From: Leucoraja erinacea | Lineage: Eukaryota | Assembly: GCF_028641065.1 (NCBI RefSeq) | Contig: NC_073398.1 | Location: 21,514,001 to 21,578,000, forward strand | DNA length: 64,000 nt | Direction of reading: 5' to 3' | In this document: positions 1 through 64,000 of the stretch, piece after piece | Position numbering within the stretch: the first letter of the stretch is position 1 | How the letters are laid out: each line of letters begins with the position of its first letter | Notes under the pieces: generated by a model | What the model saw: the letters and a program-made list of their open reading frames with translations, nothing else | Database searches by the model: none | Told to the model about the DNA's origin: nothing | Position numbers and translations under genes: made by a program

Positions 1-249
1 GTAATTTCTCTGTGCTGCTGGCTCTGATCTTGACAAGGGACTGGATGGTAGGACTGCAGCTGAAGGCGAATGTGGGCGGTAGCAGGTCACTTATGCTCCT
101 TCAGTAATCTCCAATTGATGTTTTACTGCCGTGAAGTGAAAAGCCGATAAAGCTGGAATGGGTTTTGAGTGAGACGTCAGCTTTTTATAGCTTTTTAAAT
201 GTTATACAATCTCCCCTCTCCCATCAGCAAAAGAGAATAAAAGTGTGAA

Positions 250-535
250 AATGCACACCTTCAAATTCAGGGCCAGTTTTTTTCCCAGCTGTTATCAAGC
301 AACTGAATCATCCTACCACAACCAGAGAGCAGCGCTGAACTACTATCTATCTCATTGGTGACCCTAGGACTATCCTTGATCAGACTTTGTACTAAACATT
401 ATTACTTTATCATGCATCTATACACTGTAAATGGCTCGACTGTGATCATATATTGTCTTTCTGTTAACTGGACAGCACGCAACAAAAGCTTTCACTGTAC
501 TCGGTGCACGTGACAATAAACTAACTGAACTAAAC
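250..535 (+). mobile_element. LINE 3' fragment (Rex/Babar-like)
   Basis: Remnant ending ...tttcactgtactcggtgcacgtgacaataaactaactgaactaaac; a related copy lies inverted at ~24060-24300. Confidence 0.6.
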
Positions 536-796
536 ATTTGCAGAAGCACTAGAGCCCGTCATGCCTGATCCCACCCTGTGCGCTTGTGGGTGGTCCCTGC
601 CTTCAATTAGTGGAGCCCAACTTAGTGGTGATTGCACACAAGTCATGTGAGACAGATTGGATTCTGCCTGACCAGAAACTACATGTTATTCTTGGCAGCT
701 CAAAGGTTTCCTGAAACATCCTCTCCCCATCATGGAAGTGCATGCTAATGCCCTGATAACTGAGGCCAGTTTTAGTGGCTGCAGTTCCTCTCATGC

Positions 797-962
797 TTTA
801 GCTTAGTTTAGTTTAGACGTACAGCGCAGATCAGGCCATTCAGCCCACTGAGTCCATGCTGACCAGCGATCCCCGCACACTTAACACTATCCTATGCACA
901 CTAGGGACAATTTACAATTTTACCAAGCCAATTAACCTACAAGCCTTTACGTCTTTGGAATG
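797..962 (-). mobile_element. HE1-like V-SINE, 3' half
   Basis: Reverse complement of the SINE tail (gtttagtttaga...cagcgc...ggccattcagcccact...ctagggacaattta). Confidence 0.8.
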
Positions 963-1479
963 TCTTTGCCACCAAAATGCAGCACAACACAAGCATGTAA
1001 AGAAATGGAGAATTTACAAAATAATAATTTAAAGTCTTTGGGCAGCACGGAGATAGGTAGTGCTGCGCTTGCCTAGTGCTGCTCTTTAACTTACAATTTT
1101 GTAGATTCTCCATTCCGTTACATAATAATGACCACATGCAAATTCCTCCAGGCCCTTCAACTTTCTCCCATATCTCGTGTCGTACTAATTGTTAGGTTGA
1201 TCGGCGACTGTTCCTCCCCTTGGTGGGGGACTCGAGGCATGTGAGAGAAAATAGGTTACAGGGACATAAGTGAGGCAATGGCATGGGTCTGAGTGCTGGC
1301 ATGGGCTCAATATTACTCAATGGTCAACTTTGCATTGTTAAAAATATGAGAAAACAATCTGGGCTGCATCTGTGAGAATCTGAAGCTGAAATGAAAGTTT
1401 GAAATCCAGTTTGGTTGTAAAATGGGCGATATCAGAATCGGCTGCCTGACGCCCACTTTGACTTACCTCCGCTGATTAA

Positions 1480-1950
1480 AATATAGAAAATAGAAAATAG
1501 TGGTGATAGAGCACAGGAACAGATCCTTAGGCCCACAATGTTTGTACCGAACATGATGCCTTGTTCAACTGATCTCATCTGCTGGTACATGATTCCTTTA
1601 TTCCCTGCATGTCCATGTGTCTATCTATAAGCTTCTTAAACACCACTATTGTATATGCCTCCACCACCACCCCTGGCAATGCGTTCCAGGCCCCTGCCAA
1701 TCTGTGTAAAAAAACGCCCTACACATCTCAATTAAAAATTTCCTCTCTCACCTTGAAGCTATGCCCTCTAGCGCTGGACATTTCCACCCTGGGGAAAGGG
1801 TTCTGACTGTCTACCCTTTCTATGCCTCTCTATAATTTTACAAGTCTCTCTTCAACCTCTGACTTTCCAGAGAAAGCAATCCAGATTTATTCAACCTCTC
1901 TCTGTAGCTGAAACCCTCTAATCCAGGTAGCATTCTGGTAAACCTCCTAT
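1480..1950 (-). mobile_element. CR1/HER1-like LINE 3' fragment
   Basis: Antisense CR1-type 3' end (ccaccaccacccctggcaatgcgttccagg...cctctcaccttgaagctatgccctctag). Confidence 0.75.
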
Positions 1951-2687
1951 AGGGATCTATTAAAAAAGTTTAATGATTGAATTGTTGCATATTACCCGCT
2001 TTACACCTCTGTCAGAGTGTGTTGGAGATAAATCTCTAATAATTGGAGGGGCCTAATTTCCTAGATAAGGCCACTTCTGTTCTCTGAATGCTATAAACAT
2101 TTTCCTTGCTTATTAGTGCTTTACTTTTTATTTCCACATTTTTTACAAATGACTTTTAAAAGTAAAAATATCTTACTTTTCATTTTGTGCTATTACTCAT
2201 AACTTAACAGTGTATTTTGTTGTATTTCGTTGCAATTAGTCTCAACACTCAATTCTGATTTTGTGAAACTGGATACATGAATCTTACCTACTGCTCTTGT
2301 GTTGGGACTATTTATCCATGTGAAAGATTATTAATAGTTAAACGTTTATTGCCATTATATCCATGGTATTTGTTTACAAAATAACTAGCGAGGTCTCTAT
2401 TGCCTGATGATGAGTTTTCTTTTAGAGCAACTTGAAAGAATAGTTTTCCCATGTTTGTAATAGTTAATTTTCAATGCCGGGGCCGATAAGCAATCTTTAA
2501 AAGTCACGAGCCAAGAGTGATTCATTTTCTTATTTCCTGAAATGAAACAATGACATTCTTTCTTGCAACAACACAGCAGGTTTGTAACACGGTGCTCAAT
2601 AGGTAATATGATAAACAAATGACAAAAAGCCTATTGACTTATAAAACTCCACATCTAAATATTTTTTGGGAATGATTGGCTTGATAA

Positions 2688-2992
2688 GGCAGCACAGTGG
2701 TGCAGCGGTAGAGTTGCTGTCTCACAGCACCAGAGACCTGGGTTTGATCCTGACTTTGGGTGTTGTCTGCACAGAGTTTGTACATTCTCCCCGTGACTGT
2801 GTGGGTTTTCTCCGGGTGCTCCATTTTCCTCCCCCATTCCAAAGACGTGCAGGTTTGTAGGTTAATTGACTTCTGCAAATTATCCCTAGTGTGTAGAATA
2901 GAACTAGGGTATGAGTAATCACTGGTCGGCACGGACTCGGTGTGGCAAAGGCCCTGTTTCCACGCTGTATCTCTAAACTATACAAAACTAAA
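2688..2992 (+). mobile_element. Full-length HE1-like tRNA-derived V-SINE
   Basis: A box (tggtgcagcgg), B-box-like gtttgatcc, V-domain gagtttgtacattctccccgtgac...ccaaagac, tail ctgtatctctaaac. Confidence 0.85.
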
Positions 2993-3454
2993 TAAGTTGA
3001 GGAATTACTTAATTGCAGAGGGAAGTATCAGTGCTGGAATTGGGGGGGGGGGGGGGGGGGGGGGGGAGGATAGGGCATTGCCAAGGAGATCCATGCCCCC
3101 TGAGTTTGAGAAGTAATGGTGCCTTTGCAGGAGCTATCCATTGAATTTATACCACCTGCACAAGCAAGCGCACTGTAATTATTATAACTCCTGACTACTT
3201 GCCAATTCCATCTATTGCAATTCCTTTGAGATTGTAAATGGTTATTACGCAAAGCTCATCCTGAATAGTGTGTAAATGGGAAAAAGTAGTGCCATTCTAC
3301 GAATAGACATTAAAAGCCCAGTGGAAATAAATATTTAAACAGTTTGCAAAACTGAAGTCCTGTCCAAGTGGAATTAGAGAGACCCACGGCATCAGTGCCC
3401 TCTTGTGGCAATACGTAGGATTTCTTTTGTGTAATTATTCCTTTGTTTTCATGT

Positions 3455-4035
3455 CAAGAGAATCAAGAGTCATGAGTGTTTTATTGCCATATGTCCCAGA
3501 TAGAACAATGAAATTCTTACTTGTTGCAGCACAATATGTAAACATAGTACACTGTGAGCAATATAATCAATGAGAGAAAAAAAAGTTCAATGTGTANNNN
3601 NNNNNNNNNNNNNNNNNNNNNNNNNNNNNNNNNNNNNNNNNNNNNNNNNNNNNNNNNNNNNNNNNNNNNNNNNNNNNNNNNNNNNNNNNNNNNNNNNNNN
3701 NNNNNNNNNNNNNNNNNNNNNNNNNNNNNNNNNNNNNNNNNNNNNNNNNNNNNNNNNNNNGTAGTGCAATAATAATAATAATAGTCTATTGTAGTTCAGA
3801 GCTTATTTAAGGTTGTAATGTTTAATAGCCTGATAGCTGCAGGGAAGAAACTGTTCCTGTACCTGAACTTTACAGTTTTCAGGCTCCTGTACCTTCTTCC
3901 CAATGGCAGGGGTGAAATGAGTGTGTGGCCAGGATGGTGTGGGTCTCTGATGATGCTGGCTGCATTTTTGATTTCAATAAATCCCTTTGATGGTGGGGAG
4001 GTCAGAGCTGGTGATGGACTGGGCAGTGGTCACAA
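3455..4035 (-). mobile_element. Rex/Babar-like LINE 3' fragment spanning an assembly gap
   Basis: Antisense tail caagagtc...ttttattgccatatg, then aagaaactgttcctg...tttcaggctcctgtaccttcttcccaatggcag (antisense LPLGRRYRSL-type end). Confidence 0.7.
3597..3760. other. Assembly gap (164 N)
   Basis: Run of N. Confidence 1.
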
Positions 4036-4715
4036 CCTGAAGCTTGTGGTTCAAGCCTTTTAAGTGCTAATTGATACTGGTATCATTGATTAATGTTTGA
4101 AATATCTTTTTCAATTCAGCTTTCCCAAATTATTAGTGTGAGGAATTCACCTTTGCTCAGGCTCTTAACATGCATGAGTATATCGGCTACTTGCCCCTTG
4201 AGGTTTTGGCTCTGATCCCTTTAGTAGAAACAAATGTGGAGCTAAGAACAACCGGCAACCAATAAATTGCATCAATTTATCACTGACATTTTCCTTCTCC
4301 TTTGCTGTCTATAATGGGCCTAAATGGAATGATCCCAGGCAACAGAAACTAACAGAGCACTACAATGTTTCCTCGATTTTGTGAGATTGTAATATCTTTT
4401 CAGACATTCAGCACCATCTGTGTTTTTTCAGGACTGCACGCTGCTTTTGTTCAGATGCTTAGCTGCTCCTGTCTTCAGAGTCTTTCCGTACTTTAAATGG
4501 GCTGAATCAGCTCTGTACTGAAGTAATGCCAGCGCTAACTCCATGTTGGTTAGTGTGACCCCTCAGCATCAGCTTCTGGCGAGAGAGTGTTTGAGAAAAC
4601 GTGTACTGTTTTTCCCTTTCTCTTTGCTGTGTTTCCTAGCAGTCCAGTGCTAAAATGCACTGAGACCACAAAGCTGTCGCTGATACCACTGTGCAGGGAT
4701 TTGTGCATTGCCATC

Positions 4716-6714
4716 ATTTATCAAGAGGGGGCAATCATCTTTGGCCCTTGTGTGAATTGAGAATTTAGGGGAATTAAATAGAATGGAAATGAAATGTGTT
4801 AGGGGACAGGTGAATGTAAAGGTCTGTGGATATGATGAGCCATGGAGGGTGGCACAGTAGTGCAGCTGGTAAAGCTGATGCCTCACAGCCCCAAAGACCC
4901 AGGTTCGATCCTGACAAGAGGTGCTGCCTGTGTGGAGTTTGCAAATTCTCCCTGTGACCGCATGGATTTTATGACCAAAAGCATAGGTCATAAAATATCT
5001 TTATTCTCCACGGAAGGACGTGTGATCTAATAATAAAATCCAATATTTTAGCAAAGGACATAAATTCTCTCAAAGGGAATTTGATAGCTGCTTTATGTGG
5101 GGACTGCTGTATGAAATGGGGACTGAGCATGACATGGGGGTTAGTCCAGTTGGCTCCTGTGGGATAAACAGCTTCCAAGAATTGGACTATTGTGACCTGA
5201 CACATTGAAATTACACAACACCAGCAGTGGAGTCTTGCAAATTCTCCCTGTGACCGCATGGATTTCTTCCGGGTGTTCCGGTTTCCTCCCACATTGCGGG
5301 ATTGTAGGTTAATTGGCCTGTGCAAATTGCCTGTAAGGCATAGGGAGTGCATGGAAAAAGTGAGATAACTGAACTGGTGTGAACAGGTCATCGACGGTCG
5401 GTGTGGACTTGTTGTGCCGAAGGGCCTGGTACCATGTTGTATCTGTTAATCAATTCAATATTTCCTGTCTGACTATTAAGTTATGGGGAAATGTGGGAAT
5501 GGACCATCCTAATCAGTTCCATCCCCCTGCCTTCTCTCCAAGTCCTGATTTTGCTTTTTAAAAAAAAATAACTGCTAATTTATTTTTGCATCAGCCATAA
5601 CTACAAAGAGATCAGTCACACTGTTATAAAAATACACAATATGTCCAAGAAGTCAATCTGCATCTGTAAAGAAATAAAAGGAAACACCATTTCATTCAGA
5701 GACCATTGACTTGAAACATAGACCCGTTTCGCTCTCCACAACTGCTACCAGAACTGTTGAATATTTCCAGTTTTCTGTTTTTATTTTTGTCTTCCAAAAG
5801 CATTTCTGCACCAATTTGGTTTTAGGCAGTCAGCTGTGTTCATTGTTCCTTTTGTCACCTGTAGTTGTTGCATTTCTGCTATTTCCATCAGTCTCTTGTA
5901 AGATGAAGTTGGCTAAAAACTAATTCCACACTGACAGCCTGAAGCTTGCTTTGTAGCCATGTCACCATGCTGTACGCAGTTTCTCAACTCCATTCCTCTG
6001 AAGTCAACAAAATTAGTTTTGGTAGTACTGAAGGCTGCTGAGATTGCTATGTAACTTTTATGAAGTATAGAGCGTTGAGGTTACTATGAAACACATCCAC
6101 CATGGGAGTGAATGTTGTGGCAATTGTAATCTTGCGAGAAGGAATTTACATTAAGCTGACATCCGACCCAAACACCACTGCTGAGAGTGCGGCAAGACTC
6201 CACTGCTGGTGTTGTGTAATTTCAATGTGTCAGGTCACAATAGTCCAATTCTTGGAAGCTGTTTATCCCACAAGAGCCATCTGGATTAACCCCCATGTCA
6301 TGCTCAGTCCCCATTTCATACAGCAGCCCCCACATAAAGCAGCTATCAAATTCCCTTTGAGAGAATTTATGTCCTTTGCTAAAATATTGGATTTTATTAT
6401 TAGATCACACGTCCTTCCGTGGAGAATAAAGATATTTTATGACCTATGCTTTTGGTCATAAAATCCATGCAGTCACAGGGAGAATTTGCAAACTCCACAC
6501 AGGCAGCACCTCTTGTCAGGATCGAACCTGGGTCTTTGGGGCTGTGAGGCATCAGCTTTACCAGCTGCACTACTGTGCCACCCTCCATGGCTCATCATAT
6601 CCACAGACCTTTACATTCACCTGTCCCCTAACACATTTCATTTCCATTCTACTTAATTCCCCTAAATTCTCAATTCACATAAGGGCCAAAGATGATTGGC
6701 CCCTCTTGTTAAAT
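4716..6714. repeat. Long inverted duplication: 523-bp arms at 4716-5238 and 6192-6714, 953-bp spacer
   Basis: The arms are reverse complements with about 9-10 substitutions by eye, and the ORF track shows mirrored peptides on opposite strands. Confidence 0.95.
4847..5460 (+). mobile_element. V-SINE interrupted by a ~265-bp insertion
   Basis: Head at 4847-4969, body resumes at ~5235; ~31-bp duplication ttgcaaattctccctgtgaccgcatggattt at both junctions. Confidence 0.85.
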
Positions 6715-6884
6715 CTATTACAGCAATCTATTACTGTTTAGCTTCTTATTTACCTTGTAGTGTTGAAGATCTTAATCAGGTAATTTCCTCCATTGTGATA
6801 AAAACGCTTGCATTTCAAGTACCTCTTCATAATAATGGCGTCCCGTCTACAATAATGGGTCAGTTAACATTTATTTAATCCTTC

Positions 6885-7330
6885 TGTATTAAAGCAGATT
6901 ATTGGTTGCCCTCTCCCCTCCCTGATGGATATCTACACCTCCCGCTGCCTTAGCAGGGCAAAGAATATCATCAAAGACAGCTCTCATCCTGCGTTTGGAC
7001 TGTTCGACCTGCTGCCCTCTGGAAGGCGCTATAGGTGCATCAAATCCAGGACTAATAGACTCAGAAATAGTTGCTTTCCGAAAATTATAACTACTCTTAA
7101 TTCAAATTCACACATGCAGTGATTTCACAGCCTAACACCCGGACTCCCATCTGTATATATGTATATAGCGCCGCAAAATTGTGCACCTATCCACCCCCCC
7201 CCCTTCTCCCTTCTGTTTTTTGTTTTTCTGTTTCATGTTTTTTGTACTAAATTATATGTATGCACTGAGTACGAGCAGCTTTCAATTTCACTGTACATGT
7301 ATAATGACAATAAATGGCATATCTATCTAT
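6885..7330 (+). mobile_element. Rex1/Babar-like LINE 3' end
   Basis: ORF 6925-7122 IIKDSSHPAFGLFDLLPSGRRYRCIKSRTNRLRNSCFP, then tail tgacaataaa...atctatctat. Confidence 0.85.
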
Positions 7331-7366
7331 TATGAAACTTTGGCTAAAAGATCTTGTGTAAGTTCA

Positions 7367-7490
7367 AGAAAGAACTGCAGATGCTAGAAAAATCGAAGGT
7401 AGATAAAAATGCTGGAGAAACTCAGCGGGTGAGGCAGCATCTATGGAGCGTTTCAGGTCGAGACCCTTCGTCAGACTGAAGGAGGGTCTC
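7367..7490 (-). mobile_element. Short Penelope-LTR-derived element with hammerhead-like core
   Basis: TSD gtaagttca (7358-7366 / 7491-7499); minus strand reads CTGACGA-agggtctcgacct-GAAAC. Confidence 0.75.
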
Positions 7491-8315
7491 GTAAGTTCAT
7501 ACCCTTTTTCATTCTTCAAAAATCAACGGATTCTCTGTTTTGTTTGAACTGTGTAATCTGGCAACATTTTATTTGTGTTTAGTGATCCATGTATGTGCAC
7601 ACTTCCTCTCCCTTGCATTTAAAGTCTTGCTGTTTAAGGGGCAGTCACTTTCCTCCTTCTAACCTCCTGCTTTATGCCGCATGTCTGATGGTCCTGATGG
7701 GCCCATCGTCTGCTCATTGCAGTCCGTCACACGCTCGCACAGAACCTTAGGGAAGGGGCCTCAAGCTGGGTGCTGCTGAGGCCCTGTCCCCCAAAACTCC
7801 CTGACAACCTTGTGTGCACTAACAAATGATTAAAGACTATTAACATGAAACAATGTGGTTTGTATCCTATTTCAAACGAATGAATGCTCCGTTCCTTTGA
7901 CATAAACCCACCCACTGGATGCATCCATGTACCCTCTCCTCAGGGACAGTGACAGTGTGGGCAGCCGGGTGTGATAATGTCCTACCTCCAGCACAACTCC
8001 AATGCCACTTTTTACTGGAGCTGCATGGCAGTCCAATACGTTTTGAGACAAAGGCAGCCAATTGCGGGAGGTGTCCATCAGAATGGCTGCCTGTCTACCA
8101 GTAAGATTCAGCTCAAATGTTTTCTTGAAATTGGATTGAGCTAAACTGTGAACCAGAAACAGTTGGAGAGCAAGTGGAACTGAGTTAATCAGTTACAGAG
8201 GGACCAATGCCAAAGAAGAGTGGACACATAGATCAAAGGGATGGTGAGGGATCAAAACAGTGGAAGGTGATTAAGTGGATCACTGGAGGGATTGCTTTTC
8301 TCCAGAGATGCTGCC

Positions 8316-8547
8316 TAATGCCCCTGTCCCACTTAGGAAATCTGAACGGAAATGTCTGGAGACTTTGCGCCCCACCCAAGGTTTCCATGCGGTTCCCGGA
8401 GGTTGCAGGTGGTTGCCGGAGGTTGCAGGCAGTGGAAGCAGATAGGGAGACTGAAAAAACCTCCGGGAACCGCACGGAAACCTTGGGTGGGGCACAAAGT
8501 CTCCAGAGGTTTCCGTTCAGGTTTCCTAAGTGGGGGCAGGGGCATTA
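8316..8547. mobile_element. Palindromic MITE (~89-bp TIRs) nested in a Penelope-LTR remnant
   Basis: taatgcccctgtcccacttaggaaa...ggaggtt (8316-8404) mirrors 8458-8547; TAA/TTA ends; it splits gatgctgcc|cttgccgagtttctccagc. Confidence 0.85.
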
Positions 8548-11500
8548 CTTGCCGAGTTTCTCCAGCATTTTGTGTTTACCTTAAGAATATCGATCAGGAA
8601 ATTGGTAACATGGAAGGTAAAGGCAAGAACAGCTTTCAGGTGACAACAGTGACGATGTGGCAAGGTCAGATAGAGGTCCTCTCTCCAGTTTTATCTACGC
8701 CAAATGTGAAGCATTTTCATGCACTTCGTCCACAGGCTCAGAATTGAAACAAATACTTGAATGAACTGTTCCAATTTATCAACTGAAAAATGTATCAGTT
8801 GAGTTCTTTCTTCAATCCATCATGTTGAATAGACTTGCAGAAAAAGGGATTTCAGATTTTGAGGAAGAAGAGATTGACCAGCGAATACTGAAGAGTAAAT
8901 TTTCAACAGGATGCTAACGCTGTTAAAAGGAATATTGTTGGAATTTTTTTTTGGTTGTACCAGTCTCGTTCATTGTCATCTTGCATATCATCCAACAAAA
9001 TAGAACTGATATTGGTGAAATGAAAATAGTTCTGTATGTTTAAAAGTACATTTGCACGAATAGCAGTCATGTTGAAAACATCATCTATGTTGCTTTTAAT
9101 TATCTCAGGAATCTCCTTTCCAGCAACAAAATAATTAAAAGTAAACACTGAAATAATGGAAGGGAATTCTGGTTAGCAGTCATAAGGTCATGTGATAGAA
9201 ACAGAATTAGGCCATTCGACCCATCAAGTGTACTCTGCCATTCGAGAAAGGATGATTAGTGTGAGGAGTTGGTAGGTTTGTCTGGCCCTCTTTATGAAGG
9301 AACTACTTGCAATCTTCAGCCTCTTTTTGTTTTAGCATTTGTACCATTGTACCGGACAGAGTTTATCCTTCAAAACACACCATTTACTCTGCTAGCTCCT
9401 GTTTGAGACTTTCGACTGAACAAAATATAAACATGACTAAATATAACAGATGCCAGAAAAAATAATCCAGCTTCTTTTTATTATTGTTTATTTTTCTAGC
9501 ATTATCCATTGTGCATAATAATAGATTTTCTCATAATGCCTCTGAACTGTGTGTGGATTTGTGGCAGTTTGTAAATGCATGCCATTTATTTGACAGTAAG
9601 TGCTTAATCCGCGCCATTATGCACCTACATTCAGCTGTGCGGTGATGAAGAATTATAACAGGTTTCCTTCCCTTAATGTATGTTCATGTAAAGTAACCCC
9701 GTTATCCTTTGACACCATTGTGGAATAAATAAACAAAATTGGTAGGAGAAAAATCATGCTGATTTCATGTGCGCTGTGCTGAAATGTTATTTTGGCAGGT
9801 TGTCAGATCCTTTGTCTGTATCAGATGCAATAAGCTCACCTCGACACAGGAACATTTCCACTGATAACGTTGACAGGAGCCCATTCCATCAGAGTGGCTG
9901 GTGAGCTAGGCAGGCAGCTATGTTTAAATACACTTGGTTTAAAAATAGAGGCAGCACTAGATAATATCAAATATTTTTAATGTCCCTGGTTGAAATACAT
10001 TCTGATAACACAGTGAATCTTTTGACTTGCACAAACTAATTTTGTATATTTTCGAAACTGATGAAAGCTTTTTACTTAGGAACCAGGATTTTCATCATTC
10101 CATACAAGAGCACCTGGTGATAGAATCTCTTGTTAACACGAATACATTTTATTTTCAAATGCATTGTGCAGATCTTTTCATAACACGCTCATTTTGTGGA
10201 TTCTTATTTTCCCTCCTGCCTATTTTTGATGGAATTATAATCCCAGTATTGCATTCATCAATATTCTGGCATTATTTTTTCTATCACTGTTTGTGTTTAG
10301 AGTTGAAGAATTCTGTTCCCAAACATGACAATTGCCCATTGCCACCTAGGCTTAGTCCCTCTTAATTTCCACCTTTTCCAATATTTTGTTCATAACGGAA
10401 AGAAAACAACAGGCTACTGATCCCAACAACTTTGCCTATTAAACAGAAATACCAGATGAGGATGCCTAATAGTAATTTAAATTGGTATGATTTAATATAT
10501 TTCCCTTGATTATGATATTAATTACATTCTATCAAATCAGCTATTGCTAGGAACTGACTCTGTGCTGATGCCTGATGTTAGCCTTTCCTTTAGGGCAATG
10601 ACAGCAATTTGAGGCTCAGTAATTACCTGCAGGGAAAAAGCTTCAGGCCAAGTATCCATAAAATGCTGTGCATCTTCTATCAGCTTTTATTAAGAATACT
10701 GAGAAACTCTAGCAAATGAGGCTGCTAGCTGAATGTTGGGTTATGTTATAATTTTTTTTAGAAATGCTGATAAAACAAGCTACACTTGAGCATAAATCAG
10801 CCTCTGTTTTTGCCAATGTTATTGCATTGAGTGTGTTTTATCGAAGTGATCGGTAATCTTTGGGTGAACATTGCAAATTAAAATGTTCAATATTCTTTAT
10901 AATACAATATTGTAATAATAAGACTTGTGATAGCTGCATTTGCCTTAACCATTAGGATTTCCCCAACATTAGCTTTATCAAAACGACCTGCAGATTAATA
11001 GCTTTTGATTATTTGTGTTCCATCAGGAGATTATTGCGACTGACATCATCTTTAGTCTTATGATCCTTTGTAAAATACAAAAGTCTAATGAAAGATAGGT
11101 GGGCCGAAAGTCCTGTTTCTGAATTGTATCTCAAATCAAATAATTGAATGTTCAGCATCTGAGACGCACTGCTGAAGTTGTAGTGGAGACAGATCCGACT
11201 GTGGTATTGAAAAGGGAGCTGGATTTATATCTCAAACAACTTAATGTTCAGGGGTTATGAGCAGAGGGCAGAGGAGCAGGTCTCGTGAAATTGCTCATAC
11301 ATAGATCCAGAATGGACCCAATGAGCCAAATAACTTCTGAGAGTCTGTGCACTATTAAGCTCATGCCCTTCAATCAGTGCAACTCCATAAAAACAATAAA
11401 TTCCAATACAGTTAACTTTAACTATTTAAAGCGCTAGTTTGCTTTCAGATGAAACCATCAGGTACCTTTGTGATCTGAGAAATAATTTTTGCCACCTAAA

Positions 11501-11582
11501 TTTTTGAATGGAGCCAGTATCAGTGCAGCTTAACAGCTCCACAATAATTATCATTTGTTGTTCATAAGAAGAGATATAAAAC

Positions 11583-11861
11583 AGCACACAGTGGTGCAGT
11601 GATAGTTCCTACCTTACAGCACCAGTAACCTGGGTTCAATCCTGACTACGGGTGCTGTCTGTATGTAGTTTGTATGTTCTCTCTGTGACCGGGTGGGTTT
11701 TCTCTGGGTGTCTCGGTTTTCTCCACATTCCAAAGACGGCAGGTTTCTAGGTTAATTGACCTTTTTAAATAAAAACCTAATTTGTAGTTTACGGGTGATC
11801 ATTGGTCGGCATGGACTCAGTGGGCTGAAGGGCCTGTTTCCACGCTGTATCTCTAAACTAG
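11583..11861 (+). mobile_element. HE1-like V-SINE
   Basis: tRNA-like head, V-domain, tail ctgtatctctaaacta. Confidence 0.85.
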
Positions 11862-12670
11862 ACGGTAACTGCAGTATAATTATCTGGCAACATATTTTAA
11901 AAACATGAAAGCTAGGCATTAGATATAACAACAAACGAGCATTGGTGTGAGCTGTGGCTGTTTAATTTTGAAGTTGAAATAGATCATTTTGCCTGAGGGG
12001 TTTAATGAGGATGTTTTTCAAAGATCAGGCTCTCTAGAAAATGAATAATTTTGTCCCCAGGGTCTGATTCAGACAGCCTCAGGTTGACAGTCATCAGCCT
12101 ACCTGAAATATTATGACAGGGTAATGAATCTCAGTGAATTATTTGATGAAATCTGAGGCTGTTGAACGAGCTGATCAGACTCTACCTGGGTCTCAGTGCT
12201 ACTTAATGACAGGAAGCATTTTGGAGCTGCACCGTGCTGAGTGCCACCTCTGGAAGGCTCGTTTTTCTTTTGTTCAGTGAAAATGACAGAGAAGCGGCAT
12301 CAATTGCATGCATTCTCATGTCAGCCAACAATCATGGGTGAAAACCTCCTTTGGCAAAACGACGAGCTGTTTTCCAAATCAAAAACACATGAGAGCTTGT
12401 GCTTCTTGGAGTTATTCTCCCAGCGTAAACGGAGCTCCTGATAAGCGCGCAGACTCTGTGTAGAGTTTGTGAGTTCTCCAAACCAAATTAATATGGTTCA
12501 TAAATGGAATGTATTGCTTGGTTTAATATGTATTGTTCTCCCCACACCACACTTATTGCTCTGAGCAGTTCCAGTTCCTGTGAAGATTCTTGTTGGTGTT
12601 GAGACAAGCATGTAATGGCACTGAGTGGCGATAAGCCTGCACCGTTGATTAATAATTATTGATTCTTATT

Positions 12671-13045
12671 AGAAACATAGAAAACAGGTGCAGGAATAGG
12701 CCAGTCGGTCCTTCGAACCAGCACTGCCATTCAATATGATCATGGCTGATCATCCAGTATCAGTACCCCGTTCCTGCTTTCTCCCCATATCCTTTGATTC
12801 CGTTATCCCGAAGCACTAAATCTAACTCTCTCTTGAAAACATCCCATGAATCGGCCTCCACTGCTTTCTGTGGCAGAGAATTCTGCACATTCACAACTCT
12901 CTGGGTGAAAACGTTTTCCCTCATCTCAGTTCTAAATGGCCTACCCCTTATTCTTAAACTATGACCCCTGGGTATGGACTCCCCCAACATCATGAACATT
13001 TTACCTGCATCTTGCCTTCCCAATCCTTTAATAATTGTATATGTT
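12671..13045 (-). mobile_element. CR1/HER1-like LINE 3' end
   Basis: ORF 12760-13053(-) RGHSLRIRGRPFRTEMRENVFTQRVVN, a CR1 ORF2 C-terminus. Confidence 0.88.
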
Positions 13046-13604
13046 AGTACCAAAGACTAACTCATTCTTGCTCAGTGAACAAGTCATCTCATCAACTGTT
13101 CTCTCCTGCACTTCATGCCCCCCCGCCCCCCCCCTTGATATCACACAAACTTTACGGATAATATAAAAGCGAGATCTAGTTGAGGAGGTAGTTTTTAATG
13201 TTATTGTATGCAGGTGACTGAATTCAACTGAATGGGAACCATGGGCAGGTGTGTAGAGAGGTGCAAGCTAGCTGCTGTAAAGGCAACAGTGAGTTCTGGA
13301 TTCAGGATTCACTGACGATCGTATTTTGACAAATCACTTTTGCGCCGTTGAATGAAATGTATGTGGAAGAGACACTTGTGTAACTGGTGCATGGTTTTCA
13401 TATATGCCGCAAAAACAGACAAGCCAAACGAACAACACAATTTACGTTATTGTAACAGCATTCTTTTTTTTGTGGCAGAACTATGGTGTACAAATGCTTA
13501 AATTAATATAAAAGACAAAAAAAAAATGTCTTAACCCCTGTGAAATAATGCTGTTTCATATCCGTCTAATGGGATGAAATGGTTCCTTTCTAATAAAGTA
13601 ATGA

Positions 13605-13888
13605 CTTCAGAATTAAGGGACAGAAGTTTAGGGGTAATATGAGGGGGAACTTCTTTACTCAGAGAGTGGTAGCAGTGTGGAATGAGCTTCCAGTGGAAGT
13701 GGTGGAGGCAGGTTCATTGGCATCATTTAAAAATAAATTGGATAGGCATATGGATGAGAAGGGAATGGAGGGTTATGGTATGAGTGCAGGCAGGTGGGAC
13801 TAAGGGAAAAAAGTTGTTCGGCACGGACTTGTAGGGCCGAGATGGCCTGTTTCCGTGCTGTAATTGTTATATGGTTATATGGTTATAT
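13605..13888 (+). mobile_element. CR1-like LINE 3' end
   Basis: aacttctttactcagagagtggtagcagtgtggaatgagcttcca (NFFTQRVVAVWNELP); (GGTTATAT)n tail. Confidence 0.85.
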
Positions 13889-14050
13889 AATGTAATTAAA
13901 CTGTCCTGCATTATTAAATATTAATATTCAAATATAAATGAACAGAATATCTGGGCATTAGCCAGATATTGTGCAGCTTTATATCAAGCTATGGTGTTTC
14001 ATATTGGTCAGATTCTGGATTAAAATATATGATTAAAAATTGAAACAACT

Positions 14051-17000
14051 TGGATTATAAAACTCACAGAATTCACAAACGACATTTATGCAAACCTAAA
14101 TAAATCGGTGGAATGGCTCTCCCTAAATTTCTTCTCTATTGCTGGGGAACTAATATTAAAAATTTAATCTACTGGATGGACGATACATGCCAACAAGTAA
14201 ACTGGTTAAAAATGGTGAGGGAAGATTGTTTGTCTTTCAATATAGGTGTGATTCTTCTCTCTCCAATACATCTGAAGAAATCAATGTATGAGATAATCCA
14301 CAGCAACTTACGAATCTGGAAACAGTTGAAATCAACCCTTAAATTGAGACATTTCTCTCTCCTCTTACCAATCGCCAATAATCCCTCATTTAAACCATCT
14401 ACTTTAGACAAGGCGTTTGTACAATGGGAAAGCCTAAGAATTAAAAAGCTGGGAGACCGTTATGAGAAGGGGACCTTCCTCCTGTTTCAAGAATTACAGC
14501 TGAAATATCATCTGAAAGGTAGTCATTACTTCAGATATCTTCAAATACGAGACTATGTGAAAATACACACGCAAGATTGTCACTCCATGGGTCCAGATAT
14601 ACCAGATGAATGCATGAACAGAAAGGCGGATACAAATAAGTTAATATCCTACTTCTATAAATACCCTTTTAAATGTACATATCCCATCGTCGGAAATAAT
14701 TAGGCGAGCATGGGAAGACGAATTGGGTTTAACAATTTCAAAGGATAGTTGGGAGGAAAGTCTTTTATATATACATTACTGTTCTCTTAATGTTAGGCAC
14801 TCCCTAATACAATTTAAAATACCGCACAGACTCTATTATTCAAAGTCTAAACTGAACAAGATCTTCCCAAATGTCTCTCCTAGCTGTGATAAATGTTTCC
14901 TCTAAGAAGCAACTATAACCCATTCCTTTGTTTCCTGCACAAAATTATAAAACTTCTGGAGGGGAATTTTTGATATATTTTCCAACATACTTAAAATGTA
15001 ATCCCGACATAAAACTGATCACACTAGGTATGTCAGAGGCCTGTTCCGAGCTAATGATATTTCAAAGACATTTCCTTAACTATGGCCTAATAACAGCAAA
15101 AAAAAATTACTTAAATTTTGGAAACAGACAATGTATTTCTACAGTGAAGATGTGGATCACAAACATGTCCGAGACGCTACATTTGGAAAATATAGGGCTT
15201 GTCTTGGCAGAAAAACCAGATCAATTTCTTAAGACATGGACACCCTTTACCGAATTCTTACAACAATAGCATGGTGCAACACAAATTTAAATTTAAATCC
15301 GATGCTGGGTTGGGTGAGGCGGGCGGAGGGGACGAGGGGCAAGGTATATCTCCACTTTTCTTTTTCTTTTTTCTTATTTCTATATCTTTCTGCCACACTA
15401 CTTTGATAGTTTAGGGGATTCTCTTTTGTTCTTCTTCAATCTATTGTAATTGTAATTTATTTATTTAGGGGACAGTGCATATTAATAAACATTTACATGT
15501 AATACGCAAGATTGTAGCCAGTAGCTAATTTCCATCTTTAGTCCCTCTGGTAAACAAGGTAAATACATCACAACACATTCAGTCAATAAGAGAAGAGACA
15601 AAACAGAAGTCAAAAACAAAACAACAAACAATAAAGTAAAAAAGTAACATTAAAAGAGTACCATAGGATAATTTTAAGGTAGATTATGATTGCAGTTTTG
15701 ATTTTGCAGTAACCATGTTTTTAGATGTTTGGTAAATGAGGTTGGCAGATCCCGTATGACGCATGGTATCGCGTTCCATGTCTGCGACGCTCGATATGAA
15801 AATACTGACTGCCCAAAGACACTTTTCCTAAACGGGACTATACAATCACCCCTGGAGGCCGCTCTTGTCGACCTATTTGTGTTTTTCTTTATGAAGTTCT
15901 TTAACGGAGGTGGGGCTAGTCCACGGAAGATTTTGTAAACCAAAATCAAGTCCGAATATTTTATTACATTTTCCCAGCTCAGCAGATCAAATTTCTTCAG
16001 GATGCTACAGTGATGGTACATTCTGGGCTTTTTGTCAAGATTTTTTAGGGCTTGTTTATAAGCAATTTCAACAGGCTTTAGTGTGGACTTACATGCCAGT
16101 GACCAAGTTGTTATACAGTAGGTCATGTATGGCACAATCATTGCATTAAAATATAGTTTGGCTGAATCAATAGTTAAATTATTTCTAATATATCTAAAAT
16201 TGGACAAATTAAATTTAATTAAATTTACTGTTCTTTTCACCTGTTGTTTGAAACAGAGCTGTGAATCGATCACGATTCCTAAATATTTTAACTCGTGTAC
16301 AATTTTAAGTTTTGTTCCATGTACAAACACATCAGGATCTCCATCAGTACTTGCCTTTTTGGAGAAAAACATACAGACAGTCTTTGACACATTAAGATGT
16401 AGATCAGAAAACTGCAACCAGTTTGACACATTAATCATAGCAGCTGATAGGTCTTGTGCAGCTTGATGTTTGTTTTTGGCATGTACATACACAACTGCAT
16501 CGTCAGCATACATCTGGCAAGTTACATTTGATGTACAGCTACTTGGTAGATCATTAATGTACAGACTGAATAATAGCGGTCCCAAGATTGAACCTTGAGG
16601 TACACCAAGAGGGTTTTTAGAAGTTGCAGATTTACTGTTGTGCACTCTAACACATTGTTTTCTCTGTACCATATATGACTCAATCCATTTCATCGTGCTC
16701 AAAGAGAGGTTAAAATAGGACAATTTGATCATCAAGATCTGGTGGTTCACAGTATCAAAGGCTTTTCGTAAATCAAGAAAAACAGCTCCCATAACACCAC
16801 CTGCATCAATTTTGGACTTCATATTTTCCAAAAGGAAGCAAAGTGCCGTCTCAGTGGAGTGAAGCCAAACTGCATTGGGTTTAGGGTATATGGACTATTG
16901 TTTAAATGTTTAATTATCTGTCCCGCAACCCATTTTTCAGCTATCTTGGAAATTGCCGGGAGAATGCTTATTGGTCTATAATTACTAATTATAGTGGGGT

Positions 17001-18179
17001 CTCCTGATTTTAAAATTAGAGTTATTACTGCAGATTTCCAAGAATTTGGGAATACACATTTGTTTATGGACTTGTTGACGATGCTGGTAATTGGAGCAAT
17101 GAGTGACTGCTTATGAGCTTTAAGAAACATTATATCCATACCAAAAGCATTTTTGGCTGAGACACTTCATTCAAAATAAGAACCGGAGAAGCAGTGTTCA
17201 GTGGCATAGCATATCGGACTGCAGAACAGGAACTATGAGTCAAGTTCTTCACAGAATCTATAAAATACGTGTTAAGGGCTGTTGCAATCTCATTTGGATC
17301 ATTAGTCAGATTTTCATTTAGTTGCAACTCCCTAATGTTCTTGTTGGTGATATTATTTCCAGTTAATTTCCTTATGTTTGTCCAAATCTCCTTAGCATTA
17401 CCTCTTGCGTTGCTAATAACATTAATAAAAAAGTTTGCCTTAGCATTCCTAATTTCTTTAGTGACTTTATTTCTAAGTGAGGTAAATATTTGTCTATTAT
17501 GTGCTGCTTTTGTTTTCAGGGATATCTTAAGGGTATGGTCTCGCTGTTTCATCAGTGACCATATTTCACTATTTAACCAGGGAAGATGATTCTTTTTCCG
17601 TGGTTTTGGTTTTATCTTTTTCATAAAACAATTCATTGTTTCTTGAATAACATTACAATTTTCATCAACGTGTTCATGGTTAAGGTGATCAGACCAGTCA
17701 ATTTAATTCAAGGCATTTTCCAGGTTTTTTGTTTCACCCTTGGGTATTCTTAGTTGCTCAGACCTTTTACTGGAGTGACAGGTGAACCTATTTTTTGACA
17801 GTTTTCTTGAAAAGAGGATCAAATTATGGTCAGAGAGACCTGTAACCATATTGTATGTTTTTTGTATTCTGTCATATTTGTTGCTGAAGACCAAGTCTAT
17901 ACATGTTTCTGATGAGCTACTTATTCTAGTAGGTCCTGTAATTAAAGATCTGATTGAACTGTGAGAGATCAAAGCTATTTGTTATTGATTTTAATCTTTT
18001 CATCATTTTCACATTCTACTTTTTTTCTTTTTTGTTCTCTTTTTCTTTTCTTTTTTCATTTTTATAATTTAGGTTATAAGGTTAAAAATGAAGCTGTACA
18101 ATAATTGTATAATTTTAGATGCTGAATGTTTTATCTCTGTACAACTGCTACTAATAAATACATAAATAAATAAATAGAG
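14051..18179 (+). mobile_element. 5'-truncated L1-clade LINE (ORF2 C-terminus plus 3'UTR) hosting a nested LINE
   Basis: Frameshifted HLCKPK*IGGMALP...FRYLQIRDY...HRLYYSKSKLNKIFPNVSPSCDKC; (TAAA)n tail at ~18153-18175; TSD attgaaacaact 14039-14050 / attgatacaact 18180-18191. Confidence 0.9.
15446..17974 (-). mobile_element. 5'-truncated L2/Crack/CR1-group LINE with a near-intact reverse transcriptase region
   Basis: 385-aa ORF with AVFLDLRKAFDTV, GVPQGSILGPLLFSLYINDL, YADD; upstream frameshifted pieces NYRPISILP and CIDLVF...SDHNLI (APE end); candidate TSD ctatt 15441-15445 / 17975-17979. Confidence 0.92.
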
Positions 18180-18482
18180 ATTGATACAACTAACTTTATG
18201 AAAATCATTTGTCAAATACAACGTTATTCTTTGTCCACCCTGTTCACTTTTGTATTTCAGCCAAACTTGTATTTTGTACCAAATTGTGATTATTATTGAC
18301 AAAATTAGAGAATAAATTTATCGTATATTCATGGAGATTCCCTTTAACAACAACAAAAGCTAATTTACACTTTAATTAAATTACTTTTGTCTGGTGTACA
18401 GTATTTATTAGTGTACAAAACAAAGGTGCCCAAACATTGCTCTCTATTGAAATGTTGTTTGCAGATTGTTTGAGTGAGGGTA

Positions 18483-18690
18483 TTAGACACAGTGTGGAAA
18501 CCGACCCTTCTGCCCAACTTGCTCACACCGGCCAACGTGTCCCAGCTACTCTAGTCCCACCTGCCAGCATTTGGTCCATATCCCTCCAAACCTGTCTTAT
18601 CCATGTACCTGTCTAACTGCTTCTTAAATGTTGAGTTGGTCCCTGCCGCAACTACCTTATATGACAGCTCATTGCATACATTTACCACTC
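18483..18690 (-). mobile_element. CR1-like LINE 3' tail
   Basis: ctagtcccacctgccagcatttggtccatatccctccaaacctg... Confidence 0.75.
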
Positions 18691-19192
18691 AGTGATAATG
18701 ATTTTCTATTATGTGTTCAGATTTTCTAATGGGACGTGTGTTGTTTTATATTAAAGTATGCAATATTTAAGAAGTGCTTAGCTGCTTTTTAACAATATGC
18801 TGCAATAAGCTGCTTTTTGCTATCCTAAAGCCCAGATATGTACCAAAGCATGACTCCATAGCATATGATGCCTTCAGAAATTGGAGTTAAATGAGCCCAA
18901 GGAGGGGTTCTGTCACAATCTGTCATCCAGTTGCACAAATTTCCCATTGGCTCCGACCACAAAACCAGAATGATCAATCGATGCTCAATCGTTCCCCCTG
19001 AGATCCATTAAACAGCACACGATAATGATTCACCCCATCTAGCCTGGTGGTTGTCTGTGTGGTTTAGCCTGCATTGGCTGTGTGGTTTAGGTTGTGTACT
19101 TACTAATTGAGCATTGAAGTGTGAGATTAGAATTATTTCTCCTTTTTTATGACCTATGTTCTGATTTGATTTCTTTAAACTTTTGCTTTCAG

Positions 19193-19351
19193 TTCAACAA
19201 CATAGCAAAATCTGTGAGCTGCTTCAGACACCTTGTGCAAGCTAATGTCCGAAATAAGAAGGTCCTCAAAGATGCAGTTAATCAAATACAGGCGAAAGGA
19301 ATCACTGATTATAAAAAAGGCTTTACATTTGCTTTTGAGCAGTTGATGAAT
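19193..19351 (+). CDS. CACNA2D1: CACNA2D1 exon ~11 (159 nt, VWA domain)
   Basis: ttttgctttcag|TTC...AAT|gtaagt; [53 protein letters not shown]. Confidence 0.97.
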
Positions 19352-20129
19352 GTAAGTACACCCAATCTATTTGAAATGATTATGACACCACGTTGAGTTT
19401 AGTTTTGAAGTCAGGCTGTATGTTTGTTATGCATGTTCAATTTTGCAACAATGGAATTATTGCAAATGATTCTGGTAATAATTTTAAGGATTTAAAAGAG
19501 GAAGAAAATAAAAGCGGAACATCTTTTGAGTGATCAGTGAGCAACCCGGCGGCAATTAAATTACATTTTGTTCTGAAACATGCTGTGATTTTTAAAAAGA
19601 AATTAACAATTAACAATATGAGCAATGGACCAAGCAAATTTTTATTATTGAGATTCGGCATTCTCAGAATCAGATGATCAGACAGCATTGAAGGTCTATT
19701 CCGCAGCACATTGTGGGAGAGTTATTCATCTGTTCCACTCACATGTTTTTCCCCCCACACCGTCATTTGAATGTTATCATTCAATCTGTGTCCATCGTTC
19801 TTTCACGATAACTTACCATATATGGGAATTGTCACCTTGTCACTTCACATTCGGTTACCAGTATATCTTCAAACTGTATCATCTGATTACCGACACGCCC
19901 CTGGAAACTGCTTCGCCCAATTTACCTGATTTCTTAACGCTTCCATTGATCGTGCCAATAGTAACAAGAGCTGCCAGTGGAAGTGATACCTGCTGCGACA
20001 CGATTCCAGATGATGTTCCCTCCTGAACATTTCAGTCTGGCAGCAAAGGTACACAATGCCCAGTGAAGGACGCACCTGCCATGCAGTCCGTGCTAAAATA
20101 GCTTTTCCACATTGATAGGTAGGATGAGA

Positions 20130-20450
20130 TGTACCTGATCACGAGGGGCATGGATAAAGTGAACATTCACAGTCTCTTTTCCTGGGGCATAGGCTTAAGG
20201 TGAGAGAGGGGAGATTTAAGAGAGACCTCCTGGGTGACCTTTTCACTCAGAGGATAGTCTAGATCTGGAATCAGTTGCCAGTAGAAACCTGTAGAAACAG
20301 ATACAACTTAGCTTTTTTAAAAGACATTTGGATAGATATGTGGATAGGAAGAGTTTATATGTCCAAATGCGTGCAAATGGGATAACTTGTCCAGTAAGAC
20401 AACTTTGTTGGTATGTACAAGTGGGCCGAAGGGCCTGTTTCTATGCTTTT
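20130..20450 (+). mobile_element. CR1-like LINE 3' end
   Basis: gggcataggcttaaggtgagagaggggagatttaag...gggccgaagggcctgttt. Confidence 0.8.
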
Positions 20451-20499
20451 ATAGGTCAATGACTTCATGACAATAATGACAGTCTGGCATTCGACAGGT

Positions 20500-20725
20500 G
20501 ACCCTTGGTCGGCGGTCGATCAGAGTGTGGGGGAGAGGGGAAGAACAATTGACCTGACGTGGGGGGGAAGAACAATGGAGGGAGGGAGGGAGAACAAAGG
20601 GGAAGCCGGCGTACTTTGAAACTTTGCCAGCACCGTAGGTGGCCGCTATTTGTATACGCTGGGTACTACGGAAGCAAAGAATTTCACTGTGCCTTGTCGC
20701 ATGTGACAATTAAAGTTCCAGTATG
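20500..20725 (+). mobile_element. LINE-type 3' tail fragment (second copy at ~28965-29185)
   Basis: Shared gaacaaagggg...actttg...gcaaagaatttcactgtg...atgtgacaa. Confidence 0.65.
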
Positions 20726-21469
20726 GCCATTTAACCTTCTCTGTTCAAAGGAAGGCTGTTTCTTCGACTCTTTTCAAGTTTAACGCCAGTCATTCCAAGT
20801 ATTCTCTGTCGATCCAATTGTCATTACAAACATAACAAAGAAGCTAGCATCCAGACCATGAATCCTTGTTGAAATTGGATATGTTCCATTCTGTAAAGTC
20901 CAGAAGTAATACAAGGGAATCGAGGTAGTTCAAATGTTGGAAATTCCTTAAGTGTTTGTGTATATTATCAGCGTGTGTATTATCAGCATTAATTTTAAGG
21001 TAGTACTTTTAAGAACTGAGGAATTCTACTTGCAGAGCTTGCAATGTATAATGAAGCAGCATTTAAATGACCAAACTCTGTGTTCAGGCTGCATTTAACC
21101 AATAGCTGTGGCAATGGTCCAGTGCAAAACCTCTTCATGTGGCCACACTTGCATTGTAGATGTTTTGTTGAAACCAAGAAAATAAGGTGATAAAAGTATT
21201 AGGGGTTGAAGCAATAATGGAGTATCATTATCAGGTGGGTGTCCAGGTGCTGGATTCATATCTATAGATGTGGTTAGAAGCTCGTTTTGATGCGACACAG
21301 TCCAAAATATAATTTTGTTCTGGTCCTTTAACGGATGGAGAGGCAAGGCCACTGAATCTAAGCAAAATATTAAAATAGCATTTCATTATTTTCTATGTTC
21401 TGAGGGAGCCTCATGAAATCTATAGCAATCTTACATTTATAGCTATAATATGCCACATGAATAGAATTC

Positions 21470-22405
21470 ACTGGATACAGATTTGGCTTAATGGAAGGAA
21501 TCCGAGGGTGTTGGTAGAAAGATGTTCTTCTTGGGCGTGATGCCTGTGACTAGTGGTGTGCCTCAAGGATCAGTGCTGGGACCATTGCTGTTTGTGGCTT
21601 ATCTGTGATTTGGATGAGAATGTAGAAGACATGATTAATAAGTTTGCAGATGATACTAAAGAGGGAGGTGTCATTTTGAGAAGTCAAACCCGGGCAGAAC
21701 CTTCACTGTGAATGGTTGAACCTCTGGGAGTGTTGCAGACTAAAGGGGTCTCAGAGTACAGGTACATAGTTCCCTGAAAGTGGCATCATAGCTCAGGTGG
21801 TAAAGAAGGCTTTGGCACACTGGCCTACATCAGTCAGGGAATTGTGTATACAATTTCGTACATTATGTTATAGTTGTGCAAGACGTCGGTGAGGCTGCAT
21901 TTGGAGTATTGGTTTCAGTTTTAGTCACCTGCTGTGGAAAGAATGATCTTAAGCTGGAAAGAAGTGCAGAGAAGATTTATGAGGATGTTGCCAGGACTTG
22001 AGGGGCTAAGCTATAGGGAGAAGTTGGTCTTTATTCCTTAGAATGCGGGAGGCTGAGGGGTGATCTTATAGAGGTGCATACAATCATGAAGGGAATTAAT
22101 AGGGTAAATGTAGTCTTTTATCTAGGGTACCGTATCATGAATCAGAGGCTAGAGGTTAAAAGTGAGAGGGGAAACATTTAATATGAATCAGAGGGGTGAC
22201 TTTTTCACATATAGGTGGGTATATAGAATGAGCTGCTGGAGGAGATAGATGAGTCAGGTACTATAACATCATTTAAAAGAGACTTGGACAGGTGCATGGA
22301 TAGGTTTAGAGGCAAACACGGGCAAATAGACCTAGCTTAGATGTGGCATGGATGAGTTGGGCTGAAGGGCGTGTTACTGTGCTGTATGACTATGATTATG
22401 ATTAC
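21470..22405 (+). mobile_element. Degenerate CR1 LINE (RT to 3' end)
   Basis: gtgactagtggtgtgcctcaaggatcagtgctgggacca (VTSGVPQGSVLGP), aagtttgcagatgatact (KFADDT), (ATGACT)n-like tail. Confidence 0.88.
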
Positions 22406-22852
22406 TTCTATTAATTTGGCAGATTATTGTCAAATAATTCAGATGAGTAGGCTATTATCTTCCACAAGTCCTTTGTAATGTTGGTTGACTGCCTTCGAGA
22501 AGATCGTATAGTGAAAAATGATATTTGAAGAGGACTTGAATCCAATAATGAGGCATTTCTCTTTGGTTCCTACCTTTACAACAAATTACTTGGATATTAG
22601 GGAGGATATAATTTGTCTTGGGCTGTTTGGTACAAAGCCTCATCAACAGAGATGGTGTGGAACGTTAAACTTGAAAAGAATATCTAGGATAAAACTCAAA
22701 CTTTGTAATAGAATCATCCGACAGGCTTGCAAAGCTGGATTGGAGATCAAGATGTCTGAAATATGTACCGTTATTTAGTTATATCATGCTGAGTGATTTA
22801 AGTGCAATTTAAAATTGAAATTGAATAGATGTTCCCTATTATTTCTTTGTAG

Positions 22853-22957
22853 TTCAATGTATCCCGAGCGAATTGCAACAAGATCATCATGTTATTTACA
22901 GATGGCGGGGAAGAACGAGCCCAAGAAATCTTTACAACATACAATCAGGAGAAACAA
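22853..22957 (+). CDS. CACNA2D1: CACNA2D1 exon ~12 (105 nt, VWA, MIDAS Asp in FTDGG)
   Basis: ttctttgtag|TTC...CAA|gtaagt; [35 protein letters not shown]. Confidence 0.97.
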
Positions 22958-23811
22958 GTAAGTACTTGTAAAGCTTATTAGTTTTGATACAAAAATACCG
23001 TGGCTCCAATAATAGAATTGATTTTGACAGTATTGGCACGGATTCCAAAATTTCCAAATTAAAACCAGGTGAGTTTGGTGCAATAAGGAGCACTTTGTAA
23101 TTCAATAGGGGGCATATTTTGTCTTGTTTGCAGAGAATTTAATCCAGTTTTTCTTTGGTCCCTATCTCGATCCAAGTATTATTTGGAATAACTTCAAAAT
23201 GTAATGACATTGTAGAATTATTTTCCACGGGAAAACTGAAACAATAATTGGAATTCCATTAATTTTTACCAACACTTTACAACATAATTCTTTGTTATTT
23301 TAACACTACTTCTCCTATTCAATTAGTGTGCTTGTCAGTCAAATAATATTAGTTCTGAAACACTATCTAACCAAAGCAAGGCATCACCAATGCATTATAC
23401 ATGAATCGAGCAAATTCCACTCGGATAAATAATCTTGCCACAAATTTTGTCTGTAGATTTGAACAAAGGGCACTAACTCCCTATAAGAGTGGCTAAGCTT
23501 TGAAATCAGATAGGCAGTTATTTGGAGTTGAGTTATTTCCTTCTGATTCTCATTATTGGTGAATCTTTCAATTTGCCTCTATTTCTGCATTTCACTTATT
23601 TTAATTTATGTACTCGATTCTTCACAGAATTTGGGGATCAGTTCCTAGCTAGGATGTTTCATGGCTCTTTGTCTGTGATGGTTGGTGTAACTGCTGTTCC
23701 TGGTCACACTGGTCCAAGAGGATGTTGCACCAGGTGGGCTAACTTAACCCAGCAAGATCCCGTGTAAAGGCCCACAGAAACATTGCAGTCAAGAGACAGT
23801 GTAGTAAACAC

Positions 23812-23932
23812 GGAAGATAGGCACAAAATGCTGGAGTAACACTGCGGGTCAGACAGCATCTCTGGAGAAAAGGAATAGGTGATGTTTTGGGTCGAGACCC
23901 TTCTTCAGACTAACACTGTGTAACTAACTAAC
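23812..23932 (-). mobile_element. Short Penelope-LTR-derived element
   Basis: TSD-like tagtaaacac 23802-23811 / 23933-23942; hammerhead core with GAAA mutated to AAAA. Confidence 0.7.
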
Positions 23933-25097
23933 TAGTAAACACTGTGCAGTTTGCTCTTATCTTACTGCAAGATGAGAGTACTGTTATTCATTTTTGATTT
24001 GCTCTTTTACTTCTTGATATTTTCAAATTTCACTAATTTTTCTGGGCTCATCAACCTTTTTTGTTGCGTGCAACCACAGTGGAAAGACTATACATGATTA
24101 CAAACAAGCTGTCTACCATACTCAGATACAGGATGAAGGGAATAATGATTAGTGCAAGATAAAGTCCAGTAAAATCCAATTAAAGATAGTCTGAGGGTCT
24201 CCTATGAGGTAGATGGCAGCTCAGTGCTGCTCTCGATTTTGGGATGGGGTGGTTCATTTGCCTGATAACAGCTGGGAAGAAATTAAATCTGGAGGTATGC
24301 GTTTTCACACTTTTTGTAAACTAGCATCTACAGTTCCGTGTTTCTTTTCATTGGTTCTCCTTGAATCCAGAAGGCTGATGGTTTGGGGATGGGAAGTGCT
24401 TTCTCATGGGGAAATAACTTTATCCACAGACAATAATGCTTTGCCGAAGTTGCATTCGATAAAACAGAGTGGCTGTTTGCACAGATTACTGACCATTTTT
24501 CTTAACCTGGTCAATGCCAGGACTAACCAAGCCATTTGTGTAAGTGGTTTCCACTTATATTGCAAAGGAACAATTAGTAGAAAATAAACTTTGAGCAGGA
24601 CTGTGAATAAAGCATCAGTTTGATTTGGAGTAAAAAACCCTTTGCATTTCAGATTTAGATTTTAGTCAGTCAGCTTATTGTTTAATTTGAAGCTGTCATC
24701 CAATCATTTTAACGGTATTTATCCCAGGCGATTCTGATTAGAAAAATAGAAAGATAGTACAAAGTGCCTGGAAAACGAGCAGTCATTTAACACAAGCTGC
24801 TGTTCTGTCATTATTTAGCTCTTCCCAGATGTGATGTTATGTTATGTTTGCTGTATCTGTGTATCAGTTGGATGTATGCCGATTCTAAAAGTGAACATGA
24901 ACTTGCAAACCTAGCAAACTGAAGACTTTTCCAGGAAACTAAATGTTTCAGAGAATCCTCTGTGATGTTGCATATATTGGGTCATCTGATGACTGGAAGC
25001 TTGATGTACATCTTGTCTTTGATACAAAATGTAAATAAATAAAGCCACATGGCCACTTTAATTGTAACCTTTGAGTGAGAGCCAGCAGCATTTTAGT

Positions 25098-25188
25098 AAG
25101 ATAGACACACAGTGCTGGAGTAAATCAGGGGGACAGGCAGCATCTCTGGATAGAAGGAATAGGTGACGTTTCGGGTCGAGACCCTTCT
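25098..25188 (-). mobile_element. Truncated Penelope-LTR-derived element
   Basis: aagatagacacacagtgctggagtaaatcagggggacaggcagcatc...gacgtttcgggtcgagacccttct. Confidence 0.7.
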
Positions 25189-25423
25189 ATTATTATTTAG
25201 CTGCTTGCCAACTTGAACAGGCACTTGTGTAGCACTCGTGTTCCTTCCCATCTCAGAGTCGAGAATTGTGATCTCCAGAACATGCCTGTTACACCTGGCA
25301 AGGGTAGAGTGAAGTTCTGCATCCGACCTCTTGATCAATATCTAGCAGGAATATTCATTCACATTTGGTGGGAGAGGTCCTCTTCCCTCATTTGATGGGT
25401 TCTGAGAAATTCTGAAGTTCTAA

Positions 25424-26426
25424 TACAATACAATACAATACAATACAAAGCACTTTATTAGTCCCCGAGGGGCAATTTAAAGGGCGCATTACAGTAGCTT
25501 TTTAAAAAGGGACACAATCAACAAACATAAGCAACACACGAAGAGACAAACATTCAAAGCTACCCTCTGCACTGACCGGTCGACCACACGAGCAGTGACC
25601 CGGAAGGCATACTGCAGCCATACATACAAAACGAAAAGATCCGAGTCACAACATAATTTACATTAACATCCATCACATCGCTGTGATGGAAGGCAAAAAA
25701 AACCAAAAACTTCTCTCTCCACTGCACTCTCCCCTCCCCGCCCCCCCCCCCCCATGTCAGAGTCAAAGTCAAAGCCCCCAGCTGGCGATGGCGGTTGTCC
25801 CGCGGCCATTAAAGCCACGCCGGGTGGTGCAAGGTCGCACACCGGGTCTTGGTGTTAGAGCCCCCGGCGTGCGCTCGCAGAGTCCCGCGGCCATTCCAAG
25901 CCGCGCGGGGCGGTGATGTCAGGCCCCGCTCCAGGAACTCTTCAACCCCGCAACTCGGCGGGAGAAGTCGCCGTTGCGGACGCCCCGAAAAGCGGTCTCC
26001 CTCCAGGGACCCGCGGGCTCCCGGTGCCGCCGTCCGCCAGACCCGCAGTTGCAGCCTCCGAATCTCCGGAGATCGGGCCGCAGCAGCAGCAGCGCTCCAC
26101 CACCGCTCCACCCGCTCCGGACTCGGCCAGCCCCGCGACGGTGAGTAGTCCGCAGCTCCGCAACTGGAGTCCACGGTCGTTCCTGCCGGAGGCCGCTCCA
26201 CGTTGCCCAGCCTCAACGACAACGGAGACCCGACAAAGAAAAGGTCGTGTCTCCCGTGCAGGAGAAAGATTTTAAAGTTACCACCCCCCACCCCCACCCG
26301 CACCCCCCCCACACACACACACCCCGATAAAAAATAACAAAAAACTACATAGAAACGAGACAAAAATAATAAAAATGCAGACGGACTGCAGAGGCCGCTG
26401 CTGACGAGAGTCGCACCGCCCACCTC
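25424..26426 (-). mobile_element. GC-rich non-coding retro-element (family copy 1)
   Basis: Highly similar to 61937-62740; (AATAC)n tail and ttatt on + strand; flanks ctaatacaat / ctaacacaat. Confidence 0.8.
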
Positions 26427-26569
26427 CTAACACAATTCTCCATCCATTGGTTGGTGAAAGTTAATTGCAGATCTGCTGATATCGTAGCCAGTCGGAGTGT
26501 TCATCCAACACTTCACCACACTCTCCAGATAAAGGGAATTAAGGTAAGATAATTGATCAACATATCCAA

Positions 26570-27052
26570 TACAGTGGCACAGCGGTAGAGTTGCTGCTTT
26601 ACAGCACCAGAGATCCAGGTTCGATCCTGACTACTGGTGCTGTCGTTATGGAGTTTATAGGTTCTCCCTGTGATCGCGTGGGTGCTCCAGTTTCCTCCCA
26701 CACTCTAACGATGTAGAGATTTGTGGGTTTATTGGCTTTTGTGAACTCCATAGTGTGCAGGATAGAACTAATGTATGGGTGATCGCTGATCGACGTGGAT
26801 TCAGTGAGTCGAAATGTCCTGTTCCAATGCTGTATCTCAAATCTAATCTAAAACAATCCAACATAATCTACACATTGCAGATCAAATTACAGATACAACA
26901 TTTACAGGACATTTGGAATCGGTGCATGGATAGGACAGGTTTAGGGATATGCGCCAAACGTCAGCAGGTGGGACTAGTATAGATGGGGTATCTTGGTCGG
27001 CATGAGAAAGTTGGGCCAAATGGACCTTTTCCGTGCTGTATGACTCTGACTC
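26570..27052 (+). mobile_element. V-SINE (~26570-26855) followed by a CR1 3' tail (~26893-27052)
   Basis: gtggcacagcggtagagttgctg...ggttcgatcctg; ggacatttggaatcggtgcatggatagg...gctgtatgactct. Confidence 0.8.
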
Positions 27053-27632
27053 TAAAATACAGATACACCAGAATACAAAATACTGTAGATCCTAGGCATC
27101 TGATCCACACCACTGGTCAGATTCTTTAAACTTTACTGCTGCATCTTGCAAGCTTTTGTTTCATTAAAATAGCCATGGAGGTATGTATTCTGTTCCTTTT
27201 GAAGCGCCTTTTTGACAGGTTGTACTTGGCTCTGTTTATTATTTCACACTATATCTCCCCTGTAAGGCATCTTTCTTTAAAAAAGGCAGTGATCTTTATT
27301 GTATTATCTTCCACTGGGAGGTTTCACTGAGGCTTCTTCCAAAATTAGCTGTTCTTGGCATTATGTGTTTGTTGCAAACAAGCTAAAGCAGAAGATAAAT
27401 GTTTGTTTCACCTTCATTGGTCATGCTTTTGATTGTCAAATAAAAGTCTGATAAAATGCACTAAGAGCGAACATTGTAAATTAAATCATTTTAAAGACTA
27501 ACTGACATGTTAGGGGCAGTGGGTTGCCTTTTGGTATGTTCAAGCCTTGCAGTGAAATGTAGGTGAGAAACATATTGATTTATTGGGGCCTATGACGTTG
27601 AACCAATTTGCAAATCCTCTGCTATCTTCAAC

Positions 27633-27706
27633 AGCTGCGGCTCGCCTGCAGTCCGTCTGTTTTCTTTTGTCTTGTTCTAGTTAAATTTTAGTTTATTAGG
27701 TTGTGC

Positions 27707-27737
<31 letters not shown>

Positions 27738-28432
27738 GGGGGGGGGAACATGTTTTTTTGTCTCTTCGGGGGAATGCGACTCTTCTTGTCGTATCCTCCT
27801 TCTCTGCCTCTGTCTGCGCTGAGGCCTAATGGCGGAGCTGGTGGCCTCCAACTGCAAACTGACCTCAAGGCTCTGGAGGCAGAGCCAGCCAGGACTTACC
27901 AACGCGAGGCTGTCCGAATTCGTAGCTGAGGCGGCGTTCCGGTGGTGGTGGCCCGGCTTCGGGGCTTCGCGGCTGAGGCGGAGTTCCGGCTGAGGCGACC
28001 TGAATTCGGGGCTCAGCCGCGGGCCCAGTGGACGGCATCGTCGGGAGCTCGCAGGTCACAGGTTGGTGACCTGTTTTTCCGGAGCTCCTGCAACTACAGC
28101 TGCGTCCGCTGGACTGGAAGGTGGCAGCTTTGGCAGCTTCTACCACCCCAGGCCACGGAGCTTGAACCGGCCCATTCGCGGAGCTCAGTTGAGCTGCGGG
28201 ACTTATTCACCATCATCCAGTGGGGTCACAACATCTGAAGCCTGGATCGCCTCCGCACAGAGGGAGAACAAGGAGGGAAGAGACAGAGACTTTTTGCCCC
28301 CATCACAGTGAGGAGGTGCCTGGTGAACTCACTGTGGTGGATGTTAATTTTGTTTATTGTATGTTTTGTTATTTATTATCATATGTATGACCGAAGGGTC
28401 TGAATGACAATAAAGGAATTCAATCCAATCCA
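27633..28432 (+). mobile_element. GC-rich non-coding retro-element (diverged relative of the 25.4 and 62 kb family)
   Basis: Shares the 5' ctgcagtccgtctg, T-rich and (GT)n-G-run head, the 3' ccatcacag...ggatgttaat, and the atgacaataaa plus (CAATC)n tail. Confidence 0.7.
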
Positions 28433-29194
28433 AAAACCTCTTGATGTGGAGTAACTAACGCAGATGGTTTTGTAGTAGTGGGTCTAAAATAGCCTCAAAT
28501 TCATCCCCAACATGCCAAGAATGAGAAGATACCTCCATCACTGACTATAATATGACCTCTGCGAACCCCTTCAGGCCTTTGTTCCTATTCTAGCCAATGC
28601 TATGCCTGAGGCCACCTTTACACACCCCACCATACCCTCCTCCCCATCTCACTCATATTCCCATCCGCATTCTATCACCAGCTGCAATTTAAACATCAAG
28701 GAATTCAGCCACTTAGACCTTGCACTTTGCAACTCCTTTGCCGTGATTTATTTTGTATATGAATTACTTGAAAGGTTTTAGTAAGTTTTATACACAATTT
28801 TTCTGCGCCCTGGGCTTTATGCCACAAGGTAAACACAAAAAAACCATTTCCCAAGGAGAACCCAGAAGCAAGGTCACGAGTCTTCAAAGGGTTTTCCAAG
28901 TAATGCAAATGAATTGATTGCATTGACATCTGAAGTCATTCAATTGGTTGTGCTTTTGCTTCTAAGAGGGTTGGGGGAGGACAATGGAGGACCTGGCTTT
29001 GGTGGAACCGCCGTGAGGGCGGGGTGGGTGAAGGGGAGAACAAAGGGGGACCTGGCGCGGATACTGTGTATACTTTGCAACTTTGTCAGCGCTCTTATGT
29101 GGCGACTGTTTGCATACCACGGGTATGCAAGCAAAGAATTTCACTGTGACCTGTCATATGTGACAACCAAGTCTTCATTCACTCATTCAAGTCG

Positions 29195-29480
29195 GTCTTG
29201 AACACATACATTTGTGCTGGAACCTCTGCGGGCGCCTCAGGAGGTCTGCTCTGAGGTGCTATTTCAGATGAAACTGGAACATACGAGACCTTGCGTGGCC
29301 TCTTGATGGATGGAAGCGACGCCATTCTCAAAGAAAATGCGATTATATCTGGTGTCCTTGCCAATATTTATGGCTGTCAACAATTGATTAATTTGTTGTG
29401 TGCAAGCTAGCTCCCAAGATTCCATGCATTTCAAATTGACTCTGTTGGTTGTAAAGCATTTTGAGATGTTGTGAATGGGA
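29195..29480 (+). mobile_element. Old Deu-domain SINE remnant (SacSINE1/AmnSINE1-like)
   Basis: ggtgtccttgccaatatttat...ttgttgtgtgcaagctagct...ttggttgtaaagcattttgagatg resembles the Deu core and tail. Confidence 0.55.
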
Positions 29481-29904
29481 TGTGATACTGTAATCCCCAT
29501 ATCAATGCAATTCATTATGGTGCAAATTTCCAGCACATGTCTGATGTATTTTGTAAAATGTTTTGTCACTCTTCCGTGCCATTGATTTGAACTTTATATT
29601 AACCAAAATCAAATCCTGGTTGATTCAGGCAGCAAATGGTTGATACTGGATTCTGAGGGCAGGCTTTCAGAAAGCTTGGAAGCCATTAAGACAGAAGTCA
29701 AGTTTTACTTATGAGTATGAAGTAGGAAGATAAATAAGGTGATCCAACTATGAGTAGTCTTATCAGTTGATCATTTATTTTTGTTTTTATGTTGTAATGT
29801 ACAATATCTCAATTTCATCTGTATTCAGTATACCTGAAAGAGGGCAGAGAACACAAGGCAACATAATTTACATTATATCTTTCAGTGGCAATAAATATTT
29901 ATTG

Positions 29905-30200
29905 ATTGAAAGATACAGCTTGGAAACAGGCCCTTCAGCCCATCAAATCCATGCTGACCATTGATCATCCATTCACACTGGTTCTATGTTTTCCCATTTT
30001 CGCATTGAATCCCTACACACCAGGGGCACCTTACAGAGGCTGAAACCGTCACATCTTTGTGATATGGAAGGAAACCAGAGCACACAGAGGAATGTCACAG
30101 GGAGAACATGAAAACTCCAGACTGACAGCACCCTAGGTCAGGATCGGTCCTGGGTTTCTGGCGCTGTGAGGCAGCAACTCTACCAGCCGCCCCTTTGTGT
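29905..30200 (-). mobile_element. HE1-like V-SINE
   Basis: Reverse complement of the SINE, ending ctggcgctgtgaggcagcaactctacc. Confidence 0.82.
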
Positions 30201-30233
30201 CGTCCTCTGTACCACTGCACCTTCCTCATAAAG

Positions 30234-31785
30234 TAGCAATTTTACCAAATTTTAAAGTTTAAAAAAACCAAGTCTGCAATTTATCCCATCAGATAAAGCA
30301 TAAAAAGAAGTTTAATTTGACACCTAATTCACTTTCATATCTTCAGTATTAAAAAAGTTATGGCCATTTTCATACTCGGAAATTAGCATCTTATTTCCTA
30401 TCGCTTTTCCATTGACTTAACACAAAAGCTGTGATCGAGGACAGTCAAAAGCCCATAACATTCTTAAAAATCAAGAACTGAATGAAATTTTCAGTTATTA
30501 TAGATTGAAGCATTCTGAAACAAATATAAAACATCTTACTTGGATGACCTGAAATTAAAGCATATAATTAGTTAATTATCTAATTGTAGTTAATTACAAA
30601 ATTGCCCGTTGTGACGGAAATAGTAATAAACACCCAGACTGCCTTGAAAATTCAAAAATGTGATATTCTCAAGATCAGAACTTTAATATTATTGTATTAT
30701 ATGCTGTAAGTCCGTAACAGATAGGTAAATAAATTACAATTTCTAGCAATAGACCAAGTCTTTATGAAGAAGATCAGTTGCTAGCTGGTACATTGGCATA
30801 TCATAATCAGTAGCATCATCATACTCCTCAGATTGTAACCAATAAGCAATTCAGTACACCTTGTTGTTCCTCAACTTTTCCATTTTGGCATTGTAAACTA
30901 CAAGTTTTTGCTCTCAAACCACGCATGACATGCCTTTCTGCCCACTACTTTCCCATTAAGAATGTCCTGTACATTCCATTTCTTAAGAAAATGATATATT
31001 TTTAAAATAGCCTAAGTATCCAAATAACAAACTAATCGCATTCACACAAGAATTCACAATAAAACATGATTTTTAAATCTCACAGTAATGAATTTATATG
31101 CCAGATGGAAGGAATTTAATGTTTAATTCCCATAAATTAAGCTAGAAACATCCACTCAATATAATTAAAATCATTTATTTTTTTGCACAATACATGGGAC
31201 TAAAACTGATATTTAGTATGAAAATATTGACTATGGATAGACAACAACACAAAATATAGACGATTGAGATGCTCTTATGACATGTTTGTCTATAAAAAAA
31301 GAGCATTTAAATCACCTTGCGAGTTGGTTTTCTGGAACACGATCGATTGGAACGTTGCATTTACGCCGAATTTGAACCCCATATCGGCAGAAAAAACACT
31401 GTCGGTTCGTATGCGGCCCAAATCACATGTTTGCAATGTAAAATTTGATTAAAGCCATCCCAAGAAATAAGATTATATGTAAAATAAACGATTTACATTT
31501 TGTTTTGTCCCGTTCTTGCGATCCGTCACATTGTAGGCGTTGAGGGCATTAAAAGTCGCTTTTTATTTTAATGTAATTATTAAATTGTCTTGCGATTTAA
31601 AAAAAAAAAAAATCGGGAACGGAAGTCGGATCAATTTTTCTTCAGCAGCTAGCAGCCCGAAGAAATCCGCCTCCGATAAGCAGTAGAAAACGGCATTTTA
31701 ATCCCACCCCCCCCTCCTCAAAGTCGCGCACACGGCCAGTGGCAGACCTGCAGCGCCGCTGAAGGTATGTTTTGTAACATTGTTA
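30234..31785. mobile_element. Non-autonomous TIR DNA transposon, 1552 bp, superfamily unclear
   Basis: TSD cataaag 30227-30233 / 31786-31792; imperfect 16-bp TIR TAGCAATTTTACCAAA vs TAACAATGTTACAAAA; no long ORF. Confidence 0.75.
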
Positions 31786-31937
31786 CATAAAGAACAAACA
31801 ATGCAGGGCTGTGGAAACATTTTGTTCATTAGTTTTATAATTCTCAGTCTTCATTGAGAATCTGCTCCCTGTACAAATGAGAGTGTAAAACGTATTGGTT
31901 TCCCCATATACTGAACAAATCTCACTATTTATTTTAG

Positions 31938-32016
31938 GTGCGAGTGTTCACTTTTTCAGTTGGTCAGCACAACTACGATAAAGGGCCGTTGCAGTGGATG
32001 GCCTGCACTAATAAAG
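31938..32016 (+). CDS. CACNA2D1: CACNA2D1 exon ~13 (79 nt)
   Basis: attttag|GTG...AAAG|gtatct; [26 protein letters not shown](G); ends in phase 1. Confidence 0.97.
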
Positions 32017-32110
32017 GTATCTGTAACCTGACATTTTAGCAATTCCGATTCCAATTTACACCAAAATGATTTTTGATTCTGTTTAACATGTTTTTGTTTT
32101 ATATTTTCAG

Positions 32111-32160
32111 GCTACTTTTTTGAAATCCCTTCCATTGGAGCAATTCGTATAAACACACAG
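32111..32160 (+). CDS. CACNA2D1: CACNA2D1 exon ~14 (50 nt), after a 94-nt intron
   Basis: attttcag|GC TAC...CAG|gtagta; (G)YFFEIPSIGAIRINTQ; phase matches the previous exon. Confidence 0.96.
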
Positions 32161-33384
32161 GTAGTAATATTAAAGTGTAATTTACTACGTCGAGCTTGCT
32201 TGCTACTTTGTCAAACATGCTTCAAGTAAAAGATACAAGCTGGAAATTCTCAGCAGGTCCAGGCAACATCTGTGGAGAGAACCCCTTGATGACTTTTTGT
32301 GAAATGTCCTCCTGTTTCCTCCTGCACATACGCTGCTTGCCCTGCAAACTATCTGCAGCATTTTATGTTTTATGTTATAATTGGACAAAGAATAATTTGT
32401 TGGTAAATAATGTTGGAAAGTTTTCATAAAGTTTTCATTCATTCATTCATTCATAAATTATTTGGTAGTGAAATTGTGTAGTGAGAATTTTCAATTATCT
32501 TTGAAATATCCAAGAATAGCAAAAACTGACCAGAGCCAAGAGTTTGCTTTTATTTTGTCATCAATGATTTATCTATGCTCACCTTCTTCCATCCCTGTTA
32601 GTTATGAAGAATGATATTGCTTCAGACCTGAGTGAATGCACGAGAGTTCAGACACACTCAATCTAGTTAGGTTGCTGGTAGAAGATCCATTTACTCCTGT
32701 GGCCTGAGATTCTGAAATGCGTAGTTGGTAAATCTGAGTTAAATCCTTAAGTTAACGAGCCTTCAGCTCATCAATGCACACATGTTAGCATTTATGACAA
32801 TTATTTTGGAGGTCAATTATTTTGGAAAATAATGTTGGGAGCTGCTTTGCCAATGTACATTAACCAATCTTGTTTCTTGCTTAATGCCAAAAGCAGTGCT
32901 CATGAAATCCAGCTGTACCTCGTGCCAAATGAAGGCCTGTTTTACTCGTGCCATAGACTAGGTTTATTCAAGGCTGTAACAGTATGCACTGTAAACACTC
33001 TGAGAGAACCCAGTGTTTCAATGATCCGTAGCACTTGTATATACACATAACACAATGGTTACAAGTGGATCTTACATTTTTGAAATTATTCATCGTTGAT
33101 CAATGTCTCTGTACCCTTTCATCTTAACCTTAACCTCCTGTTCCCTGTTATTTAAAAAACCATTCTCCCATTTGTCTAACAAATGAATGCAATAAAATAC
33201 ACAATTTCCTGATCAGTTTTATTGCTCTCAGCCTGGTTTACAACCCCCGATAGTTTAACTTCAGCAAGCTATGCCTTGGAATCTAAATGTACTCACAAAT
33301 CTTTCTAGCCACTGCCAATGATCCTGAAATTCCCTTCACTAGGTTGCTCTTTTCTCATCATGCTTCCCCAAAATTTAAGCTCTG

Positions 33385-33475
33385 GACTCAGTAGGTCAGG
33401 CAGCATCTCTGGGGAAAAGGAATAGGTGTCGTTTTGGGTCGAGACCCTTCATCAGACTGAGAGACAGGGAGGGGG
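33385..33475 (-). mobile_element. Penelope-LTR remnant
   Basis: actcagtaggtcaggcagcatctctggggaaaaggaatagg...gggtcgagacccttcatcagact. Confidence 0.7.
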
Positions 33476-35056
33476 ATCAATCCCTGATGGTTGCTCACTG
33501 CTGAGAGTTCTTTCCACCTGGTCAGACACCTTGGATGTAGGGACTTGGTTCATCTGATCCTGCACATCCAAAGAGACTGAATCCGGGTAGGCAGCCTTGG
33601 GGCAGTGAGTGCAAACACAGAGCCAAGATCAGCACCAACTGGCCCAGTGAACAGAGGGTCAGCTTTATTGAAGCAGGAAATTTAGTTCATGAATCACTGC
33701 AGTTCGAACAAGACATTTTATTCAAGATACAGATGAAAATGTTGGTACTTCTGAACTAAATCTGAGACTGCTGAACTCCCTCAAGTCTCCAAAAATTCCC
33801 TGACCAAACCACAATTAAAGTTTCTGACTTCAAAGGAGCAGGTCGTTCTAAACACAGCTACATGCTGTACGGCAGAGCAATAAGCCATGCTGTAATGATC
33901 CTGTTATTCCGAATCCAGGAGGTATAGGAGTTAATATCAAAGACATTCACTTGCTGCATTCTTAGACCCCAGGGACGGACATTGTGCAGAGCCTTGACCA
34001 GACTCCATCTGTATTCAGTTTACCACAGGATGGTTATATATTGGCTGGAAAGGAATTGAAGCTTATTGGATTACTGGCTGCAAGATTCTGGCTTGTAAAC
34101 TGTGGAATGTTGAAGTTTGAAGGATGATCCTCCCAAGGGATACGATGGATTAATGCAGGGAAATTATTTCTTGAGGGACAGTGCAGAACAAGTCAGGATA
34201 TTCCCGAAGTGAGGGCCGGGACATTCAATGAGCACTTTTTCACACATAGAGGAAATCTGAAAATGTTTACGATTGATAGATTTGATTGAAGTTTGCATGA
34301 TGGACATCAATAAGTTCTTGTTGAAGGGTTGGAAGCTCAAGTGTGCTTCAGGAGAGATTGCGCTGAATGCAAAACATGGTGTTGGGGGGGGAAGTGGAGG
34401 GAGCAGGGGTTGGGCTTGTGTCCCTCAAAGATGGCTGCCTTACACATGGGAGAGCCTTTTGACGTTGTACTAATGACTATTATATGTATGATACTCCAAA
34501 AAACCTAAACTGTCTTTATAGGTTAGTTGTCGGGAGAATTAATCCTGGCATCCTTAAAGATGGAAGTTGATCAAAACTAGGGACTCTCCCATGCGCGTAT
34601 TTGGAGGGCCCTGCACGCTCTGACATTTGGGTTCATGTGCCCCTGGGCTCCGTCACCTCCTTCCTGACACCCTGCCAAGCTTCCATTGTCTCTCAGTCTC
34701 ATTTTCCTGGAGGAAGCAGACTACAAGCTTTATCTAAAAGCAAGCTTCTTCACATAAAGCAGAATTTTAATTCCAGGGTGGTAACATTGCAATTTCCAAC
34801 AACTAAAACCTCTTGAGTAAAAAAAAATAATTCCACTTGCATTCTTCACCATTTCTCAGCAAGAAACTGCTTTGGTGCTACTGATCAACCAAACAATGGC
34901 TTAAAAAACACTAATACACTGAGTGCTTTGTTTCCTTAATGATTCACATCCAGAAAGTTGCACCAGAAAGCCAGAGTTATTTTTTGTGCGTTACATTGTC
35001 GAGAATTTCTGCCGACTGGTTTTGAGTGATACGTTATTCCATATTCATTTATTTAG

Positions 35057-35149
<93 letters not shown>

Positions 35150-35452
35150 TGATGTGAACACTTTACACTTGCACAATCTAGTAATTGTATTGCCATAGAC
35201 TTGCCATAATAATGGCCCGCATGTTAGTTTAGTTTAGAGATACGTCATGGAAGCAGGCCCTTTGGCCCACTGAATCCACTCCAATCGTTGCTCAGCTGCT
35301 CTCACTCGTCTGTTATCCCATTTTGTTCCCACTCCATATGCACATGGGTCAATTTTATACAGAGGCCAATTAACCTACAAACTCGCACCCATCTTTGGGA
35401 TGTGGGATGTAACTGATGTGAGTTAGCCTGAAAATAACTCGTTATTGTTTGA

Positions 35453-35637
35453 GGAGGGAACTGCAGATGCTGGTTTAAACAGAAGATAGTCAAAAAGTGC
35501 TGGAGTAACTCAGCGGGACAGGCAGCATCACTGGAGAGAAGGAATGGGTGACGTTTCGGGTCGGGACCCTTCTTCAGACTGATGTCAGGGGAATGTTGCA
35601 TGTCCCGCTGAGTTACACTAGCACTTTGTGACTATCT
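35453..35637 (-). mobile_element. Short Penelope-LTR-derived element with a partial inverted LTR copy and an intact minimal hammerhead core
   Basis: 14-bp TSD tcgttattgtttga 35439-35452 / 35638-35651; inverted halves; minus-strand core at 35548-35579. Confidence 0.82.
35548..35579 (-). ncRNA. Putative minimal type I hammerhead ribozyme motif
   Basis: GU-CUGAAGA-A-GGGU(CCCG)ACCC-GAAA-CG-UC-AC: full core, stem II and palindromic ACGU helix III, but only 2 bp of immediate stem I. Confidence 0.6.
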
Positions 35638-35797
35638 TCGTTATTGTTTGATTTGTGTTGTAATATCAAAATTATTGTTAGTCCAAGAAAGAAAGTTTGA
35701 CACATGATTATTGCAGTTTTATGCCAAGGGTATTTCACAAAGGTGGGGATTTCAAAATGTTTAAACTATGATATTTTGGTTTCATAAGTGTTCATCT

Positions 35798-36107
35798 AGT
35801 GGCACAGGGCGCAGCGGTAAAGTTGCTGCATTACAGCGCCAGGGACCCAGGTTCAATCCTGACTATGGGTGCTGTCTGTACTGAGTTTGTACTTTTCCCT
35901 GTGACCTTGTGGGTTTTCTCTGGGTGCTCTTGTTTCCTTCTGTGCTCCAAAGACCTACGGGTTTGTAGGTTAATTGGCTTCAATAAAATTGTAAATTGTC
36001 CCTAGTGTGCAGTTTAGTTCCAGTATACAGGATGATCAATGGTCGGCGCAGTAGGCCAAAGGGATTGTTCCTGTGCTGTATCTCTAAAGTCTAAACTAAA
36101 GTCTAAA
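35798..36107 (+). mobile_element. HE1-like V-SINE
   Basis: tRNA head, B box ggttcaatcc, V-domain, tail ctaaagtctaaactaaag. Confidence 0.85.
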
Positions 36108-36719
36108 ATGTAATATTCAATTAATATTCTGGTTTTCTTTCTCTGGACAATTTTCAACGTGATTAGCTGCTGGGGCTGCTGGTGATATCAATGTTGCTAT
36201 TGACAGGGACACCTCTGAACTGTGACCAGACTTCAGCAAACGGGAAGATCTTGCCACAGAGGTCATTAGATCTTGGTGGGAAACTTCACTGCTGGTGGCA
36301 AATGCTTGACATTATTTTAAGAGCAGTTAAAAATAAACATAACAATGCTGCTAAAGAGTACATATTACTGGAATAATACTGATCTTGGTAACATGTAGCT
36401 TGTCGTCTTAAATTAGCGGGATAAAGGCAGTTGATGATAAGAAACAACGCGTGTAAGACACATTGTTCACTTGCTTGAAATAAACAATATGTGTGGCTGG
36501 TGGGCACTTGAAAACCCTGTTCTACTTAATGAAACGTTTATTCAAGGAAGGATGAAGATAAAAGAATGAGATAAAAGTAAACTGCAATAATAATAAACCC
36601 AGGAAGGTTGCCCAGTTGACTGAATCATTTCAGTTGGAAAAACCTGACATTTGGACGATCAACAAATAACCAAGTATTTCATCTTAATATGCAGTGAGTA
36701 ACAGGATGAGGAAGGAGGA

Positions 36720-36960
36720 CAAGTGAGAAGGAATTTCTTTGGCCAGAGGGTAGTGAATTTGTGGAATTCATTGTCACAGATGGCTGTGGAGGCCAAGATA
36801 TTGGGTAGTTTTAAAACTGAGATGAACTGGTTCTTGATTAATAAGTTATGGGGAGAAGACAGGTGAATGGGGTTGAGAGGGAAAAATAGATCAGTCGTAA
36901 TCGAATGGCGGAGCAGACTTGGTGGGCTGAATGGCCTAATTCTGCTCCTATGTCTTATGA
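36720..36960 (+). mobile_element. CR1-like LINE 3' end
   Basis: gagaaggaatttctttggccagagggtagtgaatttgtggaattc...ctgctcctatgtcttatg. Confidence 0.82.
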
Positions 36961-37267
36961 TCGAGGATTGTGCTACATTTAAATTGAACCTCTGCAAATT
37001 GATTTACATATTTTATGATTAATCATCCCCTTTAAAAATGTTTTGAAAGTTATTTAGAGCAGATTTTTTTCAGAGATGTAATTCTATCAAAAAAAAAGAT
37101 TTAATTCTTAGAGTTTATTTTCATCTTGTAAAACTGGGACTAAAACAGGATAGGAATATACTAAATGAGAATGGAATGTTTGGCATCGTTGGTGTTCATC
37201 TCTCAAAGAGCACATGGGCGGTGATATAAATGAACATGAGTTGGTGGCCCTATCTCTTTAAAAGTAA

Positions 37268-38566
37268 CTAGACCAAGTGCAGACCCGCTGGGTCTGTTCC
37301 CCCAACGCACGGTTGGGTGGGGTGGGATGGGGGAGGGGGGTGCTGCGGCTTCACACGCGCACTAACCACCCCACACACACACACGGGGTAGAGGGGGGTG
37401 AGAAGTGGGTAGTGGGAGAAGCATTGGGGAGATGGGAGGGGAGACCGCTGGGTGAGGGAGAGAGAGAGAGGGGGGGGAGTGAGAGATGGGGGAGAGCGAG
37501 AAGGGGGGAGAGAGAGAATGGGGAGAGAGAGAATGAAGGGGGGAGTGGGGGAACGGCTTGGGAGGGAAGGGGAGGGAGGGGGAGGGGGAGGGGAGGGAGG
37601 GGGAGGGAAGGGGAGGAGAGAGAGAGAGATTATAGGGGAGAGAGAGATTAGGGGGAAAGAGAGAGAGAGTAAAGAGGGGGGGAGAGAGAGGAGGGGGTGA
37701 GTGAGGGAGGGAGGGAGGGGAGGGGGGGGGGAGAGGGAGGGGAGAAGAGAGGATGCAGAGGGGGGAGAAGGGGGAGAGATGAGGGTGGATAGGGGGGGTG
37801 GAGAGGGGGAGGAGAATAGGAGGTGGAGGGGAGGAGGAGGGGGGGGTAGGGAAGGGGTGAGAGGAGGGAGGAGAGAGGGTGGTGGAGGTGGGGGGGGGGG
37901 GAGAGGGGAGGGGGAGAGGGCTGAGGTGGAGAGAGATTGGAGAGGGAGAGAGTAGAGGGGGGAGAGGGAAGAAGGGGAGGGAGAGGAGGGGCAAGAGAGA
38001 GGGGGAGGGGAGAGAGAAGGGGAGAGAGGAGGGGGAGAGTGGAGAGAGGGGGTGAAAGGAGAGACAGAGGGAGAAAGAGAGGGGAGGGGGGGGGGGAGAG
38101 AGAGAGAGTAGAGGTGATCGAGATGAGGGGGGAGTGAAGGGGTGTATGAGGGGGGGGGGGAGGTGGGCAGGGGAGAGGAGAGGAGGGGCAGAAAAGAGGG
38201 GGTTGGGGGGGAGAGAGAGAAGAGGAGGGAGGGGGAGGAGGGGGGAGAGAGGTGGAGGGGGGAGAGATGAGGAGGGGGGGGAGAGCTGGAGGGGAGAAGA
38301 CAGAGAAGGGGATGGGAGGGTGGAGGAGGGGAGGATAGGAGGGGGAGTGGTGGGGGGTGAAGAGAGAGGGTGGTAGAGAGGGAGGGGGTAGATAGGGAGG
38401 GGGGTAGGACAACTTGTTCTATTTGATTTTATTTGATTGTGCACACCGTTTCAAAACAAAACGTGGAGGAGGAAAAACTACAGGAATTTGTAAAAATGTC
38501 TCCGTTACTTCAAAGGGTGGAGGAGTAAATCCACAAATGCCTTAAATGAATTGGCATTAGTATAGA
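37268..38566 (-). mobile_element. Complete non-autonomous Helitron (1299 bp)
   Basis: Minus strand: 5' TCTATACTAATG ... 3' hairpin CAGACCC-agc-GGGTCTG, 8 nt, CTAG; inserted between host A(37267) and T(38567); no TSD. Confidence 0.85.
37385..38408 (+). repeat. ~1-kb G/A-rich low-complexity polypurine tract inside the Helitron
   Basis: Almost only G and A on + strand with many runs of three or more G. Confidence 0.97.
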
Positions 38567-39454
38567 TGTGTCCTCATTGATTAGCAAGGAACTCAGCAGG
38601 TCAAACAGCATTTCAGGGGGCGAAAGAAATGGTCAACGTTTTGGGTTGAAACCCTGCATCAGGATGCCGACACCACAGATGCTGCTCGACCCACACAGTT
38701 TCCCCAGCATATTATTTGTTAACTCAGTGTGATTATTCCCAATTGTAAATTAGGTATTTTTTCCCTCTAATTTGAACACTAAGCTGTGTGTTTTTTTTTA
38801 ATGCTGGCAGTGTATCCAATTGCATAAATACCCTGTTCTTGTGTGTGGACACTTTGTGATCCCATTATGCGGGGTGATTACTTTATAAGAGTCTGGAAGA
38901 AGCTTAAAGACTCAACATGTGTGGAGACGATGCCTTCTCCAATCTAAATACATGTGTACCGGTATCACAAGAATTGGATCTCTGCTTGTATCCATGTTTT
39001 TGAAGGCCTTTGTTGACCCTTAGTAAACTTTAGTTAACTTGGAGCTCCAAAATGAATTCCGATGAACACTCATGCAATTTTGTTGGTTGAAGGCCTTCAT
39101 CCGTAGTGCTGCGCGTGCATGGCACAACAAACCATGATTCAAGGAGTAGTGAGTTTATCCATCACCTGTACCGAGCAAGTTGAATCCATTGCATCTGAGT
39201 TGGAGATGATGCAGACTCCAGGAATTTAAGTGACAAACCCACAGAAGTACAACAAAGAAACAGAATCTTCTTGGAGTTCAAATCCAGAACCAAACAATCT
39301 AGGCGTGATTTAAAAAAAAAACTGTAAAGAGGGTAAAAAGCTCGTTAGGTACTAGGTTATATTAGTCATTAATTTCTTGCTGTGCAGGAGAGTCTAAAGG
39401 TGTGTATGCATTTTAATCATGCCTGTAATTCTCAGTCCAATAGAAGAGGTTAAA

Positions 39455-39622
39455 AATAGGCACAAAAAGCTGGACAGGCAGCATCTCTGGAGAGAAGGAA
39501 TGGGTGACGTTTCGGGTCAAGACCCTTCTTCAGACTGGTGCAACCCAAAACGTCACCCATTCCTTCTCCACATTTTGTTTGTATCTTCGGTTTAAAACAG
39601 CATCTGCCATTCCTTCCTACAC
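39455..39622 (-). mobile_element. Short palindromic Penelope-LTR-derived element with an intact minimal hammerhead core (39504-39535)
   Basis: TSD agaagag(g/c)ttaaa 39442-39454 / 39623-39635; minus strand CUGAAGA-A-GGGU(CUUG)ACCC-GAAACGUC. Confidence 0.78.
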
Positions 39623-40147
39623 AGAAGAGCTTAAAGATCTAGTCTTTGTTTGGGTTAAGTGTTTTGCTTTGCAGATAAACCTATATCTCTTGTAATGCAT
39701 TAGGAAGACATTTACAAATATTGTAACCTGCATTCAGTGTCAGCAAGGTTGTTGATTTCCATAAAGTGGTTTATCAATCACATCTGGTTCCATTAGCCAA
39801 ACTCCCTAAGTAGTTCGGAAGTAGCTGCATATCACTGGGATTAATACATCTGCTCTGGCTTGGCAGATCTAAGTTGGCACAGAATTAGTTCAGAAGAATA
39901 TTGATATGATTCAGCTAGTGGCTGCAGGAGAAACTGCTTAAATATTGGACGGTGTTCCAAGAAATCTACAGATTGCTGTTTGATTTTATCAAGCTTTCCC
40001 CTCCAGAAAAGAGCATGCTATACTTCCACGGGAGCTGGTGACCCACTTTTCTTTTGACTTTCCTTTTCTGAAACATGCATTGCCCTCGCTGCCGTTCATT
40101 GTTCCGCACGTTGAGTCCGTTCCTCTTTAGTGAAAGCACACTTGAAA

Positions 40148-40465
40148 GCCCTGGCTAGAGTGAACGTGGAGAGGATGTTTCCACTAATGGGAGAGTCTAA
40201 AATCAGAGGCCATAGCCTCAGAATTAAAGGATGCACCTTTAGGAAGGAGATGAGGAGGAATTTCTTTAATCAGAGGATGGTGAATCTGTGGAATTCATTG
40301 CCACAGACTGTGACGGAGATTGACAGATTCTTCATTAGTAAGTGTGTCTGGGATTACGGGGAGAAGGCAGGAGAATGGGGTTGAGAAGGAAAGATAGTTC
40401 AGCCATGATTGAATGGCAGAGTAGACTTGATGGGCCGAATGCCCTAATATTGCTCCTAGAACTTA
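40148..40465 (+). mobile_element. CR1-like LINE 3' end
   Basis: ORF 40130-40384 RGHSLRIKGCTFRKEMRRNFFNQRMVNLWNSLP. Confidence 0.88.
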
Positions 40466-41089
40466 CGGCCTGACCTCCTGATAATTCCATCATCTTTGGG
40501 TTTTTTTAATTTTGAATTTCCAGTATTTTTGGTTACCATCATTGTTGCTGTAGGTCTGTTGCCAACATTGTGTGAGTGTGGATTACCCATTTAATTTCCC
40601 CTCCGTTGTGTTGGGGGTGGCAGAGGATGGTGGTTGCATTTGCCTACGGGCTCATTACTGAGCAAGGATTTGGTGGGTGTAAAAGACACCACTATTTAAT
40701 GAATAATGAATATAGAACTCCAACCACTAGAACTATTTTTTTTATGTACTAACAATGTAAATTAGTAGCAATTCCCTTGTAGCTGGTAAGCAGGGTAGAC
40801 ATCTGCTAACCAGATGTTCAAACTGCTGCGTGTGGACTCATTTATTTTGCAGTTTGCTTCTAAACATACAGTTCAACCACTTCTCAGTTGTCCTCAACAA
40901 ATTTCCTGAACTCGCATATGGCATCATGCACAAATGTTGCTAATTTACTTGACCTACCTCTTGATGAAGAATAGACAAAGAATGTAGTCCAAAGGATTTG
41001 TCTCATTGCCTCAACTGTGCTCTTCTCCCAGTGACCTTAGTTTAATTTAGTTTAGTTTAGAGATACAGCATGGAAACAGGCCTTTCGGA

Positions 41090-44000
41090 CGTCCGGTGGC
41101 ACCATGATAGCGAGGGCTGTGTAGCCGACCTGCTCTCCAAACCAGCCATAAATAAAACAAATATCGAGCCATACGTAAAGAGGCTTCAGAAGGCACTAAA
41201 CAGAGACTAGTGACAGTGGAGGATAATGTGAAGGACTTAACGGTTCGAATTGAAAAGTTGGAGGGGAAAATGAAGGAAATGGAGGACAGAGTAAGTTCAA
41301 CAGAAGACAGGGGAATGCGACACGAGAGGGCTATCAAGTACCTGCTACACAGAGAGGCTAAGCTAGCGGAGAAATGCTCGGACCTGGAAAATCGAGCGAG
41401 GCGTAAGAATCTGCGGATATACGGAGTTACAGAGGGAAAGGAAAAAAAGACATTTGTAACTGAACTGCTGAGGAACTCCCAGAAGATTTAACTATCGATA
41501 TTGAGAGAGCACACAGGTCCCTCGCAGACAGACCAAGAGCGGAGCAAGCCCCACTAAGATCCATAATAGTCAGATTTTTGGACTATTACATGAAAGATGT
41601 TGTGTTGCTTGGAAGCAACGAAAGATAACATACGAGGGGGACAGAGTTTATTTTGACCAAAATTACTCGCCATATGTCCAGAGAAAGCGCAAGGAGGTAC
41701 GACAGGTGATTAAGCAACTGCGGGAGAAAAATATCAGAGCCAAGTCTCCATTCCGGCGCAGCTCAGGATCTTCCTAGATTCCGGAGTTAAGGCCTCCAAG
41801 ACACTGATCGAGGCAGCGCCCACACTGGAGAAGATGGGGTCACCAAGTGGTCAGCAATAAAGCCAGGGGGCAGAGAGGAATGGCAACTTTGTCAGAGGAC
41901 GATCTTCGCATTATTTTGGGCATCATAAGAGAAGGACTATAGACAGGTTAGAAACAACGACAGAAACGTGGGTCCTAGGGTAAAATAACATCAAAAGATT
42001 ATTGACACAATTAAGCAGATAAATAATATGTATATATATATTGCTGTGTTGTTTTGAAGAAGGCTAGCTATGCCATGTTAAAGTAGTATGTATAAGGCTG
42101 GTTTTGTATTGTATTCTATTTTTCTACTTGATTTAAATGCACTATTTAAGAGAGGGATTGAGGGGGGCTCTCTCGTGCGGGAGGCTATACCTGCCATTTA
42201 TTTATAACTGTAATTTAGGATTCCCAAAGTGGGATATTGAGCAACCTTACATAGTTGCAACCACACACAAGTGGGCTTCCCCAGGAGAGTCCTAGTCATA
42301 TCTCTTCTCCTTTTTACGAGGAGCTGGCACACCAGTTTGTTCGGGGTGCCCAGCTGGGTTGGTTAGGTAGGAAGTGTCCTTTTTTCTTTTTTTTTTTTTT
42401 CTTGTCTTGTGTGCAAAGTTTTAATGTTCACTGATTTGTTTGTTTCGCAAATGTTCTTTTATGTAAGGAGTAATACTACAGCATCGCAGTCCAGTAAATC
42501 ATATTGTGAGTATAGCGGACATCCACAGGCCAACCAGAGTAAGAAACAAAAATGGTACAGAAAGCAACTAGTGGAATACACAAAGATGGATAATAACCAA
42601 TTTAAAGGCAGGAAGCTATAATGTTCATGGTCTAAATCACCCTATAAAGAGGAGAAAAATTCTAAGTAAACTCAAAAACCTAGGATGCGGAGTCGCATTG
42701 ATACAGGAAACTCATTTGGTGGAAACTGAACACAAAAGGCTTAGAAAGAGTGGGTGGGTGAGGTATTTAGCACCTCATATGGCAAAAGGAGAGAAGTGGC
42801 CATCCTTTGATAACAATGATAACAGTGAAGTAGCACCATCCACTCTTTGGAATGGCGCAAAAGAAGTAATAAGGGGTGAAATGATCGAAATATCAAGTAG
42901 AGTAAGAAAGAACAGGCTGAAGAAGCAATCTGACCTGGAAAGTAATATAAAGGTATTAGTAGAACATAAAAATAACAATAAAAATAAGAATCTTTTAAAC
43001 GAACTAAAGCAAAAAAGACACGAGTTAGAAGAGCTTTTAACATACAAAGCAGAAGGAGTCCTGCGATTTTTAAACCAAAAAAATACTATGAGAAGGGAAA
43101 TAGGGCTAGTCGCCTTTTGGCATTTCAGCTGCGCAAGGAGCAAGCTAGTCGAGCGGTTTCCAAAGTTTCCCACCCGACCTCTAGAAATTTAGTTTCACAA
43201 CCACGAGAAATTGTAGAAGCATTTGCATCCTTGTATACAACTATACGACTCTCCTGAAATCATAGATACGGAGGAAAAGTTTAGAACTTTCTTTTCTGGA
43301 TTAAATATACCCTCCCTTTCCCAAGAAGAAGTGATAAACATGACAACACAAATAGAAGAGCAGGAAATAAAAGAAGTAATTAAAAAATTAAAGAATAACA
43401 AGTCCCCGGGGACTGATAGAATTCCGGGAGAGTTTTATAAGTGTTACAACGACGAGCTCTCTCCGATTTTGGCCAGAGTCCATAATTATGCCCTTTCTGA
43501 AGGTAACCCACCTAACTCATGGGCTGAGGCTATAATTTCTGTCATCGATAAGGAAGGGAAAGATCCCACTAGATGTGAAGGCTATAGACCGACAAGTCTC
43601 CTATGTAACGACCAAAAGATACTTAGTGCTATATTAACAACGAGAAACCAAAAAATTATAACACAACTGATAACATCCTGACCAAACAGGGTAGACAGGG
43701 AGCTAATAATATCAGGCGTGTCCTTAACATCATGGCATGTGCAAAAAGGAAGCATCAGACTTCAATGTTACTTAGTTTAGATGCCCAAAAGGCTTTTGAC
43801 AGAGTAGATTGGGTCTATCTTGAACATACAATAGATAAGATGGGGTTCCACACAAAATGTATAAATTGGGTGAAAGTACTATATTTAAATCCAAAGTCAA
43901 GAAGAGTGAGGGTGAATGGGTGTTGCTCTGAGTTTTTTGAATTGAAGCGGGGAATTAGACAGGGGGACAGTCGATTTGCTTTTTTGTGGGGAAGTTTTGA

Positions 44001-44351
44001 AATCATATGATCATCTTCAGAAAGAATTCAGTTTGTCAGGGATGGACTTTTTTAGATTTCTCCAAATACAGCACTACCTGCAGACACACGTAGATTGGGA
44101 GCAGATTTGTAAATTACCTTCTAATTTGGAAAAGATCGTCCTGTTGACTATGGAGGGAGAAATACAAAAGAATCTGATATCCCACATATAAAGGACTTCA
44201 AGATTATGTAAAAGGAAACACTATAAAAACGAAACAGAAATGGGAATTGGAAATGAATATTATTATTACTGACGAAATGTGGGAAAAGACATGTCTTTTG
44301 GGTCATAAGTTAACAAACAGCCCTGGCTGGAGTTTGAATGGAAAACTAGAA
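41090..44351 (+). mobile_element. Internally deleted L1-clade LINE (ORF1, EN start, partial RT, C-terminal piece) inside a minus-strand V-SINE
   Basis: ORF1 coiled coil with DLENRARRKNLRIYG; ORF2 YNVHGLNHPIKR...LIQETHL, KSPGTDRIPGEFYK, SLDAQKAFDRVDW, GIRQGD; SINE tail at 41037-41088 and SINE head at 44352-44523 flank it. Confidence 0.9.
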
Positions 44352-45364
44352 TAAACCTACAAATCTTGATGATTTGGGGATATGAGAGGAAACCTCAGAG
44401 AAAACCAATGTGGTCATAGGGAGAACATTCAAACTCTGCACAGACAGCACCCATAGTCAGGATTGATCCTGGGTCTCTGGCGCTGTAAGGCAGCAACTCT
44501 ACTGCTGCGCGACTGTGCCACCCTTTCCCTAACTGCTGATTTGCCTGTTCTTTCCACTAACGCATTTGCTTTCTCACATTTTCTTAACTGGTTCAGAAGA
44601 AGAATTATTGACTTGAAACATCCACCCTGTTTTTCTCTCTGCTGGTTGTGCCCGACTTACTGAGCACTACCAGTGTTCTTTGTTTTTGTCTTGTAATTAG
44701 TATTTTCTGGATTAAGGAGTCACTGGAACATCTTGATAATGACAACTGACAATTGGTAGATAAGAAATAGAATCACAAGAGATTTCAGATGCTGGGATCT
44801 TGTACAAAACACAAAGCGTTGGAGAAACTCAGTGGGTCCGGCAGTAACTGGGAAGGGAATGAACAGATGCTGTTTCGGGTCTGTCTGTTCATCTTCCTTC
44901 ACAGTTGCTGCTTGATCCACTGAGTTCCTCCAGCGCTGTTTTTGTACACTTTGTACAATGAAATTAAAAAAGTGTTTGAAATCCATTGCAGGACTACTGA
45001 CTGAAAATAGGAAGAAGTGGATAATGTACTAGGATATTAACTTACTTTCACCATTTGTAGATATTTGCAAACAAACCCTGTGTTTTCATGATTTTCTGTT
45101 ATTAACTCCAGATTGCTAGCATTTGCAAGGGGAAGGACTTATATTCTCTATAACTGTTGAAATCATATACGATAATTATGGAACACGACTATATCTTTTG
45201 AGATCAAATTAACACTTATTGCTTCATATATAGTTACAAATACAGGAAAATTAGATTTCAATAACCAGAGCATTTAATAACGTTGATAAATTAAAAGGAA
45301 GTTAATTGTAAGATAAAGTGCTGCTTTGATGTTTGTGACAGGTGTGTGATGTATAAAGTTAACG

Positions 45365-45529
45365 NNNNNNNNNNNNNNNNNNNNNNNNNNNNNNNNNNNN
45401 NNNNNNNNNNNNNNNNNNNNNNNNNNNNNNNNNNNNNNNNNNNNNNNNNNNNNNNNNNNNNNNNNNNNNNNNNNNNNNNNNNNNNNNNNNNNNNNNNNNN
45501 NNNNNNNNNNNNNNNNNNNNNNNNNNNNN
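45365..45529. other. Assembly gap (165 N)
   Basis: Run of N. Confidence 1.
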
Positions 45530-45574
45530 GGATGCAACATCTCTACCTGGTGTAGCTTGAACCTTTTTCCTTTT

Positions 45575-47296
45575 GATCCATCTTAAAGACGAAACACACC
45601 TCAATGATTATCTTGCCACCCCTCCAACAAAGTATTTTCTGGGAGAAGTTCCATCATTAAAACAACGAGACAGTGAAATGATGTCTGTTGTCAATCGCAA
45701 TAATAAGTTGATTAACTGGTAGTGTAGAAAATGAACATTTCCCTTTCAGCGGGTGAATCTGTGTAATCATAAGTCCAAGTAGTGAATCTCAGCACCTAAT
45801 TAGGCTACTAGCACAGCGAAGTATAGATATGAAGATGAACTTCAAAAGGTGGCTATTTTTTCGACTTGATGAAGCAGATAGCAGAGTGATAAAATCATGT
45901 TCACATTTCGAAAGACTTTAGATTAAAAGCTGAATTCACATTGTGGCAATTCTGTTGAGTTTTAGATTGATCTCTTGAAATGGATACTGTATTTATAATC
46001 TGGGCACGTACCCGCTTTATAAACTAGTAGCCCAAGCTCCCTGATTTAGTGCTTTAACTTAAAAGCAATGTCACGTTTAAAAGTAAATTCTATTTTTACT
46101 GACCTAATCACTCCATTTCATTAATATTTGAAATCTAGGACATCTTTGATATTAATGCAAAATAAAATGTATCAGAGGATTGACAATCTTTCCAATCCTA
46201 AACTCTGCAGCTGGACTGAACGACCTTGTTCATTCTACCATATTGGAATGGGAATAGGGGATTACTTTACTTTGCAGAAATCCCAATCTGTCATTTACAA
46301 AAATTAAAATGAATCATTCCAATTAGCATTTCAAAAATCTTGAAGGAAAGTCTCTCCCCTGTGACTGTTGTCTTTTATGCACTCATTGTCAAAGCATCGA
46401 CACATTCTGCTTTAATGCAGGTGTCTGTCTTTGATAGTGTTGTCTCCACATGCGCCACAGCTGAAGTATCAGCAAACATGCCGTAGCCTGTTAATGACTC
46501 TGGAAACCATGCTGAATCCTGCACATAAGCCTGTAAAATGCTTGTAATTTCCACTTATCGTCTTCAAGTATATCAGTAAAAAGAGAATTACCAAAAGTGA
46601 GATGGACCTCCAGAGATTGTCAATTTACATATCATCAAAGCCTGCAGGGGCATTCAATCAGCACGATGCCAATAGATGATGTTAGAAAGAAGGTATATTC
46701 TGCCGAGGCTGAAGGTAATAGGATGGTTAATAAACTGCGGAAGGCAAAGCAAAAGGCTTGATCAATACATCACCAATGCACAAGTTTGTAACTGCCTTGT
46801 TAAAGCAATACCCAACAAATTCCCATACATTAACCCTACCTCATAGAAAGTTAATTCAATGCAAGTTCCTCAAAAACTTTCTTCTACTATTTTGAAATTA
46901 GCCCTTCTAGAATAATAGTCATGTAGTCATAAAGCACGGAAACAGGCCCTTCGGCCCAACTTGCCTGTGCTGAACAAGACGCCCCATCTACACCAGTGCT
47001 GCCAGTCCCCATTTGGCCCATATCCCTCTAAACCTGAACCTTTCCCACTCCAACAGTCATAGAATATAGATAAGTACCGTTCAGGATCCATCCTAAATAC
47101 GAAGCACACCTCAATGATTATTTTGCCATCCCTCCAACAAAGTATTTTCTGGGAGAAGTTCCATCATTAAAACAACGAGACAGTGAAATGATGTCTGTTG
47201 TCAACCGCAATAATAAGTTGATTTACTGGTAGTGTAGAAAATGAACATTTCCCTTTCAGCGGGTGAAATCTGTGTAATCATAAATCCAAGTAGTGA
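45575..47296 (+). repeat. Dispersed direct duplication of ~211 bp: 45575-45785 and 47085-47296
   Basis: gatccatc...cacacctcaatgatta...ccaagtagtga, present twice with few differences. Confidence 0.93.
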
Positions 47297-47574
47297 CCCC
47301 CCGCCCATAATTTCATTGCCGATCATGACATCAACTTAATCTCCTCTGCTTGCACGTGACTTGTATTCCACCATCCCTGCACACCAATGTGCCTTGATAA
47401 AAGCCTCTTAAAAGCCATGCTGGTATCTGCATGCATCACCTCTCCAGGCAGTGCATTCATGGCACACACCACTCATCCTTACCTGTGGCGAGATGCAATA
47501 CTTAGGCATTAAAGTTCTCAAATATTTTAATCAGGTTACAAACTCAGGTTAGTAATTTACTAACGGAGACAAAC

Positions 47575-47705
47575 TCAGGGTGAAGAAGGGTCCTGACCTG
47601 AAACCACCTATCCACAGTCTCTAGATATTCTGACTGACCCGCTGAGGTATTCCACCACTTTGTGTCGCTTTTGTAAACCAGCATCTGCAGTTCCTTGTTT
47701 CTACA
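47575..47705 (+). mobile_element. Penelope-LTR remnant, degenerate hammerhead core
   Basis: gtgaagaagggtcctgacctgaaaccacc...gacccgctgagg...ccagcatctgcagttcct. Confidence 0.7.
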
Positions 47706-48144
47706 AACTCGGTCCTTCCCCACAAGAATTTCTACAAGATCCAGTGATGACTTTTGCTCTCCTGCTAATCGTGAAGGAATTTGTTTTAAACTAATTGTAC
47801 AGCTGCTAAAAATGGTTTGCCTGACCTGCTTCTTCGGCTCTCTTGTATTTATATTCATGAAGTGCAGGCTAGTTAGAACAAATTTACTCTTCATCAGTGA
47901 ACGACAATCAAATTAAAAGGGAAATAATAGAGTTCATGATACTTTATAACAATTAAATAGTTGGGCGGTTGATGAATTGCAATCATTGCAAATTGAGATT
48001 TTTGTTCATCTAAACTGGATTAGTATGTTTTTTTAAATTGGATTATTTTCACCGATATTCTAACCTGTTGCTATTTTTATGTGCATCTGTGTGTCTTATA
48101 TTCCTGTCTCTCTATATGTACCTGTCACTTTACCGTTACAATAG

Positions 48145-48213
48145 GAACTCGGTCTTGTTATCACAGGAACTCTGCCAGTCTTCAACCTAACGAAAGATGC
48201 TAGTGGAAACCAG
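48145..48213 (+). CDS. CACNA2D1: CACNA2D1 exon ~16 (69 nt)
   Basis: acaatag|GAA...CAG|gtatgt; ELGLVITGTLPVFNLTKDASGNQ. Confidence 0.95.
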
Positions 48214-49710
48214 GTATGTTTTACATTGGAGAGTGCGGTATTGTCTGCCTTTTTCAAAATATTGTGGAACAGTTTTGCTACAAAAGCTCTACTGCATATT
48301 ATACTTGGCGCTGTTATGACGTAGAGATTCTGTAAAAGACTGTTCAAATTTTCACATATCAACAAACATTTCTGCTATTTGTAGCATAACTTGAACATGT
48401 GCTGATCAGAACTTCTGCAGAAGCTGCCTTGCAGTCTTTCAACCAAACCAGGAATTAAAGAAACATTTTTACAATTACAGACTTCAGACGTGATAATGCC
48501 AAGTTGAAGATGAGCCCAAACAATGAGGACCCGGAAGGTCTCTCTTGATAGCCTTTTAATGGGTCTCATTTTTTATCCTCAGTTTAAAAGGCCATGTGGT
48601 CATACCTTCCTTCAGAGAGAAAGTTTGCCATGGTAGTCTGGTCCTCAATATGTCCTCCATGCTCCTTCACAATTTGACTCTGGCTCCAAGAACATAATTC
48701 TTGCGAGCACTTTATCTTTTCCTGTCTTTCCACCATCCTTCTTCCAGCCACCGGTGAAGGACAGTAGCTAATCCATTGGGCTTGATTGCCTGGTGATGGA
48801 ATAACCGCGGGAGTCTGCCATGAAATGTTCAACATTTCAGTGCTCACATAATGCTCAGTGTGGTTTTTAACCCTGGGGAATATGGTCGTAGCTCTCAAGA
48901 GTGCGTTTAATAGCAAGCACCATCCAGTAGTCAGTAAGAATTTCTGGTTGCTTGACATTAATCCACTAGAACTCTGGCTGAAAACCTGCCTACTTCCTCT
49001 CACAAACTACTGATAGCAAGTGAGACAAGTGAAAAACAAGCCAAAAGAGTTGCAAAAAGAGACCAAAATAGTTAATATAGATTCTATAGAAATTAAAATG
49101 AAAGAGAATGGTGAAGTAGAATACAGAGAAAAACAGTTTGCATTTTTATTGAGCCTTTAATATAGTGAATTATCGCTTGGGATAAACATATTAGAATTAT
49201 GGAATATGTTGTTCGTTCTTTTTTCATTACATCTCAGATGAAGGTTATAACTAATTTCAGTTTTGTTGTAATGGTGCAGCGCCAAGAAGATTTTAAGTAA
49301 AATCAATTTGAACTTCCCAGATCTGGCACACACCAGCTCATATTAATAACCACCTTGCGACCATGATAACTTTTTGACTCTAAAATATTTTTGTTGAAAC
49401 ATCGGAAAATAATTGTGATAGAATAGCAATAGATGAAATCTTTACAATGCTTTATGCAAGGGTGATTTGAGTTAGTTTTGTACAAAACACTCTTCACCAC
49501 ACAATGATTAACGTAAGTATCAAGGATCCTGCAGAACATTTAGATTTAAATAGCCAATGATTAAAATCATTGTTTGCCTCCATATCACTAAATATAAAAT
49601 GCCGAATGCTTATATAAATATATATAAAAGTGAAATAAATGAACATTGTGTAAGAGATAATATTTTTTTGGAAATATATTGAACGGTATTTTGACCATCT
49701 GAACTTTCAG

Positions 49711-49785
49711 AACCAGTTGATTCTTGGCGTAATGGGCATTGATGTATCTCTAGCTGATGTAAAGAGGCTCACACCGCGTTACACT
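49711..49785 (+). CDS. CACNA2D1: CACNA2D1 exon ~17 (75 nt)
   Basis: actttcag|AAC...ACT|gtaagt; [25 protein letters not shown]. Confidence 0.96.
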
Positions 49786-49882
49786 GTAAGTATAGTTCGG
49801 AGATCCGCTCAGGACATTCGGCACTCCATTTAACCCTGCCTCTGAGTTATTGCATGGCATTGTGAAGATACTGTATGTTGGC

Positions 49883-50180
49883 TTTAGTTTAGTTTAATTT
49901 AGAGATATGACACGGTAACAGACCCTTTGGCCCACCAAGTCCGCTCTGACCAGCGATCCCCACAGTTTAACACTATCCTATACACACTAAGGACAATTTA
50001 CAACTATACCAAGCCAATTAACTGACAAACCTGTATGTCTTTTGAGTGTGGGAGGAAACCGGGGAAAAACTCACGCAGGTCACGGGGAGAACGTACAAAC
50101 TCTGTAAAGACAGCACTCGTAGTCAAGATTGACACGGGCCTCTGGCGCTGTAAGGCAGCACCTCTAGCTCTGCGCCACCG
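49883..50180 (-). mobile_element. HE1-like V-SINE
   Basis: Reverse-complement SINE from the ttagtttag tail to ctgcgccaccg. Confidence 0.85.
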
Positions 50181-51304
50181 AGCTGTCCCCTGTGCAGAAG
50201 TGGGTAAGTGCCAGCAAATTTTGGATTTGCATGTTTGAATGTGCAAGCCCCAAACTTCCTGGTTGTTAGTTGCCAATCATTCCTGGACTGTGGCCAAGTC
50301 TTGGCAATTCCCCAGCGCTAACATTAGAGAATCTGGCAGCTGGTTCCTACTGTAGGAACAGCATCCTCCATCAGTTCAATGGTCTCCAATGGACTAAAGT
50401 AGTTCTTAACTCATATACTTTATTTTTCATTGAATTTATTTAAACATTTGTTTTCGTTTCCGGTGTTTGGAAACTAATCATTGAAAAAAGAGTTATTTTG
50501 CTTATTCCTGGATGATCTTGATGGAAGAATCATGTCTGAGCCAGGGATGTGGTTTAATAGTCCAGTTTTTGTCATATTGTCCAGCAATTTGGTGGCCTTT
50601 ACTCTGCAACTTGCCCCATTCTCACCACACTGTTTCCATTATCCCCCATCCCACCTGCCACAGCAGGCCCATCCATGGTAGGGAATGGGATGAGGAGCTA
50701 TTGGCTAGGAAATTACATCTGATAAATGCGGACCTAATGGTGAGCATAGGTGCCTCACCATTGACCAGAGTATTTAGTCCATAATGGATCAGGTTTCCTG
50801 CCCATGATCATTGTCTTGCTGCCTGTTTTATACATTGTATCTGCGAGTTTCTGCTTTATACACAGACCTTCTATCCAGTGGGCTACATGTTGATGCTTCT
50901 GAAGAAAATATAATTGCATTATCTTCAGAGTAGGTTTACATCAGTAAATGGTTCAAGTAATGAATAGAATAGCTAATTCAACGTTTAAAATACTTCACTT
51001 GAAAATTATATCAAATGTTTAATGGATTTGCCGTTATAATTCAGAGTCGGCTTTGCTCGCATACTGAATGTGCACTAATTACTTTAAATTTGATAGGTAA
51101 TTATACTTAATTATAGTTATACCACATTGGCATAAAGACAGTCTAAACATCCAGAAGTTCAGCTATAATCTTCTGAAAGTGTATGCTTGCACACTAGTAA
51201 CGTACCACTGTATACTAATGAAATGTAAATCTGCATTTTTTGTTGAATAACATTACAGTAATTTAAATATTTTCTTTAAATTTGCATAAAATCCATGATA
51301 TTGA

Positions 51305-51451
<147 letters not shown>

Positions 51452-52897
51452 TGAGAACCTTCTAGCTCAGGCTTTTAAGAAGACAGTGACTTGTAATGAA
51501 ATCATTAAAATGGTAGCATGCTAGATATTTATTGATTTTGGTTATTTGACACTCACCACTTGCTATTCAGATCAATAACTATTGTGTGACTGTGATAACC
51601 CTTTGACACTAAAATATTTTTTTTGTAACATTGGAACATAATTGTAATACAACAACATGAGATTACATTTTTATTGTGCTTTACTTGAGGGTATAACCTG
51701 GTGATTTGATTTAGATTTGTGCCAAATACTCTTAACCACACAATGATTAATATAAGTATCAGGGGTCATAGAGACCATTTAGATTTAAATAGCCAAGATT
51801 AGGTTCCATTTTTATTTGAACAGGTATTTAGTTGGCTGCAAAAAGAAAATGACCACATTTGCACCTTTACTTTGAATTGGCCTTCATCTGTCAAAATTAT
51901 TTAATGCAACTTCTGTGTAATTGCCTATTAGCCTAGTTTGATGCTGGGTGGAATTTTGGAAGCAGGGCAATAATGTGATCTTGTTCTCGTAAAATATCCA
52001 GCTGAACGTGCTGAGTTAATTGTGAAGATGACTGTATTATGTATAAGCCGCGATTATTAATAATGTGGCACCTCTGTAATGATAATAGTTTAACCTATTT
52101 AGAAATGTATGCTCTACTTGTTTCTAACTGGTTCTTTTTCCAATTAATCTTATCAGAATAGTACCTTCTGATATATTTTGGATATTCTCAATTAACCACT
52201 CTGTGCTATATTGTATAATATCAAGGCAAACATGATAAATGATATGTGCAGAATATAAAGATGAATGGAACTTAACACTTTTGTGGAAGTTTTATTCTGC
52301 GTAAATAATAGGAATATGAGTTATAAGGAATAAAAGGTTTTAACTATTGTACTGATGTGAAGAAAGTAAATCTGTGGAGATCAGTGCAAATCTGTGCATA
52401 TCTCACAACAGTGTTGTTGTGTTACAATGTGGAAGCCAGGAGTCCTCTGGGTGTCAAATGCTGACTCCCCTGATATTTTGCTGGAGGTTATTTGAATCAG
52501 ATTGCTAACTTGGAAATAAAAGGTAAGTAGACAGAACATTATTAAGTATATTTTGAAATAATAAATTTATATTTTTTATCAATGATTTTTAAATTATCTA
52601 ACTTAGTTTCAACTGTGTTTTGATGTCTCTTGTCAAAGGAGACATTTAGGAAGAGTTGAAAAGGTCTTTGATAAAGACCATCAGGCCACTCTGGAAACAA
52701 GGCCACGTGATCCACCAACTGAGATTGAGTCAGTGCTTGCGAGCACTCGGCTTAGCGAGGATAGACACAGCAGTGAAACCTGTATGTTGTTTGCACAGCC
52801 AGAGCAGGTTAATGTGGCCGCTGAGATAACATGGGGAGTGAGTTCAAGGGATGAGACTGGTCCTGAACTGGACAGAAATGAACATGGGTGAATACAA

Positions 52898-53485
52898 AGA
52901 TAGACACAAAGTGCTGGAGTAACTCAGCGAGTCAGGCAGCATCTCTAGAGAAAATGGATAGGTAGCGTTTCTGGTCGGGACCTTTCATCAGAGTGAATGT
53001 AGTGGGGGGGGGGGGGGGACTGGAAGTAAGACAAAAAGCAGCACAATTTGGGGCCGACAACAGCTGACCTCAGGCAAAGGAGGTTCCCTGATAGGCTGAT
53101 TGTTTGCTAGTGACAGTCTGAGCTCAAGAGAGATATATAGTTGTGAACTGTACAACTGGTTAAAGGAGAAAGATCGGGTGAAGGAGGAGGTGTTTGTAGT
53201 AGTTACCTAAAGTTGGAGAATTTAACTTTCATACTGTTGGGTCGCAAGCTACCCTAACAAAATATGAGGTTCTGTTCTAATTTGTGTGTGGCCTCATTCT
53301 GGCAATGGAGGAGGCCCAAGACTCTGTGGGAATTGGAAGGGGAGTTAAAGTGGTTAGCAACCGGAAGATCCAGTAGGCCTTGGTGGACCAATGCAAGTAT
53401 TCAACAAAATGGTAATCAAGTCGACACTTTGCCTCGCCGATGTACAGGCCCTAATGGGAACACCGGATACAGTAGGTAAATCGAT
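52898..53485 (-). mobile_element. Penelope-like element 3' fragment: GIY-YIG endonuclease remnant followed by the LTR
   Basis: Minus-strand translation with frameshifts: GLYIGEAKCRLDYHFVEY...DLPVANHFNSPSNSH...LGLLHCQNEATHKLEQNLIFC*GSLRPNSMKVKFSNFR*, then the same LTR as the short repeats (52898-52995). Confidence 0.88.
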
Positions 53486-56400
53486 GCAAATACATTGGAA
53501 AAAACTGAGTACAAACTTTGTGGAAATGACATTGTACGAAGACATTTAAAAAAAAAAGCCAGTTTTTCCCCCCCATTTGGTAAAATTCCCAACAGAAATG
53601 TTGAAGTGTTTCTGCAGTTTTGCCAGTTTGCTTGTCATGCTACATGTCAGAGAGGCTGCTGAAGGAAACTCCTTCCAGAGTTAAGTGTACAGTAAACACA
53701 TCTGACTGTCATTAACTAGCAAACTAATAGTGGAGCGAGGTAACTGGAATTATGTACTGACTTGAAAGCTTCAATTTTATTTTTTCACTAGAAATTTATT
53801 CATATACCTAAATTAATCCAGTTCATATCATACAAGGAGGTGAGCATGCCTGAGTGTGTGAAATACTTAATAGAAAGATTGCTTTTCCTAAGAGAGTAAT
53901 AATTAGGGATTGAAATTTGCCAAACTTAAAGGTAAATAATATATCATCACAAAAGTAAGTTTCACAAATAATTCCACTGCTGTGATTGATATCAGGCATT
54001 GATACTTGGGAGATAGAAAAAAAAACACTTTAATACTACTTCAGAAGCCCATGGATGCACGAAGAATTGGTAAAGGTCCATCTCTGTCAGGGAAGGACTT
54101 ATCCCTTTTATGCCACCTTGCTCCAAACTCATCGGTGAAAAATTAATATTGGGAAGCACGGCTAAAAAACGCTGAACAAACATCAGCTGTGTGCACTGGA
54201 GAATTCTGCCCATAAATTCTGAATCTTATTGAGTGGCTTATTAGATAGTCATTATTCTGGCTTATGCAGTCAACCGTAATTTCACCTGCTTGTCTGATTT
54301 TGTTTTGCTCACCTTAGGAAGTTAATAAATCTTTCATCGTTGCAATTTATAACACCACTTGTGTGGCGTCTAAAGTGTGGAATTGTTTCTCATCATTCCG
54401 GTCCTCAGACATCACCACCCTTTCAGTTTTGAAGTCCCCGTGTAATTGTTACCAGAGCAACAGCACCTCTTTCAATCTCAACGAAAATTAAACTGTCAAG
54501 GCTGCTTCTACAGCTACATTTATCTGAAATGTTGCCAATTCATCCAACACTTTCCTCCAGCTTCATATGGATTTGTCATGCATTTAATACAGTAGGCAAA
54601 CTGAAATGTTCAAGCTTAAATCCTAGACAGTGCTCATTCTTTAATCTTCTTTGTCAAATTGCTGCAGATATGAGGACAAGCTTTTTAATCAAATATCCTC
54701 CTGTCCTATTTTCTCACACCCTGTTTTCACATTTCCATATCAGAGGTTTATACAACATCCTGAAATCACAATCCTTCAGCCGCTGTAAAATGACATTCCA
54801 CTGGAATATATACTTTATGGTAAATCTATTGATAAGCAAACTCAGCACAAATTATTTCAATGTGTCCTATGTATGAACCACCATCACTTATGGTCTGTTT
54901 GCAAAACATTTGACAGCATGAAACATTTTTTAAAATAATTGGTCACCAGTGATTTTTCAGCAGAAATCTCTCTCAGTACACTTGTGTGGTCATTAAACAT
55001 TTAAATATTTTGAATATTTTAGTTTCAAATTTTATTTGGCAAATATTAAATTGCTATAATTATATGATATTATTTTATATTTATGCATATATAAAATATG
55101 TTATTATTATTATTATTTCACATTTGTCATACACGTAGTTGGAATTTGCCTGGTATTTGTTCATGTGCTCCTGAAGAGTTTAATTTAAATAGGCATTAAT
55201 TTTGCAAGCAGTGGCAAAGTGACTGCACCCGCTGCTAAAATCACAGATCTCGTGATTGCTACGGCACCAATTTCTCTTTCCCCCAACTGTAATTATGATG
55301 CCATGAAGCCGACCGTGTGATTAAATATGTTGAAGATTTTGCACAGGCAGCACAGCAGGAAGGAAAAAGCACAATATTTGACTCACACTTTGAGCACTTT
55401 GAGTGTGTAAAATAAAAAAATGAACGTGCACGTTAGATTAAGGTACAACTCTCATTCTTTAAGATTATATAATTATAATCTGTGAAATAAATTTGATGGA
55501 ATGCTAATCTGCATAGACATGAAATTAATTTCTTGGGAGCAAGACAAAATTGCCAAGCAGTATATCAGTAAAAATCCCAGCTCATGCAAGAAAACATAAC
55601 TTTTTCAGGCTAATTGACAGGGACCATTGCTAAATACCGGGACACTGATTGCAGTGGGGACTGTTGAAGAAGAGCTAGTCTACAGAGAAACACTTCATTG
55701 CTGACAGCAGCTTTGGGATTTCTGGGTTGAACTCCACATACACACAGTCCCCCGAACTTGCTGTCAGTTCCACGGTGTCATGACGGCACATTATTCCGAA
55801 TGTAAAATGTGAGCCAATTATATTTTCATCATTTTCAAGTTAGGTCTGAATTATAGGGAGTTAATGAGCAGTTCAAATTGGGTCCAATTACATATTCAAC
55901 ATTTAATCTAAACTGTTTCTGTCAGTATAAACAAAACCTGTGACATTCTGCCAAGACCTCTCATTCTTTGAATATATTTATACTTTTAGAATTGTGTTCA
56001 AGTTTGGAGCTCAGTGCACTGCACTGGGGTATGGTATAGGGCATGGTCTGATTGTTGATGGTTGCAATACCTTTTATTTAAGGATAAGCTGAATAATGAA
56101 TATTTGAATAATGCAAGCTTCAGGCAACGGCAGTAATTCATGTGTCCTTTATGTTAAATGGGGATGATCAGCCATGGTCACACTGAATGGCGGTGCTGGC
56201 TCGAAGGGCCGAATGGCCTGCTGCTGCACCTTTTGTCTATTGTTATAAAAATAATAAATAAATACATTCACTGGGAGTTCTGGTTCTTGCAACCATTAAA
56301 AGTGTTTAAAATGTGCTCATTGGCTTTTACAATGGAAATTTAAACAGTTAAAAAGAATCAGCAATCCAGATTGAGAAGCAGATGAATTGAAGGGGAGGAC

Positions 56401-58954
56401 AAAACATCAGTCTGTTCTTAGACTTCCAGATCACGAGTGTCAGTGCCTGACCATGGCAAGGCATGTTAATGAAATATGAACCCACTAATACACCAAAAAA
56501 AAGGTGACATTCACGAAACAAACTATTTGTTATGAATTAATTATGCGGACTTCATTAATGCCTGATTCATAAAATCTTCTAACTTTCATTTTACAAAAAT
56601 GAGTTGCTGTGTTTTCAAGGCAAATTTCAATCCCTATGATTAGTCAGTAGTTCCGATACAGCTATCAAAGTCTATTTTAGATTTCTATAGAGTTTATACA
56701 TTGTTTGTTTAATCCATGACCTCTACAATCACACGATCAAACTATATTGAGTGGGGTGAGCTCCACCACCACTCCCCCAGGTTCTGTTTCCATTATTTCA
56801 GGCATTAAGCCAACAAGTTTATGAGCACCGATTAAGCCGGAGGCAGAAATTAACAATAAATGTTGGAGATGAATTAAACCAACATTTATTTTCTCTGTGC
56901 AATATTCTGCTGTTTAAACATTCCAACCTTGATAAGTGGAATTAATTTTCCTGACTCGTGTGTTTGTAAATCAACATCGTATGTTTTGTGTGAGCGTGCA
57001 GATGTGTTATGTAGAAGTGTTGATAAATCGAGTGTTCAATACTAAATGGTTAATGAGACTAAATTACAATTTCAATCTATCCTTGCCAAACTTTTGAGGT
57101 CATTAAACCACTCTGTACTCCATTTCCTTTTCTCGTCAATATACAAAGAAAAAAGCTCCCTCATAAATAACAATGTGAATTAAATGCAGTACAAAGATAA
57201 AATCAATTAACTCAAACAATTCTACAGCAATTATCACAACCATTTCTAAAGAAGCAGCTAAAGTTACAAATTTTGCCCAGAAACACAGTTGTAAACACTT
57301 TTTTCGTCTGATCTTTATTTTTAAGAGATTATTTAAAGAGATGATCAATTGAATAAGGGGGAGGTGGGGGGGGGGTTCCTCCTCACTGCCAAATGAATGG
57401 AAACATGGGGCCAACTCTATTTGCCATTTAGTTCTGAACAGTCAGGGCAAAGATGTGTGATCCGGAGATAGAAATAGAAGTAACCTGACATTTCAACAAT
57501 TCAATTACATCATAAACTGTGTGTTTACTTTTCAAATGGCAATCTTCATCTCAATTTAAACTTGATTGGACAACTTTGCTTGAAAATGTTCAATTCTTAA
57601 GTTGCAAACAATGTTAATGTTCATCATTGGAATTAGAAAATAAGCATACTGAATGTTCTAGATATATGTTGAATATGTTTGTACTTACATTGGTTTGTTA
57701 AAGATGCTGTAAGTTAGGCAGTTGCCGGGTAATTTTAAAGTGAGTAGATGGTTAGCATTCTGTTTGATGCAAATGATGGTTTGTGGTCCAGAACTACAAG
57801 CAAACACTTTCAACATTTCAATTACTCTGGAATGTTGATTTTTTTTTTTTTCTTTTCCCCTCATTCATCTATACAACCCTACTAATTGTAATAATGCCAC
57901 TGAAAATATATGTCTCTTTCTTTGTTAACAATCGATACCTTCAACTTTTTAGTTGCGAAGTGGTAGAATTTCATTGCAGAATGCCCACCATTCTTCCATC
58001 TTTTTGGGGCAGTCTTTTCTTAAAAACTTGCAATAATGATCGACTTTGGAGCACAATCAGAAGTTTGATAGGACATTTTATACCTCAGCATGTTAACAAA
58101 CCTTAATCAATGGCAGGATCCAGTAACCTCTTGGCAAGTGAAACTTTTTTTGATCACCTGTAAAGTGTGTTGAGACAAAATGGCAAAGGTAGAGAGATCC
58201 TATCATCGAGGACGATTATCATTCAAGGCTGGTAAACTGGGACCTGATTCTGATATCGGTGCAGTACTTGCCTCAGTGAGTAGACCCAAGCTCAGTTCAA
58301 AATTGGCTCCTGGGCCTCACGATTTAGGCAAGTTGTTATTTTTTTTCTGTCTGCAGAAGGAGCAAACATTGCTTTCAGCAAATTTCAGGCAGTGGTCCTT
58401 GGGGAAGAATCAGGAGCTAGTGGCTGGACGGTTGGTAATGAGATGTGCACTGATTATCACTAAGGTCTCATTGAACTAGGAAGAGTGCCACTGATTTTAT
58501 ACAAGATATTTAATTTATTGGCCCTTTTACTCTGCCTGTACAACTGAATTACCCTCTCCGAGGCAGTATTGAACTGTTATCATCATTTTCACACTACTGA
58601 CGCCTACAACTCAGCCATTGGGAGTCATTCGCAACTTTGAAAAAATAGTTCAAAACAGTCTCAGGTCAGGCATCTTGCGAGAATCTTTTTGTACAAAAAA
58701 TAAAGGCAGGAATAGGGAGGCCATTCACTCCTTGCCCATTCTTGTCATTCTTGTCTTGTTAGCTTTAGGATTTAATCACTTGATTTGCAAGCCAGAGATA
58801 ATTAATCTTGGGTTTGTGTTACATTTAAACCCAATTCTCCATGGGAATAGAATGAAGGTATATCTATAATACAAAGCAAAACATATTTAAATGTAAATTA
58901 ATTATTCTCCAGTGCAGCAGTGACTGAATTTCACAAACTCTCTTTACAAAGTGC

Positions 58955-59320
58955 GGGGCAGTGGTAGAGTTGCTGCCTTATCACGCCGGAAACCCAGTTG
59001 TGATCCTGTGCGAACAACACGTCCATGCCTTTATTTTAAAACAAATCTGGGTTTTTTTAAATGAAAATGTTTCTGCTATCCCTCAGTATTGTTACTCAAT
59101 ACTGAGGGATATAATTACTCAGGTTTGGTATGTTCTCCCCATGACCTGCGTGGCTTTTCTCTGAGATCTCCCACACTCCAAAGACATAGGTTAATTGGCT
59201 TGGTAAAAATGTAAATTGTCCCTAGTGTGAGTAGGATAGTGTTAATGTGCAGGGATCGCTGGTTGGTGTGGAGTCAGTGGGCCGAAGGGCCTGTTTCCGC
59301 GCTGAATCTCTAAACTAAAA
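58955..59320 (+). mobile_element. V-SINE with a templated insertion at 59007-59122
   Basis: Head gcagtggtagagttgctgcc...gatcc; body resumes gtttggtatgttctccccatgacc; tail ctctaaactaaa. Confidence 0.85.
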
Positions 59321-59482
59321 CAAAAATTAATACTTGCAGTAACGAGGATGATTTCAAAGGATCAATGTGGACTTACTCAGACATCCCATATTGACAACTG
59401 GACTGCATTTTAGCCATTGAAATACATTTCATGTTGATTGGTGTTATAATAACGCAGCAATATTGCTTTTTTATTACCTCAG

Positions 59483-59539
59483 TCAATTGGTGTCGAGATC
59501 CCAAAGGTTAATTTAAGAGAGAGACATCCGAAGGCACAG
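59483..59539 (+). CDS. CACNA2D1: CACNA2D1 alternative cassette exon 18a (region A) homologue, 57 nt
   Basis: ttttttattacctcag|TCA...CAG|gtaacg; SIGVEIPKVNLRERHPKAQ (19 aa, phase 0-0), aligning without gaps to mammalian PIGVGIPTINLRKRRPNIQ as recalled. Confidence 0.9.
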
Positions 59540-60005
59540 GTAACGTGGTGACAATAACAGTGGTGCTGCAAAGCTGCCAGGATTGAAGCTTTAGGAAAAG
59601 AGGTTTGGCAGGCTGATGTGCAAGGGCCGAACAGTGATACTGGCTACCGAAACAATATATGAGCATGACTTTCTAAATGCCTCAATGATAACTAATCTAT
59701 TTTATTAGTTTAGAGCTAACATATGAGATAGTGGCTCTCTTAGCTGCTCTGTTTGGACACAGTACGAGCTTAAAAATAAAGTTAATATTAAAGATTACAA
59801 TGGATGGTTTGCAGATATAGAAAAGTGGTTGGTTTTGCCTATGACAGGTGCTGTCAATGGTTTACCGTGGACACTGCATGCATTCCTTGCATTTGTCTGA
59901 TGACCAGGGCACACATCCCTGTGTGATGATAAAATGATGGACAGTTATTTTTCTGCTGCAGGCTTGTTTGGACAGCCCATCATTGTCATTTTCCATAGCA
60001 TGACG
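59540..60005 (+). promoter_or_regulatory. Candidate intronic splicing enhancer downstream of exon 18a
   Basis: GCATG 59663-59667, TGCATG 59875-59880 and GCATG 59998-60002 (RBFOX); ACTAAT 59691-59696 and CTAAC 59716-59720 (QKI-type); YGCY motifs near the donor (MBNL). Confidence 0.5.
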
Positions 60006-60754
60006 TTTTCCTGGTAAATGCCGCTCGAACAGATGGAAAGCTGCAGCAACTAACTGTTAAAACAAGTATATTTGGCAACGAAAGAGTTAACTGTTGCTTT
60101 AAAACGTAAATAATGCCTTACCTTTTGAATTGTTCTCAATGTATAACAAGTATTTCTACACTTTTTCCTCCATGTATATCTAAATTGTAAATTTTTCTTC
60201 TCCGTTTGAGAGATCCATTTGGACGATGTATCAACATCTAACGTCATTGCTGGTTTTTAATCACCTATGTTGAATTATTTAATTTCCCACTTTACCTGCT
60301 TCTGATCAGTGAACTCTTCCCAAGGATAATGCTCGAAAGAGCACCCGTGGTGTCTTAAGTCCTGTTCCACTGAATAAACAATCTGTGGACATTGCACTTG
60401 TTCTGCCTGTGGACAAGTACCTGTTCTGCATTTCCTAAAATCTCTAATGGTCTAATTGTAATAAGGTGTTCCTGGAGTGGAAACTGTGAACCAGAACCAT
60501 GTTACACTGTGCTGTCTCATAACCATATGCCAGAGAGACTGCCCCAAGGGTGTAAACTATTGAATTAGTAGCATATGATAAAATTAGTTCGGCAATAATG
60601 GTAAATTCTTACAGATTTTTTTGTGAACAAAGGTGAAATTTAAACCAGATTTGTACCCATGAAAGTGGAATTGAAGCTATTCATTCATCCTTGATAATCG
60701 TCTGCAAAATAACCTTGTTTTCATTCTGAATATTATTGAATACATTACTACCTG

Positions 60755-60756
<2 letters not shown>

Positions 60757-60822
<66 letters not shown>
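60757..60822 (+). repeat. (CA)33 microsatellite
   Basis: Perfect dinucleotide run. Confidence 0.98.
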
Positions 60823-60825
<3 letters not shown>

Positions 60826-61936
60826 GGCTTGTCCATTTTAAAATAATGTAATTAGTAATGGAATGGGTACATTTCTTCTGTATGGAGAACAAAATTAACG
60901 ATTTTGTAATCTGCATTTCCAGACCATATTTCCAAACTCATTTACCATGCTACTATCCTTGAAATTTAAGAAATGTAGCTATGAAAAGTTAGTATAAAGG
61001 CTTGTGCCAATATTTCTTTGTCAGATATTCATCACGATGTCATACTCATTTGCAGTCCAAAGCACTTGCACGAAATTTGGTGCAAGTTGATGCAAAAGAG
61101 CAAGGGCATGTGGAACTTAAATGCTATCACCTGAAATGCTTTGAATCCTTCCATTTAATGTGATATCTTCTATTGATTTAGTTTGTTTTTGATGTGCTGT
61201 TTGTGTTGGCTTTCTGTAGGTGTTCCTTTGAAGTACTTGCATGGGTGTGTTGTGCAAGATGGCAATATAAGCTTGCTGCCTGTTGTTGATACCTTTTTGA
61301 TGTTATCATTGATTAACTGAAGTACAGTGGAAGATGCTGAGGAATCTGCAATACATTTCTGATAATGCACTGGAGGCTCCTGCCATGGAACTCACTCATT
61401 TAGGAATTTCATATTAACTAAAAAATAAACTGTAATGGGCATTAAATTCATTTACCAATAGATGATTGCAAGTGGCTGCAAACATCTCGTGATATTCAGT
61501 CCATTTGGAGTTGAATGTGTAAAAGTGAATAAAACATTTATCCAACACTCACTTCATGTCAAAGCCAGTAGCCAAACGCACATTTTAACCTCTATGTATT
61601 TCCAAATCTAGTTTTCACTATTCTTTCCCCACTCCAGTTGCCATGGAAAGGTTGGAGGCTCCTCTTCCCGAGACTAAATTTTAGGCATGAAAACTTATGA
61701 AGACACAAGAGGCCGCAGATGCTGGAATCTTGAGCAAAAACAAACTGCTGGAAGAAATCAGCGGGTGAGGCAGCATGTGTGGAGGGAAATGGACAGATGA
61801 CGTTTCGGGTCTCGTGGAGTGTCCAGACTGACCTGAAATGTTGTCTGCCTGTACCAAAACCTGTGCCTCAAAAATCTCACTAAATATTTCAACATGTAAT
61901 CCAGTTGAAACCCCCTGAAAGATGGACTTCTTAAAT

Positions 61937-62740
61937 CAAGAGTCAAGAGTCAAGAGTCAATTTAATTGTCATTTGGACCCCTGGAGGTCCAAACGAAATG
62001 CCGTTTCTGCAGCCATACATTACACACAAATAGACCCCAGACACAACATAATTACATTTTACATAAACATCCATCACATAGCTGTGATGGAAGGCCAAAA
62101 AAACTTATCTCTCCACTGCACTCTCCCCCCCCCGATGTCAGAGTCAAAGTCAAAGCCCCCGGCTGGCGATGGCGATTGTCCCGCGGCCATTCCAGCCGCG
62201 CGGGGCAGTGGTGTCAGGCCCCGCTCCAGGAGCTCTTCAACCCCGCAACACGGGCGGGAGAATTCGCCGTTGCAGGAGCCCCGAAAAGCGGTCTCCCTCC
62301 AGGGATCCGCGGGCTCCCGGTGCCGCCGTCCGCAGACCTGAAGTAGCAGTTCGCATCAGCAGCCTCAGCGCATCAGCAGCAGCAGCGGCAGTGGCAGCAG
62401 CAGCAGCAGCGCTCCTCCACCGCTCCACCCGCTCCGGTCTCGGCCAGCTCCGCGACGGCAACGGTGAGTCGGCACCAGAGTCCCCGGCTTCTTCCCGTTG
62501 GAGGCCGCTCCTCGTTGCGGCCTCAACGACACCTGAGACCCGACGAGAAAAGGTCGGGTCTCCAGTGCAGGGAGAGATTCAAAATGTTTCCCCCCCCCCT
62601 CCCACCCCCCCACCCCCATCCCCCCACACACACACCCCAACATAAAATAACAAAAACTACATAAAAACACAGACAAAAAATAATAAAACGCGGACAGGCT
62701 GCAGAGGCCGCTGCTGGCCAGAGCCGCGCCGCCTACCGGA
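61937..62740 (-). mobile_element. GC-rich non-coding retro-element (family copy 2)
   Basis: TSD ttaaat 61931-61936 / 62741-62746; (CAAGAGT)n tail; homologous to 25424-26426; internal (GCA)n run. Confidence 0.82.
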
Positions 62741-63616
62741 TTAAATGCATTGTTCTAAAGATTGCAGAGGATCGATCAAATCTTCACCAGACGTGACATA
62801 CTCTGTAGTTATACTGTGGGGTGGAATAAGAAAAATAAGCAGTGGACTAATATAGAACCAGCTTAAGGATGACCAGGGGTGAAGTCATTTTCTCTTGATT
62901 GTTTTATATCCGAACATGTGCGAACAATACGTCCATGCCTTTATTTTAAAACAAATCTGGATCTTTTTAAATGAAAAAATTTCTGCTATCCCTCAGTATT
63001 GATTCCACTAATAATTACTCAGTTTCTTACTTCCTCTCTTTTTACAACAAGATTCTTTTAATCTTTTGCCAGCAATTCTCTGGCTAAGGATCATTGGAAA
63101 GAAAAATGGTGATCAAGCTTTTGTAATTGATTTTTTTTAGTACCCTCAGGTACTGTTCATCCGTACCTGGTGATTTATCCACTTCCAAAGATCCAGAACC
63201 ACATTACCCTTTCTTTTTTATGAATCGTACATTAAAGCAGACATCCCGTCCTATCCTAAGCCACATTGAAGTGGCTGACAGGATGTTATTATTATGCAGT
63301 AGCACTGATCTGCAGTTTTGCTCTAAACTGCTTGTTTCTGCCAAATTGGCCATATTATGTTTCACACGGTGTCAATGCAGTGCAGTGCAGTGAACAGCAG
63401 TGGATAGCTGCAAATGGGATGTGAATTGGAACTGCATGTTATTAGGGTTCTCTCTCAGCTTAACCCAACTTTCTCCATGCTTTGTCTGATATAAATGCAC
63501 ACCGGAGTATACCCACTGTTATCCCTCACGTAACACCCCAGGCTACAGTCATCTCCCACTCGCATACACCTTTGCTCAGGTGAGGAGGAAGCTGAAGCTG
63601 AGGACAAAGCTTTGCT

Positions 63617-63751
63617 GTGTAGGAAGGAACTGCAGATGCTGGTTTAAACTGAAGATAGACACACAATGCTGGAGTAACTCAGTGGGTCAGGCAGCATCTC
63701 TCAATAGGTAATGTTTCAGGCCGAGTGCTCTCTTCAGACTGTTTAATAGAT
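63617..63751 (-). mobile_element. Short Penelope-LTR-derived element
   Basis: TSD agctttgct 63608-63616 / 63752-63760; degenerate hammerhead core. Confidence 0.72.
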
Positions 63752-64000
63752 AGCTTTGCTATTCAGATATTCAGAGGAAATTGAAAACATTTTTTTTAAT
63801 GTTCATTAAATCACCTTAAAACATTTAATGGAAAATAATTTGAAATACATAAAACAAAATAAGAGTTACGTAATATAAATATAATTATCTACCACATTTT
63901 ATTGTTCAAAAACCACCATTAAAATGAAAGACCAAACTAACGCCATATGTAATAGGTTTGGGATCAGAGAGGCAATTTCTCTGTGACATGGAGTCCAGTT

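Follow-up and report, generated by a model that had tools for sequence, protein, structure and literature searches.

Locus and census of the repeat family

The insertion at 35453..35637 comprises, on the two strands, a tailed sense arm and a head-to-head inverted arm, and is flanked by the left (35439..35452) and right (35638..35651) plus-strand copies of a 14-bp target-site duplication. The sense arm (35453..35592, minus strand) contains 15 nt upstream of a hammerhead core, the hammerhead, approximately 68 nt of downstream sequence and the optional 3' tail of the family (35453..35481, minus strand; approximately 30-36 nt across copies), which is present in this arm only. Its minimal type I core (35550..35577, minus strand) is intact, with C3 at 35577, a 4-bp stem II and an ACGU palindrome; the predicted cut lies between 35550 and 35549, and a 2-bp stem I is formed by 35578-79 with 35548-49. 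The motif TCAGT (35578..35582, minus strand), which forms a small palindrome together with the first bases of the core, stands at the point where the 5' ends of the family cluster. The inverted arm (35593..35637, plus strand; 47 nt, 89% complementary to the sense arm) begins at the tail-less 3' end, and both arms have in common a variant 3'-end spelling that is absent from the other aligned copies, which fits a single event drawing on a single source.

The window, that is, the whole 64,000-nt stretch of DNA analysed here, is animal DNA of 40% GC with two assembly gaps (runs of N at 3597-3760 and 45365-45529). A repeat profile trained on 12 of its copies gave 22 matches at 16 loci and none in five reversed or shuffled control sequences, and recovered all 11 copies listed in an earlier sequence-only reading of this DNA, so that the recurrence of the short repeat is upheld; a 17th locus is a weakly matching, tail-only fragment (24317..24337, plus strand; blastn E=0.015). 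The same reading gave the elements a size of 120-190 bp, which agrees with the duplication-bounded inserts (121-185 bp), but these lengths include inverted arms and filler, and the sense unit itself measures approximately 100 nt, or approximately 135 nt with the tail. Copies of the main subfamily are 5-17% off the majority sequence and show CpG decay. The window repeats are decayed copies of a Penelope terminal module, and they look like neutral fossils. Their hammerhead, tail, inversions and duplications belong to the known anatomy of Penelope elements, and it is the clustering of their 5' ends that is unusual.

A plus-strand exon at 19187-19360 matches calcium channel alpha-2/delta-1 (E=3e-24). 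Relative to this exon 12 of the 17 repeat loci are antisense and five are sense, none of the five with an intact core, a sample too small to be interpreted. Elsewhere in the window there are minus-strand LINE-like reverse transcriptase frames (15674-17981, one of 406 residues), plus-strand fragments that we take to resemble ORF1 and ORF2 of the L1/Tx1 type (41047-44010 and 14104-15269), and approximately 950 bp of low-complexity G/A-rich sequence with a strong GC skew (37456-38407). A presumably tRNA-SINE-like repeat with A- and B-box-like motifs (35798-35900) lies 160 bp from the 35453 insertion.

The parent element and its endonuclease

The parentage of the repeat is indicated by its sole long copy, at 52898, the pLTR of which (52897..53202, minus strand) has a decayed hammerhead at 52991-52964 and a tail-less 3' end. 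Upstream, this copy has approximately 210 nt of pLTR and then a stop codon (53205-53203) and a broken GIY-YIG endonuclease C-terminus (53206..53486, minus strand), which carries a frameshift near 53376 and two TAG stops and within which the copy is truncated. The Pfam GIY-YIG match of the remnant is weak when taken alone (E=0.13). The C-terminal piece has 39 protein matches at E<=0.001, the best at 1.3e-12, and both pieces align with the same proteins at 45-68% identity; a word-index protein search with the 57-residue piece returned no match, whereas the full search did. Three of eight matching proteins hit GIY-YIG below the curated cut-off, and names are attached to nine of ten relatives looked up, which come without exception from skates, rays or whale shark, so that the host is likely to be a cartilaginous fish. 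Because the 52898 repeat follows this remnant directly, the Penelope pLTR identity and the sense strand assigned in the sequence-only reading are well founded, and the repeat is, judged by its sequence, the end of an endonuclease-positive Penelope-like element. Consistent with that, a GIY-YIG domain with two cysteines within its motif before the pLTR, an optional tail, an inverted copy and a duplication of variable length are all found.

A linker of the CxxxxCxxC type precedes the GIY-YIG motif in two of the seven homologues listed (P0011 and P0028), in a region that lies outside the 52898 remnant. Since a cysteine linker before the endonuclease (CX2-5CxxC) is described as a feature of Neptune and Nematis (PMC8557442), the parent is likely to have been of the Neptune type. 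The annotated proteins P0014, P0011 and P0028 of skates and rays, a neuromedin-U receptor model among them, end in this Penelope endonuclease remnant, and these ends are either exonised fragments or annotation errors. In other hosts, the loci L017, L122, L020 and L014 carry a Neptune-like endonuclease end, and the same minimal hammerhead lies 72-104 nt beyond it.

Structure of the insertions

The remaining copies differ in tail, arms and state of the core. Tails are present at 7367..7490 (minus strand), in which a 16-nt palindrome folds back about 7475, the base adjoining C3; at 47577..47702 (plus strand), in which the core is broken; at 61705..61847 (minus strand), a divergent-subfamily copy with an 18-nt inverted piece that stops 3 nt short of C3; and, in full, at 63617..63751 (minus strand). 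The copies at 23812..23932 (minus strand, CpG-damaged core, target-like filler) and 25098..25188 (minus strand, starting inside the core, without duplication) are tail-less. Head-to-head copies comprise 39455..39622 (both strands), which has an intact core (39506-39533) and a tail on the inverted arm only; the divergent copy at 38588..38717 (both strands); an old copy without hammerhead at 32231..32370 (both strands); and a divergent-subfamily copy lacking the first half of the core at 44772..44945 (both strands; locus 44806). The copy at 33385..33475 (minus strand) has approximately 20 nt of pyrimidine-rich upstream sequence, is truncated at its 3' side and is unbounded at its 5' end, and old decayed copies lie at 44596..44690 and 5705..5784 (both plus strand). 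The hammerhead-less copy at 8291..8582 (plus strand) is split by a 232-bp inverted-repeat element at 8316-8547, with 77-nt arms that are 94% complementary and with TAA/TTA flanks, which we take to resemble a PIF/Harbinger-type MITE.

Flanking duplications of 8-14 bp were found at six of the 16 loci examined, with lengths of 14 bp at 35453, 13 bp with one mismatch at 39455, 10 bp at 23812, 9 bp at both 7367 and 63617, and 8 bp at 47575. In random windows, an exact repeat of at least 9 bp occurred by chance in 8/298 cases and one of at least 8 bp in 27/298. All five of the copies to which 9-14 bp repeats had been ascribed were thus found again, and the reading of the copies as separate insertions is supported; the statement that each has its own duplication does not hold, 10 of the 16 loci being without one. 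Apparent duplications at 8290, 38590 and 44806 were discarded, their best repeats falling within element sequence.

Inverted arms occur in seven of the 17 loci, so that the earlier mention of two head-to-head copies was right in kind but too low in number. The head-to-head halves are clear at 35453, 39455, 44806 and 7367; those at 38590 and 32231 were recognised from opposite-strand profile matches and that at 61736 by eye (14/18 nt). Only one arm is tailed in all three clear head-to-head pairs (35453, 39455 and 44806), as described for Penelope pairs (PMC8557442).

At their 3' side, copies stop either approximately 96 nt or 130-135 nt after C3, the second class being 30-36 nt longer, and reads of two DNA and two RNA runs, all four alike, include both tail-bearing and unrelated loose ends at this position. 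The two length classes are the known optional tail of Penelope, a 30-40 bp sequence (PMC8557442, PMC3846280) that has been linked to two neighbouring sites at which reverse transcription starts internally (PMC11167929).

The hammerhead motif

The hammerhead string that the sequence-only reading had reported for the copies at 35548 and 39504 is present and intact on the minus strand at 35550-35577 and 39506-39533. A search for this string allowing up to three mismatches returned four matches in the window and none in 100 shuffles; an Rfam scan gave 11 matches at E<=5, all below gathering scores and none to a hammerhead family. A family-specific pattern had no match in viral or metagenome contigs, and none of the listed carriers of the stretch is recorded as RNA, which speaks neither way. 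The core boxes, the G10.1-C11.1 pair and the palindromic 15.2-16.2 positions that were found agree with the assignment to a minimal type I hammerhead in which A9 is followed by an additional base and helix III is palindromic, and the caveat that stem I is only 2 bp is true of the window copies. The metazoan Penelope hammerheads described in PMC4209133 likewise have an extra base between 9 and 10.1, G10.1-C11.1 and a palindromic 15.2-16.2, and are likewise mostly single dispersed motifs, thousands of which per genome have been attributed to truncated elements (PMC4209133). Stem I of the window copies is as short as the 2-bp helix I of D. virilis Penelope and stem II has 4 bp, whereas the schistosome type has 4-5 and 7-8 bp, respectively (PMC4209133).

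The core is intact in two of 13 aligned copies and broken or missing in the other 11, and CpG columns agree with the majority in only 74-79% of cells. Whether the core is better conserved than the rest depends on the copies taken: over all 13, it matches the majority slightly better (117/130 vs 850/1039, p=0.019), whereas over the nine main copies the difference falls short (88/93 vs 644/727, p=0.11), and the expectation of a better-conserved core thus stands for the larger set only. Majority letters of the reads (run X24) restore C17 in 89%, U16.1 in 91%, G10.1 in 88% and C11.1 in 69%. In the divergent 38590 copy, as a single case, both stem I pairs are compensatorily swapped, to C-G and U-A in place of U-A and G-C. 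We read the counts for the core and the rest as constraint on the source elements with decay of the copies.

A general hammerhead pattern matched at least 121 metagenome and at least five viral loci. For the 44 motif-family representatives among the matches listed, stem I, the bases of which lay outside the search pattern, had a mean of 2.2 bp against 0.66 bp after shuffling (maximum of 2000 shuffles, 1.27); it was exactly 2 bp in 8/44 of these families and shorter in 18/44.

The hammerhead monomer folds no better than shuffled sequences (z between -0.43 and +0.21), and an extended stem I was sought by folding and not found. In a folding model that leaves out the tertiary energy of the core, the active dimer is predicted to lie 14-17 kcal/mol above two folded monomers, as compared with approximately 7 kcal/mol for two control families with a 6-7-bp stem I. 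The hammerhead of an active parent would need dimerisation as well as help from protein. Metazoan Penelope minimal hammerheads have been described as having low activity even as dimers (PMC4209133), and the Anolis ribozyme as cleaving only with protein and being dispensable for insertion (PMC11167929).

Position of the 5' ends

The window copies have much in common with the 5'-truncated insertions described for the Neptune clade (PMC8557442, PMC3846280, PMC8969392), namely a C-terminal GIY-YIG domain followed by the pLTR, variable duplications of 8-14 bp, an adjacent inverted truncated copy, a tail of 30-40 bp on one arm and a palindromic inverted junction. They differ in that the Neptune-clade truncations are described as variable, whereas nearly all window copies represent only the last 100-135 nt, with 5' ends bunched at the edge of the hammerhead.

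Ten loci span C3, and eight of these begin no more than 15 nt upstream of it. The starts were read by eye with the duplication or the inverted arm as the outer bound, and a wider clustering window replaced an earlier one of 5 nt. At most 4 nt precede C3 at 7367, 15 nt at 35453, 10 nt at 38590, 9 nt at 39455, 3 nt at both 47575 and 61736, and 14 nt at 63617; at 23812 the element starts 3 nt before C3, past the filler, or 24 nt by the duplication alone. The other two of the ten are 33385, which reaches approximately 20 nt before C3, and 52898, which runs approximately 500 nt upstream. In the remaining seven loci, two starts have decayed too far to be placed, and the other five lie within the core or past it. 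None of the 17 loci starts at the predicted cut site, the nearest being 8290, approximately 4 nt after it.

Two unrelated metagenome families downstream of GIY-YIG frames served as controls, with 63 copies of which 17 cut by contig ends were set aside. The remaining 46 include 10 that start within 15 nt, 17 that start within 25 nt and 19 that extend at least 100 nt upstream, as compared with 8/10 window copies within 15 nt (Fisher p=0.0009) and 9/10 within 25 nt (p=0.004). The control families belong to other hosts; their copies were chosen for an intact core, some may be duplicates from re-assembly, and since 22% of them also start within 15 nt the contrast is one of degree. Inverted arms are present in 14/47 and 4/16 copies of these families (L007-L125).

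The cluster includes subfamilies that share only approximately 71% identity with the window majority, and this breadth speaks for an intrinsic end rather than for descent from one master copy. The fold-back of the 7367 copy pivots on the base adjoining C3, and the divergent 38590 copy has no TCAGT and yet starts within 10 nt of C3. The 5' cluster likely marks the start of an RNA and not a ribozyme cut. A search of literature listings and text passages gave no report of this family or of a clustering of 5' ends beside the hammerhead; the family or its clustering may already be recorded in Repbase, Dfam, subscription papers or supplements.

Abundance in sequencing reads

Reads were compared at 80% likeness with the reference interval 52840-53560 for two DNA runs (X1 and X3) and two RNA runs (X24 and X23), which gave 133,350 aligned DNA contigs for X1 and 119,099 for X3, and 42,543 aligned RNA reads out of 12.9 million for X24 and 30,428 out of 17.6 million for X23. 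Depth in X24 falls from approximately 40,000 on the 3' part to 9,834 at C17, 3,067 at core position 7, 92 at six bases before C3 and 2 at 37 bases before it, and is approximately 35 at the endonuclease C-terminus and up to approximately 530 inside the endonuclease, so that the short module exceeds the endonuclease end by approximately 75- to 1,100-fold in the reads. The depth over the core (at least 3,067) is undercounted, because clipped reads run on into an intact-looking stem II and GAAACGUC, and the upstream drop is exaggerated by the divergence of the reference copy and by an upstream pLTR that may occur in its own subfamily only. With summed contig depth left out of the estimate, the 17 loci per 64 kb point to a copy number that is likely of the order of 100,000 per genome.

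The two strands are about equally represented in X24, and reads mostly opposite to the element prevail in X23. Places where many molecules begin or end were not listed for any of the four runs, nor was there a pile-up of reads at the cut site; the lack of an RNA 5' end counts against a start at the ribozyme edge, although the library types are poor at showing starts. Discrete linear or circular monomer RNAs were not evident in the oligo-dT and single-cell libraries, which are unsuited to such RNAs. A clean junction at the cut site was absent from the 15 read joints listed, 298 further joints lying beyond the listing. Clips and joints at 52963, the first base past the predicted cut, do not count as signs of cleavage: the reference departs from the majority at 52964 and 52965, so that alignments stop at 52963 anyway. 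Nor do the 98% and 94% of reads that enter unlike sequence count as proof of host read-through, part of that sequence being tail or clipped hammerhead.

Models for the origin of the short copies

To our knowledge only one Penelope element has been reconstituted so far, and it could do without its ribozyme. Where both ends are fixed, as in the present family, the copies amount to a very large natural record of the copying reaction: the fixed ends speak for a template that was uncut at the ribozyme and for a defined RNA or cDNA end beside it.

In the model that appears to us on balance the probable one, the short copies arose by an internal start of reverse transcription approximately 100 or 135 nt from the 5' end of an RNA, with run-off at the upstream edge of the hammerhead. 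A single parent transcript would have the initiation site twice, close to the 5' end and again at the 3' end, because the end of the pLTR overlaps the start of the ORF in Penelope (PMC3846280). Reverse transcriptase would start internally at one of the two nearby sites that bound the tail, on a template beginning near the TCAGT motif, which may be a transcription start, and cDNA synthesis would run off the RNA end at the upstream edge of the ribozyme. If the RNA does begin at TCAGT, a product of 100 or 135 nt is expected, as observed, and the copies may be the genomic counterpart of the short run-off product formed in vitro on the upstream pLTR. Head-to-head inserts would then arise when both target strands prime synthesis or when the cDNA end folds back on itself, and the hammerhead would be a passenger in the short copies.

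These steps draw on what is described for the Penelope reverse transcriptase, which starts internally, extends both nicked target strands and uses an uncut RNA template, and for the Anolis enzyme in vitro, with which product length follows the RNA 5' end (PMC11167929). The latter element, PAc (Poseidon of Anolis carolinensis), likewise has two adjacent 3' ends bounding a tail, and the window copies can be likened to its in vitro reaction in the uncut hammerhead template, the extension of both target strands and the length set by the RNA 5' end; it belongs to another clade and host, its short product is biochemical whereas the window copies are known from sequence, and its main text reports no genomic copies ending at the hammerhead edge (PMC11167929). 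Truncation, inverted pLTRs and tails are in themselves established features of Penelope (PMC8969392, PMC6765202). An initiator-like TCACT occurs in a rotifer pLTR (PMC3846280), and D. virilis Penelope has an internal promoter with an initiator and a downstream element (PMC2377424). Its transcript starts approximately 120 nt upstream of the end of an intron that abuts the hammerhead (PMC4209133, PMC2377424), and a start at the ribozyme edge would therefore depart from the known layout. By the initiator consensus we take TCAGT at 35578..35582 to be initiator-like.

A rival model is a self-propagating SINE-like element of 100-135 nt, with its own internal promoter and recopied by the parent enzyme, so that short copies beget short copies. 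That the short module so vastly outnumbers the endonuclease end, with 133,350 contigs from one DNA run, agrees with such an element, as do the D. virilis internal promoter, a G at +24, counted from the A of TCAGT, together with CGTCAC at +28 to +33, which by the position rule we take to be partly like a downstream promoter element, the finding that pLTRs suffice in cis for mobilisation in trans (PMC3846280), and the existence of non-autonomous Chlamys elements (PMC8557442). Against it, a boundary common to several divergent subfamilies would require repeated origins, the reads contain no discrete small transcript and show either near-equal strands (X24) or mostly the opposite one (X23), and the main-subfamily copies are 5-17% diverged and CpG-decayed; we regard it as an unlikely, if serious, contender.

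Somewhat more doubtful is copying of a long RNA from the 3' pLTR with a preferential stop at the edge of stem I, whether by stalling at a protein-bound ribozyme fold, by fold-back of the cDNA at the small palindrome, by a splice-related block at an acceptor-like pyrimidine-rich site or by endonuclease trimming. The fold-back placed exactly at the edge in 7367, the palindrome self-priming proposed for Penelope (PMC3846280), the D. virilis intron that ends at the 5' end of helix I (PMC4209133), the pyrimidine-rich upstream sequence in the window, which ends in CAG, and the weaker near-hammerhead excess in the control families are all in keeping with such a stop. No strong RNA barrier is predicted, however, because the monomer is no more stably folded than its shuffled versions (z -0.43 to +0.21). 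A model with a spliced template was rejected, there being no upstream exon common to the short copies.

Random 5' truncation with a very short mean length, the cluster being an artefact of a small sample read by eye, we hold to be very improbable. Truncation at the 5' side is the rule for Penelope (10.64898/2026.07.22.740005, PMC8557442, PMC8969392), five of the 17 loci begin within the core or past it, and another reaches approximately 500 nt upstream. Yet the tenfold-corrected p of 8/17 is <=3e-4 under geometric truncation with mean lengths of 40-200 nt, and 19/46 control copies extend at least 100 nt upstream, so that the extreme 5' truncation entertained in the sequence-only reading fits poorly with 5' ends that are not continuously spread.

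Its other suggestion, a retrozyme-like family spreading by dimer self-cleavage, circularisation and reinsertion, is scarcely credible, for although retrozymes, reported to derive from pLTRs, occur with dispersed monomers in the one cartilaginous fish sampled (10.64898/2026.07.22.740005), the core is slightly closer to the majority than the rest, and non-LTR retrozymes are likewise small, non-coding, pLTR-related dispersed monomers with a type I hammerhead (PMC7229834, 10.64898/2026.07.22.740005), those retrozymes form head-to-tail units with a hammerhead each and circular RNA (PMC7229834, 10.64898/2026.07.22.740005), unlike the window copies, which are single or head-to-head and tailed, with no tandem at any of the 17 loci, a minimal rather than canonical hammerhead, cores broken or missing in 11/13, no copy beginning at the cut site, no clean cut-site junction among the read joints listed and a costly active dimer.

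A candidate subfamily with a 66-nt duplication

Among the reads aligned to 52905-52970, one RNA joint leads back 66 nt, with 973 reads from approximately 189 starts in X24 and 171 reads in X23; it lies away from the cut site and is absent from the DNA contig counts, in which neighbouring joints were counted. It suggests that a partial-tandem subfamily is expressed in which another AAACGUC follows the first hammerhead, and the duplication could supply helix III in cis. A bolder reading, which we offer as tentative and on the whole improbable, would see the short copies as an in vivo "strong-stop" product that turned into self-amplifying polymerase II elements of approximately 100-135 nt, likely of the order of 100,000 per genome, with transcription starting on stem I and the core acting as downstream promoter, and with the 66-nt-duplication subfamily, by virtue of a second ACGU palindrome in cis, forming the dimer-type helix within a single element.

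What the first reader, a model, noticed from the sequence alone, without database searches (positions are those of the whole stretch)
59483..59539. Homologue of the muscle-specific exon 18a in a cartilaginous-fish CACNA2D1
Seen: a 57-nt phase 0-0 exon with good splice sites, 8 kb downstream of exon 18 and too short for the ORF track, encoding SIGVEIPKVNLRERHPKAQ. Known: mammalian alpha2delta-1 region A is a 19-aa skeletal-muscle cassette (PIGVGIPTINLRKRRPNIQ). Inference: the alternative exon dates to at least the jawed-vertebrate ancestor and may be missed in annotation. The mammalian basic cluster RKRR reads RERH here and G is replaced by E, so the strongly cationic patch is not shared.
Basis: partly seen in the sequence, partly recalled or inferred. 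Interest (0 to 1): 0.7.

Follow-up and report, generated by a model that had tools for sequence, protein, structure and literature searches.

The report
Skate copy of muscle exon 18a
A real 57-base optional exon of the calcium-channel subunit gene CACNA2D1 in a skate, already present in public gene models and shared with mammals, so it is ordinary; it is likely used mainly in skeletal muscle as in mammals, which was not shown for the skate.

Summary
The exon is real: 59483-59539, AG and GT ends, phase 0-0, 8,073 nt after exon 18. It is the orthologue of mammalian exon 18a (region A): same 57-nt length after a 75-nt exon, 11 of 19 residues identical to rabbit, and by far the best of 166 candidate stretches in the intron. 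It is not missed in annotation. All nine window exons match RefSeq Leucoraja erinacea isoform X1 letter for letter; 2 of 6 listed isoforms include the exon and 4 skip it. Public models of chimaera, sharks, rays, bichir, sturgeon, gar, coelacanth, lungfish and tetrapods also carry it, so a jawed-vertebrate origin holds; jawless fish remain open. Charge loss is partial (net +2 against +4) and varies by lineage (manta +4, gar +2). Muscle-specific use in skate is inferred; the read test was too shallow. Side result: none of 119 informative teleost proteins carried region A, while sturgeon, gars, pike, salmonids and a catfish have a second, unrelated basic insert at the same junction.

The parts
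59483..59539 (+). CACNA2D1 cassette exon 18a (region A), 57 nt, phase 0-0, 19 aa
   Evidence: identical to residues 539-557 of L. erinacea X1
59458..59482 (+). polypyrimidine tract and AG acceptor of exon 18a
59540..59880 (+). GT donor and downstream intron with YGCY (59564, 59575, 59678, 59745, 59836), GCATG (59663), ACTAAY (59691) and TGCATG (59875): candidate MBNL, RBFOX and QKI sites; weak, post hoc
   Evidence: motif-to-protein assignments recalled
51335..51409 (+). exon 18 (75 nt), upstream partner
49711..49785 (+). exon 17 by counting back from exon 18
48145..48213 (+). CACNA2D1 coding exon
35057..35146 (+). CACNA2D1 coding exon
32111..32160 (+). CACNA2D1 coding exon (start approximate)
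31938..32016 (+). CACNA2D1 coding exon (start approximate)
22853..22957 (+). CACNA2D1 coding exon
19193..19351 (+). CACNA2D1 coding exon (VWA domain)

Best explanation
This is the skate orthologue of CACNA2D1 cassette exon 18a, an in-frame 57-nt exon that public gene models include or skip and that is likely spliced in mainly in skeletal muscle, likely under MBNL control as in mammals. Shown: exon anatomy, orthology, and models with and without it. Known from mammals: inclusion adds 19 residues to a loop of the first double-Cache domain of alpha2delta-1, gives the muscle form (+A+B without C), depends on MBNL1/2, and does not change gabapentin affinity or protein level. Inferred: in skate the insert forms the same muscle-specific extracellular loop, likely a contact surface for a muscle partner (Cav1.1 or a matrix protein). 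Its working core is likely the hydrophobic N-terminal half plus R12, R14 and P16 rather than total positive charge.
For: Splice signals and frame. Human and mouse exons are also 57 nt after a 75-nt exon and before a 72-nt exon with a 15-nt alternative acceptor (supplementary tables of PMC5538435). All nine window exons match L. erinacea X1 letter for letter; 2 of 6 listed Leucoraja and 2 of 8 listed Amblyraja isoforms include it. Of 44 distinct 19-mers from chimaera to mammals, G3 and P16 are invariant, P7 and Q19 are kept in 42, R14 in 41, R12 in 39, while position 13 is K in 34 and position 15 is R in 33. Muscle use in rat: PMC3988960 passages and section 3.3. Loop position: PMC9901441 passage. 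Inclusion falls from 0.59 to 0 in Mbnl1/Mbnl2 double-knockout mouse muscle and is 0.15 in congenital myotonic dystrophy against 0.72 in the comparison muscle.
Against: No junction read joining 51409 to 59483 was listed in three RNA runs; exon depth was under 2 and repeat-derived reads crowded the tables. The RefSeq isoforms are predicted models and their tissue support was not seen. Downstream YGCY count (5 in 300 nt) is exceeded by 2 of the 8 other window exons (6 and 7), so motif support is weak. Rat heart has minor A-containing variants, so 'muscle-specific' is not absolute. PMC9901441 states that the role of region A is unknown, so the contact-surface step rests on conservation alone.
Confidence: 0.78

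Rival explanations
1. Real alternative exon, but in skates not restricted to skeletal muscle (also heart, brain or electric organ, or developmentally switched).
For: No tissue data for skate obtained. Rat heart carries some A-containing forms. Regulatory motifs are not clearly enriched.
Against: Peptide, length and phase are conserved with the mammalian muscle exon. Most listed skate isoforms skip it.
Confidence: 0.15
2. The insert works through its positive charge (for example binding sulphated glycans or acidic lipid), and skates have a weakened version.
For: Amniote versions examined are mostly net +4 to +6; skate is +2 with two acidic residues. Ray-finned fish have a second, strongly basic insert at the same junction.
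Against: Net +2 also occurs in chimaera, bamboo sharks, gar and Pelobates, while manta is +4. The invariant positions are G and P, not basic residues. I found no passage giving region A a charge-based role in the papers searched.
Confidence: 0.2
3. Vestigial or rarely used exon, put into gene models by protein homology rather than by transcripts.
For: No junction reads seen. 10 of 21 cartilaginous species examined had no listed isoform with it.
Against: Intact splice sites and frame; 11 of 19 identity to rabbit; present in 11 of 21 cartilaginous species with lineage-specific substitutions and constant length.
Confidence: 0.04

Closest known systems
Mammalian CACNA2D1 exon 18a / region A (called exon 19 in PMC5538435)
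   Same: 57 nt, phase 0-0, follows a 75-nt exon 18, precedes the region-B alternative acceptor, 11 of 19 residues identical to rabbit, cassette behaviour in models.
   Different: Upstream intron 8,073 nt against 3,707 (human) and 2,380 (mouse); G5E, K13E, R15H, T8K, N17K; net +2 against +4; tissue pattern and MBNL dependence untested in skate.
Leucoraja erinacea RefSeq alpha2delta-1 isoforms X1 (XP_055509060.1) and X6 (XP_055509066.1)
   Same: 19 of 19 identical; the other eight window exons are also identical to X1.
   Different: None seen.
Region A of other cartilaginous fish (Amblyraja, Narcine, Mobula, Chiloscyllium, Hemiscyllium, Scyliorhinus, Pristiophorus, Callorhinchus)
   Same: 19 aa, same position, mostly H at position 15.
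   Different: E5 only in the two skates and the sawshark; Mobula keeps K13 and net +4; Scyliorhinus canicula keeps R15.

Membership tests
CACNA2D1 (alpha2delta-1) gene | Host exons match alpha2delta-1 rather than a paralogue | tested here: met
   182 of 182 residues over six exons identical to L. erinacea alpha2delta-1; exon 18 hits 13 alpha2delta-1 PDB sequences at about 3e-11
exon 18a / region A | 57-nt phase 0-0 exon directly after the 75-nt exon 18 | tested here: met
   human and mouse coordinates
exon 18a / region A | Peptide homologous to mammalian region A | tested here: met
   11 of 19 identical to rabbit; score 52.0 against next best 6.8 of 166 candidates
exon 18a / region A | Followed by exon 19 with alternative acceptor B | tested here: met
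   Exon 19 lies beyond the window; shown from protein models only: Leucoraja isoforms with and without the 5-aa B segment
exon 18a / region A | Cassette (included and skipped forms) | tested here: met
   2 of 6 listed Leucoraja isoforms include, 4 skip; predicted models, not confirmed by reads here
exon 18a / region A | Inclusion mainly in skeletal muscle | tested here: inconclusive
   Three RNA runs of unstated tissue, 1-5% of each read, no exon joints listed
exon 18a / region A | MBNL-dependent inclusion | not testable with these tools
   Motif count only, not distinctive

The most novel reading that the evidence does not exclude
Exon 18a is a jawed-vertebrate muscle cassette that teleost fish lost, while a second, unrelated polybasic cassette just upstream of it (sturgeon, gars, pike, salmonids, catfish) arose in ray-finned fish and was kept. 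The two exons would be a natural experiment on what this loop of alpha2delta-1 does, possibly tied to the decline of Ca2+ current through fish muscle Cav1.1.
Probability: 0.4. Interest if true: 0.45.

Novelty: already known. Interest (0 to 1): 0.2.

Why it matters
The skate exon itself adds little: it is already in RefSeq models. The comparison has some use because the function of region A is stated to be unknown (PMC9901441) and the exon is mis-spliced in congenital myotonic dystrophy (PMC5538435). Conservation across jawed vertebrates points to G3, P7, R12, R14, P16 and Q19 as residues to test first, and away from total charge. The apparent teleost absence, if confirmed in genomes, would matter for zebrafish models of muscle splicing disease.

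Tried and rejected
No whole genome is held for this window, so exon 19 and other genomes could not be read as DNA. No RNA holder was listed by the run index. Laying three RNA runs and one DNA run on 47900-59800 was inconclusive: reads were dominated by dispersed repeats and no exon joint was listed. In run X24 the bases laid in the four exon-bearing bins equal about 2.9, 4.4, 3.4 and 2.0 exon lengths, which would fit a few spliced reads, but some intronic bins have similar depth, so I do not count it as evidence. An AlphaFold model of L. erinacea X6 from a 17-row alignment failed (mean pLDDT 32.7) and was not used. A profile of the second ray-finned insert found nothing in 51410-64000 (best 3.6 bits against 15-46 for leave-one-out controls); a weak candidate at 56802-56861 with a poor donor was rejected. 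Jawless fish: only two hagfish models labelled CACNA2D2 were found, without an insert, which does not test CACNA2D1. A tight link between teleost absence and non-conducting Cav1.1 is doubtful: osteoglossiform models (Scleropages, Arapaima, Paramormyrops) also lack A although PMC5538450 says that order lacks the blocking substitutions. Two look-ups of earlier scan findings returned nothing.

Full report
Observation. Exon 18 is 51335-51409, 75 nt, ending on a codon boundary, so the exon is phase 0-0 and lies 8,073 nt downstream. Among 166 open AG..GT phase-0 stretches of 45-75 nt in 51410-64000 it scores 52.0 against four non-cartilaginous region A peptides; the next best scores 6.8. A PDB search returned 11 hits of 177,635 sequences, all alpha2delta-1 at region A, each with a weak E-value of 1.2-1.7. 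Identity to the rabbit chain shown there is 11 of 19.

Host gene. A tblastn with an Amblyraja protein placed nine CACNA2D1 exons on the + strand between 19193 and 59539 and none for exon 19, which lies beyond the window. All nine match RefSeq Leucoraja erinacea isoform X1 (residues 305-557) letter for letter. Over six exons identity is 182 of 182 to Leucoraja and 180 of 182 to Amblyraja. The window is therefore little skate or a near-identical relative (inference).

Annotation status. XP_055509060.1 (X1) and XP_055509066.1 (X6) contain the 19-mer exactly; 4 of the 6 listed Leucoraja isoforms skip it, one of them also lacking region B. The suggestion that the exon is missed does not hold here. 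Among 21 cartilaginous species examined, 11 had at least one isoform with region A; 9 had none among those listed and 1 (whale shark) lacked a readable exon 18. Lists were partial (at most 15 members per cluster), so those absences may be sampling, annotation gaps or loss.

Orthology and age. Supplementary tables of PMC5538435 (5 files searched, 1 not searched; rows seen) give the human and mouse exon as 57 nt after a 75-nt exon and before a 72-nt exon with a 15-nt alternative acceptor, matching the skate layout. Region A occurs in public models of chimaera, sharks, rays, bichirs, sturgeon, paddlefish, gar, coelacanth, lungfish, amphibians, reptiles, birds and mammals. An origin at or before the jawed-vertebrate ancestor follows. 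Jawless fish are untested: the only ones found were two hagfish models labelled CACNA2D2, without an insert.

Charge. The skate peptide has 4 K/R and 2 D/E (net +2); the common mammalian form has 4 and 0. Manta is +4 with G5 and K13; chimaera, some bamboo sharks, gar and Pelobates are +2; the birds and reptiles printed are +4 to +6. Across 44 distinct 19-residue versions G3 and P16 are invariant, P7 and Q19 are kept in 42, R14 in 41 and R12 in 39, whereas K13 (34) and R15 (33) vary; 17-residue squamate versions and four caecilian and turtle proteins that the pattern missed were not in this count.

How it likely works. From mammals: region A is cassette exon 18a, the muscle form is +A+B without C, minor A-containing forms exist in rat heart, and A does not alter gabapentin affinity or protein level (PMC3988960, passages and section 3.3; PMC5043047, passages). 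A and B sit in a loop of the first double-Cache domain and their importance is stated to be unknown (PMC9901441, passages). Inclusion drops from 0.59 to 0 in Mbnl1/2 double-knockout muscle and is 0.15 in congenital myotonic dystrophy against 0.72 in the comparison muscle; the switch begins between E15.5 and birth (PMC5538435, passages and supplement rows). A passage of PMC7913682 lists a Cacna2d1 event as responding to Mbnl dose, without naming the exon. For skate I infer the same: MBNL-promoted inclusion in muscle, giving an extracellular loop that likely contacts a muscle partner. Support in the skate DNA is weak. The 300 nt after the donor hold 5 YGCY, 1 GCATG and 1 ACTAAY, a combination seen in 21 of 1,255 overlapping bins but chosen after the fact, and 2 of the 8 other exons have more YGCY. 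The read test gave no exon joints and the structure model failed.

Side result in ray-finned fish. Of 116 teleost proteins, 113 had a readable exon 18 and none had region A; 6 more also lacked it (0 of 119). A search aimed at region A with the paddlefish sequence listed 120 of 155 hits and none was named as a teleost; 35 were not shown. Zebrafish was not in the sample, bowfin also showed 0 of 5, and no genome could be checked, so loss is suggested, not shown. Nine teleost proteins (salmonids, pike, Silurus), one sturgeon and three gar proteins, and one unnamed protein carry an unrelated 18-21 aa basic insert at the same junction (14 in all). One alligator gar model has it directly upstream of region A. 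No fetched cartilaginous or tetrapod protein matched its start pattern, and a profile found no copy in the skate intron within the window. Euteleost muscle Cav1.1 conducts no Ca2+, while shark and sturgeon channels do (PMC5538450, passages), which invites a link, but osteoglossiform models also lack A, which argues against a tight one.

Literature. Ten searches were run; from listings and the passages named above I saw no paper on the phylogenetic depth of exon 18a, on its teleost status or on the second insert. The library lacks most subscription journals and bioRxiv supplements are closed, so this is no proof of absence. The MBNL, RBFOX and QKI motif assignments are recalled.

Verdict. A correct observation of a known, already annotated exon. 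Interest 0.2. The teleost absence and the second insert are the only leads worth a follow-up.

Noticed in passing
proteins P0173 (Acipenser), P0574, P0580, P0576 (gars), P0296, P0343, P0346, P0347 (salmonids), P0351, P0352 (pike), P0359, P0367, P0368 (Silurus), P0466 (unnamed): A second, unrelated 18-21 aa polybasic insert right after exon 18 in ray-finned fish, upstream of region A in one gar model and usually without region B; likely another cassette exon. No copy found in the skate intron within the window.
   Followed up: partly
teleost alpha2delta-1 proteins: 0 of 119 teleost proteins with a readable exon 18 carry region A; bowfin 0 of 5; the gar version has lost most basic residues. Possible loss in teleosts, not checked in genomes.
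   Followed up: partly
P0122 residues 135-146 (L. erinacea X1), outside the window: Another optional 12-aa basic segment near the N-terminus, present in X1 and X4 and absent from the other four listed isoforms.
   Followed up: no
P0250, P0263, P0264, P0269 and others (lizards, snakes): Region A is 17 aa instead of 19 in several squamates.
   Followed up: no
window:4716-5238 and 6192-6714: Near-perfect 523-nt inverted repeat (98%), 953 nt apart, in an intron; a recent duplication or an assembly artefact.
   Followed up: no
window:8328-8534: 77-nt arm inverted repeat with a 53-nt spacer (94%), possibly a small DNA-transposon-like element.
   Followed up: no
window:41050-44200, 14100-14900, 16800-18000: Broken LINE-like open frames in introns, judged by eye from translations; high-copy short repeats near 50000-50170, 52900-52950, 56160-56230 and 59190-59320 that are abundant in RNA reads.
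   Followed up: no
window:51449-51454: A TGCATG element about 40 nt after the exon 18 donor, in the intron upstream of exon 18a.
   Followed up: no
window:3597-3760 and 45365-45529: Two runs of N (164 and 165 bases), neither within the intron upstream of exon 18a.
   Followed up: no
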